Source of the DNA: an uncultured Alphaproteobacteria bacterium
GTDB taxonomy: Bacteria > Pseudomonadota > Alphaproteobacteria > Rs-D84 > CACZYB01
DNA: 64,000 nucleotides
Direction of reading: 5' to 3'
Assembly (NCBI GenBank): GCA_934246625.1
Contig: CAKQHZ010000001.1
Location: 434,964-498,963, forward strand
Shown here: positions 1-64,000 of the stretch, one piece after another
Layout of the letters: each line of letters begins with the position of its first letter
How positions within the stretch are numbered: position 1 is the stretch's first letter
Notes under the pieces: generated by a model
Database searches by the model: none
Seen by the model: only the letters and a program-made list of their open reading frames with translations
Told to the model about the DNA's origin: nothing
Position numbers and translations under genes: made by a program

Positions 1-190
1 TAGTTTGTAATGGATTTTTAAGCCCTGTTATAGATGTGATTTGTTCTTTTGCTATAGATGTATAGGTAGGGATAGAATAATTGATTGTAGTGGTGATTTT
101 TGGGGGTGTATTGTATTGTTGACACTCTGAAGCATATATAGGTGTTGATGTAAGTAATATTCCAGCGATTTTTAATAAATTGCTTTTCAT
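1..190 (-). CDS. Partial CDS (5' end only). Secreted protein with N-terminal signal peptide (MKSNLLKIAGILLTSTPIYASEC...), immediately downstream of virB4. Possibly a T4SS-associated component (VirB5/6-like position).
   Basis: Reverse-strand ATG at 188-190. Hydrophobic signal-like N-terminus. 7-nt gap after the virB4 stop. Runs off the window edge. Confidence 0.4.
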   Translation of the reverse strand, partial: MKSNLLKIAGILLTSTPIYASECQQYNTPPKITTTINYSIPTYTSIAKEQITSITGLKNPLQT

Positions 191-197
191 TTTACAC

Positions 198-2633
198 CTA
201 TTTAAAAGAGTCCAAATAAACCTCGACAAATTTGTTTCCATGTAGTTTTCGTAATTCTTCGGCAAGAAGAACAGCCTTTCTTCCACTGTTGAATAATTGA
301 AGATAAGGACCAAGGCCAGATAAATCAATGTTTAAAATTACAGATTCATCGATGGTTGGTTTTCTGAAAAGAATTGCGTATTTTAAATCCTTGTATATTT
401 TTCCTTGAATAAAAGCCATTTCCTTTGGTGTTAGGTTCCAGCTGTCGTAATCTTCGGGACGTGCCTGAACGTTACGGAAAAAGATTTGTGTTTGACATTG
501 ACCACGGATTACTTCGCCTATACCAAGTTTATCCAAAACATTTGGTTGTTGGAAGGCAGCAAGGTATGCTTGACGTTTTTTACGACCTTCTTGAAGACCG
601 ATGACAAAATTCTGTCTGAAAACTGGATTTGCAAGCATAGGTGCAGTTTCATCAATGATAATTAAACTTGGGGCACCTGTTCTTCCAGTTATATTTTGTA
701 TTCGGTTCATAATATAACTTACAACCGCTGGAGCAAGAGTTTCATCTTCGAAAATATAAGTAAAATCAAAGGTATTGAAACGATTTGATAAATCAAGGCT
801 GTCGGCTTCGCTGTTAAAAAGTTGACCATATTGACTATCATCAACCCAACGGAAAAGTTCACGTCTCATTTTACCAGCTGGGGAAAAACAAGATTTGTAA
901 AGATTTTTAAGTGTTCTTTTGTTTGGTTCAAGATAATCAAATGCAGTTGTAACAGCACGAGCAATTTCGGCTTCGCTGTTTGCATCATCAACAAGTGTAA
1001 TTTCCTTTAACCAACGGCGAAGAAAAGCACGATTTTCTGGTGTATCATCTATACGGAAAGGATTTAGATAAGTTAATGTTCCACCCTTTTGAACATCTTT
1101 GTCCTTTGTATCGCCTTCAAAATTTATGTATGAACCGCCTGCGGAATATGTGAAAATTTCAGCACCTCTGTGGCGGTCGAAAAAGAATACCTTTAAATCA
1201 TCAAATCTTAAAGATTGACCTGCTAAAAAGGAATAAAGTGTTGTTTTACCTTGACCTGTTGGACCTATTGCAACAGTATGAGCAACGGCACTTTGTTCTT
1301 CGGATACATGAAATTCAAATTGATATGCGGTTCCTTGATATGTTGGGAATAGGGCAATAGGACCATTTCCCCAATCGCATTTTGATAATCCCTCTGGTTG
1401 ACGTTCAAAATTAAAACTTGTTGCAACGGCACGTGAAAGCATTTTATACATTCGTGGGTATTTATCATAAGTTGGAAATTGTGAAAACCAAGAGCTTTGA
1501 GCAACCCAACCTTCACGAACTGGTGTTAATCCATAAAGACGACATATTTTTTCAATTTCAAATACAGCTTTGTTTAAATCATCTTGGCTTTCAGCAGTAA
1601 TGAAAAAAGTTTCTGCATAATTTACTAATGTTTGATGGTCTTCATCATTTTGTTCAATAAGTGCAAGAGCATCATCAAATTGTCTTAATACATCATAAGA
1701 GAAGGTGCTTGAACTTGCCATTCTTCGTTGATTGATTAAAATCATTTGAGCTTTTGTTTTTGATATAGGAAAAAGGTTATGTAAGACAGTTATTTCATAA
1801 TTTAATGATAATATGTCAGATAACATTTGTTCATCAACTGTATTTGATTGTTGTTTTATACCAACAACAGCCATATATTTTTCCTTTGTTCCAGAACGAA
1901 ATCTTATGTATCCCTTATTTGAAAAGAATATTTCATCAGATACAATAAGTTCAGAAATATTGTCAAAAACCATATTTTCAGATTTTGGTTGTGGGCGTGA
2001 AATTGGATTTATTATGTGGGCAAAAAATGAAATAGGACTTTCGGATTTGCCATCTTCCTTTAATGCCTTTACACCGAAATTTGATAATATTGCTTCAAGA
2101 TTGCTTGAAGCAGTATCCAAATCCTTCATTGCGTCCTTTCGGTCATTTACAGAAATAACTATATAATGGGAGTTTTTGAAAATATCCTTTTGAGCATCGC
2201 TCCATTTTTCGGAAATTTCCTTTAATACCTTGTTTGTATTGTTTATGACTTTGTCGGTTTGAACCTTTTCACGAATAGTGAAAATACGGCTTTCTATACT
2301 TATTTCAGAAAGAGAATCAATCCATTTTTTTCTTTCCTCAAGTAATGATTGAATTGTTTCACGACGGGCAAATGCTATGCTTGTTCCAGTGATTTTGAAT
2401 ATTCTTACAAGTGAACCATTTGAGCATAAAATAGTTTTTTTATCGTTTAATAATTTTTCAAATGGAAGGTAATCAACAAGTCTTGTATCATAAGGACGTG
2501 GTAAAAATATATTTGATTTTTTTGATATTATTACAGTTATTATTAGTGCAACAGCAATTATGCCTAAAATCAAAGAAATTGTATAGGTGTTTGATAAATG
2601 TGTTAGCAATATTGTTGATAAATCAAAATTCAT
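198..2633 (-). CDS. virB4: Type IV secretion system ATPase VirB4/TrbE (811 aa)
   Basis: Length and N-terminal TM segment. Walker A GPTGQGKTT and VirB4-typical C-terminal motifs (IIDETAP, DxxG). Immediately follows virB3. Confidence 0.9.
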   Translation of the reverse strand: MNFDLSTILLTHLSNTYTISLILGIIAVALIITVIISKKSNIFLPRPYDTRLVDYLPFEKLLNDKKTILCSNGSLVRIFKITGTSIAFARRETIQSLLEERKKWIDSLSEISIESRIFTIREKVQTDKVINNTNKVLKEISEKWSDAQKDIFKNSHYIVISVNDRKDAMKDLDTASSNLEAILSNFGVKALKEDGKSESPISFFAHIINPISRPQPKSENMVFDNISELIVSDEIFFSNKGYIRFRSGTKEKYMAVVGIKQQSNTVDEQMLSDILSLNYEITVLHNLFPISKTKAQMILINQRRMASSSTFSYDVLRQFDDALALIEQNDEDHQTLVNYAETFFITAESQDDLNKAVFEIEKICRLYGLTPVREGWVAQSSWFSQFPTYDKYPRMYKMLSRAVATSFNFERQPEGLSKCDWGNGPIALFPTYQGTAYQFEFHVSEEQSAVAHTVAIGPTGQGKTTLYSFLAGQSLRFDDLKVFFFDRHRGAEIFTYSAGGSYINFEGDTKDKDVQKGGTLTYLNPFRIDDTPENRAFLRRWLKEITLVDDANSEAEIARAVTTAFDYLEPNKRTLKNLYKSCFSPAGKMRRELFRWVDDSQYGQLFNSEADSLDLSNRFNTFDFTYIFEDETLAPAVVSYIMNRIQNITGRTGAPSLIIIDETAPMLANPVFRQNFVIGLQEGRKKRQAYLAAFQQPNVLDKLGIGEVIRGQCQTQIFFRNVQARPEDYDSWNLTPKEMAFIQGKIYKDLKYAILFRKPTIDESVILNIDLSGLGPYLQLFNSGRKAVLLAEELRKLHGNKFVEVYLDSFK

Positions 2634-2642
2634 TTTTGCTTC

Positions 2643-2936
2643 CTATGGTGCGAATTTGTTGCCATTTTCTTTTATTATATTTTTTGTTTTTGCCTTTATA
2701 TTATTCCTTGCACGGATAATATTGTCGATGTGAGGGTCGTGTTTTGCAAGTAAAATCAAAAAAAGATGTATAATTATTATTCCAAGTATTGGTATCCATA
2801 TATATCCCATATAGCCAAAGGTTAGGCATAATAGCATTATAACCACGCCAACAGCGATATTAAACATTGCCAAACCAAATGGTGCAAAAAACATTAAACT
2901 TGGATATGCAATAGATTTTAAAAGTTCTTCTTTCAA
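2643..2936 (-). CDS. virB3: Type IV secretion system protein VirB3 (97 aa, two TM helices)
   Basis: Small bitopic membrane protein directly upstream of, and in the same orientation as, virB4 with a 9-nt gap. This is the canonical virB3-virB4 arrangement. Confidence 0.75.
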   Translation of the reverse strand: MKEELLKSIAYPSLMFFAPFGLAMFNIAVGVVIMLLCLTFGYMGYIWIPILGIIIIHLFLILLAKHDPHIDNIIRARNNIKAKTKNIIKENGNKFAP

Positions 2937-3074
2937 TATATTCCCCCCATATATACCTTATTAATTTTACAAAAATAAGCATAAAAAGACAAGTAAAAAG
3001 TTAGAGTTAGTTGGAATATCTTCTCCTTTTATTTTTTAATTATTTTTATAGTATGATTTTGAAAGGAGTTTTTT

Positions 3075-3407
3075 ATGATGGATTTAAAATATTTTCCGCC
3101 AAAGGAAGCTGTGAGGAATGCAAGACTTGGTTTAAAACTTCGTGAAAAGTATCATAGAGGTGGACTTGGGTATGAAGAAGCGGCGGCCCTTGGCATAGAT
3201 AGTGGTGTTGTAAGAGCATATCAGATTATTTCTGGACGACCTTTGACATTACAAATAATAAAACGTATGGCAAGGTTTAATAGACATAGACGAAACTATA
3301 GACCTTTTATTTTGCTTAAAGATGGTGGTCCAACTGCTGGGACTATTGCGTGGCTTTTGTGGGGTGGTGATGAAGGTATAAATTGGGCAATTAACTTTAA
3401 AGAGTGA
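3075..3407 (+). CDS. Hypothetical protein (110 aa). No recognisable domain. GC-richer than its neighbours.
   Basis: Good SD (AAAGGAG) 7 nt upstream of ATG. Fills the gap between virB3 and mucR. Composition roughly 40% GC in the ORF body. Confidence 0.45.
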   Translation: MMDLKYFPPKEAVRNARLGLKLREKYHRGGLGYEEAAALGIDSGVVRAYQIISGRPLTLQIIKRMARFNRHRRNYRPFILLKDGGPTAGTIAWLLWGGDEGINWAINFKE

Positions 3408-3824
3408 TTAAGCCTTTGTTTTACCTAGACCACTTTTTTTTGCAAGTGTAGAGCGGGTTTTTGCATAGTTTGGGGCAATCATAGGATAATCATTTGAAAG
3501 TCCCCATTTTTCCCTGTATTCCTTATCAGTCATATTATATTTTGTTTTAAGGTATCGTTTTAACATCTTTAATTTTTTTCCATCTTCAAGACAGATTATG
3601 TATTCTGGGTGGACTGAATCCTTTATATCAACAAATGGTGCCAAAGCATAAGATGATGTTTTGTCAGTTATTGAAATAAGGTTTGAATAGATGTTTTCAA
3701 TCAAAGATGGAATTTCGGTTTTTTCAATTTTATTGTTTGCGACATAACTGCTTGTGATTTGTGATGTTGCAGATATTATTGCAAGTTTTAAATTTTCAGA
3801 TATGTTTTTTTGAATTTTATCCAT
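3408..3824 (-). CDS. mucR: MucR/Ros family zinc-finger transcriptional regulator (138 aa)
   Basis: C-terminal ...EYIICLEDGKKLKMLKRYLKTKYNMTDKEYREKWGL..DYPMIAPNYA... matches the Ros/MucR C2H2-like DNA-binding signature. Size is typical (~140 aa). Confidence 0.8.
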   Translation of the reverse strand: MDKIQKNISENLKLAIISATSQITSSYVANNKIEKTEIPSLIENIYSNLISITDKTSSYALAPFVDIKDSVHPEYIICLEDGKKLKMLKRYLKTKYNMTDKEYREKWGLSNDYPMIAPNYAKTRSTLAKKSGLGKTKA

Positions 3825-3919
3825 TTTTTAATACCTTTGATTTTTAATTTTTTCCCTTGTATTATATCAAAAATTAAGGTAAAAGTAAAAGGTAAAATAA
3901 TTTTTTAAGAGGCGTTTTT

Positions 3920-5188
3920 ATGTTTTCAAAATTTTTTAGTAAATTTTATATTGATATTCTTCCAACACTTCCTTTGAATATAAGTTTTTGGGGTGTTATT
4001 TTGTTGTTTTTATTTGCTTTTTTCCCTTCTTATATAGTTTATGCAAAGCAATCAGTTCAACGAAAAATTATTTATTTATTTTCACTTTTTGATTTTGTTT
4101 TATTTTTCTTTTGTATCTTTGTAAAAATAGAAGATTTTTATTTTGATAGGGGGGATTTAACAATATTTGCAAAAAGTTTGTATGTGATTTTGTTTATTGG
4201 TGCGATTTTTGATGCAGATGATAAAAAGTCTTTCCCATATAAAAAGAAAAGTTTTGTAAAAAAATATATTCAACACCCAATGGAATCTTTTATTTCTCAT
4301 TTTATGTTTGTGGTTTTTCGAATTTTGCCTGTGAAGGTAGCATCTGGTATAGGTGGATTTTTGGGAAGAATGTTGGGTAAAACTCAAAAATGGTATAACT
4401 TTCTTATGGACGCAAATTTGAATATTGCATTTCCAAGAAAAAGAAAGGCTGAAAAGGAAAAAATTAAAACCCAAGTTTGGGATATGATGGGAAGATATGT
4501 AAGTGAACCTGCACATTATAAGAATATTTACAGAAATTATAAAAAATATCTTACCTTTGAAAATGATAAAATTTTGGATAAGTTAAATGGAAAACCTTAT
4601 ATTGCATTTATTGCACATTGTGGAAGTTTGGGACTTATTTCTATACCATTTGCTATTCATAAGGCAGATTGTTCAATTATTTATAAATATCCAAGCAATA
4701 ATTTAACAAATAACCTTGTTATAAAATCTTTTGGTAATGGTATTGGAAAATTAAAATTTATTCCAAATACAGCAAATGGAACAAAGGACGCAATGAGAAT
4801 ACTTAGTTCTGGTGGTGCAATTTTGGCTGTGCCAGATCAAAAGTTTCAAACTGGAATTGAAACAAAGTTTTTTGGACAACCTGTTAAAAGTCCTGTGGGT
4901 GTAGCTAAATTGGCAGGTCATTTTAATTGTCCTATTTTGCCTGTGCAACTTGTTCGTGTTGATGGGGTAAAACATAAAATTATATTTCACGAACCATTTA
5001 TGCCTTTTAAATCAAAAAATAAGGAAATGGATGCAATTAAAACTATGCAAAAAATAAATGATATTATTGAAGGTTGGATAAAAGAAAATCCTTCTCAATG
5101 GTTTTGGGTTCATGACAGATGGGGCATTAAAGATGTTTTAAAAAAGAAATACAAAGGAGAAAAAAATGCAACAAAAAACAATAAGTAA
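3920..5188 (+). CDS. lpxL: Lipid A biosynthesis lauroyl/myristoyl acyltransferase (LpxL/HtrB family) with a ~120-aa N-terminal multi-TM extension
   Basis: C-terminal 300 aa has LpxL-family motifs (NLNIAFP..., HCGSLGL.., FWVHDRW). Strong SD AAGAGG before 3920. An alternative internal start is at 4280 (MESFISH...). Confidence 0.7.
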   Translation: MFSKFFSKFYIDILPTLPLNISFWGVILLFLFAFFPSYIVYAKQSVQRKIIYLFSLFDFVLFFFCIFVKIEDFYFDRGDLTIFAKSLYVILFIGAIFDADDKKSFPYKKKSFVKKYIQHPMESFISHFMFVVFRILPVKVASGIGGFLGRMLGKTQKWYNFLMDANLNIAFPRKRKAEKEKIKTQVWDMMGRYVSEPAHYKNIYRNYKKYLTFENDKILDKLNGKPYIAFIAHCGSLGLISIPFAIHKADCSIIYKYPSNNLTNNLVIKSFGNGIGKLKFIPNTANGTKDAMRILSSGGAILAVPDQKFQTGIETKFFGQPVKSPVGVAKLAGHFNCPILPVQLVRVDGVKHKIIFHEPFMPFKSKNKEMDAIKTMQKINDIIEGWIKENPSQWFWVHDRWGIKDVLKKKYKGEKNATKNNK

Positions 5189-6014
5189 AGAAATTTCTAT
5201 TTCTGGAATTGGTCAACATAAGGGAACTGAAAATACTATTGTTTTAAAACCCGCTGGTGTTGATAGTGGTATAATTTTTGTTATTAAAGGAAAAAAATAT
5301 CCCTTTAATGTTGAAAATGTTTTTGGTGAAGCGGGATATACAACTATTGGTCAAGGAGATGAAAGTGTGAAAACTATTGAACACCTTATGTCTTCTTTGC
5401 ATGGTTTGGGTATTGATAATTTGATTATTGAAACAGATTCAGAGGAAACTCCTATTTGTGATGGGTCAAGTGAACCTTTGTTAGCTGAAATTAAAAAAGC
5501 AGGTGTTTTCGAACAAAATGCTCCTAAAAAAATGATAAAAATTTTGAAAAAGGTTGAGTATAGTGATGAAAAAGGACGTGTTAGCATTGAACCAAATGAT
5601 AAAAATTTGCTTACTTTAGATGTAAGTATTGATTATAGTGGTATTAAGCCTATTGGTTTTCAAAGTGTTAAAATTGATTTGACAGAGGATAATTATGAAA
5701 AATTTGTGGCTCCTGCTAGAACTTTTGCAAGAATGAGTGATGTTGAATATCTTCATTCAAAGGGTTTATGTTTGGGTGCAACACTTAAAAGTGGTATTGC
5801 CGTTGATGAAGAAAAAGTTTTAAATCCAGAAGGTTTAAGATTTGAAGATGAATTTGTTCGTCATAAAGTTTTAGATGCAGTTGGTGATTTATATCTTCTT
5901 GGCCATAGTGTTATTGGCTATTATAAGAATAGTAAAGGTGGACATTTTCATAATAATAAATTAGTAAAGGCTGTGCTTTCTGATAAATCTAATTATGAAA
6001 TAGTTGAGATTTAA
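5166..6014 (+). CDS. lpxC: UDP-3-O-acyl-N-acetylglucosamine deacetylase LpxC (282 aa)
   Basis: Strong similarity to the LpxC C-terminal region (RTFARMSDVEYL..GLCLG...GLRFEDEFVRHKVLDAVGDL...HFHNNKL). SD AAAGGAG. Overlaps the lpxL stop. Confidence 0.9.
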   Translation: MQQKTISKEISISGIGQHKGTENTIVLKPAGVDSGIIFVIKGKKYPFNVENVFGEAGYTTIGQGDESVKTIEHLMSSLHGLGIDNLIIETDSEETPICDGSSEPLLAEIKKAGVFEQNAPKKMIKILKKVEYSDEKGRVSIEPNDKNLLTLDVSIDYSGIKPIGFQSVKIDLTEDNYEKFVAPARTFARMSDVEYLHSKGLCLGATLKSGIAVDEEKVLNPEGLRFEDEFVRHKVLDAVGDLYLLGHSVIGYYKNSKGGHFHNNKLVKAVLSDKSNYEIVEI

Positions 6015-6015
6015 A

Positions 6016-6489
6016 ATGATTATTATGGGAATTGACCCTGGGTTAAGATATTGTGGATTTGGTGTTGTTGAATACAAATCCGGAAGTTTTAGGCATATTG
6101 CAAATGGAACGTTTAAAACAAACGAAAAATTAAGTTTGGCTGAACGACTTTCACAAATTTATTATAATCTTATTGATATATTGGAACGATATAAGCCAGA
6201 TGAAGTTGCGGTTGAGGAAGTTTTTGTGAATATAAATCCTTCTTCAACTTTGAAACTTGGGCAGGCGAGAGGGGTTGCGATTTTGACACCTTCGTTGAAA
6301 GGAATACCTGTATTTGAATATTCGCCAAATTTGATTAAAAAATCAGTAGTTGGTGTTGGTCATGCAGGGAAAGAACAAATACAAATGATGGTGAAGTTGT
6401 TGCTTTCTTCTCCTAAAATAGATAGTGAACATAGTGGTGATGCTTTGGCAATGGCAATATGTCATGCACATAACAGAAATTCCTTTTAA
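6016..6489 (+). CDS. ruvC: Crossover junction endodeoxyribonuclease RuvC
   Basis: MIIMGIDPGLRYCGFGVV... N-terminus and ...GDALAMAICHA motif. The ORF track starts 4 codons earlier at 6004. Confidence 0.85.
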   Translation: MIIMGIDPGLRYCGFGVVEYKSGSFRHIANGTFKTNEKLSLAERLSQIYYNLIDILERYKPDEVAVEEVFVNINPSSTLKLGQARGVAILTPSLKGIPVFEYSPNLIKKSVVGVGHAGKEQIQMMVKLLLSSPKIDSEHSGDALAMAICHAHNRNSF

Positions 6490-6635
6490 TAAACAAAATT
6501 ATTGAAATACGAATTTTCTTCTTGATTTTTAGAATATTTTAGGTAAATATGTAAATGTAAAAGTTTTGTATGGCTTGTCGCTTACAACTTTTACTTTCTT
6601 TGTGTTAAAAAAAGGGGCTATTTTATGGCCCTTTT

Positions 6636-7154
6636 TTATTTCCTTAAATATATATAAAATGCGCCATCGTTTTTGTTTTGGTATGGAGCATATTCGACAT
6701 AAAGAATCATTTGCCTTATATCCATTGCATTTATCCATTTTGGAAATTCTTTCCTTATGGTGCCGGTTTGTTTTTCGGGGTTGCCACGACCTGTAATAAC
6801 AAGTAATGTGCGATTATGAGAAGTATAATTTTGTGATACAAATTTTATAAACGTTTCGTATGCAGATTGAAGTGTGTGTCCGTGTAAATCAAGTGTAGAA
6901 TCGGGCTTTTTTAAATCTTTTTTGATTTTTTTTGCAATGGTTTTATCAATACGAGATGTGTCGGATATTGATAAATCGTTTTCAATTATATGGCGTTCTG
7001 GTTTGCGTTTTACATCTTCGGTTGAAATAAATGTGATTTCAATGGTGTTTTCTTTTTTCCTTGGGATTTTATTAGGTATAACTAAATTCCCCTTTGTTTT
7101 TGATTTAAGGGGCTTTATTGTTGATATAATTTCTTCCCATAATGATTTAGTCAT
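6636..7154 (-). CDS. Smr (small MutS-related) domain protein (172 aa)
   Basis: LDLHGHTLQSAYETFIKFV...LLVITGRG matches the Smr-domain hallmark (DLHG). Confidence 0.7.
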   Translation of the reverse strand: MTKSLWEEIISTIKPLKSKTKGNLVIPNKIPRKKENTIEITFISTEDVKRKPERHIIENDLSISDTSRIDKTIAKKIKKDLKKPDSTLDLHGHTLQSAYETFIKFVSQNYTSHNRTLLVITGRGNPEKQTGTIRKEFPKWINAMDIRQMILYVEYAPYQNKNDGAFYIYLRK

Positions 7155-7194
7155 ACGATAAATATAATATTTTTTGTTTATAAAAGCAAATAAA

Positions 7195-7222
7195 AATCCC
7201 TCTTTTGCAAGAGGGACTTATT
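7195..7222 (-). terminator. Rho-independent terminator downstream of dnaN (hairpin TCCCTCTT/AGAGGGAC plus T-run on minus strand)
   Basis: 8-bp GC-rich stem visible at 7195-7222. A-run on plus strand gives a T-run on minus. Confidence 0.5.
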
Positions 7223-7238
7223 AAATCAAAGTTATGAA

Positions 7239-8357
7239 TTATATTCTCATTGGCATAAGAACATAAATTGCAGATTCGTCATCAAGTTCTGTTATAATAG
7301 CAGGTGATGAGCCATCAGAAATCATAAATTTCATAAATTTACCTTCGATTTGTGATGCAATATCAAGAAGGTATTTTGAATTGAAACCTATTTCCATAGA
7401 ATCGCTGTCGTAAACAACTTCTAAATCTTCAAATGCACTTCCAGAATCTGGAGTTGATGCAAGGAGTGTTAATTTTGATTTTGATAATTTAAGTTTAATT
7501 GCTTTTGATTTTTCGTATGCAACAGATGATACACGGTCAACTGCTTCTGAGAAAAGTTTGCAATCTACTTCCATTGCCTTATCATTTGAAGTTGGAATAA
7601 CCTTTTCATAATCTGGGAAACGACCATCAATAAGTTTTGATGTGATTGTTGTGCCACCGAATGAAAATCTTGCTTTGGTTTCACTTACTTCTACATTTAT
7701 GTCTGATGATGTATCTTCAAGAAGAGCACGAAGTTCGTTCACAACCTTTCTTGGAACAATAATACTTGGCATACCCTTTGCACCTTCTGGGCTTAAAACA
7801 TCTTGACGAGCAAGTCTATGTCCATCAGTTGCAACAGCACGGAGTAATTCCTTTCCATCTTTTTCAAGTGTGTGAAGGAAAATTCCGTTTAAGAAATAAC
7901 GAGTTTCTTCTGTTGATACAGCAAATTTTGTTTTATCAATAAGTTTTATTAAATCATCACATGGAAGAGTGAATTTAAAAGGCATTGATGAGCTATTCAT
8001 TAAAGGGAAATCATCAACAGGAAGTGATGGTAATGTAAATTCTGAATTACCTGCCTTTATAACAACTTTTGAATTATCTGATGATGTTTTAAGTTCGATT
8101 GTGCCTTCTGGAAGTTTACGAACAATATCATATAAAATATGTGCAGGTATTGTTGTTGAACCCTTTTCATTGATTGTTGCTTCTAATTCCTCAATAATTT
8201 CCAAATCAATGTTTGTAGCAGTGAATTTTAAGTTATCGTTTGCTTCGATTTTGATATTTGAAAGAACTGGAATAGTAGATTTTTTTTCAACAATTCTATA
8301 TAAATGAGAAAGTGTTTTTGATAAATTTGCTTTTTCAATAGTAATATACATTTTCAT
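7239..8357 (-). CDS. dnaN: DNA polymerase III beta sliding clamp (372 aa)
   Basis: Length, three-domain clamp signature, MKMYITIEKANLSKTL... N-terminus and C-terminal ...MPMRI typical of DnaN. Confidence 0.9.
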   Translation of the reverse strand: MKMYITIEKANLSKTLSHLYRIVEKKSTIPVLSNIKIEANDNLKFTATNIDLEIIEELEATINEKGSTTIPAHILYDIVRKLPEGTIELKTSSDNSKVVIKAGNSEFTLPSLPVDDFPLMNSSSMPFKFTLPCDDLIKLIDKTKFAVSTEETRYFLNGIFLHTLEKDGKELLRAVATDGHRLARQDVLSPEGAKGMPSIIVPRKVVNELRALLEDTSSDINVEVSETKARFSFGGTTITSKLIDGRFPDYEKVIPTSNDKAMEVDCKLFSEAVDRVSSVAYEKSKAIKLKLSKSKLTLLASTPDSGSAFEDLEVVYDSDSMEIGFNSKYLLDIASQIEGKFMKFMISDGSSPAIITELDDESAIYVLMPMRI

Positions 8358-8431
8358 CTCCTTTGATTTAATTCAAGTTTATTCTAGTCCATAATAAGAT
8401 ATAAAAGCAAGCAATTTTTTTGATATTTTTT

Positions 8432-8458
8432 TATTAAAAAAAGGCTCTTGTTAGAGCC
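8432..8458 (-). terminator. Rho-independent terminator downstream of tig (GGCTCT-TGTT-AGAGCC hairpin)
   Basis: Perfect 6-bp stem at 8443-8458 flanked by A/T runs. Confidence 0.6.
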
Positions 8459-8464
8459 CTTTGT

Positions 8465-9766
8465 TTATTTTTTTACTTTGGTAAATTCTTCAGGTTTTAC
8501 TTCGCGTTCCTTTGTTTTTACCTTTGAAAGCATTATATCCAAAACCTTGTCTTCAAAGATTCCAGCACGGATTGCTTCGGTTGCAGATGGATTTTTTTGA
8601 TAGTATTCAAAAATTTGACCTGCTTGGGTTGGATATTTCATTGCTTCGCCCATAATTGCTTGTTGAACATCGTTTTGTGATATTTCAACTTTTTCCTTTT
8701 TACCAATGTCAGCAAGGATAAGACCAAGTTTTACACGGCTTTCTGCTTGCTTTTTTAATTCTTCTTTTTTCTTCTTTTCTGCCTTTTCATCAAGTTTTTC
8801 AGATGAAGAATGTTGGAATTGATGGAACATATATTCTGTTTCTTGATTTACAAGAGATTCAGGAAGTTCAATCTTTTCATCAGCAAGTTTATCAAGAAGT
8901 TCATCTTTCATTTGAGCTTTTGATGAGTTTTCATAATTTTGTTCAAGTAATTCTTTTACATAAGATTTTAGGTCTGCTAAATCTTTTCTTTTAAGTTCAA
9001 CAGCAAATGCGTCATCGATAGCAGGTATTTTCTTTTCCTTTATATCGTTAAGTTTTACTTTGAATACAACTGGTTTTCCAGCAAGTGTTGCATGGCCGTA
9101 ATCCTTTGGGAAACTTACGTTAACATCAAATTCATCACCCTTTGAATGACCGATAATTTGATCTTCGAATCCAGGGATAAATGTGTTTGAGCCAAGTTCA
9201 AGAGGGTAATTTTCACCCTTGCCACCTTCGAATGCTTTACCATTATCAAAGCCTTCAAAATCGATAACAGCTATATCACCAGATTTAATTTTTCTAGCTT
9301 CTGAAATTGATTCAGTTGTAAATCTTGATTTTGCGATGTTTTCGATTGCTTCGTTAATTTCCTTATCTGTTGCCTTTGCAACCTTTTTTTCAAGAGTGAT
9401 TTTTGAAAAATCAATATCCTTTATTATTGGAAGGATTTCAAAATCACAAGAGAATTTTAATGGTTCGTTGCGAACAAAGCTGTCAACTTTTACATTTGGT
9501 TGTGTTGCTGGTGTAATATCATGTTCTTTGCAGTATGAAGATAAAGTGTCGTTTATTAAAGAATTGATAACATCACCAATGAAATGACCTTCGTATTTTT
9601 GTTTGATTACTTCCATAGGAACATGTCCAGGACGGAAACCCTTTTCCTTATGTGTTTTTGCAAATTCAGTTAATTGTTCGTTTAATTTTTTTTCAAATTC
9701 ATCAACTGGAATTTCAAAAGATAATTCGTATTTAATTCCTTTAACTTTTTCTTTTGTTGCTTGCAT
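8465..9766 (-). CDS. tig: Trigger factor (433 aa)
   Basis: Three-domain architecture with the central FKBP-like PPIase segment (GKxxxFxV, FPxxYG) and size typical for Tig. Confidence 0.9.
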   Translation of the reverse strand: MQATKEKVKGIKYELSFEIPVDEFEKKLNEQLTEFAKTHKEKGFRPGHVPMEVIKQKYEGHFIGDVINSLINDTLSSYCKEHDITPATQPNVKVDSFVRNEPLKFSCDFEILPIIKDIDFSKITLEKKVAKATDKEINEAIENIAKSRFTTESISEARKIKSGDIAVIDFEGFDNGKAFEGGKGENYPLELGSNTFIPGFEDQIIGHSKGDEFDVNVSFPKDYGHATLAGKPVVFKVKLNDIKEKKIPAIDDAFAVELKRKDLADLKSYVKELLEQNYENSSKAQMKDELLDKLADEKIELPESLVNQETEYMFHQFQHSSSEKLDEKAEKKKKEELKKQAESRVKLGLILADIGKKEKVEISQNDVQQAIMGEAMKYPTQAGQIFEYYQKNPSATEAIRAGIFEDKVLDIMLSKVKTKEREVKPEEFTKVKK

Positions 9767-9796
9767 TTTTTTTCCTTAGATTTTTAAGAGTTTGTT

Positions 9797-9881
<85 letters not shown>

Positions 9882-9987
9882 AAATTGTTATAAATCTTGT
9901 ATATTTATAGCATAAAAAAAAAATAAATCCATAAAAAATTTAAAATTTTGAAAAAAGTATGATATACTTCTTATTATGGAGGAAAAA

Positions 9988-10461
9988 ATGAAAAAACTTT
10001 TGGTTTTATTTATGTTGCTTAGTTTTAATGTTTTTGCGGGGGAACAACGTTTTTCAGGTGATGTCTTACCGCGATTTATGGCATTAAAGGCAAATAAAAT
10101 AAATGCCAGAGTCGGTCCAAATGTGATGTATCCTGTAAAATATGTTTATACAAAGAAATTTTTGCCTGTGGTTGTAATAAATGAATATTATGGTTGGTAT
10201 CAAATAAAAGATATGAATGGTGATTTGTCATGGGTGTATAAAAGCTATTTAACATCAAAACCGTATGCAATGACACAAAAAGATGGCGTTTATTTGTATG
10301 AAAAACCAAAAATGACAGCCGATATTTTGGCAAAGGTTAATAAGGGTATAATTTTTTCTGTGGATAAGTGCAAAGATAATTTTTGCGAAGTGAAAACAAG
10401 TTATATGGGAAACGTTTTTGAAGGCTATATTTTGGAAGATGAACTTTATGGTATAAATTAA
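9988..10461 (+). CDS. Secreted bacterial SH3-like (SH3b) domain protein
   Basis: Signal peptide MKKLLVLFMLLSFNVFA. ...YGWYQIKDMNGDLSWVYKSYL... resembles SH3b. GGAGG SD 6 nt upstream of ATG 9988. Confidence 0.6.
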   Translation: MKKLLVLFMLLSFNVFAGEQRFSGDVLPRFMALKANKINARVGPNVMYPVKYVYTKKFLPVVVINEYYGWYQIKDMNGDLSWVYKSYLTSKPYAMTQKDGVYLYEKPKMTADILAKVNKGIIFSVDKCKDNFCEVKTSYMGNVFEGYILEDELYGIN

Positions 10462-10519
10462 AGGAAGTAAAAAAAAGAGGTAGAAAAAACTACCTCTTTT
10501 TAATTTAAAGAAATTTGAA

Positions 10520-11395
10520 TTAACATTCTTCTTTCTTTGTAACGCCTTCACCAACTGCAAAACGAACAAATTTTACAATCTTTGCATCAGAAGATATTGA
10601 TTTAACAACATCTTTGATTTTCTTTGAAGGTTCCATAAAGAATGCTTGTTCATTTAAAACAACTTCTTCGTAGTATTTGTTGATTCTTCCGTTAATCATC
10701 TTTTCAACAATTTCAGCTGGCTTTCCTGATTGAAGAGCTGTGTCTCTGAATATTGCCTTTTCACGTTCAAGTGATGCTTCATCAACATTTTCAATGTTTA
10801 AGAATGAAGGTGCAGCAGCAGCAATGTGCATTGCTATTGTATCACCAACTTCAACGATTTTTGCTTTATCAGCAGATGATTCGATACCAACAAGCACAGC
10901 AATCATACCCATACCTTCTGCAACACGGTTGTGAATGTATGAAATTACTGCACCGTTTTCAACTTTTATAACATCAGAACGACGAATGTTTAAGTTTTCA
11001 CCTATTGTTGCGATTTCATTTGCTAATGCTTCGCTTACTGGCATACCATCGATTGATGCTGATTTGATTTGGTCAATATCACCATCTTTTTCAAATGCTA
11101 CATCAGCAACCTTTTTAACAAATGTTTGGAATTTTTCGTTTCTTGCAACAAAGTCAGTTTCAGAATTTACTTCTACTACTATACCCTTTGTGCCTTCAAC
11201 TTTGGCTGCAACAACACCTGCTGCTGCTTCTCTATCGCCCTTTTTTGCTGCTTTTGATAAACCTTTTTTTCTTAGGATATCAATAGCTGCTTCGATATCA
11301 CCATTTGCTTCAACAAGTGCCTTTTTACAATCCATCATACCAGCACTAGTTCTGTCTCTTAATTCTTTTACTAAACTAGCTGTAATTTCTGCCAT
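10520..11395 (-). CDS. tsf: Elongation factor Ts
   Basis: MAEITASLVKELRDRTSAGMMDCKKAL... is the canonical EF-Ts N-terminus. Start is placed at MAEIT, 1 nt after the rpsB stop. The ORF track extends 30 codons upstream, overlapping rpsB. Confidence 0.9.
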   Translation of the reverse strand: MAEITASLVKELRDRTSAGMMDCKKALVEANGDIEAAIDILRKKGLSKAAKKGDREAAAGVVAAKVEGTKGIVVEVNSETDFVARNEKFQTFVKKVADVAFEKDGDIDQIKSASIDGMPVSEALANEIATIGENLNIRRSDVIKVENGAVISYIHNRVAEGMGMIAVLVGIESSADKAKIVEVGDTIAMHIAAAAPSFLNIENVDEASLEREKAIFRDTALQSGKPAEIVEKMINGRINKYYEEVVLNEQAFFMEPSKKIKDVVKSISSDAKIVKFVRFAVGEGVTKKEEC

Positions 11396-11396
11396 A

Positions 11397-12155
11397 TTAT
11401 GCCTCCTTTTTAACTTCAACTTTTGGGTTAAGTGCTGAACCAAGGTCTGCACCAGAATTTTTAAGTTGTTCTTCAAGTCCATCAAGTATTGCTTTTACAG
11501 CCAAATCACAGTAAAGTTTGATTGCCTTTATAGCATCATCGTTTCCTGGGATTGGGTAGTTTACATTTGATGGGTCAGAATTTGTATCACAGATTGCAAC
11601 AACTGGAATATCAAGTTTGTTTGCTTCTGTAATAGCTAAGTCTTCTTTTGATGCATCAATAACAAATATTATATCAGGAGCACCGTTCATATCGATAACA
11701 CCGCCAAGAACTGCTTGTAATTTTTTGTGTTCAAGTTCCATCTTTGCGATTTCTTTTTTTGTGAAACCAAGATTTTCAGCGTTAGCAATATCTGCTTCTA
11801 ATTTTTTAAGTTTTTTGATTGAGTTTACAACAGTTTTCCAGTTTGTAAGCATACCACCCAACCAACGTGTGTTGATGTAGTATTGTCCGCACATTTCAGC
11901 TGATTCTTTTACAATGTCTTGAGCTTGTCTTTTTGTGCCTACGAATAAGATTTTTCCGCCGTTTGCAGCAGTATTTCTTAATGCAGTAAGACCAGCATGA
12001 AGCATTGGAACTGTTTTTTGTAAATCAATAATGTGAATCTTATCTTTTACACCAAAGATGTATGATGCCATTTTTGGGTTCCAACGACGTGTGTGGTGAC
12101 CAAAGTGGCAACCTGCTTCGATAAGTTCTTTCATTGTAAATTTAGGGAATGTCAT
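11397..12155 (-). CDS. rpsB: 30S ribosomal protein S2
   Basis: MTFPKFTMKELIEAGCHFGHHTRRWNPKM... is the canonical uS2 N-terminus. rpsB-tsf synteny. Confidence 0.95.
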   Translation of the reverse strand: MTFPKFTMKELIEAGCHFGHHTRRWNPKMASYIFGVKDKIHIIDLQKTVPMLHAGLTALRNTAANGGKILFVGTKRQAQDIVKESAEMCGQYYINTRWLGGMLTNWKTVVNSIKKLKKLEADIANAENLGFTKKEIAKMELEHKKLQAVLGGVIDMNGAPDIIFVIDASKEDLAITEANKLDIPVVAICDTNSDPSNVNYPIPGNDDAIKAIKLYCDLAVKAILDGLEEQLKNSGADLGSALNPKVEVKKEA

Positions 12156-12342
12156 TTTTGTATCCTTTCATTTTTTATTAGTTATCCCTCTATTCAACAA
12201 ACCGATTCTTCGGACTAAAAGGCAATTTCAAAGGGAAAAAACCTTGTGTTGAATATGTGTATTTATCTTTACTTTTTCAAATAAAGACCTTTGAAAAATA
12301 GCTTTTTTTATAAAAAAAGTCAAGTGAAATCATTAAAAATGC

Positions 12343-12371
12343 TTGCAATTTTAAAATTTTTGGGATATAAA
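12343..12371 (+). promoter_or_regulatory. Sigma-70-like promoter for tRNA-His (TTGCAA-N17-TATAAA)
   Basis: TTGCAA at 12343-12348, 17-nt spacer, TATAAA at 12366-12371. TSS predicted about 12 nt before the tRNA 5' end. Confidence 0.5.
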
Positions 12372-12390
12372 TCTTTACATCTTTTATGAT

Positions 12391-12468
12391 GGCGAATGTA
12401 GCTCAGTTGGTTAGAGCGCCAGTTTGTGGTACTGGATGCCGCCAGTTCGAATCTGGTCATTCGCCCCA
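12391..12468 (+). tRNA. tRNA-His (anticodon GTG) with genome-encoded G-1 paired to C73 and encoded CCA
   Basis: Hand-folded: G-1, acceptor GCGAATG/CATTCGC, U8, A14, anticodon stem CCAGT/ACTGG with loop TTGTGGT, T-loop TTCGAAT. Confidence 0.85.
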
Positions 12469-12561
12469 TTTCTTTGATTTTTCAATAAATTGTTGTTCGT
12501 GTTTAGGGATTAAAAAATCCCCGTATGAAACGAGGATTCTTTTTTGGTTTATTTCTTAATC

Positions 12562-15500
12562 TTAAACTTTCTTTATATCGAAACTTAAGTCTGTGTTATC
12601 AACTTTTGAAGTAAGGGCAGATTGTGCCAATGTAATTTTTGTTGATAAAACAGTTGAGGCAATTTCATTTTCATAAAGTTTTATGCCGTCAATGATTGAC
12701 TTTGTTTCTGTGTAATATGAAAGTTCAATTCTGTCAGAAACGTTAAGATTTCTGGATTTTCTTTCTTCTTGAATTGAGCGAATGAAATCGCGGATAATAC
12801 CTTCGGTTTCAAGGGCTGGTGTTAATTGAGTATCAAGAAGAACAACCGCAGAATTATCTGATGTTGCCTTGCCCTTTATATCGCCAAGGATTTCAACACG
12901 AATTTCAAATTCATTTGGTGAAAGTTCATATCCAGCAATTTTACAGATACCATTTTCGATTGTGTAATCGTTTGCCTTTGATGCCTTTTGTATATCTGCA
13001 AGTGCACGACCTAAACGTTTTCCAACGATAGGAGTATAGATATACAAGAGCTTTTTAGCATATTTATCAATATCCAATGTGAAGTGAACTTCCTTTACAT
13101 TTGATTCTGATTTAATGATTTCTGTGTATGGTTTTAGGATTTCAGCCTTTGGTGATGCTATGGTCATAGATTGCAAAGGTTGACGATTACGGATACCAAC
13201 ATCTTCACGTATATTTTTACCAGCAGAGCAAACGTCTTGGACCATATCCATTGCTTCGATAAGTTTTGTATCGATGTTTTTGTTTGCCTTTGGATATAAA
13301 TCTAAGTGAATTGATAGTTCGCCAGTTAGGTTTTTGAATATAAATTCTGTGGTAAATGGCATAAGTGGTGCCATAATTTTACACAAATCAATCAATACAG
13401 AATAAAGTGTATTGAATGCCTTTTGTTGAGTTTGTTTATCAACACTGGTGCCCCAGAATCTTTCACGGCTTTGGCGAATATACCAGTTGTTTAGAATATC
13501 AAGGAACTTTTCAACTTTGCCACAGAATGTTGCAATGTCGTATTTATCAAGATATGTGCTTGCATTTTCCTTTAATTCATCAAGTTTTGCAATAATGTAT
13601 CTGTCCATAATGTTGTCAGATGAAAGGTCGTAAGTTGCCTTTATTCCATCGGCATTTGCATATAGTGTAAAGAAGTGATATGCGTTGTAAAGTGGAATTT
13701 GTGATTTACGAGCAGTTGCAGAAACTTCAGTTCCTTCCTTTGATATTTTTGCAATTTCACCACGAAGAAGAGGTGATGAAAGTAATAACCAACGGAAAGC
13801 ATCAGAGCCGTATTTATTGAAGAATTCTGTTGGTTCGGCATAGTTGCCAAGTTTTTTTGAAAGTTTTCTTCCTTGTTCATCAAACACAAAACCAGAGCAT
13901 ACACAAGTTTTAAATGGTGCTTTGTCAAATAAAGCTACACCCATTACAACAAGTGTATAGAACCAACCACGGGTTTGGTCGGTTGCTTCGGTAATGAAGT
14001 CAGCAGGGAAATTTTTTTCGAACCAATCCTTGTTTTCAAATGGATAATGGCATGATGCAAATGGCATACTTCCACTTTCGAACCAGCAATCAAATACATC
14101 TGGAACACGACGCATCATTGATTTTCCAGTTGGGTCATCAGGATTTTTGTAGACAATTTTATCAATATGTGGACGATGTAGGTCAACAACTTTCATACCG
14201 CTGGCTTTTTCAATTTCAGCGATTGAACCAAATACATCAATTCTTGGATATTCTGGATTATCAGATTTCCATACAGGAATAGGTGCACCCCAGAAACGAT
14301 TTCGTGAAATTGACCAATCTCTTGCTCCTTCAAGCCATTTACCAAAACGACCATTTTTTATATGTTCAGGTATCCATGTTATTGTTTGGTTGGCTTTGAT
14401 TAGTTTATCCTTTATTTGTGATACGCGAACGAACCAAGAGCTCATTGCCTTATATATAAGAGGTTTATCAGTTCTCCAACAAAATGGATATGAGTGAACA
14501 AGTTGGTCCTTTTTGAAAAGTTTTCCTTCGACTTTTAATCGTGCAAGTATATCGTTGTTTGTATCGAAAACTTGTTTTCCTTCGAAATCCTTTACTTCAC
14601 AATTAAAGCAACCTGTTGAATCAATAGGGCAAAGGATAGGGAAGTTTGGGTTATAGCTTTTGCATAGGTTAAAGTCGTCTTCACCAAAACCTGGTGCAAT
14701 GTGAACAACACCAGTTCCATCTTCGGTTGAAACAAAATCACCATTTAGGACTTGGAATGCATTATATTCATCACGATATTTTTCAAAATATGGGAAAAGT
14801 GGTTTATAGTGAATACCCTTTAATTCTGAACCCATTATTTTGCCGATTTCAGTTGCACCTTCAAGTTCTTTTTTATATGCAGGGATACGAGCGGTTGCAA
14901 GAGTAAGTTTTTCACTATCTTTTTCAAAGATTGTATATTCAATGTTTGCACCTGTAGCAAGCATTAAGTTTGATGGAAGTGTCCATGGGGTTGTTGTCCA
15001 TACAAGCAATGTAAGTCCGTTTTCAAGAGCAAATTTTACAGTTGCAGTTGTGTCGGTTTTGTCTTGATATGCTTGATTTACTTCAAAATTTGATAATGGT
15101 GTTTCAGCAGCCCAAGAATATGGAAGAATACGGAAATCTTCGTAAAGAAGTCCCTTTTCATATAGGGTTTTAAATGCCCACATAATACTTTCTGAATATT
15201 CCTTGTCCATAGTTTTATATGCGTTTTCCATATCAACCCAACGGCCAAGGCGGTTTATGATACCTTTCCAATCATTTGCATAAGTTAAAACATCAATACG
15301 GCATTTGTCAGTAAATTTATCAACACCATATTCTTCTATGGCTTTTTTACCAGAAATACCAAGTTCCTTTTCCGTTTTAAGTTCAGGAGGTAGTCCATGA
15401 CAATCCCAACCCCAACGGCGGTTGACCTTTTTGCCCTTCATTGTTTGATAACGAGCAACGGTATCCTTTGTAAAACTTTGTAAAACATGACCATAGTGAG

Positions 15501-15675
15501 GAAGTCCATTTGCAAATGGAGGACCATCATAGAATACAAATTCGTTCTTTTCATCACGTTCGTCAACAGAGCGTTCGAAAATCTTTTCCTTATTCCAAAA
15601 GGCAAGAATCTTTTCCTCTATTTCAGGAAAATTGGGTTTTGTTGTGGTTTCTGGATAAATATTTTTACTTGACAT
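12562..15675 (-). CDS. ileS: Isoleucine--tRNA ligase, type 2 (eukaryote-like, 1037 aa)
   Basis: N-terminus FPEIEEKILAFW...YDGPPFANGLPHYGHVL (HIGH motif variant) and a KMSKS-region. The long C-terminal extension is typical of type-2 IleS. Confidence 0.9.
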   Translation of the reverse strand: MSSKNIYPETTTKPNFPEIEEKILAFWNKEKIFERSVDERDEKNEFVFYDGPPFANGLPHYGHVLQSFTKDTVARYQTMKGKKVNRRWGWDCHGLPPELKTEKELGISGKKAIEEYGVDKFTDKCRIDVLTYANDWKGIINRLGRWVDMENAYKTMDKEYSESIMWAFKTLYEKGLLYEDFRILPYSWAAETPLSNFEVNQAYQDKTDTTATVKFALENGLTLLVWTTTPWTLPSNLMLATGANIEYTIFEKDSEKLTLATARIPAYKKELEGATEIGKIMGSELKGIHYKPLFPYFEKYRDEYNAFQVLNGDFVSTEDGTGVVHIAPGFGEDDFNLCKSYNPNFPILCPIDSTGCFNCEVKDFEGKQVFDTNNDILARLKVEGKLFKKDQLVHSYPFCWRTDKPLIYKAMSSWFVRVSQIKDKLIKANQTITWIPEHIKNGRFGKWLEGARDWSISRNRFWGAPIPVWKSDNPEYPRIDVFGSIAEIEKASGMKVVDLHRPHIDKIVYKNPDDPTGKSMMRRVPDVFDCWFESGSMPFASCHYPFENKDWFEKNFPADFITEATDQTRGWFYTLVVMGVALFDKAPFKTCVCSGFVFDEQGRKLSKKLGNYAEPTEFFNKYGSDAFRWLLLSSPLLRGEIAKISKEGTEVSATARKSQIPLYNAYHFFTLYANADGIKATYDLSSDNIMDRYIIAKLDELKENASTYLDKYDIATFCGKVEKFLDILNNWYIRQSRERFWGTSVDKQTQQKAFNTLYSVLIDLCKIMAPLMPFTTEFIFKNLTGELSIHLDLYPKANKNIDTKLIEAMDMVQDVCSAGKNIREDVGIRNRQPLQSMTIASPKAEILKPYTEIIKSESNVKEVHFTLDIDKYAKKLLYIYTPIVGKRLGRALADIQKASKANDYTIENGICKIAGYELSPNEFEIRVEILGDIKGKATSDNSAVVLLDTQLTPALETEGIIRDFIRSIQEERKSRNLNVSDRIELSYYTETKSIIDGIKLYENEIASTVLSTKITLAQSALTSKVDNTDLSFDIKKV

Positions 15676-15737
15676 AATTGTTTCCTTTGTTTAAAATGTG
15701 TCCGTTTTAATATTTATTATAATAGTAGGATTTAAAA

Positions 15738-16514
15738 ATGAATTCAATAGAAAAAGATAGTTATTTGCGAGAAAAGTTTGCAGGAAAGCCAGTTTCTGAA
15801 GTTGAATATTGTGATGAAGAAAAAAATAAACTTGTTATTTTTGATTTTGACGAAACTTTGGTTCAAAGTAAAGATATGTTTTTTAATGCGAATAAAAGAG
15901 CGATGGAAATTTTAAACCTTCCACATAATGACTATATCGTTTCAAATATATTTATTCTTGTAAATAGTGAATATTTAGGTTGGGGAAAGGATTTGAAGGA
16001 ACAAGGTGAAATTTATGAAAATTTATATGCTCCTTTGGTGACAAAACTTTCTAATACCGAAGAATTTTTAAATCAAGTTAAGTTTTATAATGTTATGCAT
16101 TCTGTTATCAAAGAATTGGCAAAATTGAATATTGCTTTGGCGGTTGCTTCTTCTCGTGATTTATATTCTATACTTTCCGTTTTAAAGCGTGAAGGTGTAA
16201 AAGGTTATTTTGATATTATTGAAGCAACTGAGGGTGGTAAAAATTTCCGTGATAAGCCTGATACTCATATTGTTCAATATATTTCTCAGGAAGTTGGAGT
16301 TCCTCTTGAAAAGGCTGTGATGGTTGGTGATTCAAAATGTGATATTGAAATGGGAAAATCCGCTGGTATGAAAACAATAGGTGTTGGATTTGGTGCGTTT
16401 ACAAGTTTGGAAAAAATGAAATCTTGTAGACCTAATGTTTTGCTTAGTCGTAAGGAAGAATTGAAAGATATTCCTGTTCATATAAAATATTTGTTAAATC
16501 AAAAATCAAAATAA
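15738..16514 (+). CDS. HAD-superfamily hydrolase (phosphatase-like, 258 aa)
   Basis: Motif I FDFDETL (DxDxT). Later S/T and K...GDS.D motifs (...VGDSKCDIEMG). Confidence 0.7.
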   Translation: MNSIEKDSYLREKFAGKPVSEVEYCDEEKNKLVIFDFDETLVQSKDMFFNANKRAMEILNLPHNDYIVSNIFILVNSEYLGWGKDLKEQGEIYENLYAPLVTKLSNTEEFLNQVKFYNVMHSVIKELAKLNIALAVASSRDLYSILSVLKREGVKGYFDIIEATEGGKNFRDKPDTHIVQYISQEVGVPLEKAVMVGDSKCDIEMGKSAGMKTIGVGFGAFTSLEKMKSCRPNVLLSRKEELKDIPVHIKYLLNQKSK

Positions 16515-16590
16515 TATTTCATAAAGTTAGTGATATTTTTTAATTTGATTATATAATAGTCATATAAAATCAATTTAGAGGTCTTTTATT

Positions 16591-18432
16591 ATGAAGTATG
16601 ATGTTGTTGTGGTTGGTGCTGGACACGCAGGAATTGAGGCTGGTTCCGCATCTGCTAGATTAGGTCTTAAAACGGCTCTTGTAAGTTTTTCAAAAAATAA
16701 TATTGGAGAAATGAGTTGCAATCCATCTATTGGTGGACTTGGTAAAGGTCATTTGGTAAGAGAAATTGATGCTCTTGATGGTGTTATGGCAAGGGCGATT
16801 GATTTTGCAGGGACTCAATTTAGAGTTTTAAATGCTTCAAAGGGGGCTGCGGTTCAAGGTCCACGTGCACAAGCAGATAGAGAGCTTTATAAAAAGGCCG
16901 TTAATTCAATTTTGGCTGAATATAAAACTTTGGATATTATAGAAGACGAAGTTATAGAAATTCTTTTTGATGATGATTTTAAAAATGTTAAGGGTGTTGT
17001 TTTAAAGTCCGCTGGTGTAATAGAATGTAAATCAGTTGTCCTTACAACTGGAACTTTCCTTAATGGTATTATGCATACTGGGGAAGAAAAAACAAAGGGT
17101 GGAAGAATTGGTGAAAAAGCGTCCTATGGAATTACAGAATCGCTTAAAAAAGCCGGCTTTTCTATTTTACGACTTAAAACTGGAACCCCAGCAAGACTTT
17201 CAATGAAGACTATTGATTATAGTGAACTTGAGTGTCAAACAAGTGATGAAGTGCCTGAACCTTTTTCATATATGACAGATAAGATTACACAAGAATTGAT
17301 ACCTTGTTATATAACCTATACAAATCTTAAAACACATAAAATTATTACAGATAATAAAGATAGGACTCCTCTTTATAATGGGCAAATTAAATCTATTGGT
17401 CCAAGATATTGTCCAAGTATTGAAGATAAGGTTGTTCGTTTTGCTCATCACGAATCTCATCATGTGTTTTTGGAGCAAGAAGGTTATGGTTCAGATGTGA
17501 TTTATCCAAATGGAATTTCAACATCATTGCCAAAAGATGTGCAAGATGAGTTTATTCATTCTATTAAAGGGTTAGAGCATGTGAAAATTCTTCGCTATGG
17601 TTATGCGATTGAATATGATGCAATAGATGCTCGTGAGTTAAAAGCTACACTTGGTTCTAAACGCATAAAAGGACTTTATTTTGCAGGTCAGATAAATGGA
17701 ACAAGTGGTTATGAAGAAGCCGCAAGTCAGGGTATTCTTGCTGGTATCAATGCGGGATTGTTTGCAAAGGGTGAAGATGAAGTTGTTCTTGATAGGGCTC
17801 AAGCATACATTGGTGTGTTGGTTGATGATATTACAACTTTGGGTGTTGATGAACCATACAGAATGTTCACTTCTCGTTCAGAATATAGGTTAAGTATTAG
17901 GGCGGATAATGCCGACCAAAGATTGACACCTCTTGGTATCAAAATTGGGGTGGTTGGTGATAAAAGAACCGGCTTTTTCAATGAAAAAATGAAAAAAATG
18001 GACGAGTTTAAAAAGTTTTTAAAATCTCATAAACTTAATCTTAAAATGCTTAAAAGTGTTGGAATAGATGTTGTTGGTATTGCTGGAAACAATTTGTATG
18101 ATGCTTTGCGTTATGCAGAAATTGATATGAAAGTTTTAAAGCAACTTTATCCTGAAATTTCAAATTTTGATGAAAAAATTGTTAATCAAATTGAAATAGA
18201 AGGTAAATATCAAGGCTATTTAAAACGTCAACAAAAGGATATTGAAGCATATAAAAAAGACCAAAGTTTGAAAATTCCATCAAATATTGATTATGACAAA
18301 GTTGGTGGACTTACCTTAGAAGTTAGGGCAAAGTTGAAAAAGGCAAATCCTGAAACTTTGGCTTCGGCTTCTCGAATCCCTGGGATTACTCCTGCGGCTT
18401 TGACTTCTTTGTTAAAATATGTGAAAAAATAG
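16591..18432 (+). CDS. mnmG: tRNA uridine 5-carboxymethylaminomethyl modification enzyme MnmG/GidA (613 aa)
   Basis: MKYDVVVVGAGHAGIEAG FAD-binding N-terminus. Highly conserved GidA core. Confidence 0.95.
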   Translation: MKYDVVVVGAGHAGIEAGSASARLGLKTALVSFSKNNIGEMSCNPSIGGLGKGHLVREIDALDGVMARAIDFAGTQFRVLNASKGAAVQGPRAQADRELYKKAVNSILAEYKTLDIIEDEVIEILFDDDFKNVKGVVLKSAGVIECKSVVLTTGTFLNGIMHTGEEKTKGGRIGEKASYGITESLKKAGFSILRLKTGTPARLSMKTIDYSELECQTSDEVPEPFSYMTDKITQELIPCYITYTNLKTHKIITDNKDRTPLYNGQIKSIGPRYCPSIEDKVVRFAHHESHHVFLEQEGYGSDVIYPNGISTSLPKDVQDEFIHSIKGLEHVKILRYGYAIEYDAIDARELKATLGSKRIKGLYFAGQINGTSGYEEAASQGILAGINAGLFAKGEDEVVLDRAQAYIGVLVDDITTLGVDEPYRMFTSRSEYRLSIRADNADQRLTPLGIKIGVVGDKRTGFFNEKMKKMDEFKKFLKSHKLNLKMLKSVGIDVVGIAGNNLYDALRYAEIDMKVLKQLYPEISNFDEKIVNQIEIEGKYQGYLKRQQKDIEAYKKDQSLKIPSNIDYDKVGGLTLEVRAKLKKANPETLASASRIPGITPAALTSLLKYVKK

Positions 18433-18448
18433 TTTAAAAGGGGATAAA

Positions 18449-19486
18449 ATGAAACCATGTAATTGTTGCTGTTTCCCATTTGAAAGAATTATGTTAGAAG
18501 GTGATGGGGAGGTAAGTTTTTGTTGCCAAAGCAATAATTACAAGTATGTTTTAGGAAATATTTTTTCAGATTCCTTTGAGGATTTATGGTATGGTGAAAA
18601 GGCTATAAATTTTAGAAAATCGATTCTTGACGGGTCGTATAGATATTGCAATTTAGATGTTTGTGGTGATTTTTGTCCTTGGAATTGTTTTGATGCGAAT
18701 GGTAAAGATAAAGAAAAATTATTGTATCCACCATATCCAAAATATGTAAATATAAGTTATGTGTCTTCTTGTAATGTAAGATGTATGACTTGTCGAGATA
18801 AACTTTGTTTGGAACGACCTGAAGATACTGAGCAATTTGATAAAATTACAGATAAAGTTATTGATTTGTGTTGCAATGCTAAAACGGTTTATCTTGATGG
18901 TTCAGGTGAGCTTTTTACAAGTAATCATTTAAAGAAAATGGTTCATAAGTTGGTTGATAAATATCCGAATTTAAAATTTCATATACATACTAATGGTTTG
19001 CTTTGTGATGAACAGCATATTAAAGAATTTGGTTTAGAAGGTAGGATTTTATCACTTAATATTTCTATACACTCAGCAACAAAGAAAACTTATGAAACTA
19101 TAGTCAGAGGAGGGCATTGGGAACAACTTATTCAAAATTTAGAGTATATAAAAAGTTTGAATATTAAAGAAGTTTATTTCATTTTTGTTTTACATTCTCT
19201 TAATTATAAAGAAATGCCAGCTTTTGCAAAAATGGCAAAAAAGTATAATGCAAAAGCAAAGTTTTGGAGATTTAGAAATTGGGAAACATCTCAGATGTGT
19301 AGAGAAATTGATAGATATTCATGTTGGGAAAGTTGGCATCCTGATTATAAGAATTTTATAAAGATTTTAAGCAAACTTAAACGTGTAGGGAATTATATAC
19401 TTGCAGAACCTTTTTTACGAAAACTTCAAGCTGGCGCAAAGGATTCCTTTGTTGATAAAATTGTTAATTTTTTTAATAAAAAATAG
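18449..19486 (+). CDS. Radical SAM enzyme with N-terminal SPASM/twitch-like Cys-rich domain (345 aa). Function unknown.
   Basis: CxxxCxxC (SSCNVRCMTC) about 110 aa from the N-terminus. The N-terminal 90 aa CNCCC...GDGEVSFCC...LGNIFSDSFEDLWYGEKAINFRKSIL...CNLDVCGDFC resembles a SPASM auxiliary-cluster domain. Confidence 0.65.
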   Translation: MKPCNCCCFPFERIMLEGDGEVSFCCQSNNYKYVLGNIFSDSFEDLWYGEKAINFRKSILDGSYRYCNLDVCGDFCPWNCFDANGKDKEKLLYPPYPKYVNISYVSSCNVRCMTCRDKLCLERPEDTEQFDKITDKVIDLCCNAKTVYLDGSGELFTSNHLKKMVHKLVDKYPNLKFHIHTNGLLCDEQHIKEFGLEGRILSLNISIHSATKKTYETIVRGGHWEQLIQNLEYIKSLNIKEVYFIFVLHSLNYKEMPAFAKMAKKYNAKAKFWRFRNWETSQMCREIDRYSCWESWHPDYKNFIKILSKLKRVGNYILAEPFLRKLQAGAKDSFVDKIVNFFNKK

Positions 19487-21346
19487 TTAGTTTGTTGTTA
19501 TAATATAGCTCATTATTGCTTTGAAAATTTTGGCTGGAATTGTTCCGCCATAGCTTGAGTTTGTCATTGCGGTGTTGTTGTCGTTTCCTATCCATACACC
19601 TGTTATATATTTTGGTGAATATCCAATAAACCATGCGTCGCGGTTGTTTTGGCTTGTTCCTGTTTTACCACAAATATATTCGCCCTTTATATTTGCATTG
19701 GAACCTGTGCCACCTTCGATTACTCGCCTTAACATATAATTCATATTTTCGACTTGGGCTTCGGATAAAAGTTTTCCTACACCACTTCCTTTGCGTTCAT
19801 AAATGATATTGCCATCGGCGTCAGTTATTGTTGTAATTGCATGAGGAATTACGCCATAACCCTTATTTGCAAATGTCGCAAATGCAGATGTTAGGTCAAG
19901 TAGTGTTGTTTCAGAGGTGCCAAGGATTATTGAATAATCGTTGTTTATTTTATCAATAAGTCCAAGTTTTCGTGCGGTAGCAATTATATTTTTTAAACCA
20001 ACTTCCTTTGCAATAGCAACAGGGACTGTGTTAACTGATTTTTCAAGTGCATCAGCCATTGAAATTTCGCCTATGTATTTATCATCATGATTTCTTGGGG
20101 TCCAATTTTCAATCGTTGTTGGTGTGTCGTTAAATATATCGTTTGGTTTGAAACCCTTTTCAAGTGCGGTTAGATAAACAAATGGTTTGAATATTGAACC
20201 TGGTTGGCGTTTCATTTGATTAGTGCGATTAAATTGACTTTCGGTGTAATTTTTACCTCCTACCATTGCAAGAATATCTCCGTTTATATCAATTACAATA
20301 CTTGCGATTTGAGAAAAGTTATACTTCTTTCCGTCTTTTTCAATATAGGTTTTAGTTATGTTTTCAGCAGTTTTTTGTATAGAGTTATCAAGGGTTGTAT
20401 AGATTATAATATCCTTTGAAATATCACTTATTAAAGAGTGCATTTCATTTAAAACATAATCTGTAAAATATCTTATTTGATTATAGTTGTTTGTAGGATT
20501 TTCGTATTTATAATTTAATGCTTCCTTGTATTGTTGTTCGTTTATATAGCCTTGGTCATACATAAGAGCAAGCACAGTTTTTGCACGTTTTAAAGATGCT
20601 TCTGGATTATTTATTGGATTTAGTCTTGTTGGGGCTTTTAACATTCCAGCAAGAATTGCAGATTCAGCAATATTTATATCGTAAATTGATTTGTTGAATA
20701 ATATTTCGGCGGCATTGGCGATGCCATATTTTCCTCCGACAAGAGAAATTCGGTTTAAGTATAAAGAGAGGATTTGATTTTTTGTAAATTTGTTTTCAAG
20801 CCAAAGAGTTATCATAACTTCCTGTATCTTACGGCTTATGGAACGCTTACTTGAAAGGAAAACATTTTTTGCAAGTTGTTGGGTGATGGTGCTTCCACCT
20901 TGGGCGGAGCGATTTCTTATGATGTTATTGACTAAGGCACGGAAAAGACCTCTTATATCCACACCAAAGTGAGAATAAAAACGGCGGTCTTCCACAGCAA
21001 GAACGGCTTGCCATATATGTGGTGGTAATGTTTCAACATCAACAGTTTCCCCGTATATATCATTTATTGCAAAAATTTTTTCATCATTTCGGTCTGCAAT
21101 TATTATGCTTGGTTTCCTTGTTTGATTGGTTATGTGTTCTATGTTTGGAAGTGTTAGTGCAAGGTATAGTAATATAATTGATAAAAAAATTCCTGCCCAT
21201 ATTCCAAAGTATATGAAGTAATAAAAAAATTTACCCCAAAGACCATTTTGGTATTTGTATCCCTTTATTCTTCCGTGATATGCGGGACCACAGTGATATG
21301 ATTTGGCACCACTTGAAAGGCTATATCTAAATTTGTTTATCTTCAT
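19487..21346 (-). CDS. mrcA: Class A penicillin-binding protein (transglycosylase/transpeptidase, PBP1A family, 619 aa)
   Basis: N-terminal TM. GT51 motifs (EDRRFYSHFGVD, GGSTITQQLAKN). Transpeptidase SxxK (SIFKP), SxN and KTG(T) (KTGTS) motifs. Confidence 0.85.
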   Translation of the reverse strand: MKINKFRYSLSSGAKSYHCGPAYHGRIKGYKYQNGLWGKFFYYFIYFGIWAGIFLSIILLYLALTLPNIEHITNQTRKPSIIIADRNDEKIFAINDIYGETVDVETLPPHIWQAVLAVEDRRFYSHFGVDIRGLFRALVNNIIRNRSAQGGSTITQQLAKNVFLSSKRSISRKIQEVMITLWLENKFTKNQILSLYLNRISLVGGKYGIANAAEILFNKSIYDINIAESAILAGMLKAPTRLNPINNPEASLKRAKTVLALMYDQGYINEQQYKEALNYKYENPTNNYNQIRYFTDYVLNEMHSLISDISKDIIIYTTLDNSIQKTAENITKTYIEKDGKKYNFSQIASIVIDINGDILAMVGGKNYTESQFNRTNQMKRQPGSIFKPFVYLTALEKGFKPNDIFNDTPTTIENWTPRNHDDKYIGEISMADALEKSVNTVPVAIAKEVGLKNIIATARKLGLIDKINNDYSIILGTSETTLLDLTSAFATFANKGYGVIPHAITTITDADGNIIYERKGSGVGKLLSEAQVENMNYMLRRVIEGGTGSNANIKGEYICGKTGTSQNNRDAWFIGYSPKYITGVWIGNDNNTAMTNSSYGGTIPAKIFKAIMSYIITTN

Positions 21347-22214
21347 ATTTTATTTTGTTTTGTATTAAAAATGCTTTGATAGTGTTATTCATTAACATTG
21401 CTATTGTCATAGGTCCTACACCTCCAGGAATTGGTGTTATGTAGGAGGCAATTTTTGATACGGATTTGAAATCTATATCTCCTGTTAGTTTTTTTGTTTT
21501 TTCGTTTCGAATCATTGCAACATCAACGATGCAAGCCTTTGGCTTTATATAACTTGCGGTTATTTGATTTGCTTTTGTTCCCATAGCAGATATTAAAATA
21601 TCGGCGGTTTTTGTTATTTCCTTTAGGTGTTTTGTGTGGCTGTGGCAAATTGTTATAGTTGCATTTTTTGCAAGCATAAGTTCAGCCATTGGTTTGCCAA
21701 CGATATTTGAACGACCAAGGATTACAACATTTTTACCATCAATTTTTATTTTATAGTTTTCAAGGAGCTTTAATATTCCAAGTGGAGTGCAAGGAATAAA
21801 ATTTGAATTGTGGGTTGTGGAAAGTAGCCCTTTGTTTATAATATTAAAGCCATCAACATCTTTTTCAGGTGCGATTGCATTTATAACAGTAAATTCGTTT
21901 ATATGTGATGGAAGTGGTAATTGAACAAGTATGCCATTTACCTTTTTATCCTTGTTTAATTTAGTGATAGTTTTTAAAAGTTCGGTTTCTGATGTATTGT
22001 TTGGTAAATGGATTGATAAGGAATTTATTCCAATTTCATCACAGCGTTTTTGTTTATTTTTTACATAAATAAGAGATGCAGGATTATCTCCTACCAAAAT
22101 AACGGCAAGGGTTGGAACCTTTTTGTATTTGGATTTAAGGTTGGTTATGGTTTCCTTGAATAATTCAATGTATTTAGATGCGGTCTTTTTCCCGTCCAAT
22201 AATTTTGCAGTCAT
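21327..22214 (-). CDS. folD: Bifunctional methylenetetrahydrofolate dehydrogenase/cyclohydrolase FolD (295 aa)
   Basis: MTAKLLDGKKTAS...VILVGDNPAS..YV..K and ...GPMTIAMLM motifs typical of FolD. Confidence 0.9.
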   Translation of the reverse strand: MTAKLLDGKKTASKYIELFKETITNLKSKYKKVPTLAVILVGDNPASLIYVKNKQKRCDEIGINSLSIHLPNNTSETELLKTITKLNKDKKVNGILVQLPLPSHINEFTVINAIAPEKDVDGFNIINKGLLSTTHNSNFIPCTPLGILKLLENYKIKIDGKNVVILGRSNIVGKPMAELMLAKNATITICHSHTKHLKEITKTADILISAMGTKANQITASYIKPKACIVDVAMIRNEKTKKLTGDIDFKSVSKIASYITPIPGGVGPMTIAMLMNNTIKAFLIQNKIKYEDKQI

Positions 22215-22272
22215 TTCTTTCTCCTTTTCTTCTATTATAACAAAAAATCTGGGATTTAAAAGTTTTTTATAC

Positions 22273-22301
22273 TTGAAAAGGTGATTTTCAGTTGTTATCT
22301 A
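22273..22301 (+). promoter_or_regulatory. Candidate heat-shock/sigma-70-like promoter upstream of grpE (CTTGAAA -35-like box)
   Basis: CTTGAAA at 22272-22278 resembles the sigma-32 -35 consensus. The downstream -10 is weak (TATCTA). Confidence 0.3.
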
Positions 22302-22336
22302 TATATTATATAATAACTTTATAAAGGAATTTGGAA

Positions 22337-23014
22337 ATGACAGATAAAAAATGGAAAAATAAGCATTATGAAAATACAGATGTTAAAAAAGAATCTGAGT
22401 GTGGTTGTAAGTGTGGTGAAAAATGTAATTGTGAAAAGGATAAATGTGCATCTGGAAATTGTGAATGTGGAAAGGATTGTAAGTGCCATCATGAACATCA
22501 TTGCAATGATTGTGGTGAAGGTGTTGAATGTCCAGATAATGGTTGTGAAAAGGAATTTGATAAAATTGAAAATTTAAAGGCTGAAGTTGCTTCTTGGCAA
22601 GAAAAGTATATAAGGACTTTGGCTGATTGTGAAAATGCAAAACGTCGTGCCGATATTGATGCAAAAAATATGATTGATTATAAAATCGCAAAATTTGCAA
22701 AGGATATGTTGCCTTTGGCTGATAATATTGCTTTGGCTTTGGCTTCTATTGAAGGAAAAGTTGATAGTAGTGTTATTGAAGGTTTGAAATCTATACAATC
22801 TGGTTTTATTAGCGCATTAGAAAAAAATAATATTTGCAAAATTAAAACTGTGGGTGAAAAACTTAATCCTCAGGAACATTGTGTTGTTATGCAAGTTGAT
22901 GACCCAAATGTAGAAGAAGGTGTTGTTGCACGTGAGCTTCAAGCTGGTTATAAGTTGGGTGATAAGGTTATTAGAGAAGCAATGGTCGCAACTTCAAATG
23001 GAAAAAAGAACTAA
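22337..23014 (+). CDS. grpE: Nucleotide exchange factor GrpE with an about 60-aa Cys/His-rich metallothionein-like N-terminal extension
   Basis: GrpE core ...ENLKAEVASWQEKYIRTLADCENAKRRADID... onward. The N-terminus is CGCKCGEKCNCEKDKCASGNCECGKDCKCHHEHHCNDCGEGVECPDNGC. SD AAAGGAA 6 nt before ATG 22337. The ORF track begins at an upstream TTG. Confidence 0.85.
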   Translation: MTDKKWKNKHYENTDVKKESECGCKCGEKCNCEKDKCASGNCECGKDCKCHHEHHCNDCGEGVECPDNGCEKEFDKIENLKAEVASWQEKYIRTLADCENAKRRADIDAKNMIDYKIAKFAKDMLPLADNIALALASIEGKVDSSVIEGLKSIQSGFISALEKNNICKIKTVGEKLNPQEHCVVMQVDDPNVEEGVVARELQAGYKLGDKVIREAMVATSNGKKN

Positions 23015-23369
23015 TTATTCTTTGGGTATAGAGGCAGAAGATAGAGCAAAATCGATTCTTCAAGATAAAGGTTTTGAGATATTGACTTCTCGGTATCAGG
23101 TGGGATATGGGCTTGATGCAGGAGAAGTTGATATAATTGCAGTTGATAAGTCAAAAAAATTATTATTGTTTGTTGAAGTGAAAAAGCGAAAAACTTTGGA
23201 GCTTGCAGGAAATTCAATATTTCAATCACAAATGGATAGAATTTATAATTCAGCAGAGGTTTTTTTATCAAAAGAACCGGCTTTTTGTGATTTTGATTGT
23301 CGATTTGATGCAGTGTTATTTGATGATAAATTTAATTATGAATATTTAGAAAATGCATGGGGATTTTAA
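22998..23369 (+). CDS. yraN: YraN-family (UPF0102) predicted endonuclease
   Basis: GIEAEDRAKSILQDKGFEIL..R......GEVDIIAVDKSKKLLLFVEVKKRK matches the UPF0102 signature. Overlaps the grpE 3' end. Start chosen at MEKRT; the ORF track begins at 22920. Confidence 0.6.
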   Translation: MEKRTNYSLGIEAEDRAKSILQDKGFEILTSRYQVGYGLDAGEVDIIAVDKSKKLLLFVEVKKRKTLELAGNSIFQSQMDRIYNSAEVFLSKEPAFCDFDCRFDAVLFDDKFNYEYLENAWGF

Positions 23370-23416
23370 AACTTCTTGATTTTTAATTTAGTTTAATGTA
23401 TAAATATTCTTACTTT

Positions 23417-23501
23417 GGGAATGTGGCGGAATTGGTAGACGCGGCGGACTCAAAATCCGCTGGGGCGACCCTTGAGAGTTCGATTCTCTCCATTCCTACC
23501 A
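23417..23501 (+). tRNA. tRNA-Leu (anticodon CAA), class II, encoded CCA
   Basis: Hand-folded: acceptor GGGAATG/CATTCCT (G1-U72 wobble), anticodon stem GCGGA/TCCGC with loop CTCAAAA, long variable arm, T-arm GAGAG-TTCGATT-CTCTC. Confidence 0.85.
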
Positions 23502-23625
23502 AACTTTTAAAGTAAAGGCGATTGCCAAACAAGGATACAAACTTACAATTCTAAAACTCCTCACTATCGCTGTTCGTCGTTAAGAATTATTCGTGTTTGT
23601 GTTCTCTGATTCCTGCTAAATTTAG

Positions 23626-23655
23626 AATCAGCATTTTTCGGTGCTGATTTTTTTA
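23626..23655 (+). terminator. Rho-independent terminator (ATCAGCA-N8-TGCTGAT plus T6). Overlaps an alternative upstream hairpin.
   Basis: 7-bp stem at 23627-23648 followed by TTTTTT. The competing hairpin CTGATTC/GAATCAG (23606-23631) shares the AATCAG segment. Confidence 0.55.
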
Positions 23656-23747
23656 TGAAAATTTTCTTGTTTATTTTGAAATAATATTATAAAATGGAAT
23701 TAGTTTTTATAGAAATGTGAAAACTTGGGATTAATGAGGAGAAAACT

Positions 23748-24056
23748 ATGATGAAAAAATTTCTATTATTTTTTTCTATTTTATTTTGTGTATTTTTCAA
23801 AGTGAATTCTTCCGTTTATGCAACTGTAAGCAGCAATTCTCTTGAAAAAATTCTATTTCAATATTGTGTTCCAAAAGAAGGAAATTGTGATGTAAAAGCC
23901 ACATATAAAAACGGTAAATGTATTTGTCCTGGTGATAAATTATATATGGACAGAGAATGTTTTAAACCTGTTTGTCCTTCTGGAACTTATATCTATTATA
24001 GTAACGACACAGATTCTTGTGGTGCGGGAAATTACAGAACAAAAGTCAGAAATTAA
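23748..24056 (+). CDS. Small secreted Cys-rich protein (102 aa) with a QYCVPxEGNCDVKATY module
   Basis: Signal peptide. 10 Cys in about 75 mature residues. Paralogous to 43731..44147. Confidence 0.7.
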   Translation: MMKKFLLFFSILFCVFFKVNSSVYATVSSNSLEKILFQYCVPKEGNCDVKATYKNGKCICPGDKLYMDRECFKPVCPSGTYIYYSNDTDSCGAGNYRTKVRN

Positions 24057-24150
24057 GTTTATGGGAGAACTACTTTCATAATTTTTGTCTGTTCTCTCTC
24101 CATTTAAAAATTTGTCTTTTATATAATAATCAAACAAAAAGGAGAAGACT

Positions 24151-25227
24151 ATGAACAATAAAAAATATATAATATCGGTAATAGGTGTGTTATCTTTTGT
24201 TGGAATTGCACACGCTGCTATTTTTCAATGCAGAACTTGTGAAGAGGGGACTTATGGTGATGGAACATCTGTAAGTTGCACAAAATGTCCGACTGGGGCA
24301 GTTTGTCCTGAGGGAACTGGAGCACCAATTTATTTATCAAATTATAAAGATAAGTTATTATCTGTATGTGGTGAGATAGGTAAGGAAATTGCAATAGATA
24401 CAGGTTTTTCTTCCAGTAATTTTGTTTCAGAAATGATTGATAAACAAAAAGTAAAAATAAATTATAGTGGAGATATAATTAAAAAGGGAGAAAGTGGTTA
24501 TAATTATGCAAGGGCATATTATGAAGTTAGTTGTTATGATCTTGATGGTTATTATGCAAGTAGTGGATATAAAGCTATTACAGATTTTATTCAAAGCAAA
24601 ATATGTAATGATGAATCAGAAGTAAAAAGTCATTTAGAACCTATGAGTTCATCATCAACTTTAACACCTGGAATATATAGGATTGATGTAGCTGGTGCCG
24701 GTGGTGGCGGTGCAGGTGGAAATGCTTGTGGATGGTGTTATGGAGCTGGTGGAGGTTATGGAGGTAATGGTGATTTGCAGACTAGATATATATATTTAGT
24801 TGATAATCAGCCTTATAATTATGTTGTTGGTGCTGGTGGTGGTAATGGTTGTGGTTCTGGTTGTAATCATCGTGGAGTAAATGGTAAGAAAGGTGGAACA
24901 TCATCCTTTACTTTGTTAGGAAATGTTTTTGAGGCATTAGGTGGAGATGGTGGAGAATCTGCACATAGTGGTTGTGATGTGTCTAATGGTAAAAATGGTG
25001 CTGCTGCTGGTAATGGTTTAGGTGGTGTTGGTGGTGAGAATAGATATGGTAACAAATGTGCTTATGATGGAAATACTGGTTGGGTAAAGATTTATCAAAT
25101 TGGTATGAGAAAAACCGGTTGTCCTTCTTTAAGACCATCTACTTCTTCTGGTGGATGTTCTTCAGGTGGTTATTTTGGCGGTTGCTCTACAGGTGGTTAT
25201 TTTGGTGGTTGCTCAGGAGGATACTGA
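24151..25227 (+). CDS. Secreted Cys/Gly-rich protein (358 aa) with an ephrin-receptor/TNFR-like CxxCxxGTY...CxxCPxG repeat, a glycine-rich domain and C-terminal GGYFGGCS repeats
   Basis: Signal peptide ...GIAHA. CRTCEEGTYGDGTSVSCTKCPTGAVCPEGTG. Gly-rich stretch VAGAGGGGAGG...GGGYGGNGD...VVGAGGGNG... C-terminal GGYFGGCSTGGYFGGCSGGY. Confidence 0.75.
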   Translation: MNNKKYIISVIGVLSFVGIAHAAIFQCRTCEEGTYGDGTSVSCTKCPTGAVCPEGTGAPIYLSNYKDKLLSVCGEIGKEIAIDTGFSSSNFVSEMIDKQKVKINYSGDIIKKGESGYNYARAYYEVSCYDLDGYYASSGYKAITDFIQSKICNDESEVKSHLEPMSSSSTLTPGIYRIDVAGAGGGGAGGNACGWCYGAGGGYGGNGDLQTRYIYLVDNQPYNYVVGAGGGNGCGSGCNHRGVNGKKGGTSSFTLLGNVFEALGGDGGESAHSGCDVSNGKNGAAAGNGLGGVGGENRYGNKCAYDGNTGWVKIYQIGMRKTGCPSLRPSTSSGGCSSGGYFGGCSTGGYFGGCSGGY

Positions 25228-25244
25228 TAATATATTAATAAATT

Positions 25245-25271
25245 TTCCCCTCTTTGTAGGGGAATTTTTTT
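25245..25271 (+). terminator. Rho-independent terminator (TTCCCCT-N6-AGGGGAA plus T-run)
   Basis: 7-bp stem followed by TTTTTTT directly after the 24151..25227 stop. Confidence 0.7.
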
Positions 25272-25428
25272 AAGAAGAAAAACCAATTTATAGATTTTGC
25301 TTTGCTTTTGCCTAATCTTTTGTTATTATATTTCATGCAGGGAATAGTTTTTATATTATTTATTTTTTCCTTTGCTGTTCCTTGTTTCGGGAGGGGAAAT
25401 TTAAGACCATGAACAATTTCAATTCCTG

Positions 25429-25460
25429 AAAAAAAGGAGGGCTTTAAAACCCTCCTTTTT
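25429..25460 (-). terminator. Bidirectional rho-independent terminator downstream of infB (GGAGGG-N8-CCCTCC flanked by A7 and T5)
   Basis: Perfect 6-bp GC stem at 25436-25455. A-run on plus strand gives T-run on minus, just after the infB stop at 25484. Confidence 0.65.
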
Positions 25461-25483
25461 CTTTTATCTTTTTTATTTTATGA

Positions 25484-28003
25484 TTAAAGAGTTGCTTTTA
25501 CCTCTTCTACTTCATAACATTCAAGTCTGTCGCCAACTTGGATATCATTAAAGTTTTCAAATGAAATACCGCATTCCATTCCTGAACGAACTTCCTTTAC
25601 ATCATCTTTCATACGTTTAAGTTGTGCAAGTTTGCCTTCGAAAATAACGATGTTATCGCGAAGCATACGAACACCACAACCTTTCTTTACTATACCTTCG
25701 GTTACCTTACATCCAGCAGCCTTTGCCTTACCAGCATTGAATACTTGTAATACATCGGCATATCCAATAAAGGTTTCCTTTACTACAGGGGCAAGAAGTC
25801 CAGACATAAGAACCTTTACATCATCAATAATGTTATAAATAATTGAGTAGTATCTTATATCTACTTCGTCGTGATGAGCTTGTTCCTTTGCATTGGCATT
25901 TGCACGAACATTGAAAGCAATGATTACAGAGCCAGTTGTTTTTGCAAGTGTAATATCGGATTCGTTAATACCACCAACACCAGAGTGCATAACCTTTACT
26001 TGGACCTTTTCTGATGGAATCTTTATCAAAGATTCGGCAATCGCTTCGGCTGAACCTTGGGTGTCGGCCTTGATTATAACAGGAAGTGTTTCGGCACGAC
26101 CTTCTTTGATGTTTTGGAAAAGTTCTTGCCAGTTTGATTTTTTTGCAATCATTTGGCGTTCTTTTTCTTTTCTTTTTCTGTATTCTGATACTTCGCGAGC
26201 TTTGGCTTCGGATTCAACAACAACAAAGTCATCGCCAGCAACTGGAGTTCCTTCGAATCCAAGAACGACTACTGGTTGAGAAGGTCTTGCTTCTTGAACC
26301 TTTTTACCATATTCGTCAAGGAGTTCACGAACCTTTCCAGTTGATGAACCAGATACGAAAATATCACCCTTTTTAAGGATACCTTTTTGAACAAGGATTG
26401 TTGCAACGGAACCTTTACCCTTTTCCATTTTGGCTTCAATAACGGCACCCTTTACTAATCCGTTAACGTCAGCCTTTAATTCAAGCATATCTGCTTGTAA
26501 AAGGATAAGTTCTTCCAGTTTATCAAGGTTGATTTTTTGTTTTGCTGAAATTTCAACGTCAAGAACATCACCACCCATTTTTTCAACAACTACACCTTGT
26601 TGAAGAAGGTCCATACGAACCTTTTCTGGATTTGCATCTGGTAAATCGATTTTGTTAATTGCGACAATCATTGGAACGTTTGCTGCCTTTGCATGATTGA
26701 TAGCTTCAATGGTTTGAGGCATTATTCCATCGTTTGCAGCAACAACAAGAATTACTATATCTGTGATATTAACACCACGAGCACGCATAGCTGAAAAGGC
26801 TTCGTGTCCTGGGGTATCAATGAAAGTAATTTTTCGACCGGATTTTGATTTGATTTGGTATGCACCAATGTGTTGTGTAATACCACCAGCTTCACCACTT
26901 ACAACATCAGTTTTACGGAAAGCATCAAGAAGTGATGTTTTACCATGGTCAACGTGTCCCATAACTGTTACAACAGGTGGGCGAGATTCAAATTTTTCAT
27001 TTGCTGTATTTTCAACAAGAATTTCCTTTTCAATATCGGAATCAGATACACGTTTTACAGTATGACCAAATTCCATAACAATCAATTCAGCAGTGTCGGC
27101 ATCAATAATTTGATTGATTGTTGCCATAATGCCAAGTTTCATCATTGTTTTGATAACATCACTGCTTTTTTCAGCCATACGGATAGCCAAATCCTTTACA
27201 GAAATTGTTTCAGGAAGTATTACTTCGTGATAAGTTTTAACTGTTTCCTTTGGTTCTTGGCGTTCCATAAATTTACGATATTGTTTTTCCTTTTGTCTTT
27301 TGATTGAGGCAAAAGAACGGCGTTTTTGATATGTGCCAACGGCTTCCATTGCAGAAGTAAGAGAATTTGATGGAGCTTCTGAAGCATCGTCTTCTTCATC
27401 AAAATCCAAATCACTGCTTGAAACGATGATATTTGAAAAGTTTATTTTTCTGTTGTCATAAGATGATTTATTCTTTTTTGATTTTTTATCATCATCAGAA
27501 GATTTATTTTTTTTACCTTTGGTTTTATAGGATTCTTCTTCCTCTTCATCATCTTCTTCTGCATAAACATCTTTGTTCTTTTTATATTTTTTTTGTTCAG
27601 AAGGTTGTTCTTCGGTTTTTATATCTGTTGAAGATGGTTTTTCTTCTGAAATAATAGTTTGAGTTTTGGTTTCAGCTTCAATTTCTTCCTCAACCTTTTT
27701 ATTTAATTCTTCTTGGGCCTTTCTTTCTTGTTCGATTAGGGCAAGACGTTCACGTTCAGCCTTTGCAAGGAGTTCTTGTTCCTCCTTTGCAGATTCTTCG
27801 ATACGTTTTGCATTTGCAAGAATATTTTTAAGTTTATCGGCCTTTTTAGAATCGATTTCAGGTTGTTCAGTTGAAGGAGAAGAGGTATTTTCATTGCTTG
27901 AAAAAACACGTCTTTTCTTTATAACTTCAACCTCGATTCCATTTGAACGAGATGTAGATGAAGGAACTTTTGTTCCAAGTTTTAATGTTAATTTTCCAGC
28001 CAT
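25484..28003 (-). CDS. infB: Translation initiation factor IF-2 (839 aa)
   Basis: G-domain [24 protein letters not shown]. Low-complexity K/E-rich N-terminal region. nusA-infB synteny. Confidence 0.95.
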
Positions 28004-28030
28004 TTAATACCTCTTTATATTTTTATTGTT

Positions 28031-29581
28031 TTATTTTCCTTCTTTTTCAAACCAATGTGAACGAGCAGACATAATAATTTTTTCTGCTTCTTTTTCTGTT
28101 ATGTTATCTTTGCCTAAGATTTCAACAAGTTCATCTGATGCAAGGTCAGCTAAATCGTCAAGAGTTTTAACACCATTGTTTCCAAGAGTTAAAACCATAT
28201 CTGAGGTAAGACCTTCGAATGAAGCAAGTTTGTCTTCGATACCAATTTCTTTTGATTCTTTTGTAAATGTTGCTTTTTCTTTTTCCAAGAATTCTTTTGC
28301 ACGAGATTGAAGTTCACGAGCCAAATCTTCATCGAAACCTTCGATTGATTTTAATTCTTCAATATTTACAAAAGCAATTTCTTCAATAGTTGTGAAGCCT
28401 TCTGCAACAAGTAAGTGTGCAATAACATCATCAATGTCAAGAGCAGAAATAAATCTTTCTGTTCTTTGTTTTACGTCCTTTTGACGTTTTTCTGATGATT
28501 GATCTTCACTCATTACATCAATGCCCCAACCAAGAAGTTGTGATGCAAGACGAACATTTTGACCATGACGACCAATTGCAAGAGAAAGTTGATCATCTTC
28601 AACAATAGCATCAATTTTCTTTGCTTCTTCATCAACAATAACTTTTGATACTTTTGCAGGTGATAATGCATCAACAGCAAGTGTTGCAATATTTGTTGTC
28701 CATTCGATAACATCGATTTTTTCACCAGCAAGTTCGTTCACGATATTTTGAATACGACTTCCTTTCATACCAACACAAGCACCAACTGCATCAATAGAGC
28801 TGTCGCTTGCAAATACAGCAACTTTTGCACGAGAACCTGGGTCACGAGCAACAGATTTTACTTCGATTGTGCCTTCGTAAACTTCTGGAATTTCAGCTTC
28901 GAAAAGTTTAGCAAGGAATAGTGGGTGTGAACGTGTAAGTAAAACTTGGGCAGAAGAATTATCTCTTTTTACTTCTAAAACCAAAGCACGGATTCTGTCG
29001 CCAACATGTAAGTTTTCGCGTGGAATAGTTTCGTTTCTTCTTATCAATGCTTCGGCTTTGCCATTGATGTCAACATAAACACTTCCGTATTCAACACGTT
29101 TAACTGTTCCGTTAACAATAGTTGATACTTTGTCAGCAAATTCGTTATATTCTTTTTCCTTTTCTGCTGATTTGATTTTTTGTAAAACAATTTGACGAAC
29201 AGATTGGAAATTTGCACGTCCAAAATCAACAGGAAGTAGTTCTTCGTCGATATGAGAGCCAACTTCTAATGTAGAATTGATTTTTTTTGCATCTGATAAA
29301 CGAATCATTGTGTTTGAGTCAAAATCAACTTCTTCGCCTAAATCATCAGTAATTTTATCATCTGGAACAACAGTAATTCTTTTTAAGATAGTAATAGTTC
29401 CATCACGGCGGTTGATGTTTGCAACTATATCATAATCATAGCCATATTTGTTTTTTGCAACCTTTTCAACAGCAGCTTCAAGTGCAGAAAAAACAATTTC
29501 TGAGTCGATGTTTTTTTCGCTACTTACACTTGCTGCGATTGCAACTAGTTCAGGGCGTGGTAAAGATAATTTTGAAGTCAT
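28031..29581 (-). CDS. nusA: Transcription termination/antitermination factor NusA (516 aa)
   Basis: S1 plus two KH domains (…VDIN.KAEA.L...E..P.E....GDRIRA.V, GACVG.KGSRIQ.IV.EL.GEKIDVI) and C-terminal acidic repeats. Confidence 0.95.
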   Translation of the reverse strand: MTSKLSLPRPELVAIAASVSSEKNIDSEIVFSALEAAVEKVAKNKYGYDYDIVANINRRDGTITILKRITVVPDDKITDDLGEEVDFDSNTMIRLSDAKKINSTLEVGSHIDEELLPVDFGRANFQSVRQIVLQKIKSAEKEKEYNEFADKVSTIVNGTVKRVEYGSVYVDINGKAEALIRRNETIPRENLHVGDRIRALVLEVKRDNSSAQVLLTRSHPLFLAKLFEAEIPEVYEGTIEVKSVARDPGSRAKVAVFASDSSIDAVGACVGMKGSRIQNIVNELAGEKIDVIEWTTNIATLAVDALSPAKVSKVIVDEEAKKIDAIVEDDQLSLAIGRHGQNVRLASQLLGWGIDVMSEDQSSEKRQKDVKQRTERFISALDIDDVIAHLLVAEGFTTIEEIAFVNIEELKSIEGFDEDLARELQSRAKEFLEKEKATFTKESKEIGIEDKLASFEGLTSDMVLTLGNNGVKTLDDLADLASDELVEILGKDNITEKEAEKIIMSARSHWFEKEGK

Positions 29582-29598
29582 TTTACTTTCCTTTCTTA

Positions 29599-30117
29599 TT
29601 ACTTATTTTTGTTATTCTTTTTGTTGTTTTTTAAAATTTCTTTTATCATTTCATCAGTGATGAGTAATTTTGCCTTTGCAATATTATCAAATTCAAATTC
29701 GATAGTTTGGTTTTTATCATCTAAAAATGTATCAAGAGAGATTGTTTGATTTTTAAGAGAGGCAATTTTACCCTTAAATCTTTTTCTTTCATCTTCAAGG
29801 TTGCGAGGCATTTTTAATTCAACCTTTATATCGCGACCAATGAATTTTTCAAAATCAGCAAGTTTTGTAAGTGGGCGGTCCATACCAGCAGAGCCAACTT
29901 CCAACATATATTTTTCGTTGATTAAATCTTCTACATCAAGGGTTGCAGAAAATGCACGTGATGCTTCTTCGCATTCGTCGATAGTAGGAGATGAACCATC
30001 TTTTTTTTCAAGCAAAATTTGAAGATTCTTCTTTGCATAGTTGACTTGGACAATATCCATATCGTAATCATTTGCAATAGGTGTAAGAATTTCTTCGATT
30101 TTTTCAGTTAATAACAT
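29599..30117 (-). CDS. rimP: Ribosome maturation factor RimP (172 aa)
   Basis: Position upstream of nusA. ...YMLEVGSAGMDRPL motif typical of RimP. Confidence 0.85.
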   Translation of the reverse strand: MLLTEKIEEILTPIANDYDMDIVQVNYAKKNLQILLEKKDGSSPTIDECEEASRAFSATLDVEDLINEKYMLEVGSAGMDRPLTKLADFEKFIGRDIKVELKMPRNLEDERKRFKGKIASLKNQTISLDTFLDDKNQTIEFEFDNIAKAKLLITDEMIKEILKNNKKNNKNK

Positions 30118-30267
30118 TTTTACCTCTTGATATTAAAAAAAGCGGGGCTTTTAAGCTCCCACTCTTTGATTTTCTTAAGAATGTGATTACATTATAATAC
30201 TTTTCTTTACAATTTCAAGAAAAAAATGTATAATATTGCCTATATTTATTAACTTAAGGAGAACGTT

Positions 30268-30873
30268 ATGAACGAAATGATGGATTTGGTTCCTATGGTT
30301 GTGGAACAAACAGGTAGAGGTGAAAGAAGTTATGATATTTTTTCACGTCTTTTGAAGGAAAGAATTATCTTTTTGAATGGTGAAGTAAATGATGCAAGTG
30401 CAAGTTTGATTGTTGCACAACTTTTGTTTTTGGAATCGGAAAATCCTGATAAAGATATTTTTATGTATATAAATTCTCCTGGTGGAGTAATTACTTCTGG
30501 TATGGCAATTTATGATACTATGCAATATATTAAACCTGATGTTGCAACTCTTTGCATTGGTCAAGCATGCTCTATGGGTTCATTTTTGCTTGCGGGTGGA
30601 GCAAAGGGAAAAAGATATGCTCTTCCAAATGCAAGAATTATGATACATCAACCTTTGGGTGGTTTTCAGGGGCAAGCAACAGATATTGAAATTCATGCAA
30701 AAGAAATTCTTAATATCAGAAAAAGAATGAATAGCCTTTATTCTTTCCATACAGGTAAGGATATTTGCGAAGTGGAAAAGGCTGTGGAACGTGATAATTT
30801 TATGAGTGCCGAAGATGCAAAGAATTTTGGTCTTATCGATTTTGTTGTTAAAAACAGAGGTGATATTAAGTAA
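30268..30873 (+). CDS. clpP: ATP-dependent Clp protease proteolytic subunit (201 aa)
   Basis: Catalytic Ser in GQACSMGS, His in IMIHQPLGG. Typical ClpP N-terminus ...[18 protein letters not shown]. Confidence 0.95.
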
Positions 30874-30989
30874 AATTGTCTAGATTTTTCATAATATATA
30901 AATTATTGACTATAAATTTAAAGAATGTATAATTTTAACAGGTAGTTTTTCCTAAGGAACTGCCTGTTAATTTAAAAAAGGAGAAAAAT

Positions 30990-31592
30990 ATGAATACAAA
31001 AATTATTTCAACAGGTTTAATCCTATCTTCACTTATACTTATGGCTCCTAAAGCAGATGCTTACTATATCGGTGCTTCTGTTGGTTCTTCAAAAACAAAA
31101 GTTAGTGTGGAAGATAAAATTAATATGCAAAGTAAAACTGCTTTTACAGTTTCTACTGGTATGGAAATTCCTCTACCTCTTATTCCAATAAGAGCTGAAG
31201 TTGAATATTTACAACTTAATTCTGATAAAGATGGAGCAGATTTGAAAACTTATGGAGTTGGTGCAAATGCTTATGTTGGATTGCCACTTCTTCCTATTAT
31301 TAAACCTTATGTTGGTATGGGATTGGGTTATTTAAAACAAGATCTAAAAATGCCTGCTGATTTTGATGATGATGATATTTATGAATCAAAAGTTAAGACA
31401 AAATCAGATTGGACAGTTGTTCCACAATATATGATTGGTCTTGATGTATCACTTCCTATTATCCCAGTTGCTGGTGGTGTTGAATATAGATATATCGATT
31501 CTAAATTCAAAGGATTTAATGATACAGAAGAAAATTTTAATGCAAAATCAAAAATCCATACTTTCTTAATGAAAGCAAGAATTAAATTCTAA
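30990..31592 (+). CDS. Small outer-membrane beta-barrel protein (Omp25/Omp31/OMP_b-brl-like, 200 aa)
   Basis: Signal peptide ...APKADA. Alternating hydrophobic beta-strand pattern. C-terminal aromatic ...ARIKF. Confidence 0.65.
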   Translation: MNTKIISTGLILSSLILMAPKADAYYIGASVGSSKTKVSVEDKINMQSKTAFTVSTGMEIPLPLIPIRAEVEYLQLNSDKDGADLKTYGVGANAYVGLPLLPIIKPYVGMGLGYLKQDLKMPADFDDDDIYESKVKTKSDWTVVPQYMIGLDVSLPIIPVAGGVEYRYIDSKFKGFNDTEENFNAKSKIHTFLMKARIKF

Positions 31593-31615
31593 GATTTAAT
31601 TTTTGGAAAATTAAA

Positions 31616-31648
31616 ACTGTCATATTTTTAGTATGGCAGTTTTTTTTA
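31616..31648 (+). terminator. Rho-independent terminator after the OMP gene (ACTGTCATA-N7-TATGGCAGT plus T8)
   Basis: 9-bp stem with one G-U pair, followed by TTTTTTTT. Confidence 0.7.
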
Positions 31649-31774
31649 TTGCCTTTTTGTTTCAAAAATGATAAATTTTTTTTAGATGTAATGAATAATT
31701 ACATTTAGTATCAAGTGTATAGTGATACGGAGCTTTGAACGGCTTTTTTACTTACAAGGGTATGAATTTTGTGT

Positions 31775-31797
31775 GATACCGTTTGGTATCTTTTTTT
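31775..31797 (+). terminator. Second terminator-like hairpin (GATACC-GTTT-GGTATC plus T7) inside the long intergenic region
   Basis: 6-bp stem and 7 Ts, about 125 nt after the previous terminator. May close a short untranslated transcript. Confidence 0.4.
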
Positions 31798-31961
31798 ATA
31801 CCCAAAGCCCCAACCTTTGTTGGTTGGGGAGCTGTGGTTATACAACAGGAATATAGTCTTTGCTATAGTCTAAAAGCCTCAGAGTCATTGTAAGTATGAT
31901 TGTTCAACTGCCCGACCACTATCTTTGATATGTGGGTTTATTTTATTAAAGGGAGAAAAAT

Positions 31962-32528
31962 ATGAAAATCATGAACAAAAAATTACTTTTATTATATATG
32001 TCTTTATATCCTTGTATAACAAATGCAAATGTATATATGTGTTTGCGATGTCCTGTTGGAACTTATGGTGATGGAAAATCATCATATTGTTCACCTTGTC
32101 CAAAAATAGATGGAGCACATTATTTGGAAGATTCAAAGAATTGTGAATGGGAGTGTGATGAAGGTAAAGTTGTTGTTGCAAAATATGCGAATGGTGGAGG
32201 TTGTTGCACTGAACCAGCTAAACCAAAATGTCCTTCTGTTAAAGTTTATGTTTTCGGTAACTGTTCAGGTTCGGGTTCTCATGGAGGATCTTGTCAACTT
32301 CAATATTCAAAAACTTTGGAATGTGGAGAAAGTTTTCAAAATGATGGGAGTGCGACAAATACACCAAATGGACAATATGATTGTATAACGATGGCTTGTA
32401 GAAGCGGAGGTTTTGTTAAAAATATTAATGGAGAAATGTGGTGTTATAAAGACTCCTATGATATGAAAAAAAATAAAAATGGACGTCATTATGATAGGTC
32501 AGGTGATGCTAAATGTCTAAAAGAGTAA
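31962..32528 (+). CDS. Secreted Cys-rich protein (188 aa) with ephrin-receptor/TNFR-like CLRCPVGTYGDGKSSYCSPCP repeat
   Basis: Signal peptide. 25 Cys. SD AAAGGGAGA. Motif shared with 24151..25227 and 44255..44908. Confidence 0.7.
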   Translation: MKIMNKKLLLLYMSLYPCITNANVYMCLRCPVGTYGDGKSSYCSPCPKIDGAHYLEDSKNCEWECDEGKVVVAKYANGGGCCTEPAKPKCPSVKVYVFGNCSGSGSHGGSCQLQYSKTLECGESFQNDGSATNTPNGQYDCITMACRSGGFVKNINGEMWCYKDSYDMKKNKNGRHYDRSGDAKCLKE

Positions 32529-32533
32529 AAAAA

Positions 32534-32559
32534 GTCCCTAGTTTTGGCTAGGGATTTTT
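32534..32559 (+). terminator. Rho-independent terminator (TCCCTAG-N6-CTAGGGA plus T5)
   Basis: Perfect 7-bp stem right after the stop at 32528. Confidence 0.7.
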
Positions 32560-32717
32560 AATTATCTTTTGTTTGAAAGATGGTGGTTTAATATTTCAAT
32601 TTATTTTTAAATTAAGTAAATAATTATCCATCAAGATTGCGTCTTTCTTTGCTTTTTTTAGTTGATAAATTTTTGCTAATATAGATGCTTTGATTTTATT
32701 GTGTTAATAGATTTTAT

Positions 32718-32754
32718 AAAAAAATTCCCCTTATAAAAACAAGGGGAAAATTTT
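32718..32754 (-). terminator. Bidirectional terminator downstream of the rubrerythrin gene (TTCCCCTT-N8-AAGGGGAA)
   Basis: 8-bp stem flanked by an A-run (plus) and a T-run. Confidence 0.6.
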
Positions 32755-32767
32755 GTAAGATTTTGTT

Positions 32768-33352
32768 TTATCTCCAGCTATCACGCTTTCTTGCAAAATA
32801 TGCTTGAGGGTGATTGCATGCAGGACAAACTTCAGGAGCAGAATTTCCAATGTGAAGATATCCACAATTTAAGCATTCCCAAATGATTCTTTCGGATTTT
32901 TTGAAAATTGTATCTTCTTTTAATTCCTTTACCATAGAAAGGAATCTTTCTTCGTGGTGTTTTTCTGCTACACCAATTGCACCCATAATTTTTGCGATTT
33001 CTTCAAAACCTTCTTCACGAGCAATTTTTGCAAAGGTAGGATACATTTCTGTGTATTCTTCCTTTTCTCCATTTGCAGCAGCAACAAGGTTTTCGGCTGT
33101 ATCACCAATTACACCAGCAGGGAAACTTGCATCAACATTTATTGATGACATACCGCCTTCTAAAAGTTTAAAAAGACGTTTTGCATGTTCCTTTTCTTGG
33201 TCGGCTGTTTCCTCAAATAATTTTGAAATTTGAACGTAGCCTTCCTTTTTTGCAACAGAGGCAAAGAATGTATATCGGTTTCTTGCTTGGGATTCTCCAG
33301 CAAATGCTGTTAATATATTTTTTTCTGTTTGTGTCCCTTTTAAGCTAGGCAT
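32768..33352 (-). CDS. rbr: Rubrerythrin (ferritin-like diiron domain plus C-terminal rubredoxin-like CxxC...CxxC)
   Basis: ExxH diiron motifs (EKEHAKRL, EKHHEERF). C-terminal CLNCGYLHIGNSAPEVCPACNHP. Confidence 0.9.
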   Translation of the reverse strand: MPSLKGTQTEKNILTAFAGESQARNRYTFFASVAKKEGYVQISKLFEETADQEKEHAKRLFKLLEGGMSSINVDASFPAGVIGDTAENLVAAANGEKEEYTEMYPTFAKIAREEGFEEIAKIMGAIGVAEKHHEERFLSMVKELKEDTIFKKSERIIWECLNCGYLHIGNSAPEVCPACNHPQAYFARKRDSWR

Positions 33353-33368
33353 TTTTTATATCCTTTCA

Positions 33369-33665
33369 TTATTTATGAGATTTCACTTTTTCCAATTCTT
33401 TGGTTATTTGTTTTTCTGTATCTGCGAATGCATTATTAAAAGCAGTATATGCGTCATCAGCTTCGGCTTTTGCAAAGAAATCAGCAAGTTTTAATTCCAA
33501 TTTTACAGATGCTTGAACCTTTTTATGTGGGGCATCAGTAAATGTAATATTTGCAGATATTAAGTTTTGATTATACTTTTCGATTTTTTTTGAAATAGTT
33601 GATTTAACATGTTCTGTTAAAGATTCTCCTATATCAAAATTTTGTCCTATAACTTGAATAGTCAT
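33369..33665 (-). CDS. hpf: Ribosome hibernation promoting factor / sigma-54 modulation protein family (98 aa)
   Basis: MTIQVIGQNFDIGESLTEHV... and ...KLELKLADFFAKAEADDAYTAFNNAFAD... match the HPF/RaiA/YfiA fold signature. Confidence 0.85.
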   Translation of the reverse strand: MTIQVIGQNFDIGESLTEHVKSTISKKIEKYNQNLISANITFTDAPHKKVQASVKLELKLADFFAKAEADDAYTAFNNAFADTEKQITKELEKVKSHK

Positions 33666-33785
33666 TTGAAACCTCCTTGGTTAGTTGAACATACTTTATA
33701 TATAGCTTTTTTTTAGGAGTTTTTCAATATAAATAATTTTTGATTTTTATCTATTTTTATGTTATTATTGAAAATAAAGGAAAGA

Positions 33786-35114
33786 ATGGGAATGAAAAAA
33801 ATTTTATGTTTTTTGATGGTTTTTACTTTTGCCGTTGAGGGCTTTTCTGCTCCACGAAAGAAGGCTGGCTCTTCTAAACGTGTAGCAACAGCAGGTAAGA
33901 TAAGGACTGCTTCTTCAACCACAATAACGGCCACAAATTCAACAGAGGAAGATTCTTTTGAATCTTGTATGGATAATATTTGTAAATCAGAACTTTATGA
34001 AGATAAGGGTAGATGTAGATGTTCATCTCAACTTGGAAGAATTGAAAAGGTTCTTCGTGATATTGAAAAAATCCAAAACCAAGCAGATGAAGATAATAAG
34101 TTGATGGAAACTTTGATGAATGTTTCAAATACTGCAAATGTAGATGATACTGTTGGAAGTGTTTATGATAATATTAACAGTATTGAAAAAAAGGCAAAAA
34201 CTATTTCTGCAAGGGCTGTGGATAAAGATTTACTTGTGATGGAAGGATTGCCTTTGTATGAAGTAGGATTAAAGAAATGTAAGGGCTTTTTGGATACACT
34301 TTCATCAAAAGATAAGGATAAAAAGAAAGAAGAATATACAAAACTTATTGAAGGAGATTGTTCTGCTTATACAACTATTTTAAAAGAAAAGGCAGATAGT
34401 GCACAAAATCTTTTGGTGCAAGCACAAAAAAATCGCGAAAAGTTTGATGAACAGGAATATAAAAAGCGTAATCAACTTGATACTAATGCTTGTTATGTAG
34501 AATATGAAGCATGTGCAAAAACCGAATGTGGCACAAACTTTAAGTATTGTAAGGATAGTGCAAAACAAGCGACCGTCCTTAAAAAGTGTCAAGCTGTGAA
34601 TTATGGTAAATGTGAAGATAATAAAACAACGGTTATTGCCGATGTAAAAAAGTATATTGCAAAGGAGCTTGAAAAGGTAAGATTAGTTGATAATTGTAAG
34701 GCTGCAATGGGTCATCTTCAAAATGGAAAATGTTTGTTTAAGGTTATGTATATTGCAGATAAATGTTCAAGTGGTAGTGGTTGTGGATCTTCTCAAGTTG
34801 TATGGGCGACACCACGTCAAAAATTCAAATGTGATGATACACGCGGTAGTTTTAAAGAGCTTATTGCTGGATGTTATGAAAGTTGTTATATTATTGGACC
34901 AAATGATGAAAAGATTTATAAGGGAACAAACCATAGTGATAATATGGGTGGTCAAATTGTTGGTGCAATATTTTCTTTGGGTATAAGTGTTGCACATACA
35001 CTTCCTGGATGTGTAGAAAAAAAGAATATTGATACTTTCTATACTCCTGCGGCTCCTGATGGTTGGGGCGAAGATGGTTATCCAACGAATCCAGAATATA
35101 AGGGAATTTTATAA
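33786..35114 (+). CDS. Secreted Cys-containing coiled-coil protein (about 442 aa) with post-signal KR/S/T-rich tract
   Basis: Signal peptide MGMKKILCFLMVFTFAVEGFSA, then PRKKAGSSKRVATAGKIRTASSTTITATNSTEED. About 28 Cys. Start chosen at ATG 33786 (SD AAGGAAAG) rather than the upstream ATG 33759, which lacks an SD. Confidence 0.65.
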   Translation: MGMKKILCFLMVFTFAVEGFSAPRKKAGSSKRVATAGKIRTASSTTITATNSTEEDSFESCMDNICKSELYEDKGRCRCSSQLGRIEKVLRDIEKIQNQADEDNKLMETLMNVSNTANVDDTVGSVYDNINSIEKKAKTISARAVDKDLLVMEGLPLYEVGLKKCKGFLDTLSSKDKDKKKEEYTKLIEGDCSAYTTILKEKADSAQNLLVQAQKNREKFDEQEYKKRNQLDTNACYVEYEACAKTECGTNFKYCKDSAKQATVLKKCQAVNYGKCEDNKTTVIADVKKYIAKELEKVRLVDNCKAAMGHLQNGKCLFKVMYIADKCSSGSGCGSSQVVWATPRQKFKCDDTRGSFKELIAGCYESCYIIGPNDEKIYKGTNHSDNMGGQIVGAIFSLGISVAHTLPGCVEKKNIDTFYTPAAPDGWGEDGYPTNPEYKGIL

Positions 35115-36452
35115 ATGAAAAAATTTTTAGTATTTGTTGTTTCTTTTGTGGTTGTATTAGGTAGTTTTTTTGATGTGGCTTTTTCTCAAAGAGCAAGGAG
35201 AAGACAAGCATCATCAAGAAAAACAAAACGTGCTGGGAATATTAAAAGGGCGGCAACTTCTGGTGGAAGTGGGGCAAAATCTTCTGGAAATACAAAAAAG
35301 GCAACTGGTTCAAAATCAAAAAGTAAAAGTTCCTCTTCTTCAAAAAGTGGGTCTTCCTCCTCCTCTTCATCATCATCATCTTCTTCTGATGAAGGGTTGT
35401 CAGCTGAACTTAAATGTCTTCAACAAAATCTTTCTTCTCTTTTAGGAGATAAATGTAAGTTTGTTGTGGATTCTGATATAACTTCTGCTTTGGAAGGAGA
35501 AGATTTATATTGTGTTTATAATTATAAGGATAGTGGTAAAACCTCAAGTGTTTATAATTATTATTTGAATGCTTATTATGGTGTTTCAGAAACATCTGTA
35601 AAGTCAGATACTTCCATCGTTAATGTGAAAAATAGTTCTAAAAATGCACTTAAGTATTATCAATATTTGATTGATGAAATTGCAAATGGAACATTAAAGG
35701 AAAGTAAAATTCTTGATAGTGTTACTGAAAAGGTTTTGGAAAATTCAAATGTTGCAAATGATGTGCAAGGTGTTATTGAAAAAAAAAGTGTTGAAACTGT
35801 GCCATTATCAATGAGTATTGTTTCTTCGGATTTGGAAAATTGCACAAAGGCGACGAAGGCAATTTTAAAAGAGTGTGGTGCGATTGGTAATCAAACAGTT
35901 AAAAAGAAAATTTCTGAAAGTTGCACCGCTTATAATGCAGTATTGTTAAAACTTGCTGGTAATAAAAAGACAGAAGCTCTTGGTTTCGAGGGTGAAATTA
36001 TAAATGCATTGAAGGAACGTGCAAATGCAGACTTTTATGATTATAAAGAGCTTGTTGAACAACAGGCTGAAAAGTTGAAACTTGATGAACAATATGCAGA
36101 AACACAAAAGAAAACAAAGCTTTTGACACTTAAGAATAAGCGTGATGATACTGCAAGTAAATTGGTTGAATTGCGAAATAGGATAAAAGGACTTAATTCG
36201 GATGATTCTGCAAAGGAAACATTTGAAAGTCAGGCAAATACTTATGCAAGCTCACTTTGTCTTTTGGATCAACAAATTTCAAGTTTGGATAGCACTTATA
36301 AACCATCTGATAATTTAGCAAAGTGTTCAGATGATGATAAAAAAAATGATAGTGATAAAAAAGATGTAGATAAAAATAAAACATCAGAAAGCGGAAATAC
36401 TTCTTCTGGTTCAAATGATACCGCTGGTAAAGCTAATATGGATGCAAAATAA
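35115..36452 (+). CDS. Secreted protein (445 aa) with a KR-rich tract, a poly-Ser run and coiled-coil regions. Translationally coupled to the upstream gene.
   Basis: ATG overlaps the upstream stop (TAAATG). Signal peptide, then QRARRRQASSRKTKRAGNIKRAATSGG..., [29 protein letters not shown]. Confidence 0.65.
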   Translation: MKKFLVFVVSFVVVLGSFFDVAFSQRARRRQASSRKTKRAGNIKRAATSGGSGAKSSGNTKKATGSKSKSKSSSSSKSGSSSSSSSSSSSSDEGLSAELKCLQQNLSSLLGDKCKFVVDSDITSALEGEDLYCVYNYKDSGKTSSVYNYYLNAYYGVSETSVKSDTSIVNVKNSSKNALKYYQYLIDEIANGTLKESKILDSVTEKVLENSNVANDVQGVIEKKSVETVPLSMSIVSSDLENCTKATKAILKECGAIGNQTVKKKISESCTAYNAVLLKLAGNKKTEALGFEGEIINALKERANADFYDYKELVEQQAEKLKLDEQYAETQKKTKLLTLKNKRDDTASKLVELRNRIKGLNSDDSAKETFESQANTYASSLCLLDQQISSLDSTYKPSDNLAKCSDDDKKNDSDKKDVDKNKTSESGNTSSGSNDTAGKANMDAK

Positions 36453-36474
36453 TTAAATAATGTAAAATCAAATA

Positions 36475-36512
36475 TTAAAAAAGGAGCAAAGTAATTTTTG
36501 CTCCCTTTGAAT
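36475..36512. terminator. Bidirectional rho-independent terminator between the 35115..36452 gene and rpmJ (GGAGCAAA-N6-TTTGCTCC)
   Basis: Perfect 8-bp stem at 36483-36504, with an A6 run upstream (a T-run for the minus-strand rpmJ) and T-rich downstream. Confidence 0.6.
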
Positions 36513-36533
36513 TTTATTTAAATCAGCGAAGAT

Positions 36534-36656
36534 TTATTGTTTTGCCTTGAATCTTGGATTCTTTTTATCAATAGCATAAACACGTTTTCCGCGACGAACT
36601 AATTGGATAGTGTTACTTCTTTTTTTTGCTGATTTTAATGAACTTAAAACTTTCAT
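36534..36656 (-). CDS. rpmJ: 50S ribosomal protein bL36 (zinc-independent type, 40 aa)
   Basis: Translation [40 protein letters not shown] closely matches the Cys-less L36 paralog family (E. coli YkgO-like). Not in the supplied ORF track because it is under 60 aa. Confidence 0.85.
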
Positions 36657-36829
36657 TTTTACCTCACATAATTTAATTGTTTATGTATCATATATAAAGA
36701 GTCGTAATTTGTCAAGTAAATTTATTATTTTAAAGGAAATTAGTCTTTTATATATTTAATTATAAATATTATTGATTATCAAAAAAAAAATTTGTATTAT
36801 TTCAAATTATATGAATTTAAGGAGTTATT

Positions 36830-37906
36830 ATGTTTATGGGGATTGTTGCTTTTATTATATTGATTCCAATAGTGGTTTTCGTTCACGAGTTCGGACATTT
36901 TCTTTTCGCACGAATCAATGGCGTTAAGGTCGAGTCTTTTTCAATAGGTTTTGGTATGAAACTTTTTGGTTGGCGTGATTCTTTTGGCACAGAATGGAAG
37001 GTTTGTTTGGTTCCGCTGGGTGGATATGTGAAAATGTTGGGACAATCCGATACTCCTGAAACTTCTGAACAAAAGCAAGCAAATAGAAAAAAACTTTCAA
37101 AAAAGGAAAAGTCCGAAAGTTTTGAATTTAAAAAGCGTTATCAAAAGGCATCTATTGTTTTTGCAGGTCCGTTGTTTAATTTTATTTTGGGTATTTTGGT
37201 TTTCTTTTGTCTTTTCTTTTTTATTGGAATGGCAAAGTATTCACCCGTTATACATAGTGTTGTAAAGGAATCTCCTGCGGTGAAAGCTGGGCTTAAAAGT
37301 GGTGATAAATTGATTAGTCTTGGCAGTAATAAAATCGAAATTGCATCTGATGTGTCAAAATTTATGAAGGAGGCAACTGGTAAGCCTATGCCAATAGTTG
37401 TTGAACGAGATGGTAAAGTTTTAAAATTTTCTATTACACCAAAAAAAAGTGATGGAAAGTTTTTATTGGGAATTGTTTATGCTCCAAAATTTGAAAATTA
37501 TACAAAGGTTGGATTTATTGATGCCGTTAAAAATTCATATAATCAAACCTCAACTATTGTTGTGGAAACTGTGAAATCATTGGGTGAAATGATTATTGGA
37601 AAACGTTCATCAAAGGATTTGGGTGGTATGATTTCTATTGCTCAGATTTCAGGTTCTGCTTTTGAAAATGGATTTTATTCATTTATGTATTTGATGGCAT
37701 TTATTTCTATTAGTTTGGGGCTTTTTAATTTGTTCCCTATACCTGTGCTTGATGGAGGATATTTATTTATTTATATAATAGAAGGAATCATAAGACGAGA
37801 TTTACCAGAAAAATTAAAAGAAATAATGTTTTTAATTGGTTTTTGGTTTATTATATTCCTTCTTTTGCTTTCTAATTATAACGATATTGTAAGGTTGCTA
37901 AAGTAA
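36830..37906 (+). CDS. rseP: RIP zinc metalloprotease RseP (site-2 protease, 358 aa)
   Basis: HEFGHFLFAR (HExxH) in the first TM helix, PDZ domain, and LDGG motif (PIPVLDGG) near the C-terminus. Confidence 0.85.
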   Translation: MFMGIVAFIILIPIVVFVHEFGHFLFARINGVKVESFSIGFGMKLFGWRDSFGTEWKVCLVPLGGYVKMLGQSDTPETSEQKQANRKKLSKKEKSESFEFKKRYQKASIVFAGPLFNFILGILVFFCLFFFIGMAKYSPVIHSVVKESPAVKAGLKSGDKLISLGSNKIEIASDVSKFMKEATGKPMPIVVERDGKVLKFSITPKKSDGKFLLGIVYAPKFENYTKVGFIDAVKNSYNQTSTIVVETVKSLGEMIIGKRSSKDLGGMISIAQISGSAFENGFYSFMYLMAFISISLGLFNLFPIPVLDGGYLFIYIIEGIIRRDLPEKLKEIMFLIGFWFIIFLLLLSNYNDIVRLLK

Positions 37907-40179
37907 TGAAGAAGTTTGTAAGTTTTGTTTTGGGATTTATGTGTGTCGGCCTTTCTTCTGTAAAGGCTGGTGTATTAAAGGATATTAAAGTTGTTGGTAA
38001 TGAGAGAATTCATTCTGATATGATAAAAAATTTCTTATCAATAAAAATTGGTGATGAAGTTAATGAAAAGGTTTTAAATAAAAACCTTAATATCCTTTAT
38101 AGATCAGGGTTTTTTAATAATATTAAAATTGATGAAAATGATGGTGTCCTTGTAATAAAGGTTTCTGAAAATCCTGTTATAAATAGTGTGGCATTAGAAG
38201 GTAATTCATCAGTAAAAGATGACGATTTGAAAAAAGGTTTGCAAACAAGAAGTAGGGCTATATTTTCTCCAGCAACAATAAAGCAAGATGTTGAAAATAT
38301 AAAAACTATGTATAAAAGGTTGGGCTATTTTAAGGCTTCTGTTGATGCAAAGGTGATTAAAAAAAATGACAATAGATATGATGTTGTTTTTGAAATAAAT
38401 GAAGGTGATAAAGCATTTATTAAAAAAATTGAAATAAATGGAAATGAAAGTTTTTCTTCCTCTCAATTACAAGATGTGATTATGAGTAAGGAATATGCTT
38501 GGTGGAAATTTATGGAAATGTTTGATACCTATGATGAAGACAGAATTTTATATGATACCGAGCTTCTTCGAAATTATTATGTATCCCAAGGATTTTTGGA
38601 TTTTGAAGTTGTTTCCTATACATCAAAAATGGATTTGAGTGAGAAAAATTTCTTTGTTAAATTTAATTTAAAAGAAGGTAAGCGTTATAAAGTTGGTAAT
38701 GTTTCAATTAACTCCCAGATACCAGATTTGAATATTGAAAAATTGCAAAAGAAAATTATTCTTCCAACTGGGATTTGGTATGATGAAAATTTGGCAAAAA
38801 AATCTGTGTCTGCTTTGGCTTCACAAATGGGTGAAGATGGATTTGCATTTGTGGATATTGAAATTATCAGAAAACCAAATAAGGAAACTGGGGTTGTCGA
38901 TGTTATTTTTGATATTCAAAATTCGTCAAAGGCTTTTATAAATAAAATTGAAATAAAAAATAATACACGAACCTATGAAAATGTGATAAGACGAAATCTT
39001 GCATTTGATGAACAAGATATTTTTAATTCCAATAAGTTAAAACAATCAGAACAAAATTTGATGGGACTTGGCTATTTTGATAATGTGAAATTTGTTCCAA
39101 AGCCAGTTGCTGGGACTCCTGATAAAGTTAATGTTGATGTTAATGTTCAGGAAAAATCAACTGGTGAACTTTCTTTGGGTGCAGGTTGGTCAAGTATCAA
39201 TAAGGGATTCTTTGAATTTGGCATAAAGGAAACTAACTTTATGGGAAAGGGGCAAACTTTGGGCTTTACCTCTACATTTTCAGGAAGACAAAATAATTTT
39301 AGTTTATCATTTGTTGAACCTTATTTATTTGATAGGGATTTGATGGGTGGTGTTGATGCTTACTATAATCAATATAAATACTCTTCTACTTATGGTTATG
39401 ATATTAATGGTATTGGATTGGCTCTTAAACTTGGGTGGAGTTATACTGATAAACTTTATCACAGATTAAGATTTTCAGCAAAAAATGAAAAAATGACCAA
39501 CATTGCCGACAATTTGCCAAATGATTTGCGTGTTGGTATTGGTGAATATAATGTATTTAAGGTTGGTCAAACTTTGACCTTTAAGGACCAATTTGTTGAT
39601 TATGTAAATGATACCAAAAATGGTTATGTAATTTCATTGTCAAATGAGTATGCTGGTTTTGGTGGCGATAAGTATTTCATTAAAAATGATTTGTCATTTA
39701 AGCAATCATTTTCTTTTTGGGATAATGAGTGGATGTTCGGTATTTTGGTTGATGCTGGAAAAATACATTCTTTGAACGAAAAGGTTTTAAGTCGAAGCGA
39801 TAGATATCTTTTGGGTGGTGATAGTTTGAGAGGTTTTGAGTATGGTGGTATTGGTGCAAGAAATAAATTAAATCCAACCTATGCTTATGGTGGTGATTGG
39901 GTTGTAAATGGAACTTTCCAACTTAACTTCCCTATTGGTATTCCAAAGAAATATAAAATTTCAGGATATGTTTTCTATGATTGGGGAAAACTTGGAAGCC
40001 CAGATTTGAAAAATGACGAATATATTATGTATAGTGGAAAGATAAGAACTTCTGCTGGATATGGAATTTTATGGAATTCTCCAATCGGAGCAATCAATCT
40101 TTCTTGGTCTAAAGCCTTAGAATATGAAGATTATGATGAACTTCAAAGATTTAGATTTTCTATTGGAAGTTCGTTTTAA
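37906..40179 (+). CDS. bamA: Outer membrane protein assembly factor BamA (757 aa)
   Basis: Five POTRA-like repeats followed by a 16-strand barrel. C-terminal ...RFRFSIGSSF. rseP-bamA-skp synteny. Confidence 0.95.
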   Translation: MKKFVSFVLGFMCVGLSSVKAGVLKDIKVVGNERIHSDMIKNFLSIKIGDEVNEKVLNKNLNILYRSGFFNNIKIDENDGVLVIKVSENPVINSVALEGNSSVKDDDLKKGLQTRSRAIFSPATIKQDVENIKTMYKRLGYFKASVDAKVIKKNDNRYDVVFEINEGDKAFIKKIEINGNESFSSSQLQDVIMSKEYAWWKFMEMFDTYDEDRILYDTELLRNYYVSQGFLDFEVVSYTSKMDLSEKNFFVKFNLKEGKRYKVGNVSINSQIPDLNIEKLQKKIILPTGIWYDENLAKKSVSALASQMGEDGFAFVDIEIIRKPNKETGVVDVIFDIQNSSKAFINKIEIKNNTRTYENVIRRNLAFDEQDIFNSNKLKQSEQNLMGLGYFDNVKFVPKPVAGTPDKVNVDVNVQEKSTGELSLGAGWSSINKGFFEFGIKETNFMGKGQTLGFTSTFSGRQNNFSLSFVEPYLFDRDLMGGVDAYYNQYKYSSTYGYDINGIGLALKLGWSYTDKLYHRLRFSAKNEKMTNIADNLPNDLRVGIGEYNVFKVGQTLTFKDQFVDYVNDTKNGYVISLSNEYAGFGGDKYFIKNDLSFKQSFSFWDNEWMFGILVDAGKIHSLNEKVLSRSDRYLLGGDSLRGFEYGGIGARNKLNPTYAYGGDWVVNGTFQLNFPIGIPKKYKISGYVFYDWGKLGSPDLKNDEYIMYSGKIRTSAGYGILWNSPIGAINLSWSKALEYEDYDELQRFRFSIGSSF

Positions 40180-40243
40180 TACCTATTGCAACTTTGTTTG
40201 AATGCTTTATAATATAAATATATTTAGAAATAAGGAGATAAAA

Positions 40244-40870
40244 ATGAAAAAAAATATAATTGTAAATTTGGTTTTGGGTTTTGGTCTTTTGTTTGCAAGC
40301 GAATCTTTTGCTTCTGGATTTGGTGTTGTTGATATGAATAAAATTACTATGCAATCAAAGGTTATGAAATCTCTTAATGGTCAAAAAGATGAAAAGTTAA
40401 AATCTATACAAACTGTGGTTGATGCAAAGCGTAAGGATTTTGAAAAACGTGAAGCAGATTTAAAATCAAAGGCAAAGGATTTTGAAAAACGTGAAGCTGC
40501 TTTGAAAACAAAGGCTTCTATGCTTAGCGATGATGCAAAAAAGGAATTTATGGGTGAAGTTGCCACTTTCCAAAAAGATGTGGCTGAATATGAAAAACTT
40601 TATAACCAATTCCAACGTGATGTTGTTGAGTATGATAAATCTACTGCTTTGAAAGTGAATGCTGTGGAAAAAGCATATATGGACGCAGTTTTGAAAGTTC
40701 AAAAAGACTATCTTGATGGTATTATTAAAAAAATTGGTAAAAATAAAGGATTAGATTTAGTGTTTAATTCTCAAGCTGCTATTGTTGTTAATAATGATAT
40801 GGATATTACAGATGTTGTTATTGACGAGCTTAACAATCAAGTTGTGGAAATAGAACTTAAAACAAAATAA
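40244..40870 (+). CDS. skp: OmpH/Skp periplasmic chaperone
   Basis: Signal peptide, coiled-coil K/E-rich body, position after bamA. Start at MKKNIIV with AAGGAG SD. The ORF track starts 14 codons upstream. Confidence 0.75.
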   Translation: MKKNIIVNLVLGFGLLFASESFASGFGVVDMNKITMQSKVMKSLNGQKDEKLKSIQTVVDAKRKDFEKREADLKSKAKDFEKREAALKTKASMLSDDAKKEFMGEVATFQKDVAEYEKLYNQFQRDVVEYDKSTALKVNAVEKAYMDAVLKVQKDYLDGIIKKIGKNKGLDLVFNSQAAIVVNNDMDITDVVIDELNNQVVEIELKTK

Positions 40871-40941
40871 TTGTATTAAATACTTGAGTCCCCTTTGAAA
40901 ATTTGTTATAATTTTGTTATGAATTTAAAAGGGGATTTTTT

Positions 40942-41778
40942 ATGCAAAAATTTTTTAAAAAAGTTTCTTTGATTTTTGTTTTGGGATTGGTTAGTGCTTG
41001 TTCATCTAATGTAAAACAAGATAATGTTGCTCCTCGTGTGGTGGCGGAACTTCCTGTGTTTGAATATAAGGAAACTGAAGTTATTAGCAATGATAATGAC
41101 AATATAGAGCAAACAAAACAAGAAAAGTATTTTTCAACAAAATCTGAATATGATGGAAAAATGCTTTATAAAGAAGTGGAAAAACAAGTCAAAAAAGTTG
41201 AACTAAAAAAGAAGGTGATTAAGCCTGTGTATGATACAGAAAATCATCCTATTAGTTTAGATAAAAATCAAGTAAAGCAAGTTATTAAACAAATTTCTTC
41301 TAGTCCTGATTTTGTTGATGGTGTTGAATATAAGGATAAAAATGTAAAGGCTTTGATGGAAAATTATCAAAATATCCTTAAAACTTCTTATAGTTGTTGT
41401 GTTGTAAATATTGCAGAAGAATTAAAGCATCGTGGAGTTTCCAAAGAAAGTATTGTTCAATTTTTAAAATTTGATGCTGAGGAATTTGCTTTGCAAAATA
41501 TGTGTATTGTTGTTGATGATAGTGATATTAACGATGTTTATGGAAATAAACTTTTGACAGAGGTTGTTGCAAAATCAAAAAATAGTTGTATTTGTAATAA
41601 TGCTGAATTTTTAAAACGAAATATTGATAATTTTTATAAAATTTATAATATGAAACCTGAGTTATATAATGAAGTTTTAGTCTATAGATTTAAGGATAAA
41701 AAGGGTCGTATTGTTGAGCATGATATAAATGAAACAGTCCTTAATATTTCAACAATTTTGAACAGTTGTGTAAAGTAG
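40942..41778 (+). CDS. Hypothetical lipoprotein (278 aa) inserted between skp and lpxD
   Basis: Lipobox LGLVSAC at residues 15-21. No recognisable domain. Confidence 0.55.
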   Translation: MQKFFKKVSLIFVLGLVSACSSNVKQDNVAPRVVAELPVFEYKETEVISNDNDNIEQTKQEKYFSTKSEYDGKMLYKEVEKQVKKVELKKKVIKPVYDTENHPISLDKNQVKQVIKQISSSPDFVDGVEYKDKNVKALMENYQNILKTSYSCCVVNIAEELKHRGVSKESIVQFLKFDAEEFALQNMCIVVDDSDINDVYGNKLLTEVVAKSKNSCICNNAEFLKRNIDNFYKIYNMKPELYNEVLVYRFKDKKGRIVEHDINETVLNISTILNSCVK

Positions 41779-41786
41779 GGGGCATT

Positions 41787-42851
41787 ATGGAAAATAGATT
41801 TTTTGATGTTGTAAATTCTATGGCCTTGGGTCAAATTGCAACTTTGTTAGATGTAAAATTATCAGATGAGTCAAAGAAAGATTTGGAAATTACTAATCTT
41901 GGCTCTCTTGAAAAAGCAGATGAGCATAGTATTATTTACCTTGCTTTGGGTAATGCAACATCTGAACTTCTTAATAAATCTTCTGAATATAAAGAAAAAT
42001 TGAAAAGTGTAAAGGCTGGGGCTTGCTTTATTTCAGAAGCTAATGTCGGTTTATTGCCTTCATCTATTGTGCCAGTTATTACAGATGACCCAAAGGGTGC
42101 ATTTATCAAACTTACAAACCTTTTTTATAAGGATAAGTCTTTGCAATTTAAGGGTATTTCAAAAAATGCAGTGATTGGTGAAAATGTAAAATTTGCGGAT
42201 AAAAATTCTGTGCATATTGGGGATTTTGCCGTTATTGAAGATGATGTTGAAATTGGTGAAAATTGCTATATCGCAAGTGGTGCCAAAATCAAAGTTGGTG
42301 TTGTTATGGGAAATAATTGTGTTGTTAAAGAAAATGCAGTGATTTCACATACAATGATGGGTAATAATGTTAAAATTGGTGAAGGTTCTTGTATCGGTGG
42401 CGATGGCTTTGGCTGGCATAGTGGAGCTTTCGGTCATATTTGGGTGCCTCAACTTGGTCGTGTTATTTTGGAAGATAATGTTGAAGTTGGTATAAACTCT
42501 TCTATTGATAGAGGTGCTTTGGACGATACAGTTATTGGCAAGGGAACAAAAATTGATAATGTGATACAAATAGGTCATAATTGTAAAATTGGAAAGAATT
42601 GTATCTTGGCAGCGATGAGTGGTGTTGCAGGTTCAACAATAGTTGAAGATTGGGTTTTGATTGGTGCGGCGGCTGGTGTTTCTGGACATCTTAAAATAGG
42701 TGCAGGAAGCCAAATTGGTGCTGGTGCTGGTGTTATTCAAAGTCTTCCTCCTAAATCAGTGGTAAGTGGTTATCCTGCACAACCTGTTGCGGACTTTTTA
42801 AAACAAACTGCGATGTTAAGACGATTTGTTAAAAAAAGGAAAATGGATTAG
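41787..42851 (+). CDS. lpxD: UDP-3-O-(3-hydroxyacyl)glucosamine N-acyltransferase LpxD
   Basis: Left-handed beta-helix hexapeptide repeats throughout (IGxxxxIGxxxxI...). Position after skp. Start at MENRFF. Confidence 0.9.
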   Translation: MENRFFDVVNSMALGQIATLLDVKLSDESKKDLEITNLGSLEKADEHSIIYLALGNATSELLNKSSEYKEKLKSVKAGACFISEANVGLLPSSIVPVITDDPKGAFIKLTNLFYKDKSLQFKGISKNAVIGENVKFADKNSVHIGDFAVIEDDVEIGENCYIASGAKIKVGVVMGNNCVVKENAVISHTMMGNNVKIGEGSCIGGDGFGWHSGAFGHIWVPQLGRVILEDNVEVGINSSIDRGALDDTVIGKGTKIDNVIQIGHNCKIGKNCILAAMSGVAGSTIVEDWVLIGAAAGVSGHLKIGAGSQIGAGAGVIQSLPPKSVVSGYPAQPVADFLKQTAMLRRFVKKRKMD

Positions 42852-42924
42852 TCAAAAAAGTTCTTGCCTTTTGTTCTTTAAAGTAATATTTTAATAACGT
42901 ATAAATTTTAGGAAAGAAATTACT

Positions 42925-43380
42925 ATGGAAAAAAATGTATTATATATTGATGATATAAAAAAGATATTGCCACACAGATATCCTTTTTTGCTTGTTGATA
43001 GAGTTATTGATATTGTGCCTGGACAATCTGGAACAGGTATTAAAAATGTAACAGTTAATGAAGAATTTTTTAATGGACATTTTCCTTCTTCTCCTGTGAT
43101 GCCTGGGGTTTTAATGTTGGAAGCAATGGCTCAAACAGCGGTGCTTGTTGGTGCAACAGATGAAACTGAGGAATTAAAGGGACAAATCGTATTTTTAACA
43201 GGAATTGATGATGCAAAATTTAAAAATAGAGTTATTCCTGGTGATCAACTTCATATCAAAGTTGAAAAATGTTCACAAAGAGGTGCTTTTGAAAAATGGA
43301 AAGCTGCAATCTATGTTGATGACAAACTTTGTGTATCTGCAACTTTGAGTGCTATGAAATCAGGTAAAACAAAGGTTTAA
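42925..43380 (+). CDS. fabZ: 3-hydroxyacyl-ACP dehydratase FabZ (151 aa)
   Basis: IxxxLPHRYPFLLVDRV...HFP..PVMPGVL..EAMAQ catalytic motif. Confidence 0.95.
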   Translation: MEKNVLYIDDIKKILPHRYPFLLVDRVIDIVPGQSGTGIKNVTVNEEFFNGHFPSSPVMPGVLMLEAMAQTAVLVGATDETEELKGQIVFLTGIDDAKFKNRVIPGDQLHIKVEKCSQRGAFEKWKAAIYVDDKLCVSATLSAMKSGKTKV

Positions 43381-43406
43381 ATTTTTATTATTTCAGTTAT
43401 TAAAGA

Positions 43407-43435
43407 AGGGTGTTAATTTTTTAACACCTTTTTTT
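43407..43435 (+). terminator. Rho-independent terminator after fabZ (GGTGTTAA-TTTT-TTAACACC plus T7)
   Basis: Perfect 8-bp stem followed by TTTTTTT. Confidence 0.75.
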
Positions 43436-43730
43436 GTTGCTTAAATCTTTATTATGTAATATCATAAAATTAGATTTGGATTTATCCAAGTTTAGCGTCC
43501 ATAGGTGGACGTGGGACTGTCGTAAGTTCTTTATATACTGCCGTATGTTATTTTACATACGATCTTTGTCCCCACCTTTAGTGGGGAGTCTTTGGTGTAT
43601 GTCCAGAGGATATTTTTATATTCTTAAAGACCAAGGAAATCATCTTGCAGTATATATGATTTACGAACTCCCCGCCATTTATGTGATAAATGGGAAAAAT
43701 TTTGTGATACACAAAAAAGGGGAAGAAACC

Positions 43731-44147
43731 ATGAAAAACTTATCTAAAGTACTTTGTATTTGTGCGGGGGCTATCTCGGCAAATCCTATTAACCTTCAGG
43801 CTAAAACTTTGCTTGAAACCTTGACTCAATACTGTGTTCCGACGGTTGGCAACTGCGACAAAAAGGCTACCTACAATACCTCTGGCAACTATTGCGATTG
43901 TGCCAACATCAACAAATTCTATAACTCTTCGAATCGTTCTTGCGAGAACTGTATCCTCGGCTCTTTCGCAACCTCAGACTATAAAACTTGTGAGCCTATT
44001 CATTGCCCTGACGGCTATGTTGCGACTTTGATTTCCAAAGGGGCGTGTCCAGATGGCTATACTTTGCAACAAATCAATGTGGCTTCGGGTTGTGGCGAGG
44101 GTTATGCGTTGAAGAAGTATAATCCGGCGACGAAGAGTTTTAATTAA
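43731..44147 (+). CDS. Secreted Cys-rich protein (138 aa), paralog of 23748..24056 (QYCVPTVGNCDKKATY module) but with a GC-rich codon style
   Basis: SD AAGGGGA before ATG 43731. Signal peptide MKNLSKVLCICAGAISA. The ORF body is about 43% GC against a genome background of about 30%. The upstream part of track ORF 43434..44147 is rejected as leader. Confidence 0.7.
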   Translation: MKNLSKVLCICAGAISANPINLQAKTLLETLTQYCVPTVGNCDKKATYNTSGNYCDCANINKFYNSSNRSCENCILGSFATSDYKTCEPIHCPDGYVATLISKGACPDGYTLQQINVASGCGEGYALKKYNPATKSFN

Positions 44148-44254
44148 AGATATGGGCGGGAGTTTTTTATCATAGTCTTGCTTCCGCCCTCCCAGATTGG
44201 CACTTTTGAAGAGGGGGAGGTGTCAAGGAAGAAACACCCTCGAAGGAGAAAAAA

Positions 44255-44908
44255 ATGAAAACCATGAAGAAAAAGAAATTAGCGGTGATAGGGATAGCGG
44301 GAATGCTCTCTGCAACACCTGCCTCCGCTCAAACATTTTATCAATGTATGCCTGTAAAGTGTAAAGCAGGAGAGTATGTAAGTGGAAGTAGTTGTGAGCG
44401 TTGCACTGGAGGTTATCGTTGTCCAGGAGATAATAAAAGGTATGCGTGCACAGGCGAATGGGAATATGCAACACCAGGAAGTTCATACTGCTCTACCTTT
44501 GGCCCAAGTGATGTTCGTATTTGGGTTGGTGGTGGCTGTGCTGATAGAGATAGAAACGATCAAGCTCTAATGTCTAAGTTAGTGCCAATTACATCTTTTT
44601 CTACAAAGAAGGAAAATGGTCAAACAAAATATATTACAAACTTTAGTATTCTATCAGACAGAAACAAATATGATAGATCAGGTTTCTTTAATTGTTTAGA
44701 TAATAATTTTAAAAAAAAATATACTTCACAAGAACAATGGTGTAAATATGCAAGTATTACTCTTTTAACAACTCCAAATGCTGGTGGTTCATCAGACTTT
44801 ACCGTAAAACAATATAGTAAAGTATATGGAACGTTAGAGTTTCGATCTAGTTTTGAGTGTTTAAGATTAGGTCCAGGCGGTGGTTGTGCAAATAAATGTA
44901 ATAATTAA
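44255..44908 (+). CDS. Secreted Cys-rich protein (217 aa) with ephrin-receptor/TNFR-like CKAGEYVSGSSCERCTGGYRCPG repeat. Compositionally mosaic.
   Basis: Strong SD GAAGGAGA. Signal peptide ...ATPASA. The 5' 330 nt are about 43% GC and the 3' 320 nt about 25% GC. Confidence 0.7.
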   Translation: MKTMKKKKLAVIGIAGMLSATPASAQTFYQCMPVKCKAGEYVSGSSCERCTGGYRCPGDNKRYACTGEWEYATPGSSYCSTFGPSDVRIWVGGGCADRDRNDQALMSKLVPITSFSTKKENGQTKYITNFSILSDRNKYDRSGFFNCLDNNFKKKYTSQEQWCKYASITLLTTPNAGGSSDFTVKQYSKVYGTLEFRSSFECLRLGPGGGCANKCNN

Positions 44909-44940
44909 AAAAAAGCCCTCAAATGAGGGCCTTTTTAATT
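44907..44940. terminator. Bidirectional rho-independent terminator (GCCCTC-AAAT-GAGGGC) between convergent genes
   Basis: Perfect 6-bp GC stem flanked by A8 and a T-run. Lies between the 44255..44908 stop and the 44948..45352 (minus) stop. Confidence 0.75.
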
Positions 44941-44947
44941 TTGAGGT

Positions 44948-45352
44948 TTATTCCCAACCTGATGTATCGCTTAGACCACCGTATGTTTGTTGGATATTGT
45001 TTTTACCTTCTGGGTCAGCCATATATGATACGATAAAGCCAGCAACTCCAAGAAGAACAAGTGCAACGATTAACATAAATAATTTTTTCCAGTCAATGTC
45101 TCCTTTTTCGATAGCATTCCATGCATATCCTAAAAATGCAACAGCAGCAACAACGAATAATGCATTTCTTGTATATGCGAATAGTTGGCTTCCACGTTGT
45201 AAGAATCTTTCAAAAGGACCAGTTTTTCCGGTTGTTACAATCTCACTTCCAGTTTGTGCAAGAACATCAACAGGAACCATAAACATAAATGCAACTAAAA
45301 TACCAAGACATACAAGTGTAGATTTTTTAGTTAAAAATTTGAATATTGACAT
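44948..45352 (-). CDS. virB2: Candidate VirB2/TrbC-family T4SS pilin (134 aa)
   Basis: Long signal peptide ending VDVLA/QTG, then two hydrophobic helices separated by a short charged loop (…ALFVVAAVAFLGYAWNAI-EKGDIDWKK-LFMLIVALVLLGVAGFIVSYMA). This is VirB2-like topology and size. Confidence 0.5.
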   Translation of the reverse strand: MSIFKFLTKKSTLVCLGILVAFMFMVPVDVLAQTGSEIVTTGKTGPFERFLQRGSQLFAYTRNALFVVAAVAFLGYAWNAIEKGDIDWKKLFMLIVALVLLGVAGFIVSYMADPEGKNNIQQTYGGLSDTSGWE

Positions 45353-45419
45353 TATTTTTTCTCCTATCCGTTAATATCTTAGACAATTATATCAAAATTT
45401 GTATGGTAAAGCAAGTTTT

Positions 45420-46031
45420 TTATTTTGATGTGATGGTCTTTGGTTTTGCATAATGAGGCTTTATATATAATGCCTCTATCTCACCTTGGATAAAGGTTTT
45501 TGGGTCAAATGTTTTATCAAAATATTTTAAAATTTTAGGGGCATTGATTTTTGCAGTTATTATATTATCACCATTTAAAAAGTCAGAAATGATTGTTTGG
45601 TTTAAATCTATTTCCTCCTTTTTTATAAGTTTATGTGGAATAGTTTCCAAACCATTTTTATCAAGTTGGGTAAAGTAGCAATCATTCCCGCCTGCATTAA
45701 GGGCAATATTGTATTGTGGTAAGTTTTTATCATTAAGGCTGTGATATAATGCTTCGAAATTATTGATACATATCACAGGAGTGTTTGTTGCGATTAAAAA
45801 ACCCTTTATTACAGAAAGTCCAAGGCGGATTCCAGTAAATGATCCAGGTCCCACATTTACAACAATAAAATCCAAATCAGAAATTTTTGTGCCGTTAAGA
45901 GTTGATGAAATTGCATCAATTATTTCTTCGGATTGGCTTTTTTTTCCATCAGAAATAAAATCGACTATTTTATCATTATTTTTAAAACAAATTTCAAGTA
46001 ATTGATTTGATGTGTTTATGTAAAGGGATTT
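45420..46031 (-). CDS. tsaB: tRNA threonylcarbamoyladenosine biosynthesis protein TsaB (YeaZ)
   Basis: MKSLYINTSNQLLEI... and the VNVGPGSFTGIRLGLSV motif. About 200 aa. Confidence 0.8.
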   Translation of the reverse strand, partial: KSLYINTSNQLLEICFKNNDKIVDFISDGKKSQSEEIIDAISSTLNGTKISDLDFIVVNVGPGSFTGIRLGLSVIKGFLIATNTPVICINNFEALYHSLNDKNLPQYNIALNAGGNDCYFTQLDKNGLETIPHKLIKKEEIDLNQTIISDFLNGDNIITAKINAPKILKYFDKTFDPKTFIQGEIEALYIKPHYAKPKTITSK

Positions 46032-46103
46032 CATTATTTTAATTGACCTCAATATTTTTTCTTATATAATAACAAAGAGGGAATAAAATTACAAGAGGGA
46101 AAG

Positions 46104-47060
46104 ATGTTAGAAAAATTCTTAAAACAAGAAACTTCAAAAGATATCTATACATTGCCGATTGGCAGTAAGGAAGTTGTTTCCTTTGCCACAACAATTTTTG
46201 AATTTGCATCTGATGCGATGTTAATCCTTGATGCAGTAGGTAAAATTGTATCAGTTAATACAGCCCTTTGTAATTTGATTGGTGATGAAAAGGAAAATAT
46301 CGTTGGAAAAATTCCAGAATTTTTATTTGGAGGACAAAGCGATATTTCATCATATAAAAATTTTATTCGTGATTTGGTGATAAATGGTTATTGGTCTGGG
46401 CAAGTTTTTGCACGAAATAAATTCGGTGCGGTTGTGCCAATGGAACTTCATTTTTCAGCAATTTATAATGATGTAGGTGAAGCAAATCATTATGTGGGTA
46501 TTTGTTCTTCTATTTATTCATATATTTCAAAAATGAATGAGTTGCCTTTTGATCCGAATATTGACCCACTTACAAAAACATATAATTCAAATTCTTTTTT
46601 ACACAGGCTTGAACATAATATACATAAGGTGGAAAAGGATATGTCCGTTCTTTCATTACTTTATATTGATATTGATAAGTTTAAGGAGCTTGATAAAAAT
46701 CATAATTATTTGACTGGGGATACTGTGCTTAAAAACCTTGGTCAATTGCTTATGGATACACTTGAAAAAAGTGATACTGTTGCAAGATTAAAGGCAGATA
46801 TTTTTTGTGTAATAATCCTTGATATTTATACTCAAGAAAGTATTGAGGAAATGGCAGAAAAGATTTTCAAAAAGATAACGGCACCTTATGCTTTGCACGA
46901 AAATATAGAAAAGGTTTCTATTAGTATGGGGGTTGCGACTTTTCCAATAAGTGGTGATAATCCTCAAGATTTGATTGCAGCGGCTGCGGAGGCATCTCAA
47001 CGTGCCAAAGCCGAAGGGGGTAATCAAATTTGTTATCACAAACGTTTGAATGAAGTTTAG
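46104..47060 (+). CDS. PAS domain / degenerate GGDEF domain protein (318 aa; GGDEF replaced by KADIF)
   Basis: N-terminal PAS-like segment. GGDEF-fold landmarks DPLTKTYN, LLYIDIDKFKELD, ...VARLKADIFCVIIL..., ISMGVATFP. Confidence 0.65.
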   Translation: MLEKFLKQETSKDIYTLPIGSKEVVSFATTIFEFASDAMLILDAVGKIVSVNTALCNLIGDEKENIVGKIPEFLFGGQSDISSYKNFIRDLVINGYWSGQVFARNKFGAVVPMELHFSAIYNDVGEANHYVGICSSIYSYISKMNELPFDPNIDPLTKTYNSNSFLHRLEHNIHKVEKDMSVLSLLYIDIDKFKELDKNHNYLTGDTVLKNLGQLLMDTLEKSDTVARLKADIFCVIILDIYTQESIEEMAEKIFKKITAPYALHENIEKVSISMGVATFPISGDNPQDLIAAAAEASQRAKAEGGNQICYHKRLNEV

Positions 47061-47061
47061 T

Positions 47062-47850
47062 TTAAAACGTATAATCTGTATATTTGAATTGACGGCGAGC
47101 TTCTTTGTTGGCTTCTAGGATATCGAAAGCCTGTTGTTTTTTGTTTTCCAATGTAAGTTTTCCGTATTCGGCAGTAAGTCCAGTTGGAAGTTCCTCTTCC
47201 ACATCTAAAAGCCATTGATTTGGTTCAACATTTGGTTCCCCATATTTTGATAAAACGAAATACCAAAAGGCTCTTCTTCGTTCGTCCCTTTGATATTGGA
47301 AATTTTTTGCATCGCCATATTTTTTATTTACATCATTTGTATATTCGACCTTGAAAACTTTGTTGTCTGTAATAGGGCTTGTAAAATAAACATTGATGTC
47401 TTCGTTTGTATCGTGTTTTTTGAATGAAACTTTATAGATGTATTCCATCTTGTCCTTTTTTGCAAGACCCTTGATGCATGCCTTTAGATTTTCAGGGATA
47501 AAAATTTCATAAGAGCGACATATTGAGTCATAGTTGAATGAAAAATATTCTGGAATTTTGTATTCTATATCAACAAGTTTGTATTTGCGTTCCTTTAATA
47601 CTTCACGAACCTTTTTATAATCCATACCAAGCATTACACCAGATATGTCAAAAGCCTTTACACGTTCGTTTAGGTTTGAGGTGATGACTTCCTCTTGACC
47701 TTCTTCAACGTAATCTTCGTATTCTTCCTCTTCACCATTATCACCAATATCTTCTACTGCGTATTCTTCGTCCTCCATATCCATAAATTCTTGGGAATAT
47801 GAAACCGAGCTTGTGAAAATAAATATCAGTGTTAATAAAATTTTAAGCAA
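47062..47850 (-). CDS. Secreted hypothetical protein with N-terminal acidic tract (262 aa)
   Basis: Signal peptide, then EFMDMEDEEYAVEDIGDNGEEEEYEDYVEEGQEE. No recognisable domain. Confidence 0.5.
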   Translation of the reverse strand: MLKILLTLIFIFTSSVSYSQEFMDMEDEEYAVEDIGDNGEEEEYEDYVEEGQEEVITSNLNERVKAFDISGVMLGMDYKKVREVLKERKYKLVDIEYKIPEYFSFNYDSICRSYEIFIPENLKACIKGLAKKDKMEYIYKVSFKKHDTNEDINVYFTSPITDNKVFKVEYTNDVNKKYGDAKNFQYQRDERRRAFWYFVLSKYGEPNVEPNQWLLDVEEELPTGLTAEYGKLTLENKKQQAFDILEANKEARRQFKYTDYTF

Positions 47851-47903
47851 AGTTTTCTCCTTCTTAAAACATTATAATATATACTTTTTGAAAAGTAAAT
47901 TGA

Positions 47904-48749
47904 TTACTTTGTTTTGAATTCGGTGATGATTTCATTTATTTTGTTTGATTTTAAAAGTTCACCTAATTTTATTTCAATAAAGTTTTTAAATGGATAAATT
48001 TCCTTATCTGAAGTGATTTTTGCAAATGTCTTTTTCTTGTTTAATGCCATAAAGTAATTTATTTTGTTTGGGTATTTTATTATTTTAAGGCTTTTGATTT
48101 TTGGATTATTTTTATTATCGTTTAGGTAGTTATTTACAAATTCCATTGTGGAAATAAGAAAACTTTTGTTATTAAAAATTGTTTCCATAGCGGAGTTTAT
48201 ATTTGCAATTTTTATTGATGATAGTTGTAGGTTTGGAATTGTGAAACCTTCTAATTCTATTGCATTATTTGTTTGTGATAGTTTTGATATTGTTTCAAAT
48301 AAATCCTTTGAAATTGTATTGTTGTTTGGAATAGAAGATTTATCAATAACAAGGACAATATTGTCAGTGTAGATTGGTTGAGAAATATAATCTAAATATT
48401 CAAGATTGTTTTCGTCAAATGTTATGCCTATGATTATATCAGGTGTGTTATTGGATAGGTAAAGCATAGATGTTTGTAATGCTTCGTTATAATTTGAATA
48501 TGGTGTGTATTTTGTTTTTACATTTGTGTTTTTGAATATTTCATTAAGGATACTGTGGCTTGCACCATAAGAAGTTGAGTTATAATAGTTTTTATTTGAT
48601 TTTATGTTAGGATTTAAAGTTTGCATACCAATAGGGGCTGTGTATTGAATGTATAGAGGTTCATTTGTTTGTGCAAAAGATAAACTACTTATCATTAAAA
48701 ATATAAGTATTAAAAGATAGTTTAAAATTTGTTTGCCCCCTCGAACCAT
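47904..48749 (-). CDS. Secreted Asn-rich hypothetical protein. Weak resemblance to family-3 periplasmic solute-binding proteins.
   Basis: Signal peptide. ...PDIIIGITFDENNLEYLDYISQPIYTDNIVLVIDKSS loosely resembles the SBP_bac_3 core. The assignment is weak. Confidence 0.4.
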   Translation of the reverse strand: MVRGGKQILNYLLILIFLMISSLSFAQTNEPLYIQYTAPIGMQTLNPNIKSNKNYYNSTSYGASHSILNEIFKNTNVKTKYTPYSNYNEALQTSMLYLSNNTPDIIIGITFDENNLEYLDYISQPIYTDNIVLVIDKSSIPNNNTISKDLFETISKLSQTNNAIELEGFTIPNLQLSSIKIANINSAMETIFNNKSFLISTMEFVNNYLNDNKNNPKIKSLKIIKYPNKINYFMALNKKKTFAKITSDKEIYPFKNFIEIKLGELLKSNKINEIITEFKTK

Positions 48750-48751
48750 TA

Positions 48752-49864
48752 TTAACCATCCTCTTCATATAATAAAATCGTGATACATAAAAGTATTGTA
48801 ACAGTTGGGATTGTGATGTTTGCAATTATGATAGGGATTCTTCCTGATGTGCCGATTGCACGAACGACTTGGTCCATAAAAAATGCACCAAACCCGATTA
48901 AAATACCACCTGTAAGTTTGAATATAAGGTTTGCTTGGTTTCGCTTTGGTGATATTGAAAATATTGCAGAAATTAAAAGCATTGCACAAAGTGTTAATGG
49001 TAAGAATAATAATGTATAAAAATATGATAAATGTTTTCGTGCAGAGAAGCCTGATTTTTCAAAAAATCTTATGAAACTTGGAAGTTCCCAAAATGAAAAA
49101 CTTTCTGGTTCAGAAGAATTTTCTTCGATTTTATCGGTTGTAAGCAATGTTGGATAATCGTATATATCAAATTCATCAATGAAAAGTTGAGGGTCAATCA
49201 TCTTTACATTATTTAAAATAAGTTTGTGATTTTTAAGAATTGCAGATTTTGCCTCTATACGTTTTAGGAAATTATTTTTTAAATCAGTTATAAAAATTGT
49301 TAAATTTTTTGCGTTAAGTTCTACACCTTCCTTTTTTATAAATTCGGCATAAATAAATGATTGGGTAAGGTCGGATTTTTCCTTTAACCATAAACCATTT
49401 TGTGAAAATAAAAGTGGGTTAGAATGTGTTATTTCATATTTATAACTTAGTCTTGAAATTCGTTTTTGTAAGGCCGAACCAATAGGGCTTAGGACAGTCA
49501 TATTAAGTAAGCCGATTGTAATACATACGCCAAGAATTGGAGTTAAAAATTGCCATACGGAAATTCCAATGGAACGAATAACGGTTAGTTCTGATGTCCT
49601 TGATAATTTCCAAAAGGTTAATATTCCAGCAAGTAAAACAGATAATGGAAGTACCGTTGTAAGAGTGTATGATATATCAAGTAAAGCATATTGAATTGTT
49701 ATGCTGAACGGAATATCCTTTACTTTGTTTGCAAATTTTTTGGAATTGTCGATTATTGAAAATAGGGCGATTATTCCAGATATGCAAAAAAATACAAGGC
49801 TGAATGACTTGATGAAATGGATTGCCAAAAATTTATATAAAATATTATATTTCTTTATTTTCAT
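48752..49864 (-). CDS. lptG: LPS export ABC transporter permease LptF/LptG (YjgP/YjgQ family, 370 aa)
   Basis: Six-TM permease with a central periplasmic beta-jellyroll-like insert. YjgP/YjgQ-type N-terminal helix pattern. Confidence 0.75.
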   Translation of the reverse strand: MKIKKYNILYKFLAIHFIKSFSLVFFCISGIIALFSIIDNSKKFANKVKDIPFSITIQYALLDISYTLTTVLPLSVLLAGILTFWKLSRTSELTVIRSIGISVWQFLTPILGVCITIGLLNMTVLSPIGSALQKRISRLSYKYEITHSNPLLFSQNGLWLKEKSDLTQSFIYAEFIKKEGVELNAKNLTIFITDLKNNFLKRIEAKSAILKNHKLILNNVKMIDPQLFIDEFDIYDYPTLLTTDKIEENSSEPESFSFWELPSFIRFFEKSGFSARKHLSYFYTLLFLPLTLCAMLLISAIFSISPKRNQANLIFKLTGGILIGFGAFFMDQVVRAIGTSGRIPIIIANITIPTVTILLCITILLYEEDG

Positions 49865-49906
49865 AATTCTATTTATACTATATTATTTAATAAAATAAAG
49901 ACTTTT

Positions 49907-50788
49907 TTACACAGATTTAAAGGAAACAATTTTATCCTTGTCAACAATGGATAAAAAATAACCGCCAAGATATCCTGCAGTTCTTATATTTATTCCATTG
50001 ATTGTTTCGTTAAGGGCAAAGATTTTGTCGTTAAGGTTGCTTATCGGATATGATATTTCCACAAGATGTAAAACTGTGCCATTGAAAATTGCAGTAGAAT
50101 CAATTACTTCGTAAAGAGGTATTTGCAATCTGTGTAATGCACTTTTAAGCCATGTGTTTGTGATTGTTTCTGATGTAGCAATTACCATTATACTTCGGTC
50201 AAAATTCCAATGATTTGAGCTGTTAGCAATAAGGTATTCTGGTGTTTTGTCGTAATCTTCGATTAGTGGAATTTTGTTTATGATTTTTACATTTTGTTTT
50301 TCAGGAGCAAGCATACCCATCCACCAAACATCTTTTGGTGATGTTTTTGTTGCGGGAATTACTGCCATTAAGTTGTTAGAGTGGGTTATGTTTGAAATGA
50401 TTTCGCTGTATTTTGAAAAGTATTTATATTTTATATTGTCGAAAAGTGGGAAAAGGTTGTTTATATAAGATGATGTTGATGAAAGTTCATCTTTTAACAC
50501 AAGACCCAATTCAATATTTCGTGATGTTAAGTTTATAAGTTCAATTAAGCCAGAAGTTGTTGATAAAGTTTGTTTATCGTATTTACGTTGGCTTGTTATC
50601 TTTTCAATACTTAAAGAAAGGGATTTTGATAAATCAGATATTGATAAATCAGTTTTGGTATTTAATTCAGCCATAAGTTCAGTTCTTTTTTTTATAAGGT
50701 CGTATAATGAAATATCAATTATATCTATTGTTGAATTGATTTCTTGTATTTCCCCTTCGTTTAAAGGTTTTATTTTCCTTATAAGCAT
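49907..50788 (-). CDS. Hypothetical protein (293 aa). The N-terminal 60 aa are weakly chorismate-mutase-like.
   Basis: Long ORF with coding-like composition. No confident domain. Confidence 0.45.
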   Translation of the reverse strand: MLIRKIKPLNEGEIQEINSTIDIIDISLYDLIKKRTELMAELNTKTDLSISDLSKSLSLSIEKITSQRKYDKQTLSTTSGLIELINLTSRNIELGLVLKDELSSTSSYINNLFPLFDNIKYKYFSKYSEIISNITHSNNLMAVIPATKTSPKDVWWMGMLAPEKQNVKIINKIPLIEDYDKTPEYLIANSSNHWNFDRSIMVIATSETITNTWLKSALHRLQIPLYEVIDSTAIFNGTVLHLVEISYPISNLNDKIFALNETINGINIRTAGYLGGYFLSIVDKDKIVSFKSV

Positions 50789-50922
50789 TTTCCTTCCTTA
50801 GAAATTTTACTTAAGTATTATATCAAAAAAAGTTAAAGTTGGAAAGAAGAATTTTTTAAATCGAAAAATTGTATTGTAAAATTTGTTATTTTAAGATAAA
50901 TTTATGTATAAGGAGAGGGTAA

Positions 50923-51888
50923 ATGTCAAATGAAGTTTTAAATTCAGCTCTTAAATATCTGGCGAATTGGTATATGCAATCTAATATAGAAGAAGTTGCT
51001 GTAAATAGGGCTGGTGAAGTATGGCTTAGACTTCGTGGAAAGCGTGAAATTCCGTGGGTTATGGAGCCTGATAAACATTTATCAAAACAATATTTGACCG
51101 ATATAATGAATATTATTGCAAATACTTATGAAGTGCCTTTTGACCCATCTGTGGGAATACCTGTTGTATATGCAACTTTGCCTGGCGACCATAGATTTTC
51201 TGGGATTGCAGGGAAAAATGTTTTATATGATAATGATGATATAGAAGGGGGAATTGCCCTTGCAATTAGAACGAAAAAGGATAGTGTCGATTTTAATTTT
51301 GCCGATTATGGCCTTGTAAAGGGTGAGGAGCTTAAAAAACTTTCTTGTGAGGAGGAAGTACTTTCATCTGACCCATATCAAAGATTGATGGATTTTATTA
51401 AACGTGGCGACCATATTTTGATAAGTGGTGCAACTGCCACTGGTAAGACAACTTTTTTGAATAATATTTTGAAGTTGCTAAGTCCAAATCTTCGTGTGAT
51501 TACGATTGAAGATTCAAGAGAATTGATTGTCCCACAAAAAAATCATCTTCATTTGTTGTTGTCAAGAACGACTCAAACAAATATGTTTTCATATAAAGAT
51601 GTGATTGATTTAGTTGTTCGTATGACACCAGATGCAATTATGGGTGGTGAAATTTCAACGGAAAATGCTGGTGCAATTTGGGAATTGATGGGAACTGGAC
51701 ATAAGCATTTCTATGCAACTATACATGCAGAATCTGTTGAAGGAGCGTATGAGGCCTTTATTGATAGAATTTTGCATACCTTTCCAGAATTGGATCAGGA
51801 AAAAACATTGGCTGAAATGAAAAAGAAACTTCACGTTGTGCAAATTGGTCGTGAAGGAAATATCAGAACAATTACAGAAATTGCATAA
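50923..51888 (+). CDS. virB11: Type IV secretion system ATPase VirB11 (321 aa)
   Basis: Walker A GATATGKTT, Asp/His boxes (…VITIEDSRELIV…), size and N-terminal domain typical of VirB11/TrbB. Confidence 0.85.
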   Translation: MSNEVLNSALKYLANWYMQSNIEEVAVNRAGEVWLRLRGKREIPWVMEPDKHLSKQYLTDIMNIIANTYEVPFDPSVGIPVVYATLPGDHRFSGIAGKNVLYDNDDIEGGIALAIRTKKDSVDFNFADYGLVKGEELKKLSCEEEVLSSDPYQRLMDFIKRGDHILISGATATGKTTFLNNILKLLSPNLRVITIEDSRELIVPQKNHLHLLLSRTTQTNMFSYKDVIDLVVRMTPDAIMGGEISTENAGAIWELMGTGHKHFYATIHAESVEGAYEAFIDRILHTFPELDQEKTLAEMKKKLHVVQIGREGNIRTITEIA

Positions 51889-52248
51889 TTATTTACCAAA
51901 AGGTTTTAGTGAAAATAACACAACAAGAGGATTTTCAGATTCAATTGTAAGTGTTAGTGATTCATCTTCGCGTTTAAATGATATTGCATTTGTTTTTTCA
52001 GAAATTTTATTCCAACCCAATGATTTTAATGTTTGGGTATAAAAGTTTAAAAATTCATCTTTTGTTAGGGTTGCACTTGAAACATATTGTTCAATAATTC
52101 TTATTTCTTCATTGTCATAGGAGAATGGCTCTTCCTCGGTTAATGTGTCTTGAAGTGGGATTTCTTCGAATGCAGACATAAAACCTTCAGCCCTTGCACA
52201 AAGGGAAAATGTTAAACATAGTAAAATTGTAAATAAAAATTTTTTCAT
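51889..52248 (-). CDS. Small secreted/lipoprotein-like hypothetical (119 aa) downstream of virB10
   Basis: Signal peptide MKKFLFTILLCLTFSLCARA. Its stop codon abuts the convergent virB11 stop. Confidence 0.45.
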   Translation of the reverse strand: MKKFLFTILLCLTFSLCARAEGFMSAFEEIPLQDTLTEEEPFSYDNEEIRIIEQYVSSATLTKDEFLNFYTQTLKSLGWNKISEKTNAISFKREDESLTLTIESENPLVVLFSLKPFGK

Positions 52249-52258
52249 TTTTCACCTA

Positions 52259-54352
52259 TTATTGTCCATATTTATGGTCAGGATTTGCATCTTCAATCAT
52301 TTGATCCATTTCATCTTCAATTCTTAACATAACATCGTTTTGAAGAAATACCATAATTCGTGTTCCCGCAGCAACGGTAAATGGAATGCTTGTTTGTGCA
52401 CTTTGGTCAATTAACTTTTGCATAGTTGTTTTCCAATTTTGCTCGATTTCCAATTTCATTTTATCCTTTGATGACATATTTGCTATTGTTTGTGTATCAG
52501 TTGGGGACCAGCCATATTCAGGTTGGTTTTCTGTATTAATTACGTCAGATACATTTTCTCCATCATCATTTATAAATGTATCTAATGCTTGATATGTTCC
52601 ATCGGAACGTTTTACACGTGTTACAAATTGAGAAGAAGTTGGGAATAATGCTTCCATTGCAACAGGAAGAACAGAATAAAGTAATGGTTTTACGAATAAA
52701 TCACGCATATATTCGGTATCGTTTTTACCTGCTACACCCTGACGACCTTGGGCATCTGCAGTATAGTTAACAACTTGAGTTAAATCAAATTCGGCACCAT
52801 CTGGACGTATAAGTCGGTCCCATTCTATGCTGATTTTTTCAATTTCTTGAAGACCTGCACCTTTAGGAGCGGTTGCTTTTCCAATAAGTTGTGAGCCAGC
52901 AGGGACAATAATTGTGCGTCCATCACCACCATAAACATTTCGTTCAACCGTTGCAACGGCAGGTGTTTCGTTTTCAAAATTTGTTCCATCATTTTCAGCA
53001 TAATCTATATTGCCGAAGTAAATTGGTCTGTTTAACACAGCTGGAATTGGTTTTGATTGACGAAGAACGTATCTTTCATCCTTTGGCATAGAAGATACTT
53101 GACCAGTGCTTGTTATAGTAAATGGAATAAGTGAGTTTTTTTGTTTGCCAATTATGTTTAATGGGTCGTCTGCCTTATATAAATCATAGTCAACATCTTT
53201 TCCACCATAACCTTCTTGTTTCACAGCAAGGCGGTTGTTCCAAACATCTTCGAAATTTGGATTAAAGTTTTCGGAATTGATTGTTTGCATTACCTCGTCC
53301 AAAACAGGAAGAGTTAGTTCAATTCTTTTTTCTTCGGATTTCTTTTTATCAAATACGGCACCCTTTCCAATGATTTTTCCAGTTGCAGTTTCAAGGACCA
53401 TTCCGTCTTCTTGAAGTGAGCCGATTATTTTTGAACAATTTGGTGAAAATACATCATTATTTGATTGAACCCAACCAATAAATGTTCCAGAAAAATCATA
53501 GGCTTTACTTGCATATTTCTTGCAATCGCTTGGATATACAGTTCTTTTTTCTTGTGCCTTTGGTGTGATTGCAGGAGCCACTGCATTTGTGAATTCTTCG
53601 ACTTCTTCCTCGTCTGCTGGTTCTATATCTTCATTATCATAGATTTCTTCATCATCATCTTCTTCAAAAAATTCATCTACTTTCTCTTGTTGTTGAGGTT
53701 GTGTTTGCACAGGTGCAGGTTTTTCTATTGAAGAGATTGATAAATTGACCTTGAAACTTTTTTCGGGTGAATTTTCGTTAGTATTATTTAGTTCATTATA
53801 TTTTATAAGTATAAATATATTTTTATTTTCAACCTTTGTAGGGGTCCAAACAACATTTATTATACATCCAGATTCTGGTGTAATTGATGCTCTTTCAGTG
53901 CAATCTTGGTCAAAGCCAAGTCCATTTACAGATGTTGATAATGAAATATTGTTAATTTTGATTGGATTATTTGCAACAGATAACATAATAGAGTTAAATG
54001 TTTCATTTCCAATAATTATATTTTCAAATTTTATATTTTGTGGGTCTGCAGTTAAAATAGGTGAAATATAAGTGAAATTTTGAGTTGTTTCCTTTTTTGT
54101 TTGTGCTGGGGTAGATGGAGTTTGCTCTATGGTTTCAATCTTTTTATTTGTTTGGTTTGCTGTGATAATAGCTCCTAATACAAAAATGCCAAGCATTACA
54201 AATGCGATAAAAAGCAAAATGATATTTGTCTTTTTTGTGGCAAGTTCAGATTTGCTTTTTTTATCGTTTGGAAGCATTTCCGCATTTTCTTCTGATGTTG
54301 AAGAAGATGGAGTATTTGTTGCTTTACCCTTTTTCTTAAATAAATCTACCAT
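52259..54352 (-). CDS. virB10: Type IV secretion system protein VirB10/TrbI with an unusually long (about 450 aa) N-terminal/periplasmic linker region (697 aa total)
   Basis: N-terminal cytoplasmic tail plus TM helix. Acidic/Pro-Gln-rich linker. C-terminal barrel motifs RTIIVPAGSQLIGKA...ISIEWDRLIRPDGAEFDL...DAQGRQGVAGKND...IPFTVAAGTRIMVFLQNDV. Confidence 0.75.
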   Translation of the reverse strand: MVDLFKKKGKATNTPSSSTSEENAEMLPNDKKSKSELATKKTNIILLFIAFVMLGIFVLGAIITANQTNKKIETIEQTPSTPAQTKKETTQNFTYISPILTADPQNIKFENIIIGNETFNSIMLSVANNPIKINNISLSTSVNGLGFDQDCTERASITPESGCIINVVWTPTKVENKNIFILIKYNELNNTNENSPEKSFKVNLSISSIEKPAPVQTQPQQQEKVDEFFEEDDDEEIYDNEDIEPADEEEVEEFTNAVAPAITPKAQEKRTVYPSDCKKYASKAYDFSGTFIGWVQSNNDVFSPNCSKIIGSLQEDGMVLETATGKIIGKGAVFDKKKSEEKRIELTLPVLDEVMQTINSENFNPNFEDVWNNRLAVKQEGYGGKDVDYDLYKADDPLNIIGKQKNSLIPFTITSTGQVSSMPKDERYVLRQSKPIPAVLNRPIYFGNIDYAENDGTNFENETPAVATVERNVYGGDGRTIIVPAGSQLIGKATAPKGAGLQEIEKISIEWDRLIRPDGAEFDLTQVVNYTADAQGRQGVAGKNDTEYMRDLFVKPLLYSVLPVAMEALFPTSSQFVTRVKRSDGTYQALDTFINDDGENVSDVINTENQPEYGWSPTDTQTIANMSSKDKMKLEIEQNWKTTMQKLIDQSAQTSIPFTVAAGTRIMVFLQNDVMLRIEDEMDQMIEDANPDHKYGQ

Positions 54353-54373
54353 AGAAAAAACCTCTATCTTCTT

Positions 54374-55888
54374 TTATTGAGTCCTTACAACACTGCATGG
54401 AACACTTTGAAGTGAAAGTTTTTGACATATTTCATCAGCAACTTCTATCTTTGCAAATGGTCCAATTCTTAGGCGATAAAATTCTCCGCCGTAATATCTT
54501 TGTTGTCCGATTTCATCAACACCACTTGTTTCAACAGAATAGAAAGGTGTGTATTCGTCAAGCCATGGAAGTTTTTCAGTTAATTCAAGCCATTTGTTTT
54601 CAAGGTCGACAACTGACTTTCCTTTAAAGACTTCTACACTTACGTTTTGTGAATTTTGTTTTACAAGTGGAACGTAGTGGTTTGGAAGCACAGATGCGTT
54701 TGTCTTTGTTTTTGGTAAAAGTGAGTTATATATAATTTCATTTTCTTGAGATGTATAAGGTTGCATACCTCCCATAGGATAACCACCAACCATATTTGTC
54801 ATAGGGTATGACAAGTTTTGTGGATACATATATGCACCAGTTGTCATATCTCCAGCATAGCCAGTTGTAAGCATCTCTTGTCCAGACATATAATTTCCAG
54901 ATAATGTTGCGTTTGCATCACCAATGTTTCCAGCAACTGCAACCAAATCTTGTGGAGGTGGTGGATTAGAGAGCAAGTATGGTTTTGAACGAAGTTTTAT
55001 ACAAACAATTCTTTGTCCGTTTCGTAAAACCAAATCGCCGATAGCTTCAACAACAAGAAGACGGCTTTGTGGACCTTCGGTTCGTGAACCTACAGGAGTT
55101 TCGCCACCTTCGACCAATAATGAAACTACAGGTCGTTGATTCATATTTAATGCCTTTTCACCGAAGTCAATGTATGTGAAAATTTGATCACGCCATACAC
55201 GTTCAGGTGCAATTACGTAATCATCAGGATTTGGAACGAATACATCTAAATCAAAACGAAATTCTGTTGGGTCAACATTTATACTTTTTATCCAACCGAA
55301 ATCTTCGCCTTCCCAATCATTATCACCCACATCTTTGAAACTTTGTCCGCCCATCATTGATTTTGATGATACAAAGTTGTTTGATGAACCAGATGAAGAT
55401 GCACCGTTGCTTCCTTTTCTGTATTTATATGGAACAGAAATATCAATTACAGAAGAGGTAATTTTTTCAGAATTAAGTGGTTCTGATTTTAGGTAAAAGA
55501 CATATTTATTTCCACTGTTTCCGAAAATGAATAGGTTTGTATCAGCCATTGCACGACCATCAACAGGAGAAATCATAAATGTATTTTTTTCAACTGGACG
55601 ACCATCAAAGAAATCCTTGTCCCCGACATAAGCGTCCTTTATGGTTTCCCATTCTGGGAAGTTAATGATTGTTAACATACCATCACGAAGTTTGATAGGC
55701 ATAACTGATCCTGGTTCCCATTGTATTTTTTGGAAACCTGGTTTTGTTTGGTTTTCTCCCATATTTTGCATTGGGTTATCCCATGCGTTTTGTGTTCCAA
55801 AACCAACCCCAGGAACAACTTCTTGAGAATAAACTGGAGCTGTTAAGAGTGAAAATATTAAAGGTAAAATTTTAAAAATATTTTTCAT
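54374..55888 (-). CDS. virB9: Type IV secretion system protein VirB9 fused to a C-terminal SPOR-like domain (504 aa)
   Basis: N-terminal VirB9/TrbG signature (IQWEPGSVMPIKLRDGMLTIINFP...TNLFIFGNSGNKYVFYLK). C-terminal 80 aa (...FYSVETSG...FYRLRIGPFAKIEVADEICQKL...VPCSVV) resemble a SPOR peptidoglycan-binding domain. Confidence 0.8.
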   Translation of the reverse strand: MKNIFKILPLIFSLLTAPVYSQEVVPGVGFGTQNAWDNPMQNMGENQTKPGFQKIQWEPGSVMPIKLRDGMLTIINFPEWETIKDAYVGDKDFFDGRPVEKNTFMISPVDGRAMADTNLFIFGNSGNKYVFYLKSEPLNSEKITSSVIDISVPYKYRKGSNGASSSGSSNNFVSSKSMMGGQSFKDVGDNDWEGEDFGWIKSINVDPTEFRFDLDVFVPNPDDYVIAPERVWRDQIFTYIDFGEKALNMNQRPVVSLLVEGGETPVGSRTEGPQSRLLVVEAIGDLVLRNGQRIVCIKLRSKPYLLSNPPPPQDLVAVAGNIGDANATLSGNYMSGQEMLTTGYAGDMTTGAYMYPQNLSYPMTNMVGGYPMGGMQPYTSQENEIIYNSLLPKTKTNASVLPNHYVPLVKQNSQNVSVEVFKGKSVVDLENKWLELTEKLPWLDEYTPFYSVETSGVDEIGQQRYYGGEFYRLRIGPFAKIEVADEICQKLSLQSVPCSVVRTQ

Positions 55889-55959
55889 TTTATGTCTTTC
55901 CTGTTCCTCATTTTTATAATTTAGCCTTTTTTTTACTGATAATACAAGTATTTTTTTTA

Positions 55960-56604
55960 TTATTTTATGTATTTGTATTCTTCAATGACAAAACCAAGAG
56001 GATTTTTCCACATTGATTTTGTATCCTTTTTATATGGAGTTTCAAGAAACTTTGCCTTTATTTGGATTTTTTTAATTTCTGTTCGTTTGTTTAATCCGTA
56101 TTCGTCTGTTATGTTTAGGGTTGCTAATGCTTCCCATAAATTTAGTTTTGAATGATATTGAATGTCATCAGGATTTATTGAAACGGTTATTATTTCCTTA
56201 TTTGGATTTAAAATACCGTTTTTGAAATCTGAACTTGTGTAAAAAGATTTGTATGTGTTTTCTGTGCTCATAAAAAATAAATTGCTGTCTATACCCCAAA
56301 GTTGTCGCATTTTAACTGGATTTGTGTATAGGCTTTCACGTTCAATAATGTATTGAATTATGTATGATTTTGCAATTTGATAGCCCACAGAATTTTGTGA
56401 AATGTTTAAATTTGATGCACGTTGGATATATAAAGTTTCGATATTTTTATCTTGTGCTTCGACAAAAAAAGCCTCCCACTTTGTTTGTGGAGCAATTTTA
56501 TTTAATGAAAATATAAGGACAATGTTGAGTATTATGCTTAGGGCAATAAAAATACCAAAAATTCTTAAAAGCCATAAATATCTTTGTTCGTCAATTTTTT
56601 TCAA
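55960..56604 (-). CDS. virB8: Type IV secretion system protein VirB8 (214 aa)
   Basis: Short cytoplasmic N-terminus, single TM (LWLLRIFGIFIALSIILNIVLIF), NTF2-like periplasmic domain ending ...KNPLGFVIEEYKYIK (VirB8 NPLGF signature). Confidence 0.7.
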   Translation of the reverse strand: MKKIDEQRYLWLLRIFGIFIALSIILNIVLIFSLNKIAPQTKWEAFFVEAQDKNIETLYIQRASNLNISQNSVGYQIAKSYIIQYIIERESLYTNPVKMRQLWGIDSNLFFMSTENTYKSFYTSSDFKNGILNPNKEIITVSINPDDIQYHSKLNLWEALATLNITDEYGLNKRTEIKKIQIKAKFLETPYKKDTKSMWKNPLGFVIEEYKYIK

Positions 56605-56671
56605 TTATTCTCTCCTTATAATTATAGTTCATATAATAATCTTATTCTTTGAAAATTTCAAGTAAATATAA

Positions 56672-58225
<1,554 letters not shown>

Positions 58226-58228
58226 GCT

Positions 58229-58609
58229 GTGAAACTTAAAATTATTGCACCGTTGGAAATGTATGAAGTAGATGATGTTGATGTTGTCTATGCCGAAGGT
58301 ATGGAAGGCTATTTTACAATACTTCCTTTGCATGCGGACTATACAACTTCTTTGGAAACATCGGTGTTTAGATATAAAAAAGGTGGAAAAGAATTTATTT
58401 TTGCAGTTGATGGTGGTGTTCTTGTAAAAATGGGTGATGAAGTTCGTATTGCAATAAGGCATATTATAAAGGGCGATAGTCTTTTGGATTTGAAAAAACA
58501 AATGCAAAAAGAGTTTTTTGAAATTGATGATAATGAAAGAAAAACACGAACTGCTCTTGCTTCATTAGAGGGAAATATTGCAAAACTTTTGTTGGAATTA
58601 AGTGAGTAG
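58229..58609 (+). CDS. atpC: ATP synthase epsilon subunit (GTG start)
   Basis: 126 aa. Beta-sandwich plus helical hairpin pattern. Immediately follows atpD with SD AAGAGGA. Confidence 0.85.
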   Translation: MKLKIIAPLEMYEVDDVDVVYAEGMEGYFTILPLHADYTTSLETSVFRYKKGGKEFIFAVDGGVLVKMGDEVRIAIRHIIKGDSLLDLKKQMQKEFFEIDDNERKTRTALASLEGNIAKLLLELSE

Positions 58610-58617
58610 AGGTTGAT

Positions 58618-58962
58618 ATGGTAAAAGAGGGAAATATTCAAAATAAAAATAGTTCCAAAATTGATAAGGATATGGAAATTACTGTGTCAAAAAAAATTGA
58701 TAGGAAACTTCTTGCTGGTCCTAAAAAAAATTTTGTGATACGTGCATTTTCTTTGTTCGGGCTTGTTGGGTGGAGTATTGTAATACCTGCTGTGCTTTGT
58801 GCATATATTGGTATGTGGTTTGATGAAAAGTATAAATCTGCATCAATTTCATATACTTTTTATTTTATATTATTTGGACTTTTGGCTGGCTGTTATAATG
58901 CTTTTCGTTGGATAAAAAGAGAAAAAGAAAGATTGGATAAGGAGGATAGTTATTATGGATAA
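58618..58962 (+). CDS. atpQ: N-ATPase accessory membrane protein AtpQ-like (AtpZ/AtpI-like, 114 aa, 2 TM)
   Basis: Small two-helix membrane protein between atpC and atpB, as in N-ATPase operons. Confidence 0.5.
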   Translation: MVKEGNIQNKNSSKIDKDMEITVSKKIDRKLLAGPKKNFVIRAFSLFGLVGWSIVIPAVLCAYIGMWFDEKYKSASISYTFYFILFGLLAGCYNAFRWIKREKERLDKEDSYYG

Positions 58963-59269
58963 AATTCTTCATTATTTAGTAATTATTTTTGCAACTGGTT
59001 TGTTTAGTGTTATTTATTTTGCTATGCTTAAATCTGGTATGACAAAGGTTTTACAAAGAAGTAGGGAGCTTAATTATGTTGAAATGAATTATTTGTATGG
59101 TTCGTTTTTGTTAAGGTTTTTCCTTGCTGGTGTTTTTTTCTTTTTTATATTAAAATATTATAAACGTTTAGATGAAATTATTTTGGTTGTGGCAACCTTT
59201 GTTTTTATAAGATATTTGGAAATAAAATTTGAAAAATCAAAAATAAAAAAGGGAAATAATAATCAATGA
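58955..59269 (+). CDS. atpR: N-ATPase accessory membrane protein AtpR-like (104 aa, membrane-embedded Arg)
   Basis: Hydrophobic protein with an Arg inside the predicted helix (LLRFFLAG). Overlaps atpQ and atpB by 8 and 4 nt. Confidence 0.5.
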   Translation: MDKILHYLVIIFATGLFSVIYFAMLKSGMTKVLQRSRELNYVEMNYLYGSFLLRFFLAGVFFFFILKYYKRLDEIILVVATFVFIRYLEIKFEKSKIKKGNNNQ

Positions 59270-60033
59270 ATATAAGTCCAGATGAAATTGTATTATTTAA
59301 AATTCCAATGATGCTTTTTGGAAAGTTCTTTTATATTGATATAAATATGACTTTGGTTGGCACATGGGGAATTATGATTTTTATGTTATTATTTTTCCGA
59401 TATTTAACAAGAAATTTTAATAGCTCATTTAAACTTTCACCTCTTCAAAATGGTATAGAAGTTGTTGTAAAGTTTGTAAGGGACCAAATTGAAGGTATGA
59501 TGGGAAGAAAGGCCGATAAATTTATTCCAATTATTGGAAGTTTGTTTATTTTTATTTTGATTTCAAATTGGAGTTCTTTGCTTCCAATACCTTTTTTTGT
59601 TAATGGAGAGATTGAGTGGTATATGCCTCCAACAGCATCAATTTCAACTACCGCTGGGCTTTCAATTTGTGTGATGAGTTCGGTTGTAGTGTTTGGTATG
59701 GCAAAACTTGGCTTTTTTGCTTATTTTAAAAGATTTTTTGAACCAGTGTTTTTCCTTTTTCCACTTAATGTTTTAAGTGAGATTTCAAATGGTGTTTCAT
59801 TGGCGATAAGACTTTATGGTAATATTATGAGTGGAGGATTGTTAGCAACAATACTTTTTGCTTTGGCTCCGCTTTTTTTACCGGGACTTATAAATATTTA
59901 TGGGCTTCTTGCTGGAACTATACAACCATATATTTTTTCTGTGCTTGCTATGGTGTATATAAGTGCTGGTATGGGAGATCCAACGGAATCTGAGGAAGAA
60001 GAACTTATGAAATTACAACTTTCAAGGATTTAA
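59266..60033 (+). CDS. atpB: ATP synthase a subunit
   Basis: Five-TM a-subunit pattern with the conserved Arg in ...SLAIRLYGNIMSGG. Confidence 0.85.
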   Translation: MNISPDEIVLFKIPMMLFGKFFYIDINMTLVGTWGIMIFMLLFFRYLTRNFNSSFKLSPLQNGIEVVVKFVRDQIEGMMGRKADKFIPIIGSLFIFILISNWSSLLPIPFFVNGEIEWYMPPTASISTTAGLSICVMSSVVVFGMAKLGFFAYFKRFFEPVFFLFPLNVLSEISNGVSLAIRLYGNIMSGGLLATILFALAPLFLPGLINIYGLLAGTIQPYIFSVLAMVYISAGMGDPTESEEEELMKLQLSRI

Positions 60034-60071
60034 TTTAACTTTATAATAACAAAAAGAAAGGAAGGTATAAT

Positions 60072-60353
60072 ATGGATATGGGTTTAGTTTGGATTGCAGT
60101 TGCATCTGTGATTGGCGCTTCTTTTGCTGTGGGTCTTGGTGGTATTGCTCCATCACTTGCAGAAGGTGGTGCCGTTAAGCAAACTTTGGCATCTATGGCT
60201 CAACAACCAGATGAAGCAAGTAATTTAAGAAGCACTTTGTTTGTTTCTTTGGCTATGCTTGAATCTACTGCTATTTATGCGTTGTTAGTAGCTATGATTT
60301 TGATTTTTAGTAATCCATTTTGGAACTATGCAGTTGCAAATGTTGCAAAATAA
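60072..60353 (+). CDS. atpE: ATP synthase c subunit (93 aa) with Na+-type binding motif
   Basis: Helical hairpin. Second helix ...AMLESTAIYALLVAMILIFSNPF carries the E-S-T...Y ligands seen in Na+-binding c-rings (compare I. tartaricus [22 protein letters not shown]). Confidence 0.9.
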   Translation: MDMGLVWIAVASVIGASFAVGLGGIAPSLAEGGAVKQTLASMAQQPDEASNLRSTLFVSLAMLESTAIYALLVAMILIFSNPFWNYAVANVAK

Positions 60354-60378
60354 AATTTTTAAAATTTAAGGATTTATT

Positions 60379-61170
60379 ATGAATATAAATTGGAGCACTG
60401 TTTTTTTTCAGATTGTAAATTTCTTACTGATTATTTGGATACTTAAAAAATATCTTTTTAAGCCTGTTTTGATGTCTATGGATAAGCGTGAAAAGGCTAT
60501 TCAATCACGACTTAAAGATGCAGAAGAGGCAAAAATTTTGACTGAAAAAGAACGAGAGAATCTTAAGGCAAAAATTGCTCAAATTGAAAAAATGAAAAAT
60601 GATGTGTTGGCAGAAGCATATAAAAAAGCCGATAATGAACAAGCAATCCTTATTAAAACTTTGAAAGCAGAAATTCAAGGTAAAAGAATTGCTAATGATG
60701 AGCAAATGAGGCAAGAACGAGAAGCTCTTAAATCTTCAATTAAAGATATTGCAGGAGAAACCATTATCAATACGGTTTCTTCTGCTTTGTCAGATTTGGC
60801 AAATGTTAATATTCAAAATGTTATATTGGAAAATTTTACACAAAGACTTTTTTCTGGGGAAATTGAAAAAATTGATGAATTAAAAAAGTTTTATAGGGAA
60901 TTTAATCATATTATTATTAACACATCGTTTGATTTAGATGTGGAAGAAGAAAACAGAATTAAAGAGGCTCTTACAAAACTTTTGGGTGAAGAGGTTAATG
61001 TTGATTTCAGAGTAGATAAATCGATTTTGTGTGGAATAGAGGTTGTTTGTGAATCTCTTTTGATTAGTTTTGGTATGAATACTTATATAAAGGCGTTAAA
61101 AGTAAATCTTGATAATAAGATTGCAGAGTTGACTAAAACAGAAGAACCAGTTGATGCAAATGATGAATAG
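60379..61170 (+). CDS. atpF: ATP synthase b subunit, extended (263 aa); no separate delta gene
   Basis: N-terminal TM followed by a long charged coiled coil. About 100 aa longer than canonical b. Position between c and alpha. Confidence 0.7.
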   Translation: MNINWSTVFFQIVNFLLIIWILKKYLFKPVLMSMDKREKAIQSRLKDAEEAKILTEKERENLKAKIAQIEKMKNDVLAEAYKKADNEQAILIKTLKAEIQGKRIANDEQMRQEREALKSSIKDIAGETIINTVSSALSDLANVNIQNVILENFTQRLFSGEIEKIDELKKFYREFNHIIINTSFDLDVEEENRIKEALTKLLGEEVNVDFRVDKSILCGIEVVCESLLISFGMNTYIKALKVNLDNKIAELTKTEEPVDANDE

Positions 61171-61181
61171 GGGAATATGAA

Positions 61182-62696
61182 ATGCTTACAGAAGTTATTA
61201 AAGATACTTTGAATGATTTGAATGCCGTTTCAAAAGAAACAAAGGCAAGTGTTATTTCAGAAGAAATTGGTGAAGTTATTGAAATTGTCGGTAATGTTGT
61301 AAGGGCAACTGGACTTTCTTCTGTAAAAATGGACGAGCTTGTAAAAATAAAGGATTCTATGGGTATTGTTATCAACCTTAATGAAGATAGTGTTGGTATA
61401 GTTCTTCTTGATAATGCACAAAATATAGAAGCAGGTGAAAAGGTTAAACGCACTGGAAGAATTGCTGATGTGCCAGTTGGTAAAGAATTGCTTGGTAGGG
61501 TTGTTGACCCTCTTGGTAATCCATTAGATGGTGGAAATAAAATTATTACAAAGGACAGATATAATATTGAACGTGAAGCGCATCAAATTATGGAAAGACG
61601 CGAAGTTTCAGTTCCTTTGCAAACTGGACTTAAGGCAGTTGATGCGATTATCCCAATAGGTCGTGGACAACGAGAACTTATCCTTGGGGACAGACAAACA
61701 GGTAAAACAGCATTGGCGGTTGATACTATATTGGCACAAAAAAATACAGGTGTGATTTGTGTTTATTGTGCTATTGGAAGTAGGGCTGATAGTGTCGCAA
61801 AAGTTATTGATGTTTTGAAGCAAAATGATTGTATGAAAAATACTATTGTTGTTGTTGCAAGTGGTGAAAGTTCTCCTGGGCTTTTGTATATTGCACCGTA
61901 TGCTGCAACTTCTATGGCAGAATATTTTATGGAACGTGAGGGAAAAGATGTTCTTATTATCTATGATAATTTGACTTTCCATGCACAGGCATATAGACAG
62001 CTTTCTTTGTTCCTTCGTAGGGCTCCTGGTAGAGAGGCTTATCCAGGTGATATTTTCTATGTTCATTCCAGATTGTTGGAACGTTCAACTCGATTGAGAG
62101 AAGAATTTGGCGGTGGTTCTTTGACTGCATTGCCAATATGTGAAACTTTGGCTGAAAATATTTCTGCATATATTCCAACAAACCTTATATCCATTACTGA
62201 TGGACAAATATTTTTAACAAATACTTTGTTCCAAAAGGGTATTATTCCAGCAATCAATATAGGTATTTCGGTTTCTCGTGTGGGGTCAAAGGCACAACTT
62301 CCTGCTTATAAAGCAGTGGCTGGAGATATGAAAATCTCATATTCTCAATTTGAGGAGTTAGAGGCGTTTTCAAAATTTGGAACACAGCTTGATGAAGATA
62401 CAAGAAAAACTTTGCGACGTGGTGAAAGAATTAGAGAAATTTTAAAACAACCTCAATACAAACCTCTTCGTGCATCAGAACAAATTGTGGTGATTTATGC
62501 AACAAATATTGGTGTGTTTGATGATGTGGATTTGGATAAACTTGCATTGGTGCAAGATGAACTTATTAAACGTGCCAATATAGAAATTAAAAATGTTTTA
62601 GATGATATTGATAATGGTTCAAAACTTCATGACAGCTTTAAAGAAAAAATTAAAAAATTGGCTGAAGATGTGGCAAAAAAATATATAGAGGAATAA
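61182..62696 (+). CDS. atpA: ATP synthase alpha subunit
   Basis: Walker A GDRQTGKTA, 504 aa, conserved alpha-subunit core. Confidence 0.95.
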   Translation: MLTEVIKDTLNDLNAVSKETKASVISEEIGEVIEIVGNVVRATGLSSVKMDELVKIKDSMGIVINLNEDSVGIVLLDNAQNIEAGEKVKRTGRIADVPVGKELLGRVVDPLGNPLDGGNKIITKDRYNIEREAHQIMERREVSVPLQTGLKAVDAIIPIGRGQRELILGDRQTGKTALAVDTILAQKNTGVICVYCAIGSRADSVAKVIDVLKQNDCMKNTIVVVASGESSPGLLYIAPYAATSMAEYFMEREGKDVLIIYDNLTFHAQAYRQLSLFLRRAPGREAYPGDIFYVHSRLLERSTRLREEFGGGSLTALPICETLAENISAYIPTNLISITDGQIFLTNTLFQKGIIPAINIGISVSRVGSKAQLPAYKAVAGDMKISYSQFEELEAFSKFGTQLDEDTRKTLRRGERIREILKQPQYKPLRASEQIVVIYATNIGVFDDVDLDKLALVQDELIKRANIEIKNVLDDIDNGSKLHDSFKEKIKKLAEDVAKKYIEE

Positions 62697-62697
62697 A

Positions 62698-63615
62698 ATG
62701 CAAACTCTTGAAGGACTTAAACGCAGAATTAAAACGACTACTTCTCTTAAGGATATTGTAAGTAGTATGAAAACTTTGTCTGCGGTAAGTGTGGGACAAT
62801 ATGAAAAGTCAACAAAGGCATTGGAAAATTATGTCGATGTCATTGAACAAGGTTTGCAAGTTGTTTTGAAGGATATTACTTTCCCTAATGTAAAAGAAAA
62901 GCCAATTCAAAATCAAAAGGTAATTGCAATTTTGATTGGTTCGGACCAAGGATTGGTTGGTAAGTTTAATAAGGTTATTTCTGATTATGCCTTTAGATAT
63001 TTTAGGGATAATAATATTGATAAAAAAGATATAACTCTTATTGTTGCAGGACGAAGTTTGGCACCAAAGGTTTTAAGTGAAGGTTGGAATATTGATACTT
63101 TGTTTTCTATGCCAAGTTCTGTGAAAATGATGGTTGCAGTTGCAAAAAAGATTATTTTGCGATTAAAGGATATCGCTTTTAAAGATGATAAAGATGCTTT
63201 ATTAAATTTTGCAAAAAATAACCTTAAAGTTTTGGTTTTCTTTAATAAAAAAATTGATGCAGTAAGTTTTGGGCAAAATATGTATCAGCTTTTGCCTGTG
63301 GATATAAATTATTTGAAAACAGTGAAATTAAGAAAGTGGAATACTAAGCAAATTCCAATGTATAATGCAAATAGTGCAAAGTTGTTTTCATCATTTTTAA
63401 GACAATTATTGTTTGTGAATATTTATCGAATTATTTCACAAAGTTTGTCTGCGGAACATTTTACTCGTATGATAACAATGCAAAATGCTGAAAAAAATAT
63501 TGATGAACATTTGGAAGAAATGAATCTTGAATATCAACAAAGACGTCAAACAGAAATTACAAATGAACTTTTAGATGTTGTAATTGGTGCAGAAGTTTTA
63601 AAATCCAAAAAGTAA
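62698..63615 (+). CDS. atpG: ATP synthase gamma subunit
   Basis: 305 aa. N- and C-terminal coiled-coil helices (MQTLEGLKRRIKTTTSLKDIVSSMKTLSAVS..., ...ITNELLDVVIGAEVL). Follows atpA with 1-nt spacing. Confidence 0.85.
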   Translation: MQTLEGLKRRIKTTTSLKDIVSSMKTLSAVSVGQYEKSTKALENYVDVIEQGLQVVLKDITFPNVKEKPIQNQKVIAILIGSDQGLVGKFNKVISDYAFRYFRDNNIDKKDITLIVAGRSLAPKVLSEGWNIDTLFSMPSSVKMMVAVAKKIILRLKDIAFKDDKDALLNFAKNNLKVLVFFNKKIDAVSFGQNMYQLLPVDINYLKTVKLRKWNTKQIPMYNANSAKLFSSFLRQLLFVNIYRIISQSLSAEHFTRMITMQNAEKNIDEHLEEMNLEYQQRRQTEITNELLDVVIGAEVLKSKK

Positions 63616-63678
63616 GTTGCTAGTTTTTGATTTTTAATGTAATATAATTTTATAATATAAATAAAAAAGGAGGCTAAT

Positions 63679-64000
63679 ATGGTTAAAGATAAAAAAGTAA
63701 AATCAACTAAGTTTAAAAAAATATCAATGGTAATTTTTTTCCTTTTATTGATTGTTGCAATAGCATTTGGGGTAAAGTCATTTTTCCCATGTAGCAAAAT
63801 GAAAAAGGAAACTTATAAAATTACTTCTTTTGATGGTAGAGTGAAAAAAGCAAAGTTTGATTTGGAAGTTGCCGATAATAACGAAGCAAGATTAAAAGGT
63901 TTGATGTATAGAAAAAGTCTTCCTGAAAATACAGGTATGATTTTTGATTTTGAAAAACCAGATTATTATGCAATGTGGATGAAAAATACTTATGTTCCTT
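63679..64000 (+). CDS. DUF192-family protein (partial, runs off window)
   Basis: SD AAAAGGAGG. TM/signal, then ...FDLEVADNNEARLKGLMYRKSLPENTGMIFDF...YAMWMKNTYVP, typical of DUF192/COG1430. Confidence 0.6.
   Translation, partial: MVKDKKVKSTKFKKISMVIFFLLLIVAIAFGVKSFFPCSKMKKETYKITSFDGRVKKAKFDLEVADNNEARLKGLMYRKSLPENTGMIFDFEKPDYYAMWMKNTYVP

Follow-up and report, generated by a model that had tools for sequence, protein, structure and literature searches.

A covariation-supported leader RNA family without Rfam counterpart and a strain-hypervariable Cys-rich protein gene in an uncultured gut alphaproteobacterium

Comparative genomics of GC-rich intergenic regions has yielded a series of orphan riboswitch candidates, the 'motif RNAs' of the Breaker laboratory (PMC5737381, PMC6429828, PMC8632094, PMC11109978). 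The RNA family that we describe here, the W1 family, resembles these RNAs in that (i) the intergenic region that holds its leader is long and richer in GC than the AT-rich genome around it, (ii) it contains a multi-stem junction with covariation support and (iii) it occupies a predicted 5′ UTR, with a terminator-like hairpin before the ribosome-binding site (RBS) and a predicted alternative pairing. It differs from them in that no member tested matches Rfam 15, in that several copies occur per genome, and in that the genes downstream are not metabolic genes but code for XRE regulators and for exported Cys-rich or large surface proteins, so that no ligand suggests itself. Candidate structured RNAs of human microbiomes have further been compiled into 16,482 models by Fremin and Bhatt (2021), whose main text names HTH-XRE genes as one of the two commonest contexts and describes nothing matching the W1 family (PMC8040213). 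Human-gut origin and copies near XRE genes are features that the family has in common with the candidates presented there.

For the protein encoded downstream of the leader, the product of ORF 31962, the closest described systems are of two kinds. The Ephrin_rec_like domain has been assigned an origin in ancient eukaryotes, with one bacterial protein carrying the domain and prokaryotic Eph/ephrin-type domains read as putative horizontal transfer (PMC6993872); here, unlike in that picture, the repeat heads a family of apparently secreted small proteins in gut Alphaproteobacteria. The spacing CxxCPxGTY-x7-CxxCPxG is the same as in Ephrin_rec_like (PF07699, formerly GCC2_GCC3), TNFR_ELAPOR1_6th (PF23091) and TNFR_c6, but the ORF 31962 protein, unlike the Pfam repeats, contains a single, degenerate unit with a score below threshold. 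The second kind are cysteine-framework proteins that diversify between their Cys residues, such as the variant surface proteins of Giardia with their CXXC motifs and the conotoxins. ORF 31962 likewise keeps its signal peptide and Cys scaffold while the inter-Cys loops change fast, with dN/dS of about 1 or higher, a likeness of layout. In contrast to the Giardia and conotoxin type, it varies among strains at a single locus and does not belong to a switching multigene family.

The gene lies at positions 31962–32528 (+ strand) of the window, by which we mean the whole 64,000-nucleotide stretch of DNA analysed. It starts with ATG, 6 nt downstream of a Shine–Dalgarno (SD) sequence AAGGGAG (31949–31955, + strand) that is unpaired in the predicted folds, and encodes 188 amino acids. 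This ORF is genuine, and 12 gut-metagenome contigs carry the identical protein. Upstream of it lies an intergenic region of 369 nt that begins behind an OMP beta-barrel gene (30990–31592), whose intrinsic terminator (31613–31651, + strand), identified by terminator scan and from the sequence, consists of a 14-bp hairpin (31613–31643) and a U-run and varies among strains at one loop position only. A candidate sigma-70-type promoter, read from the sequence (31649–31677, + strand), follows with TTGCCT at 31649–31654, a 17-nt spacer and TAAATT at 31672–31677. Its 8/12 consensus matches fall below the 9/12 cut-off of the scan; its position agrees with the other RNA family members, in which −10 elements TATTAT, TACAAT or TATAAT stand 6–7 nt before the 5′ hairpin P0, and places the predicted transcription start site at ~31684. 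A terminator-like hairpin (32530–32559, + strand), found by the terminator scan, directly follows the stop codon. The claim that strong terminators bracket the gene is thus borne out by terminator-like hairpins on both sides, and the order of upstream terminator, promoter-like site right after it and terminator past the stop codon agrees with the proposed monocistronic organisation. The originally estimated leader of 310 nt describes well the distance from the omp terminator to the ATG (~310 nt), but the predicted transcribed leader is shorter, ~278 nt (31684–31961). We infer that the locus of this uncultured human-gut alphaproteobacterium is expressed as a monocistronic unit complete in itself; in related species, leader and gene are both missing from the corresponding slot.

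The leader had been described as GC-richer and structured, and both properties hold: the GC content of its core is 39%, compared to ~20% in typical intergenic regions here, and it folds far better than shuffled sequences (z −5.1 to −5.3). At its predicted 5′ end lies the P0 hairpin AGAUGUAAU-GAAUA-AUUACAUUU (31684–31706, + strand), whose counterpart in XRE-type members, AGAUGUAGC-AAAU-AGCUACAU, occupies the same position with compensatory changes. The structured core W1 (31704–31917, + strand; 109 bits with the covariance model R2) comprises, on the same strand, a hairpin Pa (31708–31728) and a closing rod built from P1 (31729–31733/31910–31913, GGAGC/GCCC), P2 (31735–31742/31900–31907) and P3 (31746–31757/31888–31899). 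The rod encloses the stems Pc (31758–31803), which is enlarged in W1, Pd (31808–31829) and Pe (31832–31882). The single-sequence minimum free energy (MFE) structure of W1 contains GGAGC/GCCC, UUGAACGG/UUGUUCAA and UUUUACUUACAA/UUGUAAGUAUGA together with the three enclosed stems. Six leader sites are polymorphic among strains, five of them unpaired and the sixth a C>U change that keeps a G.U pair. Three readings of the leader were rejected. Folding energy appeared to favour the + strand, but shuffled controls give the same 17 kcal/mol offset, so that the difference is purely compositional and the strand cannot be told from folding alone. The small ORFs of the leader lack a preceding SD, and the sole ORF of 44 aa is broken by a 1-nt indel polymorphism at 31771. 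A terminator-like site at 31775–31790 with U7 was re-read as the apical part of Pc, with its U-run contributing the 3′ strand to the lower helix of Pc.

Searches with the W1 leader by blastn and nhmmer against related loci and the window gave no match, and W1 at first seemed unique for this reason; only a covariance model uncovered the family. R1, a model built from the W1 leader alone, gives matches at E 1e-3 to 5e-3 to a second copy in the window, W2, and to leaders orthologous to W2 in L013 and L014. W2 (43491–43676, + strand; 172 bits with R2) lies in a 350-nt region between fabZ (42925–43380) and a 138-aa gene for a Cys-rich, predicted secreted protein, which we read as 43731–44147, the longer ORF 43434–44147 being an over-call. 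Further copies before XRE genes were found by nhmmer with W2-type leaders. While an exact-pattern scan for the Pd hairpin in metagenome and viral collections returned nothing, a looser pattern for the Pe loop retrieved 116 metagenome stretches, four of which are family members according to the covariance model. In total, 14 members including the W1 core were found. In the reverse direction, a model built from eight other members with W1 left out (R3) recovers W1 at the identical coordinates 31704–31917 with 52.2 bits and E 5.9e-11. W1 does not carry the near-invariant internal loop of Pe (GUAUGUYCAGAG ... CUUAAAG) and reads UUAUACAACAGG ... CUAAAAG instead; by its sequence, it is a divergent family member, in line with its lower model score. 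Since about half of the conserved nucleotides of this loop are missing, W1 may be a decaying or re-purposed copy.

The pairing scheme is supported by covariation. RNAalifold reports compensatory changes in 17/34 pairs; 92% of alignment cells pair as compared to 38–55% in slid controls, percentages that are inflated because the alignment (A7) was fitted to the model, and double-sided changes occur in 25/34 pairs as compared to 4–12 in the slid controls. The observed pairing values were reached by none of 500 shuffles. The inflation is mitigated by the single-sequence MFE structures, which require no alignment and independently give the P1–P2–P3 rod in all ten members folded, despite their differing sequences. 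Three enclosed stems form in eight of these ten, W1 included, and two or four in the others. A cmscan of the window against Rfam 15 brought only tRNAs to gathering scores, with no overlap to W1 or W2 at E up to 10, and the members L016, L035, L048, L066 and L080 gave no Rfam 15 match at E up to 0.5. We regard a structured RNA family without Rfam 15 counterpart as well supported by these comparisons. A palindromic or MITE-like mobile element, or the leftover of an insertion, whose fold has no function at the RNA level, would also explain a long closing helix that resembles imperfect terminal inverted repeats, the similar z-scores of both strands (−5.3 and −4.9) and the absence of leader and gene from the same slot in related species. 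We consider this explanation very improbable: the copies agree in structure but hardly at all in the sequence of P2 and P3, whereas the reverse would be expected of a MITE that had spread recently, and neither the window nor related loci contain another sequence-similar copy. The element ends show no visible target-site duplication, orientation is consistent relative to the downstream gene where this is readable instead of being independent of it, and G.U pairs and the C>U polymorphism are tolerated on the + strand only. Viral contigs, phage records and plasmid records contain no family member, which leaves a mobile-element origin unsupported.

In related MAGs and metagenomes, the copies precede exported-protein or XRE-regulator genes; the downstream products include Cys-rich proteins, XRE regulators, a lipoprotein, large exported proteins and possibly a methyltransferase, a heterogeneity that provides no clue to a ligand. 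Similarity between the proteins downstream of L080 and L035 and those of the neighbouring Cys-rich ORFs 33759 and 35115 was not found. Wherever the downstream ORF is readable, the copy shares its strand and lies 10–70 nt from its RBS, with L048 (~290 nt) as the exception. As read from the sequences, a promoter lies at a conserved distance upstream of the members. The family presents a conserved, covarying domain in a predicted 5′ UTR, as is characteristic of the sensor of a riboswitch or attenuator. The suggestion that the structured leader implies control after transcription initiation is, as far as sequence analysis goes, supported by the covariation, the co-orientation, the upstream promoter at conserved distance and the hairpin before the RBS.

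Every full-length copy has a hairpin at its end, just before the RBS, and in most a U-run follows. In W1, this candidate attenuator or terminator (31916–31947, + strand) consists of the hairpin CCACUAUC-UUU-GAUAUGUGG (31916–31935) and the sequence UUUAUUUUAUU. It is weak, with a bulged 8-bp stem of −6.9 kcal/mol and an interrupted U-run, and the bulge accounts for its not being listed by a simple terminator scan; the terminator of XRE-type members is canonical and strong, with a 9-bp stem and U7. Its 5′ arm and loop are predicted to pair alternatively with Pa (31708–31724), and in the W1 MFE calculation this pairing reaches −83.6 compared to −81.1 for the Pa hairpin together with the 3′ hairpin. 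An equivalent 3′ element is present in other family members, the two alternative states are predicted to lie within 0–7 kcal/mol in the members tested, and the predicted pairing between Pa and the terminator arm is kept in W1 and W2 although their sequences differ. Together, the hairpin before the RBS and the predicted alternative pairing make transcription attenuation the likely mechanism. A sigma-70-like promoter just past the omp terminator would drive a leader of ~278 nt, in which P0, Pa and the P1–P2–P3 rod around the Pc/Pd/Pe junction would be followed by the 3′ hairpin and a U-rich run ~10 nt before the RBS. Formation of both Pa and the 3′ hairpin would favour termination, whereas a Pa engaged with the 5′ arm of that hairpin would favour read-through into the gene, and we propose that the balance may be set by a ligand or protein recognising the conserved junction.

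Two observations complicate this proposal. The U-run of L013a and L014 is displaced and does not directly follow the 3′ hairpin, so that attenuation may not be the mechanism common to all members. Furthermore, none of the predicted folds sequesters the SD, which counts against the attenuation account and favours a separate gene for a small RNA that has its own promoter and its own terminator and is drawn from a paralogous sRNA family; the Cys-rich gene would then be expressed by leaky read-through or be functionally unlinked to the RNA. The canonical strong terminators of the XRE-type members and the presence of several copies per genome before unrelated genes point in the same direction. We judge an sRNA gene unlikely on three grounds: only ~10 nt separate the U-run of W1 from the SD, with no promoter-like site between them, which would leave the downstream gene without another evident source of transcription; the copies are co-oriented with, and except for L048 close to, a readable downstream ORF; and the alternative pairing is retained in W1 and W2 despite their sequence differences. 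Attenuation within a leader thus remains our preferred reading.

The encoded protein contains CLRCPVGTYGDGKSSYCSPCPKIDG. Its Cys content had been put at 13%, a figure that has to be lowered to 9.0% (17/188), 16 of these Cys being in the mature chain; both tracts reported with it, GSGSHGG and NGGGCC, are present. The N-terminus, MKIMNKK-LLLLYMSLYPCI-TNA followed by NV, resembles a signal peptide (aa 1–22; 31962–32027, + strand) with predicted cleavage between TNA and NV, as judged by eye; it is unchanged in every allele but one, and its layout recurs in ORF 24151 and in P0009, a distant paralogue. The Cys-rich module that follows (32040–32102, + strand), C27-x2-C-P-V-G-T-Y-G-D-G-x4-C-x2-C-P47, forms one TNFR/ephrin-receptor-like repeat unit. 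That ORF 24151 carries the same CxxCPxGTYGDG module is confirmed by BLASTP (E 3e-7, residues 5–47, 38% identity), and the succession of signal peptide and C..C..GTY.DG defines a lineage-wide protein set including both ORFs. A profile search of 1.84 billion representatives returned only alleles of the own species and P0009 (E 2.3e-9), which makes the protein nearly an orphan, confined to one species and one distant paralogue. In HMM searches, ORF 31962 itself stays below the thresholds, but the module connects to the Pfam repeats through P0009, which passes the gathering scores of PF07699 (33.2 bits, threshold 23.1) and PF23091 (34.5 bits, threshold 33.2) and which aligns with ORF 31962 in pairwise BLASTP at 1e-14 with C27, C30, C43 and C46 matched. 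Searched against Pfam, the window allele gives NCD3G only, at 13.5 bits (threshold 38.9), and the allele P0006 falls below gathering for PF07699 (12.2 bits, threshold 23.1) and PF23091 (14.3 bits, threshold 33.2). Membership in the Ephrin_rec_like/TNFR-like repeat hence comes from homology to P0009 with conserved Cys spacing and not from a direct match above threshold. The description as a secreted Cys-rich protein agrees with the predicted Sec-type signal peptide and this module; an anchoring or secretion signal beyond Sec was not found. In an AF2 prediction from an 8-sequence alignment, residues 1–88 have a pLDDT of ~30, leaving the N-terminal half unmodelled, and residues 89–188 form a confident beta-rich domain (pLDDT 80–90), for which Foldseek finds no structural relative.

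Comparison of strains showed that variation is concentrated within the gene. ORF 31962 occurs in seven allele clusters, all syntenic. The flanking genes are 97–100% identical, compared to 77–86% in nucleotides 220–567 of the coding sequence; the strain-hypervariable part spans codons 74–188 (32181–32525, + strand) and shows 77–86% nucleotide identity, its flanks ~99%. dN/dS amounts to 0.4–2.0, about 1, in the C-terminal part and to about 0–0.25 in the N-terminal part, and the value of about 1 is also compatible with relaxed constraint on the loops. Cys positions are conserved across alleles, with C101 and C111 gained or lost as a pair, and the alleles carry indels, some with duplication of a 41-aa module. 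The sharp confinement of variation to the 3′ two-thirds of the gene could suggest a dedicated diversification system, i.e., a diversity-generating retroelement (DGR) or cassette recombination. Such a system has hardly any probability here, because the 64-kb window contains no template repeat, silent copy or reverse transcriptase, and because DGRs, which act by substitutions only, do not make the indels and the 41-aa duplication seen among the alleles.

A secreted bacteriocin-like or polymorphic toxin, in which a constant N-terminal delivery part is joined to a variable C-terminal toxic part, would fit the constant N-terminus, the C-terminus that varies between strains with indels, and the small size, predicted disulfide richness and predicted export of the protein. 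It is nevertheless rather improbable. No co-varying immunity gene lies adjacent, and the sole neighbour that varies, an oppositely oriented gene of 204 aa, is also present in a related species that lacks ORF 31962. The variable part represents allelic divergence of one fold (77–86% nucleotide identity) and not a swap of unrelated modules, and no matches were obtained in Pfam, NCBIfam or PDB. We favour instead a Sec-exported product of ~166 aa, probably held together by 7–8 disulfides, whose constant N-terminal half would start with one TNFR/ephrin-receptor-like unit common to a lineage-specific secreted family and whose C-terminal beta-rich domain would be the part hypervariable between strains. 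Its most likely role would be that of an exposed or secreted protein confronting an adversary, be it host immunity, phage or competitors, with conditional expression. The account as a whole, an attenuator-type leader and an exported, hypervariable Cys-rich protein in one monocistronic unit, appears to us reasonably probable.

Human gut metagenomes commonly contain the host lineage, and the exact sequence of the neighbouring OMP gene is indexed in 136 blocks of an assembly collection, Hadza samples included. We know of no cultured representative of this lineage, for which a well-supported structured RNA class without Rfam counterpart provides a first concrete handle. What the gene set of the W1 family suggests is control not of metabolism but of the cell surface or secretome, a field in which few RNA switches are known. 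A second handle is the hotspot of strain variation at a single locus, in a protein with a Cys-rich repeat that has been described as eukaryote-derived and is rarely reported in bacteria; the hotspot is a candidate marker of interaction with host, phage or competitors and possibly a strain-typing marker. As a tentative conjecture, which we place on the unlikely side, the leader family could represent RNA switches of a new class that sense a ligand or protein and coordinate a lineage-specific 'secretome', with ORF 31962 under diversifying selection. If this were true, the 'secretome' under RNA-switch control would comprise small, eukaryote-like Cys-rich proteins of the TNFR/ephrin-receptor type and large exported proteins, together with their XRE regulators, and diversifying selection at the interface with host, phage or competitors would act on at least one target, ORF 31962. 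Prevalent uncultured gut Alphaproteobacteria would then possess an RNA-controlled, antigenically variable system of surface or secreted proteins.

The open reading frame at 31962-32528 (+) exists, with its ATG six nt 3′ of AAGGGAG, and its 188-aa product contains the motifs quoted in the original prediction. That observation was largely right except for the cysteine content, put at 13%: of the 188 residues, 17 are Cys (9%), and 16 of these lie in the mature chain. The N-terminus (MKIMNKK, a hydrophobic run, then TNA followed by NV at the cleavage site) is arranged like a Sec signal peptide, and the target shares this arrangement with ORF 24151 and the distant paralogue P0009, with the first Cys 4–5 residues past the predicted cleavage site. 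The proposed likeness to ORF 24151 is significant (E 3e-7) but confined to residues 5-47. Because terminator-like hairpins lie on both sides of the gene, at 31613-31643 (3′ of the upstream OMP gene) and at 32530-32559 (3′ of the stop codon), the unit looks monocistronic, as had been claimed.

The intergenic region upstream of the gene, at 369 nt the second-longest among those tabulated, is also among the most GC-rich of the window, with 39% GC in the leader core (31704-31917) versus about 20% in typical spacers. The leader folds with z = −5.1 to −5.3 and its minus strand with z = −4.9; since the energy gap between strands equals that of shuffles, folding energy is uninformative on strand. Strains of the species share about 99% identity across the leader, the same as across its flanks, so this conservation alone is likewise uninformative. 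Five of the six polymorphic core positions are unpaired in the predicted fold, in which 29% of core positions are unpaired, and the sixth is a C>U change that keeps a G·U pair on the + strand. Searches by Rfam, blastn and nhmmer returned no relatives of the leader. A terminator-like site inside it (31775-31790) proved to be the tip of stem Pc. Two other long intergenic regions, 60034-60378 (345 nt, 34% GC) and 2634-3074 (441 nt, 28% GC), have no Rfam match at gathering scores.

R1, a covariance model derived solely from the target leader, has three matches with E from 1e-3 to 5e-3: window positions 43526-43661 and the related loci L013 and L014. The ORF called around the window match (43434-44147, 237 aa, TTG start) was called too long; the true gene, 43731-44147, encodes a secreted, Cys-rich protein of 138 aa with a signal peptide and stands behind a second leader of 350 nt (43381-43730, 3′ of the fabZ terminator) that contains the copy 43491-43676, here W2. 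The 138-aa product resembles ORF 23748 (sequences compared by eye) and a 145-aa ORF of the related locus L012. In the orthologous leaders of L013 and L014 a clear promoter, TTGAAA-N17-TATAAT, lies about 290 nt 5′ of the ATG, and nhmmer with W2-type leaders finds more copies in L013, L015 and L016, before small XRE/HTH_3 regulator genes. The intergenic region 5′ of the P0009-containing operon folds exceptionally well (z −6.6); it is among the 14 members under the family model R2 (E 1.4e-4), as are four metagenome contigs of 35–51% GC. No family of Rfam 15 matches any member tested, and the phage, plasmid and viral collections searched contain none. The pattern GTATGTYCAGAG-N(8-38)-TYCTTAAAG has 116 exact matches in metagenome contigs (L023-L138), most of which, including a large 35-nt class in human-gut contigs, are not family members by covariance model.

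Two copies in L013, at 128-459 (−) and 495-685 (+), stand back to back on opposite strands, one preceding an XRE/HTH_3 gene and the other a secreted Cys-rich gene, which suggests a divergent, co-regulated pair. The window spacer 44148-44254 (107 nt), at 48% GC its most GC-rich intergenic region, contains GGGCGGGAG...CUUCCGCCCUCCC and precedes another secreted Cys-rich ORF, 44255-44908 (QCMPVKCKAGEY...); covariance model search does not place this spacer in the family.

RNAalifold on a 7-sequence alignment yields hairpin Pa, P1 (GGG/CCC), a 7-bp long-range P2, hairpin Pd and a two-part Pe, with compensatory changes in 17 of 34 pairs. When R2 members are aligned, 92% of cells are paired versus 38–55% with partners slid by 1–3 columns, both sides change in 25 of 34 pairs versus 4–12 in the slid controls, and none of 500 shuffles attains the observed pairing and covariation. 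Because this alignment had been fitted to the model, we made two independent checks: (i) R3, a model built without the target leader, recovers exactly 31704-31917 (52 bits, E 5.9e-11), and (ii) separate single-sequence MFE folds give the same P1-P2-P3 rod in all 10 members folded and the three enclosed stems in 8 of them. The sequences of P2 and P3 differ wholly from member to member, P3 being UACUUACAA/UUGUAAGUA in the target leader, GCAGUAUAUA in W2 and AUGCUUAGUG in L016. As far as a comparative analysis can show, we consider the structure established, and the target leader is one of two window copies of a covariation-supported RNA family without Rfam counterpart. The internal loop of Pe is near-invariant in the family (GUAUGUYCAGAG / CUUAAAG); about half of the conserved loop nucleotides are missing from the target copy, whose Pc is enlarged.

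Wherever a downstream ORF is readable, the copies lie on its strand, and they mostly end 10–70 nt 5′ of its RBS. XRE-type members terminate in a canonical terminator (9-bp stem and U7). In the target leader the 3′ end is a bulged 8-bp hairpin (31916-31935), after which come UUUAUUUUAUU and, directly, the SD. Since there is neither sign of nor room for a second promoter between element and SD, transcription of the target gene, as read from its sequence, must pass through the element; TTGCCT-N17-TAAATT, a promoter-like sequence, stands 6 nt 5′ of the P0 hairpin, spaced as in XRE-type members. In 5 of 8 full-length folds the nucleotides of Pa do not form that hairpin but pair with the 3′ hairpin's 5′ arm or, in L015a, one of the five, with the U-run. 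The alternative states are 0–7 kcal/mol apart across folds and 2.5 kcal/mol apart in the target leader. Such alternative pairing would follow the logic of a terminator/antiterminator switch and predicts attenuation; in the L013a and L014 copies no U-run immediately follows the 3′ hairpin. Candidate effector sites are the junction, conserved across the family, and the near-invariant loop of Pe; the loop-depleted target copy may respond otherwise or not at all. The proposal of a structured leader with post-transcriptional control thus gains support from membership in a covariation-supported family, while the attenuation mechanism and its effector are what we infer.

The target protein itself is nearly an orphan in the searches made. 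Among 5.8 billion proteins a word-indexed search gave seven clusters with identical synteny (67–97% identity to the query by BLASTP local alignment, 77–99% in the allele alignment A1). Exhaustive profile searching of 1.84 billion representatives yielded P0009 (E 2.3e-9) as the sole further true relative, two other matches being repeat-protein artefacts. P0009 lies on a different contig, from a sample that also holds the target locus; given this common sample and the equal GC content of 32%, it is probably a paralogue within the same genome. It has two tandem CxxCPxGTY units and scores above the Pfam gathering thresholds for Ephrin_rec_like and TNFR_ELAPOR1_6th, and the target has a single degenerate unit, related to TNFR/ephrin-receptor-like repeats distantly and below threshold. 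A motif scan finds that many proteins of the lineage begin with a signal peptide and this Cys unit, some with canonical tandem repeats. The Ephrin-receptor-like domain is described as having its origin in ancient eukaryotes, and few bacterial cases are reported (PMC6993872). ORF 24151-25227, which joins the target's N-terminal Cys module to a glycine-rich C-terminal domain (a weak Gly_rich_2 match slightly under the Pfam threshold), is kept beside infB in four related MAGs, each of which also has one or two copies of ORF 23748-24056 (102 aa, CPSGTY unit at the C-terminus).

Strain comparison gives 97–100% identity for flanking genes and intergenic regions, with three exceptions: an OMP allele that has diverged (96%), the spacer downstream (94.6–98.7%) and the second Cys-rich ORF (92% in L006). 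Identity in the target CDS is 76–83% over nt 220-420 and 81–94% over nt 421-567. By Nei-Gojobori, dN/dS is 0–0.25 in codons 1-73 and 0.4–2.0 (mean about 1) in codons 74-188, and synonymous divergence is likewise raised in the variable part. All scaffold Cys are conserved, the CSGSGSHGGSC loop of the window allele brings C101 and C111 jointly, and three alleles duplicate a 41-aa module. The window contains no template repeat or silent copy of the variable region. AlphaFold2, from only 8 sequences, gives a confident beta-rich domain for residues 89-188 (pLDDT 80–90) and leaves residues 1-88 unmodelled; Foldseek found no structural relative of the model in PDB and BFVD, and the modelled C-terminal domain is one without detectable relative.

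The window (32% GC) carries infB-nusA-rimP, clpP, an OMP beta-barrel, rubrerythrin, hpf, rseP, bamA, ompH, lpxD and a Ros/MucR regulator. The nearest genome records by RimP are MAGs at 83–85% identity, two of them labelled Alphaproteobacteria. An identical target protein sequence occurs on 12 metagenome contigs, and the exact sequence of the neighbouring OMP in 136 blocks of the assembly collection, Hadza gut samples included; the host is a common, uncultured human-gut alphaproteobacterium. Because the omp-rubrerythrin slot of related species holds another gene or an altered gene order, leader and target gene are an insertion specific to the species. The target is a species-restricted, strain-hypervariable protein, predicted to be disulfide-rich and exported. 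The slot is itself variable (window 32529-32767; L006 758-1372, L009 6589-7203, L017 7899-8540): some strains have a minus-strand 204-aa gene between target and rubrerythrin, of which just 65 nt survive in the window strain (32599-32663, about 88% identity), and one related species lacks the target gene and has a 213-aa homologue (31% identity, E 3e-9). Two neighbouring conserved ORFs of unknown function, 33759-35114 (451 aa, many Cys) and 35115-36452 (445 aa, Ser-rich tract), have signal-peptide-like N-termini and a basic RKKAGSSKR-type tract, match no Pfam or NCBIfam entry and are kept in the related species of L017 at 53–67% identity.

In function the RNA family may resemble leader attenuators and orphan riboswitch candidates found in GC-rich spacers of AT-rich genomes (PMC5737381, PMC6429828, PMC11109978); it belongs to no curated family. 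A human-microbiome catalogue lists thousands of unnamed RNA candidates, many near HTH-XRE genes (PMC8040213), and the family may be among them. The genes behind its copies encode exported proteins (Cys-rich ones and large ones), a lipoprotein and XRE regulators, a set not typical of a metabolite sensor. The locus holds more than was originally proposed, namely an RNA family without Rfam counterpart together with a hypervariable protein predicted to be exported.

What the first reader, a model, noticed from the sequence alone, without database searches (positions are those of the whole stretch)
33786..36452. Tandem, translationally coupled secreted proteins with KR-rich NLS-like tracts, a poly-Ser run and Cys-studded coiled coils
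Both proteins have a signal peptide immediately followed by a basic tract (SAPRKKAGSSKRVATAGKIRTASS / SQRARRRQASSRKTKRAGNIKRAATSGG). The second ORF starts on the stop of the first (TAAATG), so they are co-expressed. The second adds [29 protein letters not shown] (a run of 13 Ser) and about 250 aa of predicted coiled coil. The first carries about 28 Cys in helical segments. Basic bipartite K/R clusters after a signal peptide resemble nuclear-localisation-like motifs of secreted effectors, or histone-H1-like tails. No housekeeping function matches. This looks like a lineage-specific surface or effector pair.
Basis: partly seen in the sequence, partly recalled or inferred. Interest (0 to 1): 0.65.

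Follow-up and report, generated by a model that had tools for sequence, protein, structure and literature searches.

The report
Exported cysteine-rich envelope protein pair
Two back-to-back genes encode an exported, disulfide-rich protein pair of unknown function. The pair is found only in uncultured gut Alphaproteobacteria and looks like a cell-envelope or surface component, not a nucleus-targeted effector.

Summary
The two ORFs are real: A is 33792-35114 (an alternative ATG lies at 33786) and B is 35115-36452. They meet at TAAATG. Each has an N-terminal signal peptide followed by a disordered basic tract. Some details need correcting. A has 21 Cys (20 in the mature protein), not 28. The Ser run in B is 12, not 13. 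Only about 150 aa of B form long helices, not 250.

Neither protein matches Pfam, NCBIfam, PHROGs, PADLOC, PDB sequences, or Foldseek searches of PDB and BFVD. Both are conserved, always adjacent and tightly coupled, in all 19 loci examined. All of these loci come from uncultured gut Alphaproteobacteria or "Rickettsiales" MAGs.

Mature Cys counts are always even (A: 20, 18, 16 or 14; B: 8 or 6), which points to disulfide-bonded extracytoplasmic proteins. A belongs to a larger undescribed superfamily of 600-1200 aa Cys-rich exported paralogs. In one locus these paralogs sit beside a DsbA-like gene.

NLS consensus patterns are no more frequent in the tracts than in shuffled tracts. What the tracts do conserve is a short motif, (K/R/A/V)R(A/S)A(S/T). 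My best reading is a heteromeric, disulfide-stapled envelope or surface complex held by cationic N-terminal tails. The function remains inferred. The nuclear-targeting and histone-like readings are not supported.

The parts
33740..33768 (+). Candidate sigma-70-like promoter for the A-B operon (TTGATT, 17 nt spacer, TATTAT, preceded by TG)
   Evidence: Consensus scan only. It lies in the AT-rich divergent intergenic region between the hibernation-factor gene (33369-33665, minus strand) and A. Not evidence of function.
33792..35114 (+). Gene A: 440-aa exported Cys-rich protein. An alternative ATG at 33786 would add Met-Gly.
   Evidence: ORF and sequence. 47 homologues at 40-99% identity, all unnamed. 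No hit in Pfam, NCBIfam, PHROGs or PADLOC.
33792..33851 (+). A signal peptide (MKKILCFLMVFTFAVEGFSA)
   Evidence: K-rich start, hydrophobic core and small residues at -3/-1, conserved across 36 homologues. Heuristic only; no SignalP was available.
33852..33947 (+). A basic disordered tract (PRKKAGSSKRVATAGKIRTASSTTITATNSTE; net charge +6, pI 11.7)
   Evidence: pLDDT below 50. Only 20% identity across homologues against 62% for the core. The loose motif [KR]R[AQSVG]A occurs 22 times against 1.8 expected in shuffles.
33954..34703 (+). A helical Cys-stapled core, with 14 invariant Cys and the motifs CMDNIC..GRCRCS and DCSAY...CYVEYEAC..TECG.NF..C
   Evidence: Alignment A1. The AlphaFold2 helices are given in numbering, which counts from ATG 33786: helices 57-306, pLDDT mostly 80-97. 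Subtract 2 for numbering from ATG 33792, giving about aa 55-304, which is the span these coordinates cover. This core is the part shared with the 600-1200 aa paralogues.
34713..35111 (+). A C-terminal beta domain with 6 Cys, ending in the invariant tail P.GWG.DGYP...[FL]
   Evidence: AlphaFold2 strands 310-420 (numbering from ATG 33786), pLDDT around 90. Invariant G426, W427, D430, G431 and P433. Foldseek gives only non-significant hits to the N-terminal beta-sandwich of glycogen-branching enzymes, in both PDB and BFVD.
34947..35009 (+). Gly-rich hydrophobic loop (GGQIVGAIFSLGISVAHTLPG) flanked by Cys on both sides
   Evidence: pLDDT below 50. Present in most homologues but deleted in several. 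The single Cys after the loop (C407) must pair with a Cys before it to keep the count even. Both ends of the loop are therefore inferred to lie in the same compartment (inference).
35100..35117 (+). Coupling junction: AAGGGA (Shine-Dalgarno-like), 6 nt, TAA stop of A, ATG of B
   Evidence: Sequence. In the loci where the B start could be placed, the junction is between -11 and +14 nt.
35115..36452 (+). Gene B: 445-aa exported protein
   Evidence: ORF. 22 homologues. A B orthologue lies directly downstream of A in all 19 loci.
35115..35186 (+). B signal peptide (MKKFLVFVVSFVVVLGSFFDVAFS)
35187..35393 (+). B basic, Ser-rich disordered tract (net charge +15, pI 12.0). It includes the KRAAT motif at 35244-35258 and the 12-Ser run at 35352-35387.
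   Evidence: pLDDT around 30. The motif [KRAV]R[AS]A[STAG] is present in every B orthologue in the 18 related loci: 18 observed against 1.2 expected in shuffles. The Ser run varies from 10 to 12 among strains at 94-99% identity.
35400..36029 (+). B conserved core (aa 96-305): mixed alpha/beta, Tyr-rich, with 5 invariant Cys
   Evidence: Alignments A2 and A4. 66% identity against 38% for the following helices. There is a weak profile-profile match to A: A 93-200 against B 186-278, probability 71%, E 3.6e-5.
36030..36287 (+). B long helices (coiled-coil-like hairpin, aa 306-391)
   Evidence: AlphaFold2 helices 292-358 and 365-391. In distant orthologues this part is replaced by K/E-rich low-complexity tails.
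36315..36449 (+). B acidic, Ser-rich disordered tail
   Evidence: pLDDT around 30. A 6-aa indel (DKKNDS) varies among strains.
36479..36508 (.). Bidirectional intrinsic-terminator-like hairpin between B and rpmJ, which lies on the minus strand
   Evidence: rpmJ was confirmed by Pfam Ribosomal_L36, E 9e-11.

Best explanation
A and B are co-translated subunits of a lineage-specific complex. Both are exported by the Sec pathway and stabilised by intramolecular disulfides, and the complex sits in the cell envelope (periplasm or outer surface) of an uncultured gut alphaproteobacterium.

Each protein is exported by a cleavable signal peptide. Its folded Cys-stapled domain is oxidised in the periplasm: 10 disulfides in A and 4 in B. 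Each domain is held by a flexible polycationic N-terminal tail. The tail contains a conserved short docking motif, (K/R/A/V)R(A/S)A(S/T), and I propose it binds an anionic envelope partner such as peptidoglycan, LPS, or a common receptor protein. A also carries a disulfide-closed hydrophobic Gly-rich loop that could dip into a membrane.

Shown here: the gene pairing and coupling, the conservation, the signal-peptide features, the even-Cys rule, the motif enrichment, and the absence of any known family.

Inferred: the A-B heteromer, the exact location in the envelope, the partner of the tail, and a structural or contact role.
For: - The A-B order is conserved in 19/19 loci, with junctions of -11 to +14 nt in the loci where the B start could be placed. 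This implies stoichiometric co-production.
- Signal-peptide features are conserved in both families and in the long paralogues.
- Mature Cys counts are always even and change in pairs. A has 20, 18, 16 or 14. B has 8 or 6. Of 122 long paralogues, 84% have an even count.
- The long paralogues cluster with a DsbA-like thioredoxin, an M23 peptidase and an OmpA-like protein in L019.
- In the window the pair lies next to rseP-bamA-skp-lpxD-fabZ. In other loci it lies near lpxB or an OmpA-family gene.
- The tract motif is strongly enriched over shuffles and occurs only once, in B, among all ORFs of at least 80 aa in the window.
- The cores are well conserved (62-66% identity) while the tracts vary in sequence but not in charge.
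- There is weak evidence that A and B are distant paralogues.
Against: - There is no experimental or homology-based functional evidence. All structure and family searches came back empty.
- No signal-peptide predictor was available.
- Arg and Lys at positions +2 to +6 after the predicted cleavage site (A: PRKK; B: QRARRR) are, from my own knowledge of E. coli Sec export, unfavourable for translocation. By the positive-inside rule they could instead favour the opposite topology.
- The flanking genes, apart from rubrerythrin, are not conserved, so the envelope-biogenesis neighbourhood in the window is weak evidence.
- The heteromer was not tested because no multimer prediction was possible.
- The homologues are phylogenetically related, so the binomial and shuffle statistics overstate independence.
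Confidence: 0.5

Rival explanations
1. The pair consists of surface-displayed or released adhesins or effectors that act on a partner or host cell. This includes the reader's version, in which the basic tracts act as nuclear-localisation signals.
For: - The window encodes a scattered type IV secretion system: VirB3, VirB4, VirB8, VirB9, VirB10 and a VirB11-like ATPase.
- Gut Alphaproteobacteria with reduced genomes (order Rs-D84) have been proposed to depend on partner cells and to carry many unexplained membrane proteins (PMC12306168). Whether the window belongs to that order was not tested.
- A has a hydrophobic loop closed by a disulfide and a C-terminal beta-sandwich-like domain.
- The family has expanded into many long variable paralogues.
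- R-x-x-S/T is also a generic eukaryotic basophilic-kinase consensus (own knowledge).
Against: - NLS consensus patterns are not enriched over shuffled tracts.
- Sec signal peptides, not C-terminal type IV signals, are present.
- The pair is not next to the virB islands in the window or in any of the 18 related loci.
- The cores are highly conserved and A and B stay adjacent in every locus, unlike typical effectors.
- No eukaryotic-like domain was found.
Confidence: 0.2
2. The pair forms a periplasmic thiol, redox or metal-handling module functionally tied to rubrerythrin. In this reading the many Cys act as a redox buffer or metal ligands rather than as structural disulfides.
For: - Rubrerythrin is the divergent upstream neighbour of A in 15 of 19 loci. 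It is the only flanking gene that is broadly conserved.
- The close Cys spacings (C-x4-C-x10-C-x-C and C-x6-C-x4-C-x6-C) could in principle bind metals.
Against: - Rubrerythrin has no signal peptide and acts in the cytoplasm (own knowledge), so it is in a different compartment.
- The strict even-number rule, with losses in pairs, is the signature of disulfides.
- The conserved neighbourhood may simply be inherited gene order.
Confidence: 0.08
3. The pair consists of accessory parts or Sec-dependent substrates of the type IV secretion system. This would resemble VirB5-like or TrbJ-like periplasmic helical proteins, or pertussis-toxin-like export from the periplasm.
For: - Type IV secretion genes are present in the same window.
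- No VirB5 or VirB2 was recognised among the ORFs scanned.
- A and B are helical, exported proteins of unknown function.
Against: - There is no sequence or fold similarity to any type IV component in Pfam or PDB.
- The pair lies 17-31 kb from the virB genes here and is never adjacent to them in the related loci.
Confidence: 0.07
4. The N-terminal hydrophobic segment is an uncleaved reverse signal-anchor. The basic tracts and Cys-rich domains would then stay in the cytoplasm, attached to the membrane and perhaps binding DNA or acidic lipids (the histone-H1-like idea).
For: - The charge after the hydrophobic segment (+5 to +8 within 15 residues) exceeds the charge before it (+2). The positive-inside rule would then put the C-terminal side in the cytoplasm (own knowledge).
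- B's hydrophobic segment is 20 residues long.
Against: - Many homologues have hydrophobic stretches of only 10-12 residues, with classical A-x-A-type cleavage sites.
- The long paralogues have typical signal peptides followed by acidic residues.
- Even Cys counts and the neighbouring DsbA-like gene argue for export.
Confidence: 0.05

Closest known systems
Chlamydial cysteine-rich outer-membrane complex proteins OmcB and OmcA
   Same: Both are exported by a signal peptide and carry many Cys that form disulfides in the envelope. OmcB also has a variable basic N-terminal region ahead of the Cys-rich body (own knowledge). The proposed role is the same: disulfide-stabilised envelope architecture.
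   Different: There is no sequence or fold relationship. No Pfam hit was found and no Foldseek hit to PDB. From my own knowledge, OmcB is built of beta-rich DUF11 repeats, whereas A and B are mainly helical. Intermolecular cross-linking is untested here. The hosts of A and B make LPS and peptidoglycan (lpxC, lpxD and a class A PBP are in the window).
Undescribed 600-1200 aa Cys-rich exported proteins of uncultured gut Alphaproteobacteria (for example MCL2748790.1, MDR1361111.1, MCL2629311.1)
   Same: These are true homologues of A, with profile E-values from 1e-19 to 1e-9. They share the signal peptide, the R/A/S/T-rich tract with ARAAT-type motifs, the motifs CMD.FC..G.RC.CS and DC.A[YF]...C..C...CG.NF..C, a Gly-rich hydrophobic stretch near the C-terminus, and even Cys counts.
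   Different: They are two to three times longer, with extra Cys-rich modules. They occur in clusters of several copies (L019). They have no B-like core. They are annotated only as hypothetical proteins, so they say nothing about function.
Periplasmic coiled-coil envelope tethers (Braun lipoprotein Lpp, TolA domain II)
   Same: Both are helical, exported, and plausibly span or organise the periplasm. B has a 67-residue helix.
   Different: A and B have no lipobox Cys at the cleavage site and no homology to these proteins. B's long helices are not conserved in distant orthologues.
Bacterial nucleomodulins (effectors that carry an NLS)
   Same: Both have short K/R-rich stretches in an otherwise unrelated protein.
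   Different: NLS patterns occur at chance level. A and B have a Sec signal peptide rather than a type III or type IV signal. They are disulfide-rich, and they are conserved core genes in the clade.

Membership tests
NLS-bearing secreted effector (nucleomodulin) | A classical monopartite or bipartite NLS that is conserved or enriched | tested here: not met
   Regex counts against 200 shuffles per tract. A: 6 and 3 observed against 5.8 and 1.9 expected. B: 2 and 1 against 6.1 and 1.9.
NLS-bearing secreted effector (nucleomodulin) | Delivery by a dedicated secretion signal (type III N-terminal or type IV C-terminal) into a eukaryotic cell | tested here: inconclusive
   Both proteins carry Sec-type signal peptides. 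Type IV secretion genes exist in the window but are not linked to the pair. No host is known.
NLS-bearing secreted effector (nucleomodulin) | Nuclear accumulation in host cells | not testable with these tools
   Needs GFP-fusion expression in eukaryotic cells.
Histone H1-like or Hc1-like basic nucleoid proteins | Cytoplasmic location (no signal peptide) and homology to the H1 or Hc1 families | tested here: not met
   A signal peptide is present and conserved. No Pfam or NCBIfam hit. Even, paired Cys counts indicate an oxidising compartment.
Chlamydial OmcB/OmcA Cys-rich envelope proteins | Sequence or fold homology (DUF11-type repeats) | tested here: not met
   No Pfam hit at E up to 1. No Foldseek PDB hit at E of 0.001 or better.
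Chlamydial OmcB/OmcA Cys-rich envelope proteins | An exported protein with many disulfide-forming Cys and a basic N-terminal region | tested here: met
   This is an analogy only.
Known periplasmic or structural families (Tol-Pal, flagellar, OmpA, Lpp, LysM, SPOR and others) | A profile match to a curated family or to a solved structure | tested here: not met
   Pfam, NCBIfam, PHROGs and PADLOC returned nothing above noise. PDB profile searches found nothing at E below 0.2. Foldseek against PDB and BFVD found nothing at E of 0.001 or better.
Bacterial lipoproteins | A lipobox with Cys at +1 of the mature protein | tested here: not met
   The predicted cleavage sites are GFSA|P (A) and VAFS|Q (B). 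There is no Cys at +1.
Type IV secretion components (VirB2, VirB5, VirB7, TrbJ) | Homology to these components, or placement inside a virB operon | tested here: not met
   No Pfam or PDB match. The virB3-virB4 and virB8-virB9-virB10 islands lie 17-31 kb away.
New A-like Cys-rich exported superfamily of gut Alphaproteobacteria (undescribed) | Signal peptide, R[AS]A[ST]-bearing tract, the motifs CMD..C..G.RC.CS and DC.AY...C..C..CG.NF..C, and an even Cys count | tested here: met
   A meets all of these. B shares the signal peptide, the tract motif and the even Cys count, plus only a weak profile match to one A module.

The most novel reading that the evidence does not exclude
A-B and the expanded long paralogues could form a new kind of bacterial surface coat or contact apparatus. 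It would be disulfide-armoured and protease-resistant, and it would serve gut Alphaproteobacteria that have reduced genomes and may depend on partner cells. In this reading the N-terminal (K/R)R(A/S)A(S/T) tract is a previously unrecognised sorting or anchoring signal shared by the whole superfamily. The disulfide-closed hydrophobic loop of A would insert into a partner cell's membrane.
Probability: 0.15. Interest if true: 0.7.

Novelty: new variant of a known kind. Interest (0 to 1): 0.4.

Why it matters
If the reading is right, the pair marks an undescribed, clade-wide family of disulfide-rich exported proteins. A profile of A finds 297 clusters (at 50% identity) with E-values up to 0.001. 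The family belongs to uncultured gut Alphaproteobacteria that are common in animal guts.

A published analysis of a related-looking order, Rs-D84, found very small genomes and unexplained envelope proteins and proposed dependence on other cells. The conserved N-terminal motif could be a new sorting or anchoring tag, and A-B would be a good first target for learning how these bacteria build or use their surface.

If the pair is just a lineage-specific structural envelope protein, it is of local interest only. Either way, the nuclear-targeting idea should be dropped.

Tried and rejected
- **Known families.** Pfam, NCBIfam, PHROGs and PADLOC scans of A and B gave no hits.
- **Solved structures, by sequence.** Profile searches of PDB sequences with alignments A1 and A2 gave nothing, or only low-complexity and coiled-coil noise.
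- **Wider search for B relatives.** A profile search with the conserved B core found only hypothetical proteins from the same clade.
- **Paralogues in the window.** Searching the six-frame ORFs of the window with the A and B profiles found none.
- **M16 peptidase as a processor of the presequence-like tract.** This neighbour, upstream in 7 loci, has no signal peptide and its HxxEH motif sits at residue 48, so it is cytoplasmic. Rejected.
- **NLS patterns.** They occur at chance level.
- **Ser-run phase variation.** Only in-frame differences of 1-2 codons were seen, with mixed Ser codons.
- **Regulatory RNA.** The Rfam scan of the window found only three tRNAs and no regulatory RNA near the operon.
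- **Literature.** Searches for a description of this family or lineage found only a general paper on Rs-D84. An attempt to get the GTDB taxonomy of one related MAG from a paper's supplement failed.
Full report
**1. What is in the sequence**

The region holds two + strand ORFs, 33759/33786/33792-35114 (A) and 35115-36452 (B). The stop codon of A (TAA, 35112-35114) is followed at once by the ATG of B. An AAGGGA Shine-Dalgarno-like site lies 9 nt upstream of that ATG, inside the last codons of A.

A most likely starts at ATG 33792 (MKKILCF...) rather than 33786. Homologues begin with MKK, the 99%-identical database protein P0001 is 440 aa long, and the spacing from the AAGGAAAG site fits better.

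A terminator-like hairpin that could work in both directions (36479-36508) separates B from rpmJ on the other strand. A-B is therefore a self-contained two-gene operon. The short ORFs on the minus strand inside A and B are only what the mechanical ORF list gives. I did not examine them further.

**2.

The quoted basic tracts and the Ser stretch are there. Several numbers need correcting.
- A has 21 Cys, one of them in the signal peptide and 20 in the mature protein, not about 28.
- The longest Ser run in B is 12, not 13.
- AlphaFold2, run with the family alignments, gives A a long-helix bundle (residues 57-306 in the 442-aa numbering, helices up to 55 residues) followed by a beta domain (310-420). 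Mean pLDDT is 77.
- B has a mixed alpha/beta core (about 96-290) followed by long helices (292-358 and 365-391). Mean pLDDT is 65. Long helices therefore cover about 150 aa of B, not 250.
- The tracts that follow the signal peptides (A 23-55, B 25-93) and the tail of B (406-445) are predicted disordered, with pLDDT of 30-45.

After the signal peptide, A's tract has net charge +6 (pI 11.7) and B's has +15 (pI 12.0). The folded parts are acidic, with pI 6.1 and 5.2.

**3. Is it more than chance?**

Yes. A has 47 homologues (40-99% identity) and B has 22, all unnamed, from metagenomes and from MAGs labelled "bacterium", "Alphaproteobacteria bacterium" or "Rickettsiales bacterium".

A scan of species-representative genomes found 16 loci. 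All are in uncultured Alphaproteobacteria-type MAGs from mouse, ruminant, deer, termite and other guts. Two of the MAGs are labelled Bacteroidales, probably a binning or labelling error.

In all 19 loci (16 from this scan, 2 fetched by exact protein and partly redundant with them, plus the window), a B orthologue lies directly downstream of A. The junctions range from an 11-nt overlap to a 14-nt gap in the loci where the B start could be placed.

The only other broadly conserved neighbour is a divergently transcribed rubrerythrin, present in 15 of 19 loci and often with a hibernation-factor gene between it and A. The other flanking genes differ.

Conservation is uneven. A's helical core is 62% identical to the window protein on average, its C-terminal part 49%, and its basic tract only 20%. 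For B the figures are 66% for the core, 38% for the long helices and 19% for the tail. In distant B orthologues the coiled-coil part is replaced by K/E-rich low-complexity tails.

**4. Export and disulfides**

No signal-peptide predictor was available, so I used simple measures. Both families and the long paralogues described in section 5 have a K/R-containing start, a strongly hydrophobic 10-residue window (median Kyte-Doolittle score 2.4-3.1) and small residues at -3/-1.

The most informative result is the Cys count after the signal peptide, which is even in every sequence. A has 20 in 30 of 36 sequences, otherwise 18, 16 or 14. B has 8 in 13 of 14 sequences and 6 in the other. Among 122 long paralogues, 84% have even counts.

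The sequences are related, so the binomial p-values overstate independence. Even so, Cys are lost only in pairs, which is the expected signature of structural disulfides in exported proteins. This even-number bias is an established criterion (own knowledge).

In a locus fetched around a long paralogue (L019), three family members sit with a DsbA-like thioredoxin, an M23 peptidase and an OmpA-like protein.

One observation remains unexplained. The Arg and Lys residues at +2 to +6 of the predicted mature proteins (PRKK in A, QRARRR in B) would, from what is known in E. coli, hinder Sec export. This keeps a low-probability rival topology alive.

**5. A larger family**

A profile of A, searched against 1.84 billion representative proteins, found 297 proteins at E up to 0.001 and 69 at E up to 1e-10. 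Beyond the orthologues, most are 600-1200 aa proteins from Alphaproteobacteria or Rickettsiales MAGs from guts.

These are true homologues and share several features with A.
- A signal peptide.
- An R/A/S/T-rich tract.
- The N-terminal motif C..Y..CMD.FC....G.RC.CS.
- The module [LI]..DC.A[FY]...L....C...[FY]..C....CG.NFE.C.
- A Gly/Ala-rich hydrophobic stretch near the C-terminus, followed by a short Cys-containing end.

They have no Pfam domain. None is encoded in the window.

A and B themselves show a weak profile-profile match over one helix-hairpin module: A 93-200 against B 186-278, probability 71%, E 3.6e-5. The A profile also weakly detects two B orthologues. The two may therefore be old paralogues.

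**6. What the basic tract is**

Classical NLS patterns are not selected. Monopartite and bipartite matches occur about as often as in shuffled versions of the same tracts.

What is conserved is a short linear motif, R[AS]A[ST], usually preceded by K, R, A or V. It appears as KRAAT in B of the window, KRVAT and IRTAS in A, KRSAS and RRSAS in distant B orthologues, and VSARAATTQKVIN-like repeats in the long paralogues.

The motif counts against composition-preserving shuffles are as follows.

| Set | Motif | Observed | Expected in shuffles |
|---|---|---|---|
| B tracts | R[AS]A[ST] | 18 | 1.2 ± 1.1 |
| Long-paralogue tracts | R[AS]A[ST] | 98 | 16.8 ± 3.8 |
| A tracts | [KR]R[AQSVG]A (looser) | 22 | 1.8 ± 1.3 |

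The density of the motif is 0.3-1.4 per 100 aa in the tracts and 0-0.01 elsewhere in the same proteins. Among all ORFs of at least 80 aa in the six frames of the window, it occurs only once, in B. A form of the motif, sometimes ending in A or G, is present in every B orthologue in the 18 related loci, whatever the genome's G+C content. In the 54% G+C locus the tract is R/A-rich, and in the 32% G+C window it is K/S-rich.

The tract is therefore a flexible cationic linker that carries a conserved docking or processing motif. It is not a nuclear signal. Its partner is unknown.

**7. Ser-run polymorphism**

Eight near-identical strain variants of B (91-99% identity) differ by one or two Ser and an A/S change in the run, giving 10-12 Ser. 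They also differ by a 6-aa indel in the acidic tail. The run is encoded by mixed TCT, TCC and TCA codons and all changes are in frame. This is ordinary low-complexity length drift, not phase variation.

**8. Genomic setting**

The window is chromosomal, about 32% G+C. It is alphaproteobacterial in character, with a Ros/MucR regulator.

Upstream of the operon lie infB-nusA-rimP, clpP, an outer-membrane beta-barrel protein, a small Cys-rich secreted protein, rubrerythrin and a hibernation factor. Downstream lie rpmJ, rseP, bamA, skp, lpxD and fabZ.

The window also carries scattered type IV secretion genes: virB3-virB4 at one end and virB8-virB9-virB10 plus a virB11-like ATPase near the other. 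F-type ATP synthase genes are present too.

A paper on order Rs-D84 (Candidatus Enterousia and relatives) describes gut Alphaproteobacteria with genomes mostly under 1 Mb. They lack respiration and many biosynthetic pathways, probably depend on partner cells, and have many unexplained membrane proteins (PMC12306168). The window fits that picture, but I could not test whether it belongs to that order.

**9. Interpretation**

The best-supported reading is a two-subunit complex that is Sec-exported, stapled by disulfides, and located in the cell envelope or on the surface. It would be held by cationic N-terminal tails that dock through the conserved motif. In A there may also be a hydrophobic Gly-rich loop that is closed by a disulfide. 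The single Cys after the loop has to pair with one before it, so both ends of the loop lie in the same compartment.

The pairing, conservation, export features, disulfide signature and motif are shown here. The heteromer, the exact location and the role are inferred.

The closest functional analogy is the chlamydial Cys-rich envelope proteins (OmcB also has a basic N-terminal region). There is no homology, so membership fails and only the "works like" comparison stands.

Four rivals remain: a partner- or host-directed adhesin or effector (0.2, with the specific NLS version far lower), a redox or metal role linked to rubrerythrin (0.08), a type IV secretion accessory or substrate (0.07), and a reversed membrane topology with cytoplasmic domains (0.05).

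**10. Verdict**

The NLS, histone-like and phase-variation ideas are not supported.

The proteins belong to an undescribed family, so their function is open. They are an undescribed variant of a familiar kind of thing, namely exported, disulfide-rich envelope proteins. I score interest as moderate at 0.4. The conserved N-terminal motif and the large paralogue family in little-known gut Alphaproteobacteria are the parts worth following up.

Noticed in passing
window 198-2936 (minus strand) and 50923-56604: Type IV secretion genes are scattered in two chromosomal islands. One holds virB3 (2643-2936) and virB4 (198-2633). The other holds virB10-like (52259-54352, unusually long at 697 aa), virB9-like (54374-55888, with a C-terminal SPOR peptidoglycan-binding domain), virB8 (55960-56604) and a VirB11-like ATPase (50923-51888, + strand). 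From my own knowledge, the split layout recalls the Rickettsiales vir homologue system.
   Followed up: partly
window 24151-25227 (+) and 31962-32528 (+): Two further secreted Cys-rich proteins share an N-terminal module, C..C..GTYGDG.S..C..CP, directly after the signal peptide (BLASTP E 2e-7 between them). Both give a weak Pfam NCD3G hit. The longer one continues into a Gly-rich domain (PF21722, E 1e-4) and ends in GGCS.GGYFGGCS repeats. Neither is related to A or B.
   Followed up: partly
window 32768-33665 (minus strand) and related loci L002-L018: Rubrerythrin, often with a ribosome-hibernation-factor gene, is transcribed divergently from A in 15 of 19 loci. It is the only flanking gene conserved across the clade. 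Whether this reflects shared regulation or simply inherited gene order is unknown.
   Followed up: partly
locus L019 (1-12776): In a 54% G+C alphaproteobacterial MAG from a termite gut, long A-like paralogues of 944 and 732 aa matched the A profile here. A neighbouring 951-aa gene, truncated in the locus, belongs to the cluster of another profile hit (P0110). These sit with a DsbA-like thioredoxin, an M23 peptidase and a 498-aa OmpA-like protein.
   Followed up: partly
window 60379-61170 (+): The F-type ATP synthase operon encodes a single 263-aa ORF that matches both the b subunit (ATP-synt_B) and the delta/OSCP subunit. It looks like a fused b-delta stalk protein.
   Followed up: no
window 40942-41778, 43434-44147 and 44255-44908 (+): Three ORFs inside or just after the bamA-skp-lpxD-fabZ cluster have no Pfam hit at E up to 0.001. 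The ORF after fabZ, where lpxA is usually found, is one of them. The first two are conserved in the closest related loci (clusters c11 and c13).
   Followed up: no
window 3408-3824 (minus strand): A Ros/MucR-family transcriptional regulator (Pfam E 4e-43), which is a hallmark of Alphaproteobacteria, lies beside the virB3-virB4 island.
   Followed up: no
window 33852-33870 and 35187-35210: Clusters of Arg and Lys sit directly after the predicted signal-peptidase sites (PRKK in A, QRARRR in B). This is conserved in many orthologues (for example A|RK, A|KK). From my own knowledge of E. coli, such charges impair Sec export. No explanation was found.
   Followed up: partly

Follow-up and report, generated by a model that had tools for sequence, protein, structure and literature searches.

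The GC-rich island behind fabZ in this uncultured gut bacterium is probably one copy of a lineage-specific two-gene cassette, encoding the products A and B of a dispersed family of variable secreted proteins, whose core has been homogenised by gene conversion. The patch is best read not as foreign DNA that displaced lpxA-lpxB, which was the proposal of an earlier note on this DNA, but as a cassette repeated at at least five places in an AT-rich gut alphaproteobacterium. Read from the sequence of the window (the whole 64,000-nucleotide stretch that was analysed), the island is a predicted operon, in the order putative promoter, ~270-nt leader RNA, gene A, 107-nt structured spacer, gene B and bidirectional terminator. 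Its features, its right-hand neighbour and two related elements of the window are as follows.

43409..43435, plus strand: intrinsic terminator of fabZ, GGTGTTAA/TTAACACC and a T run; left border of the cassette (sequence reading and terminator scan agree)
43437..43465, plus strand: putative promoter, TTGCTT-17 nt-TATCAT
43462..43730, plus strand: conserved structured leader RNA, 5' UTR of gene A (minimum free energy z score and covariation)
43564..43679, plus strand: core of the leader motif, a three-way junction (covariance model R1, 106.6 bits, E = 1e-24)
43731..44147, plus strand: gene A, predicted Sec-secreted Cys-rich protein of 138 aa with 12 Cys
43828..44385, plus strand: dispersed repeat, or homogenised core, running from mature A through the spacer to codon ~43 of B; it starts from 43713 in copies of the A138 type
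44148..44254, plus strand: structured A-B spacer of 107 nt (folding and comparison of cassettes)
44154-44189, plus strand: spacer hairpin 1, GGGCGGGAGU/GCUUCCGCCC with loop UUUUUAUCAUAGUCUU, then the tail UCCCAGA
44197-44226, plus strand: spacer hairpin 2, UUGGCAC/GUGUCAA
44242-44248, plus strand: Shine-Dalgarno sequence of B, GAAGGAG
44255..44908, plus strand: gene B, predicted secreted protein of 217 aa
44255..44329, plus strand: signal peptide of B, MKTMKKKKLAVIGIAGMLSATPASA/Q, nearly invariant across the B family
44330..44530, plus strand: Cys/Gly-rich N-terminal module of B (aa 26-92, CxxGxY...CxxCxxGY), GC-rich via amino-acid composition
44531..44908, plus strand: variable C-terminal domain of B (aa 93-217) and stop codon, AT-rich with native codon usage (GC3 0.12)
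44909..44936, both strands: bidirectional terminator, 12-bp stem, GCCCTCAAATGAGGGC with T runs on both strands; right border, common to B and the convergent virB2-like gene
44948-45352, minus strand: VirB2-like gene (PF04956, E = 3.4e-7)
23748..25227, plus strand: divergent AT-rich paralogous cassette, with A-like gene (23748-24056), spacer with the conserved hairpin and B-like gene (24151-25227)
31807..31919, plus strand: second copy of the leader motif in the window (91.6 bits), 5' of a solo B-like gene (31962-32528)

The dispersal of the cassette was seen in related sequences, which are metagenome assemblies throughout. The core, ~0.55-0.67 kb long and 93-100% identical between loci, is matched in blastn at 93-98% by a glycosyltransferase locus (L008, L009, L091), an RNase E locus (L092, L095, L099), the MltA locus (L096), the dsbA locus (L097, L098) and a Mtd_N/TraT locus (L100, L101). 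Homology begins at 43713 or 43828 and ends at 44347-44385. When four of these loci (L095, L096, L097, L100) were divided into 50-nt bins, identity within the tract was 96-100%, falling to 24-86% beyond it, and the upstream leaders and downstream B tails are locus-specific. All four loci come from one sample, on contigs at 52.6-55.2x coverage, and five to six cassette loci exist species-wide, adjoining unrelated housekeeping genes. An identical A protein of 138 aa is encoded on 19 contigs, at at least five different loci, and the window itself holds no other DNA copy of the island. The loci L004 and L103 share one contig of 387,812 bp, on which L103 matches the window at 96-100% identity. On this evidence a reading of L004 as a separate species with an "ultra-conserved" spacer was given up, and the identity reflects concerted evolution within one genome.

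The core is also a place where assemblies break and flanks change partners. Contigs tend to end in A, in the spacer or at the start of B (L002, L003, L007, L008, L009, L010, L011, L013, L093, L102, L103), and from one assembly to another the core stands between different pairings of left and right chromosomal flanks. The right flank "169 aa (minus strand), TraT, 408 aa, accB", for example, has fabZ as its partner in L090, the glycosyltransferase in L091 and Mtd_N in L100 and L101; some of these re-associations could be chimeras at the ~0.6-kb repeat, and the fabZ-TraT junction rests on one contig. Such a repeat can mislead short-read assemblers, and with metagenomic sources and a junction known from the single contig L090 it might be suspected that the island or its spread over several loci is a mis-assembly or binning chimera. 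This is barely credible as a general explanation, because the order fabZ-A-B-virB2 recurs in L001, fabZ-A in L090 and L103, and B-virB2 in L002, L003 and L007, the loci supporting these junctions being from different samples and assemblers. Furthermore, the four loci of the single sample lie deep within contigs of 186-454 kb at equal coverage, and diverged leaders and B tails are particular to each locus. The core would have been homogenised by gene conversion or homologous recombination among dispersed copies, and recombination between copies may also yield the patchwork 5' ends of B and chromosomal rearrangements. The mechanism, which the earlier note had called unclear, is narrowed to homologous recombination or gene conversion between dispersed copies. 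The repeat accounts for the contig breaks that recur when these organisms are assembled from metagenomes, and for possible rearrangements there.

The island had been noticed for its base composition, and the anomaly of about 1.15 kb is borne out by sliding windows. The GC content of 43436-44590 is 41.6% vs 32.4% in the whole window. The richest 500-bp stretch of the 64 kb begins at 43831 with 46.0% (runner-up 41.8%; mean of all 500-bp stretches 32.5%, sd 3.7%), and the richest 1155-bp stretch begins at 43471 with 42.1% (runner-up 39.5%). Separated by segment, GC is 34.9% in the leader (43436-43730), hardly above background, 43.2% in ORF A (43731-44147), 47.7% in the A-B spacer (44148-44254), 43.8% in the 5' part of ORF B (44255-44590) and 28.3% in its 3' part (44591-44908). 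Across ~44590, 200-bp windows step down from 0.44 to 0.34 and 0.265, so that the abrupt drop described at this position is real, and only its reading as a junction of foreign and native sequence has to be given up.

This is because the rise in GC has two separate causes, one at synonymous sites (A and the start of B) and the other at codon positions 1 and 2 (~44336-44590). The GC3 shift is clear: ORF A reaches 0.468 (z = 6.9 against a background of 0.204 +/- 0.038, taken from 57 other ORFs of the window), mature A 0.504 and the first 27 codons of B 0.48. In ~44336-44590, GC1 is 0.48 and GC2 0.58, with GC3 near background at 0.235; this part is GC-rich solely through its amino-acid content, as the high GC stems from Cys/Gly/Ala/Pro/Arg codons. 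The GC excess of synonymous and non-coding positions is confined to about 43790-44335, inside the core. Since GC3 is already at background by ~44336, the drop at 44590 is a shift in amino-acid composition (GC1/GC2). A GC island in an AT-rich genome thus need not be foreign, and this one is in part amino-acid composition and in part a concerted-evolution tract between paralogues.

The surroundings agree with the earlier description in several respects. The terminator of fabZ lies where it was described, the far flank carries the VirB2-like pilin gene, and comparison with syntenic regions reveals an accessory insert of odd composition in a conserved envelope cluster, with a presence that varies among relatives: the cassette follows fabZ in L010, L012, L013 and L018, is inverted in L020 and is lacking in L014, L015 and L019. 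The claim that the island replaces lpxA-lpxB did not survive the same comparison. None of nine relatives with a contig reaching well beyond fabZ carries lpxA there, three of them having no cassette at all; in four further relatives, the contig stops within about 850 nt of fabZ. The same tblastn, used as a control, placed lpxA directly 3' of fabZ in about 55 distant proteobacterial loci. LpxA was found neither after fabZ in L010-L022 nor anywhere in the 64-kb window; the sole match was the paralogue LpxD (27-31% identity). With no relative having lpxA after fabZ, nothing was replaced.

These observations bear directly on horizontal transfer, by which a foreign GC-rich fragment would have displaced lpxA-lpxB and fused a foreign 5' half to the native 3' half of 44255-44908 at ~44590. 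The real anomaly in GC and GC3, the presence or absence of the insert among relatives and the modular structure of B all speak for such an event. It is nevertheless very unlikely, because lpxA follows fabZ in no relative that extends far enough, whether or not a cassette is present, because GC3 has returned to background well before 44590 and because the true homology boundaries, at 43713/43828 and 44347-44385, lie elsewhere than the postulated junction. Within 43000-45500 there is no integrase, transposase or IS element, no tRNA target and no flanking direct or inverted repeat, in agreement with the earlier note that no integrase, IS element or direct repeat is visible, and neither blastn (DNA) nor tblastn (protein) detected similarity to phages or plasmids. 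Compared with a typical genomic island, the locus has deviant composition (only ~43790-44335) and variable presence and no mobility signatures. A known structured RNA gene was also considered as the cause of the GC peak and rejected, as Rfam (gathering and E-value thresholds) and ARAGORN were empty in the island.

For the dispersed, homogenised cassette, the question is then what raised GC3 within the core. Over 55 codons that specify the same amino acid, GC3 is 0.49 in A of the window vs 0.13 and 0.25 in its paralogues, and the window branch carries 13 AT->GC changes vs 1 GC->AT (an unrooted comparison of three sequences). High GC3 goes together with homogenisation, in that divergent paralogues of the same species which are not homogenised are AT-rich (GC3 0.21 in A212, 0.22 in P0054 and 0.165 in the gene at 23748), and the paralogous cassette 23748..25227 has GC3 of 0.165 in its A-like and 0.12 in its B-like gene. 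Another paralogue, P0053, bears an A tail of the window type. In a second species (L010), A is also GC3-rich at 0.40-0.44 vs a background of 0.19-0.26, and its contig breaks inside A. In L013, A has native GC3 (0.19) although the contig breaks at the start of B, which counts against GC-biased conversion.

The enrichment would most simply be a by-product of recombination through GC-biased conversion, or else reflect the spreading of one GC-rich, imported allele. In its general statement, the work of Lassalle et al. (2015; PMC4450053) holds that recombining bacterial genes tend toward higher GC3. The present locus resembles that trend in that the GC3 excess lies inside the recombining tract and the non-recombining paralogues are AT-rich. 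It differs in that the trend, as described there, is statistical and genome-wide, whereas here it would be a sharply bounded tract of ~0.5 kb in ectopic (paralogous) conversion, with GC3 raised about 2.4-fold. If biased conversion is the cause, the locus would allow a debated force in the evolution of bacterial base composition to be tested within a single genome, in an unusually clean setting.

The import of an A/spacer/B-5' allele from a GC-richer relative, followed by copying through unbiased conversion, would make the GC excess an unameliorated donor signature. We regard this as the less probable course but one to be taken seriously, since the clade has GC-richer members (L018 and L020 at about 36%, L021 and L022 at 53-56%), AT-rich divergent paralogues coexist with GC-rich copies, and the anomaly is limited to one allele family. 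No donor was found; the A family is tiny (69 clusters among 1.84 billion representatives), and its close homologues are all in genomes of about 32% GC. The A of L010, only 50% identical and from another species of ~32% GC, is GC3-rich as well, so that import would call for a second event, or for one so old that it must have withstood AT-biased decay.

Selection on the nucleic acid itself, keeping GC-rich synonymous sites in A for expression or for RNA/DNA structure, would fit with the conserved structures of spacer and leader and with the frequent C-ending two-fold codons of A (AAC, TAC, TGC, ATC, TTC). It is quite improbable, given that A also uses GCG, ACG, CCG, TCG and TTG, that shuffled sequences fold as well as the coding region of A (z = -0.32) and that paralogues with the same amino acids are AT-rich. 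The highly expressed genes of translation and ATP synthase in the window stay at background, with GC3 of 0.17-0.22 in those for IF-2, NusA, trigger factor, ClpP and the atp proteins. Codon optimisation and RNA structure in A were rejected as causes of the high GC3 on these three grounds, namely window GC3, codon comparison and fold z score.

The products of the cassette define an unannotated, fast-evolving family of predicted secreted Cys-rich proteins. Gene A, whose GC-rich and Cys-rich character is as it was described, has no match to any Pfam or NCBIfam family, and a metagenome scan with an alignment of six A sequences added one locus only (L094). Gene B is modular, as was claimed, with a conserved 5' module joined to differing 3' parts in its paralogues. 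The first 90 nt of B genes at other loci are 93-100% identical, the N-terminal module is nearly invariant within the B217/B221-225 subfamily, and a second homology boundary, in the B217 subfamily only, lies near aa 92 (about 44530). The 5' ends of B are mosaics of one another, and at least five unrelated C-terminal types exist among the paralogues. Between strains, B tails diverge with dN of 0.146-0.234 and dN/dS of 0.77-1.53, and in the flanking genes dN is mostly <=0.007 (maximum 0.02).

The strain variation of B is clustered in patches of the C-terminal domain. This patchiness, the Mtd_N-domain protein that adjoins one cassette (L100, L101) and a XerC-like recombinase 1.6 kb from another could point to a diversity-generating retroelement or site-specific inversion, instead of substitution and recombination, as the source of hypervariability. 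The chance of this is very small. No repeat that could serve as a template for the B 3' region occurs in the window, neither reverse transcriptase nor invertase occurs in the Pfam lists of the L001 locus (10 kb each side of B) or in the scanned ORFs of the window, there are no inverted repeats around promoter or gene, and the strain differences involve all four bases rather than being adenine-specific. Substitution together with recombination between copies is thus the preferred account of B diversity.

In sequence searches, B of the window has no Pfam match at E <= 0.1, and its profile has no match in the PDB. Its paralogues match PF07699 (Ephrin_rec_like), PF23091 (TNFR_ELAPOR1_6th) and PF07562 (NCD3G), with P0022, P0026 and P0027 at 1e-5 to 1e-6, and B of L020 reaches E = 1.8e-19 with five repeats of Ephrin_rec_like/TNFR-type models. 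As the paralogues match these models and B of the window does not, its kinship with them is by family linkage only. It shares the CxxGxY...CxxCxxGxY spacing, and unlike TNFR and ephrin-receptor proteins it is a small, predicted Sec-secreted bacterial protein under every Pfam threshold. The cassette thus joins an A without any family to a B family with eukaryote-type TNFR/ephrin-receptor-like repeats; a literature search on bacterial ephrin-receptor-like proteins and on the RF32 organism group returned nothing relevant. The AlphaFold2 models of A (six-sequence alignment, pLDDT 38.9) and B (14-sequence alignment, pLDDT 43.6) are unusable, so signal peptides, Cys patterns and the rate of evolution are the sole guides to function. 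From these, we infer export of A and B, which would be disulfide-bonded proteins of the envelope or the extracellular space, diversifying under pressure from host, phage or competitors. As a fast-evolving secreted family in widespread uncultured gut Alphaproteobacteria, they are candidates for interaction with any of the three.

Variable surface or secreted multigene families, such as vsp/vlp/vsa of Mycoplasma and vsp/vlp of Borrelia, vary in the mature part of the protein and keep the 5' UTR and signal peptide conserved. The cassette resembles them in its several dispersed copies, in the near-identical 5' end with the signal peptide (at at least four loci in one sample) and in the divergent, fast-evolving mature C-terminal parts of B, with rapid evolution between strains and recombination between copies. 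A surface or extracellular location of both products is predicted from signal peptides and Cys-rich composition. Unlike those families, each cassette has its own promoter, diverged leader and Shine-Dalgarno sequence, so nothing suggests one expression site with silent cassettes; B has a site of signal-peptidase I type (ASA/Q) and not a lipobox, and the homogenised unit includes gene A as a constant partner. A search for a switching device gave no invertase, homopolymer tract, tandem-repeat switch or promoter-bracketing inverted repeats.

Upstream of A, the structured leader that had been postulated is well supported, with GC barely raised. Its putative promoter scores under the consensus threshold of the promoter scan, and TTGnnn-17-TATnAT is aligned at the same place in the leaders of L010, L012, L013 and L018. 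The predicted elements are 5' hairpins, a C-rich/G-rich switch-like hairpin, the three-way junction, hairpin P4 and a G-rich Shine-Dalgarno sequence. The minimum free energy of the leader has z = -6.87 vs shuffles, and RNAalifold of leaders from five species gave 50 pairs, 18 of them compensatory. Covariance model R1 had 21 matches in 261 kb, all 5' of A-like or B-like genes, and the 3' end of the motif lies 43-185 nt from the start codon in 12 leaders checked. Among 13 distinct sequences of the motif, 94.1% of cells are paired and 17 of the 31 pairs have compensatory changes, a covariation level attained by none of 500 shuffles; slid controls pair at 39-53%. In the window, the third-best score, with filters off, was only 15.5 bits.

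The leader matched none of 4227 Rfam 15 families, and a search of 43380-44360 up to E = 5 gave a single match, to the L20 leader, which is below threshold (E = 0.99) and covers the fabZ terminator (43380-43441). The leader thus appears to be a previously uncatalogued conserved structure, absent from Rfam 15. Like cis-regulatory leader RNAs, it is placed in the 5' UTR, is about 120-270 nt long and has a three-way junction, conserved unpaired nucleotides, covarying helices and elements complementary to the Shine-Dalgarno sequence. Riboswitch-like features are therefore found in its covariation-backed structure and in its consistent position 5' of one gene class; it differs from known Rfam cis-regulatory leaders in standing outside Rfam and in its downstream genes, which encode predicted secreted Cys-rich proteins and not metabolic or transport functions.

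The leader may control translation, with two C-rich elements (43570-43575 and 43669-43676) pairing alternatively with the G-rich element (43581-43588) and the G-rich Shine-Dalgarno sequence. The Shine-Dalgarno sequence is base-paired in 11 of 11 minimum-energy leader folds, which implies an activating factor. A wider proposal, which we advance tentatively and hold to be possible rather than probable, would make the core an ectopic-conversion hot spot where GC-biased repair raises synonymous GC ~2.4-fold in a 32%-GC genome, and would add a new riboswitch-like leader that keeps the Shine-Dalgarno sequence sequestered until a signal arrives, tuning a variable repertoire of secreted TNFR-like proteins.

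The A-B spacer is, by comparison of cassettes, apparently a second conserved RNA structure absent from Rfam 15. Two such structures are thus added beyond Rfam 15, of which the leader has strong covariation and a plausible architecture for sequestering the Shine-Dalgarno sequence. Two hairpins had been proposed for the spacer; the GGGCGG/CCGCCC hairpin is present, and the arms GAGGTGT/ACACCCTC of the other exist, but the minimum-energy fold pairs UUGGCAC/GUGUCAA there instead. Hairpin 1 has seven different stems in seven cassettes, all of which fold, with the loop UUCAURGUCUU kept and a UCCC(G/A)A-like tail 3' of it in most of the seven. Hairpin 2 covaries with respect to L005 (UUGCUGU/ACAGCAA).

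An ORF followed by an imperfect inverted repeat, in which the stem varies and the hairpin is kept, at several loci, recalls integron cassettes. The present cassettes differ from these in having no IntI integrase near the island and no cassette array, and GTTRRRY core sites are not conserved in the hairpin stems. The spacer loop is conserved, unlike the variable centre of attC, and the hairpin is always between A and B, not at cassette boundaries. With regard to polymorphic toxin/immunity systems, neither a conserved small ORF downstream of the cassettes nor a Pfam toxin domain was found. The genes downstream of the cassettes are virB2, the 169-aa gene, rpsD and the gene for FBP aldolase, all on the minus strand.

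Sequence comparison indicates that the locus behind fabZ is one of several dispersed copies, evolving in concert, of a cassette that encodes a constant small Cys-rich protein and a hypervariable TNFR-like secreted protein. It has two RNA structures that had not been catalogued, and a GC-enriched tract that is probably subject to conversion. The observation of the earlier note, a GC-rich island at 43436-44590, was confirmed and its interpretation was partly supported; a horizontally acquired island displacing lpxA-lpxB was rejected as the identity of the locus. GC reaches 41.6% in the island against 32.4% in the whole window, and the island holds the top 500-bp window of the 64 kb (start 43831, 46.0%; mean 32.5%, sd 3.7%, next best 41.8%) and the top 1155-bp window (start 43471, 42.1%). 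The parts described earlier are all present, namely the fabZ terminator, a long leader, a spacer and the following genes.

43731-44147, forward strand: ORF A, 138 aa with 12 Cys
44255-44908, forward strand: ORF B, 217 aa
44948-45352, reverse strand: convergent VirB2-like gene (PF04956, E = 3.4e-7)

The high GC has two regimes. GC3 is 0.468 in ORF A (0.504 in its mature part) and 0.48 in codons 1-27 of B, against a background of 0.204 +/- 0.038 (maximum 0.30) in the 57 other ORFs of the window, so the codon usage of ORF A (z = 6.9) is a genuine anomaly. From about 44336 to 44590, where a Cys/Gly/Ala/Pro/Arg-rich module is encoded, GC3 is near background (0.235) and it is GC1 (0.48) and GC2 (0.58) that are high, while the 3' half of B codes for a Lys/Asn/Ser-rich domain at GC3 0.12. 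The split by codon position thus gives two separate causes for the high GC of the island. GC does fall from 0.44 to 0.27 over about 44550-44650, but the proposed breakpoint in DNA origin at 44590 is a shift in amino-acid composition.

Neither A nor B matches a Pfam or NCBIfam model. Homologues of A are few: among 1.84 billion representative proteins, a profile search turned up only 69 clusters. Those of B fall into full-length orthologues (78-88% identity) and many proteins sharing the first 26-47% of the query alone (55-86% identity). The near-invariant signal peptide of the B family, MKTMKKKKLAVIGIAG(VAG)ML(Y)SAT(A)PASAQTFYQCMP, is followed by CxxGxY...CxxCxxGxY repeats and then by at least five unrelated types of C-terminal domain. 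The family includes proteins with matches to TNFR/ephrin-receptor-like Cys-rich repeats (PF07699, PF23091 and PF07562; E = 1.8e-19 for the B of related locus L020) and others with a match to the glycine-rich domain PF21722. All loci examined have an A-like gene and, about 90-210 nt downstream of it, a B-like gene. The window holds a second such pair at 23748-25227, divergent and AT-rich (A-like 102 aa; B-like 358 aa, PF21722), right after tRNA-Leu (23417-23501), and a solo B-like Cys-rich gene without an A gene (31962-32528, 188 aa).

When the island was compared with the fetched loci by blastn, 43828-44385 turned up again, 93-98% identical, beside quite different genes, and the shared stretch begins at 43713 in copies with a 138-aa A.

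Cassette loci, with their flanking genes and the contigs that carry them
Locus 1: left flank fabZ, right flank virB2-like (window, L001; fabZ-A junction also in L103)
Locus 2: left flank glycosyltransferase / DnaJ / XerC, right flank TraT in L091 (L008, L009, L091)
Locus 3: left flank RNase E (L092, L095, L099)
Locus 4: left flank MltA, right flank FBP aldolase (L096)
Locus 5: left flank dsbA, right flank rpsD (L097, L098, L102; variant in L004)
Locus 6: left flank Mtd_N, right flank TraT (L100, L101)

The exact 138-aa A protein is encoded on 19 contigs. Four cassette loci lie deep in contigs of 186-454 kb from one Hadza sample, and their similar coverage (52.6-55.2x) points to one genome. In 50-nt bins, identity of these copies to the window is 96-100% between 43731 and about 44280, then 70-100% as far as about 44380, the lower values being due to a small signal-peptide indel; outside this core, identity is 24-86% upstream and 0-48% downstream, except for the B217-related tail (the 217-aa B type) at the dsbA locus (up to 88%). 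This homogenised tract encloses the stretch of high GC3 (about 43790-44335). In many assemblies, contigs break off exactly within A, the spacer or the B start (for instance L002, L003, L007, L008, L009, L010, L011, L013, L093, L102 and L103), which is the expected effect of a repeat on short-read assemblies. At the Mtd_N locus, a 376-aa PF18454 protein (phage major tropism determinant N-terminal domain) adjoins the cassette (L100, 2234-3364, and L101, 2208-3338, both reverse strand), and no reverse transcriptase was seen nearby in the 8 kb fetched.

The island had been proposed to replace lpxA-lpxB. When related loci were fetched with the FabZ protein from species-representative genomes, FabZ was 74-90% identical in 13 MAGs of uncultured gut Alphaproteobacteria (human, vole, rumen, termite), most of which keep the order rseP-bamA-skp-(278 aa)-lpxD-fabZ. 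None of the nine relatives with a contig reaching well past fabZ has lpxA there; the other four contigs end within about 850 nt. A tblastn with E. coli LpxA was validated by control matches at roughly 55 loci of distant proteobacteria, where LpxA (40-55% identity) begins no more than about 200 nt from fabZ; in the window and its relatives the search found only the paralogue LpxD. Since relatives lack lpxA after fabZ with or without the cassette, its absence is a trait of the clade that is independent of the island, and no replacement took place. All the same, the slot is a variable site: the cassette follows fabZ in L010, L012, L013 and L018 and is inverted in L020, a DedA-like gene directly follows in L014 and L019, and L015 has an unrelated 657-aa protein. 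The 278-aa ORF between skp and lpxD (40942-41778; N-terminus MQKFFKKVSLIFVLGLVSAC) has no Pfam/NCBIfam match and is kept in position, at 38-57% identity, in most gut alphaproteobacterial relatives.

The core also joins flanks in different combinations. One right flank, "169 aa(-), TraT, 408 aa, accB, accC" together with its B type, has a left neighbour that varies between samples: fabZ-A138 (the 138-aa A) in L090, GT-A185 (a 185-aa A) in L091, and Mtd_N-A138 in both L100 and L101. Either the repeat has been the site of large rearrangements, or the contigs are chimeric. B tails remain with their right flank, and B 5' regions are patchworks, as in L093, where "MPITCPAGSYLLNG" of the RNase E-locus type is joined to "SSCERCTGGYRC" of the B217 type. 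Likewise, the AT-rich A212-type (212-aa) protein P0053 ends in the last ten residues of the window type, and in P0056, from a 10-kb ENA contig, A residues 1-92 run in frame into the ~63 C-terminal residues of a B217-type protein, through either a natural A-B deletion or an assembly artefact. Together, these may be read as conversion tracts with variable ends plus ectopic crossovers, and some could be assembly chimeras.

Divergent paralogues in the same species have native GC3: A212 at the L004 dsbA locus 0.21 (L004 and L103 share one contig), P0054 at the recR locus 0.22 and the window gene at 23748 0.165. They are probably too divergent for homogenisation. At 55 codons for the same amino acid, GC3 is 0.49 in window A, 0.13 in A212 and 0.25 in P0054, and third-position differences on the window branch are 13 AT->GC against 1 GC->AT in an unrooted comparison, the direction following from the AT-richness of all more distant homologues. 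GC-biased conversion is quite possible as the cause of the core enrichment, if short of probable; the trend towards higher GC3 in recombining bacterial genes is a precedent (PMC4450053). The import of a GC-rich allele, followed by spread between loci, is somewhat less likely. L013, whose A has native GC3 although the contig also breaks there, is a counter-example to conversion. L010 is an independent species (FabZ 90% and BamA 78% identical to those of the window; GC 31.8%) whose A after fabZ (7825-8224, the contig ending inside it) is only 50% identical to window A and yet GC3-rich (0.40-0.44 vs 0.19-0.26), which favours a process tied to recombination such as GC-biased conversion and argues against a single import. 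No phage or plasmid relatives of the island were found by blastn or tblastn. Codon optimisation is unlikely, since GC3 lies at 0.17-0.22 in the genes for IF-2, NusA, trigger factor, ClpP and ATP synthase, and so is RNA structure inside A (folding z = -0.32).

The B tail is hypervariable between strains of one species (window, L001, L003, L007). Flanking genes have a dS of 0.00-0.07 and a dN that is mostly <=0.007 and never above 0.02; B aa 93-217 reach dS 0.15-0.19, dN 0.146-0.234 and dN/dS 0.77-1.53, with differences clustered in patches. Over codons 1-43, B hardly differs from its counterparts in L001 and L003, with 0 to 2 non-synonymous changes, and departs from that of L007 in a divergent patch at aa 34-39 (dN 0.06). 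Members of the B217/B221-225 subfamily share near-identical aa 1-92 even when their tails have only about 30% identity. This places another module boundary, at the level of the subfamily, near 44530 and not far from where the composition drops. The gene 44255-44908 is therefore mosaic, as had been suggested, in that a constant 5' module carries 3' parts that vary; the suggested junction of DNA origins at 44590 did not hold.

The leader, from the fabZ terminator to A, folds at -95.2 kcal/mol (z = -6.87 against shuffles) and can be aligned with the sequences that precede A-like genes elsewhere, both in other species and at further loci. RNAalifold on five species gave 50 pairs, 18 with compensatory changes, and the best-conserved core, 43564-43679 (forward strand), is a three-way junction.

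P1: UGGGGAG/CUCCCCG
P2: UCUUUGG/CCAAGGA, enclosing conserved GUAUGUYCAGAG, UCUUAAAG and a variable hairpin
P3: AGUCAU/AUGAUU

The covariance model R1, built from 7 leader sequences, had 21 matches in 261 kb, all 5' of cassette genes, including, outside the training set, L011, L020 (reverse strand), L092, L094-L104 and window 31807-31919. With filters off, the two true copies in the window scored 106.6 and about 91.5 bits and all else <=15.5 bits. The copy at 31807-31919 precedes the solo B-like gene, so the leader is not tied to A as such. In 13 distinct sequences, 94.1% of cells pair (39-53% with partners slid), double changes occur in 17 of 31 pairs and P2 covaries in 8/8, values reached by 0 of 500 shuffles; these alignments were fitted to R1, which somewhat favours structure, and an independent MAFFT/RNAalifold analysis agrees. 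Rfam 15 gave no match in the leader; the one sub-threshold match, to the L20-leader (E = 0.99), lies over the fabZ terminator. A C-rich element, CCCCAC, just 5' of P1 can pair with the G-rich strand of P1, whose 3' strand CUCCCC is complementary to the unusually G-rich Shine-Dalgarno sequence GGGGAAG. In all 11 minimum-energy folds of leader variants, one or other of these C-rich elements pairs with the Shine-Dalgarno sequence. From these predicted folds we infer that the leader may exert translational control, with the Shine-Dalgarno sequence sequestered by default. That biased conversion and riboswitch-like control both hold is doubtful. The pair 23748-25227 has a short leader without the three-way-junction motif, and a shorter variant missed by R1 (UUUGGGGAG...CUCCCC, with a different interior), at L005 5781-6000 and 5' of A185 in L008 and L091, may be a second class of motif.

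A hairpin directly 3' of the A stop codon folds in all seven cassettes compared (z = -2.2 to -4.4), with differing stems.

Stems of the post-A hairpin
GGGCGGGAG/CUUCCGCCC
GGGAGAAC/GUUCUCUC, kept in window pair 23748-25227
GGGGUUGAAG/CUUCAACCUC
GAGAGUAAG/CUUACUCUC
GGGAGGAAG/CUUCCUCCC, shared by the cassettes of L013 and L018, which differ in their extended stems
GGGUGAAG/CUUCACCC

Its large loop keeps UUCAURGUCUU, and most cassettes have a UCCC(G/A)A-like 3' tail. The GGGCGG/CCGCCC hairpin noticed earlier is indeed in the 107-nt spacer; the arms of the other, GAGGTGT/ACACCCTC, are complementary, but the minimum-energy fold pairs UUGGCAC/GUGUCAA (44197-44226) instead, a second stem that covaries with UUGCUGU/ACAGCAA in L005. 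The spacer elements could act in mRNA processing or stability or in control of B translation.

The related sequences all come from gut metagenomes, namely human Hadza samples and MAGs from other animals. The cassette resembles variable-protein multigene families in kind and is new against them in its proteins, its leader RNA and its sharply bounded GC effect. The type IV secretion genes of the window do not form a single operon but lie dispersed between housekeeping genes: VirB2/TrbC-like (44948-45352, reverse strand), a VirB11-like T2SSE ATPase (50923-51888), and TrbI/VirB10 and CagX/VirB9 at 52259-54352 and 54374-55888, both on the reverse strand.
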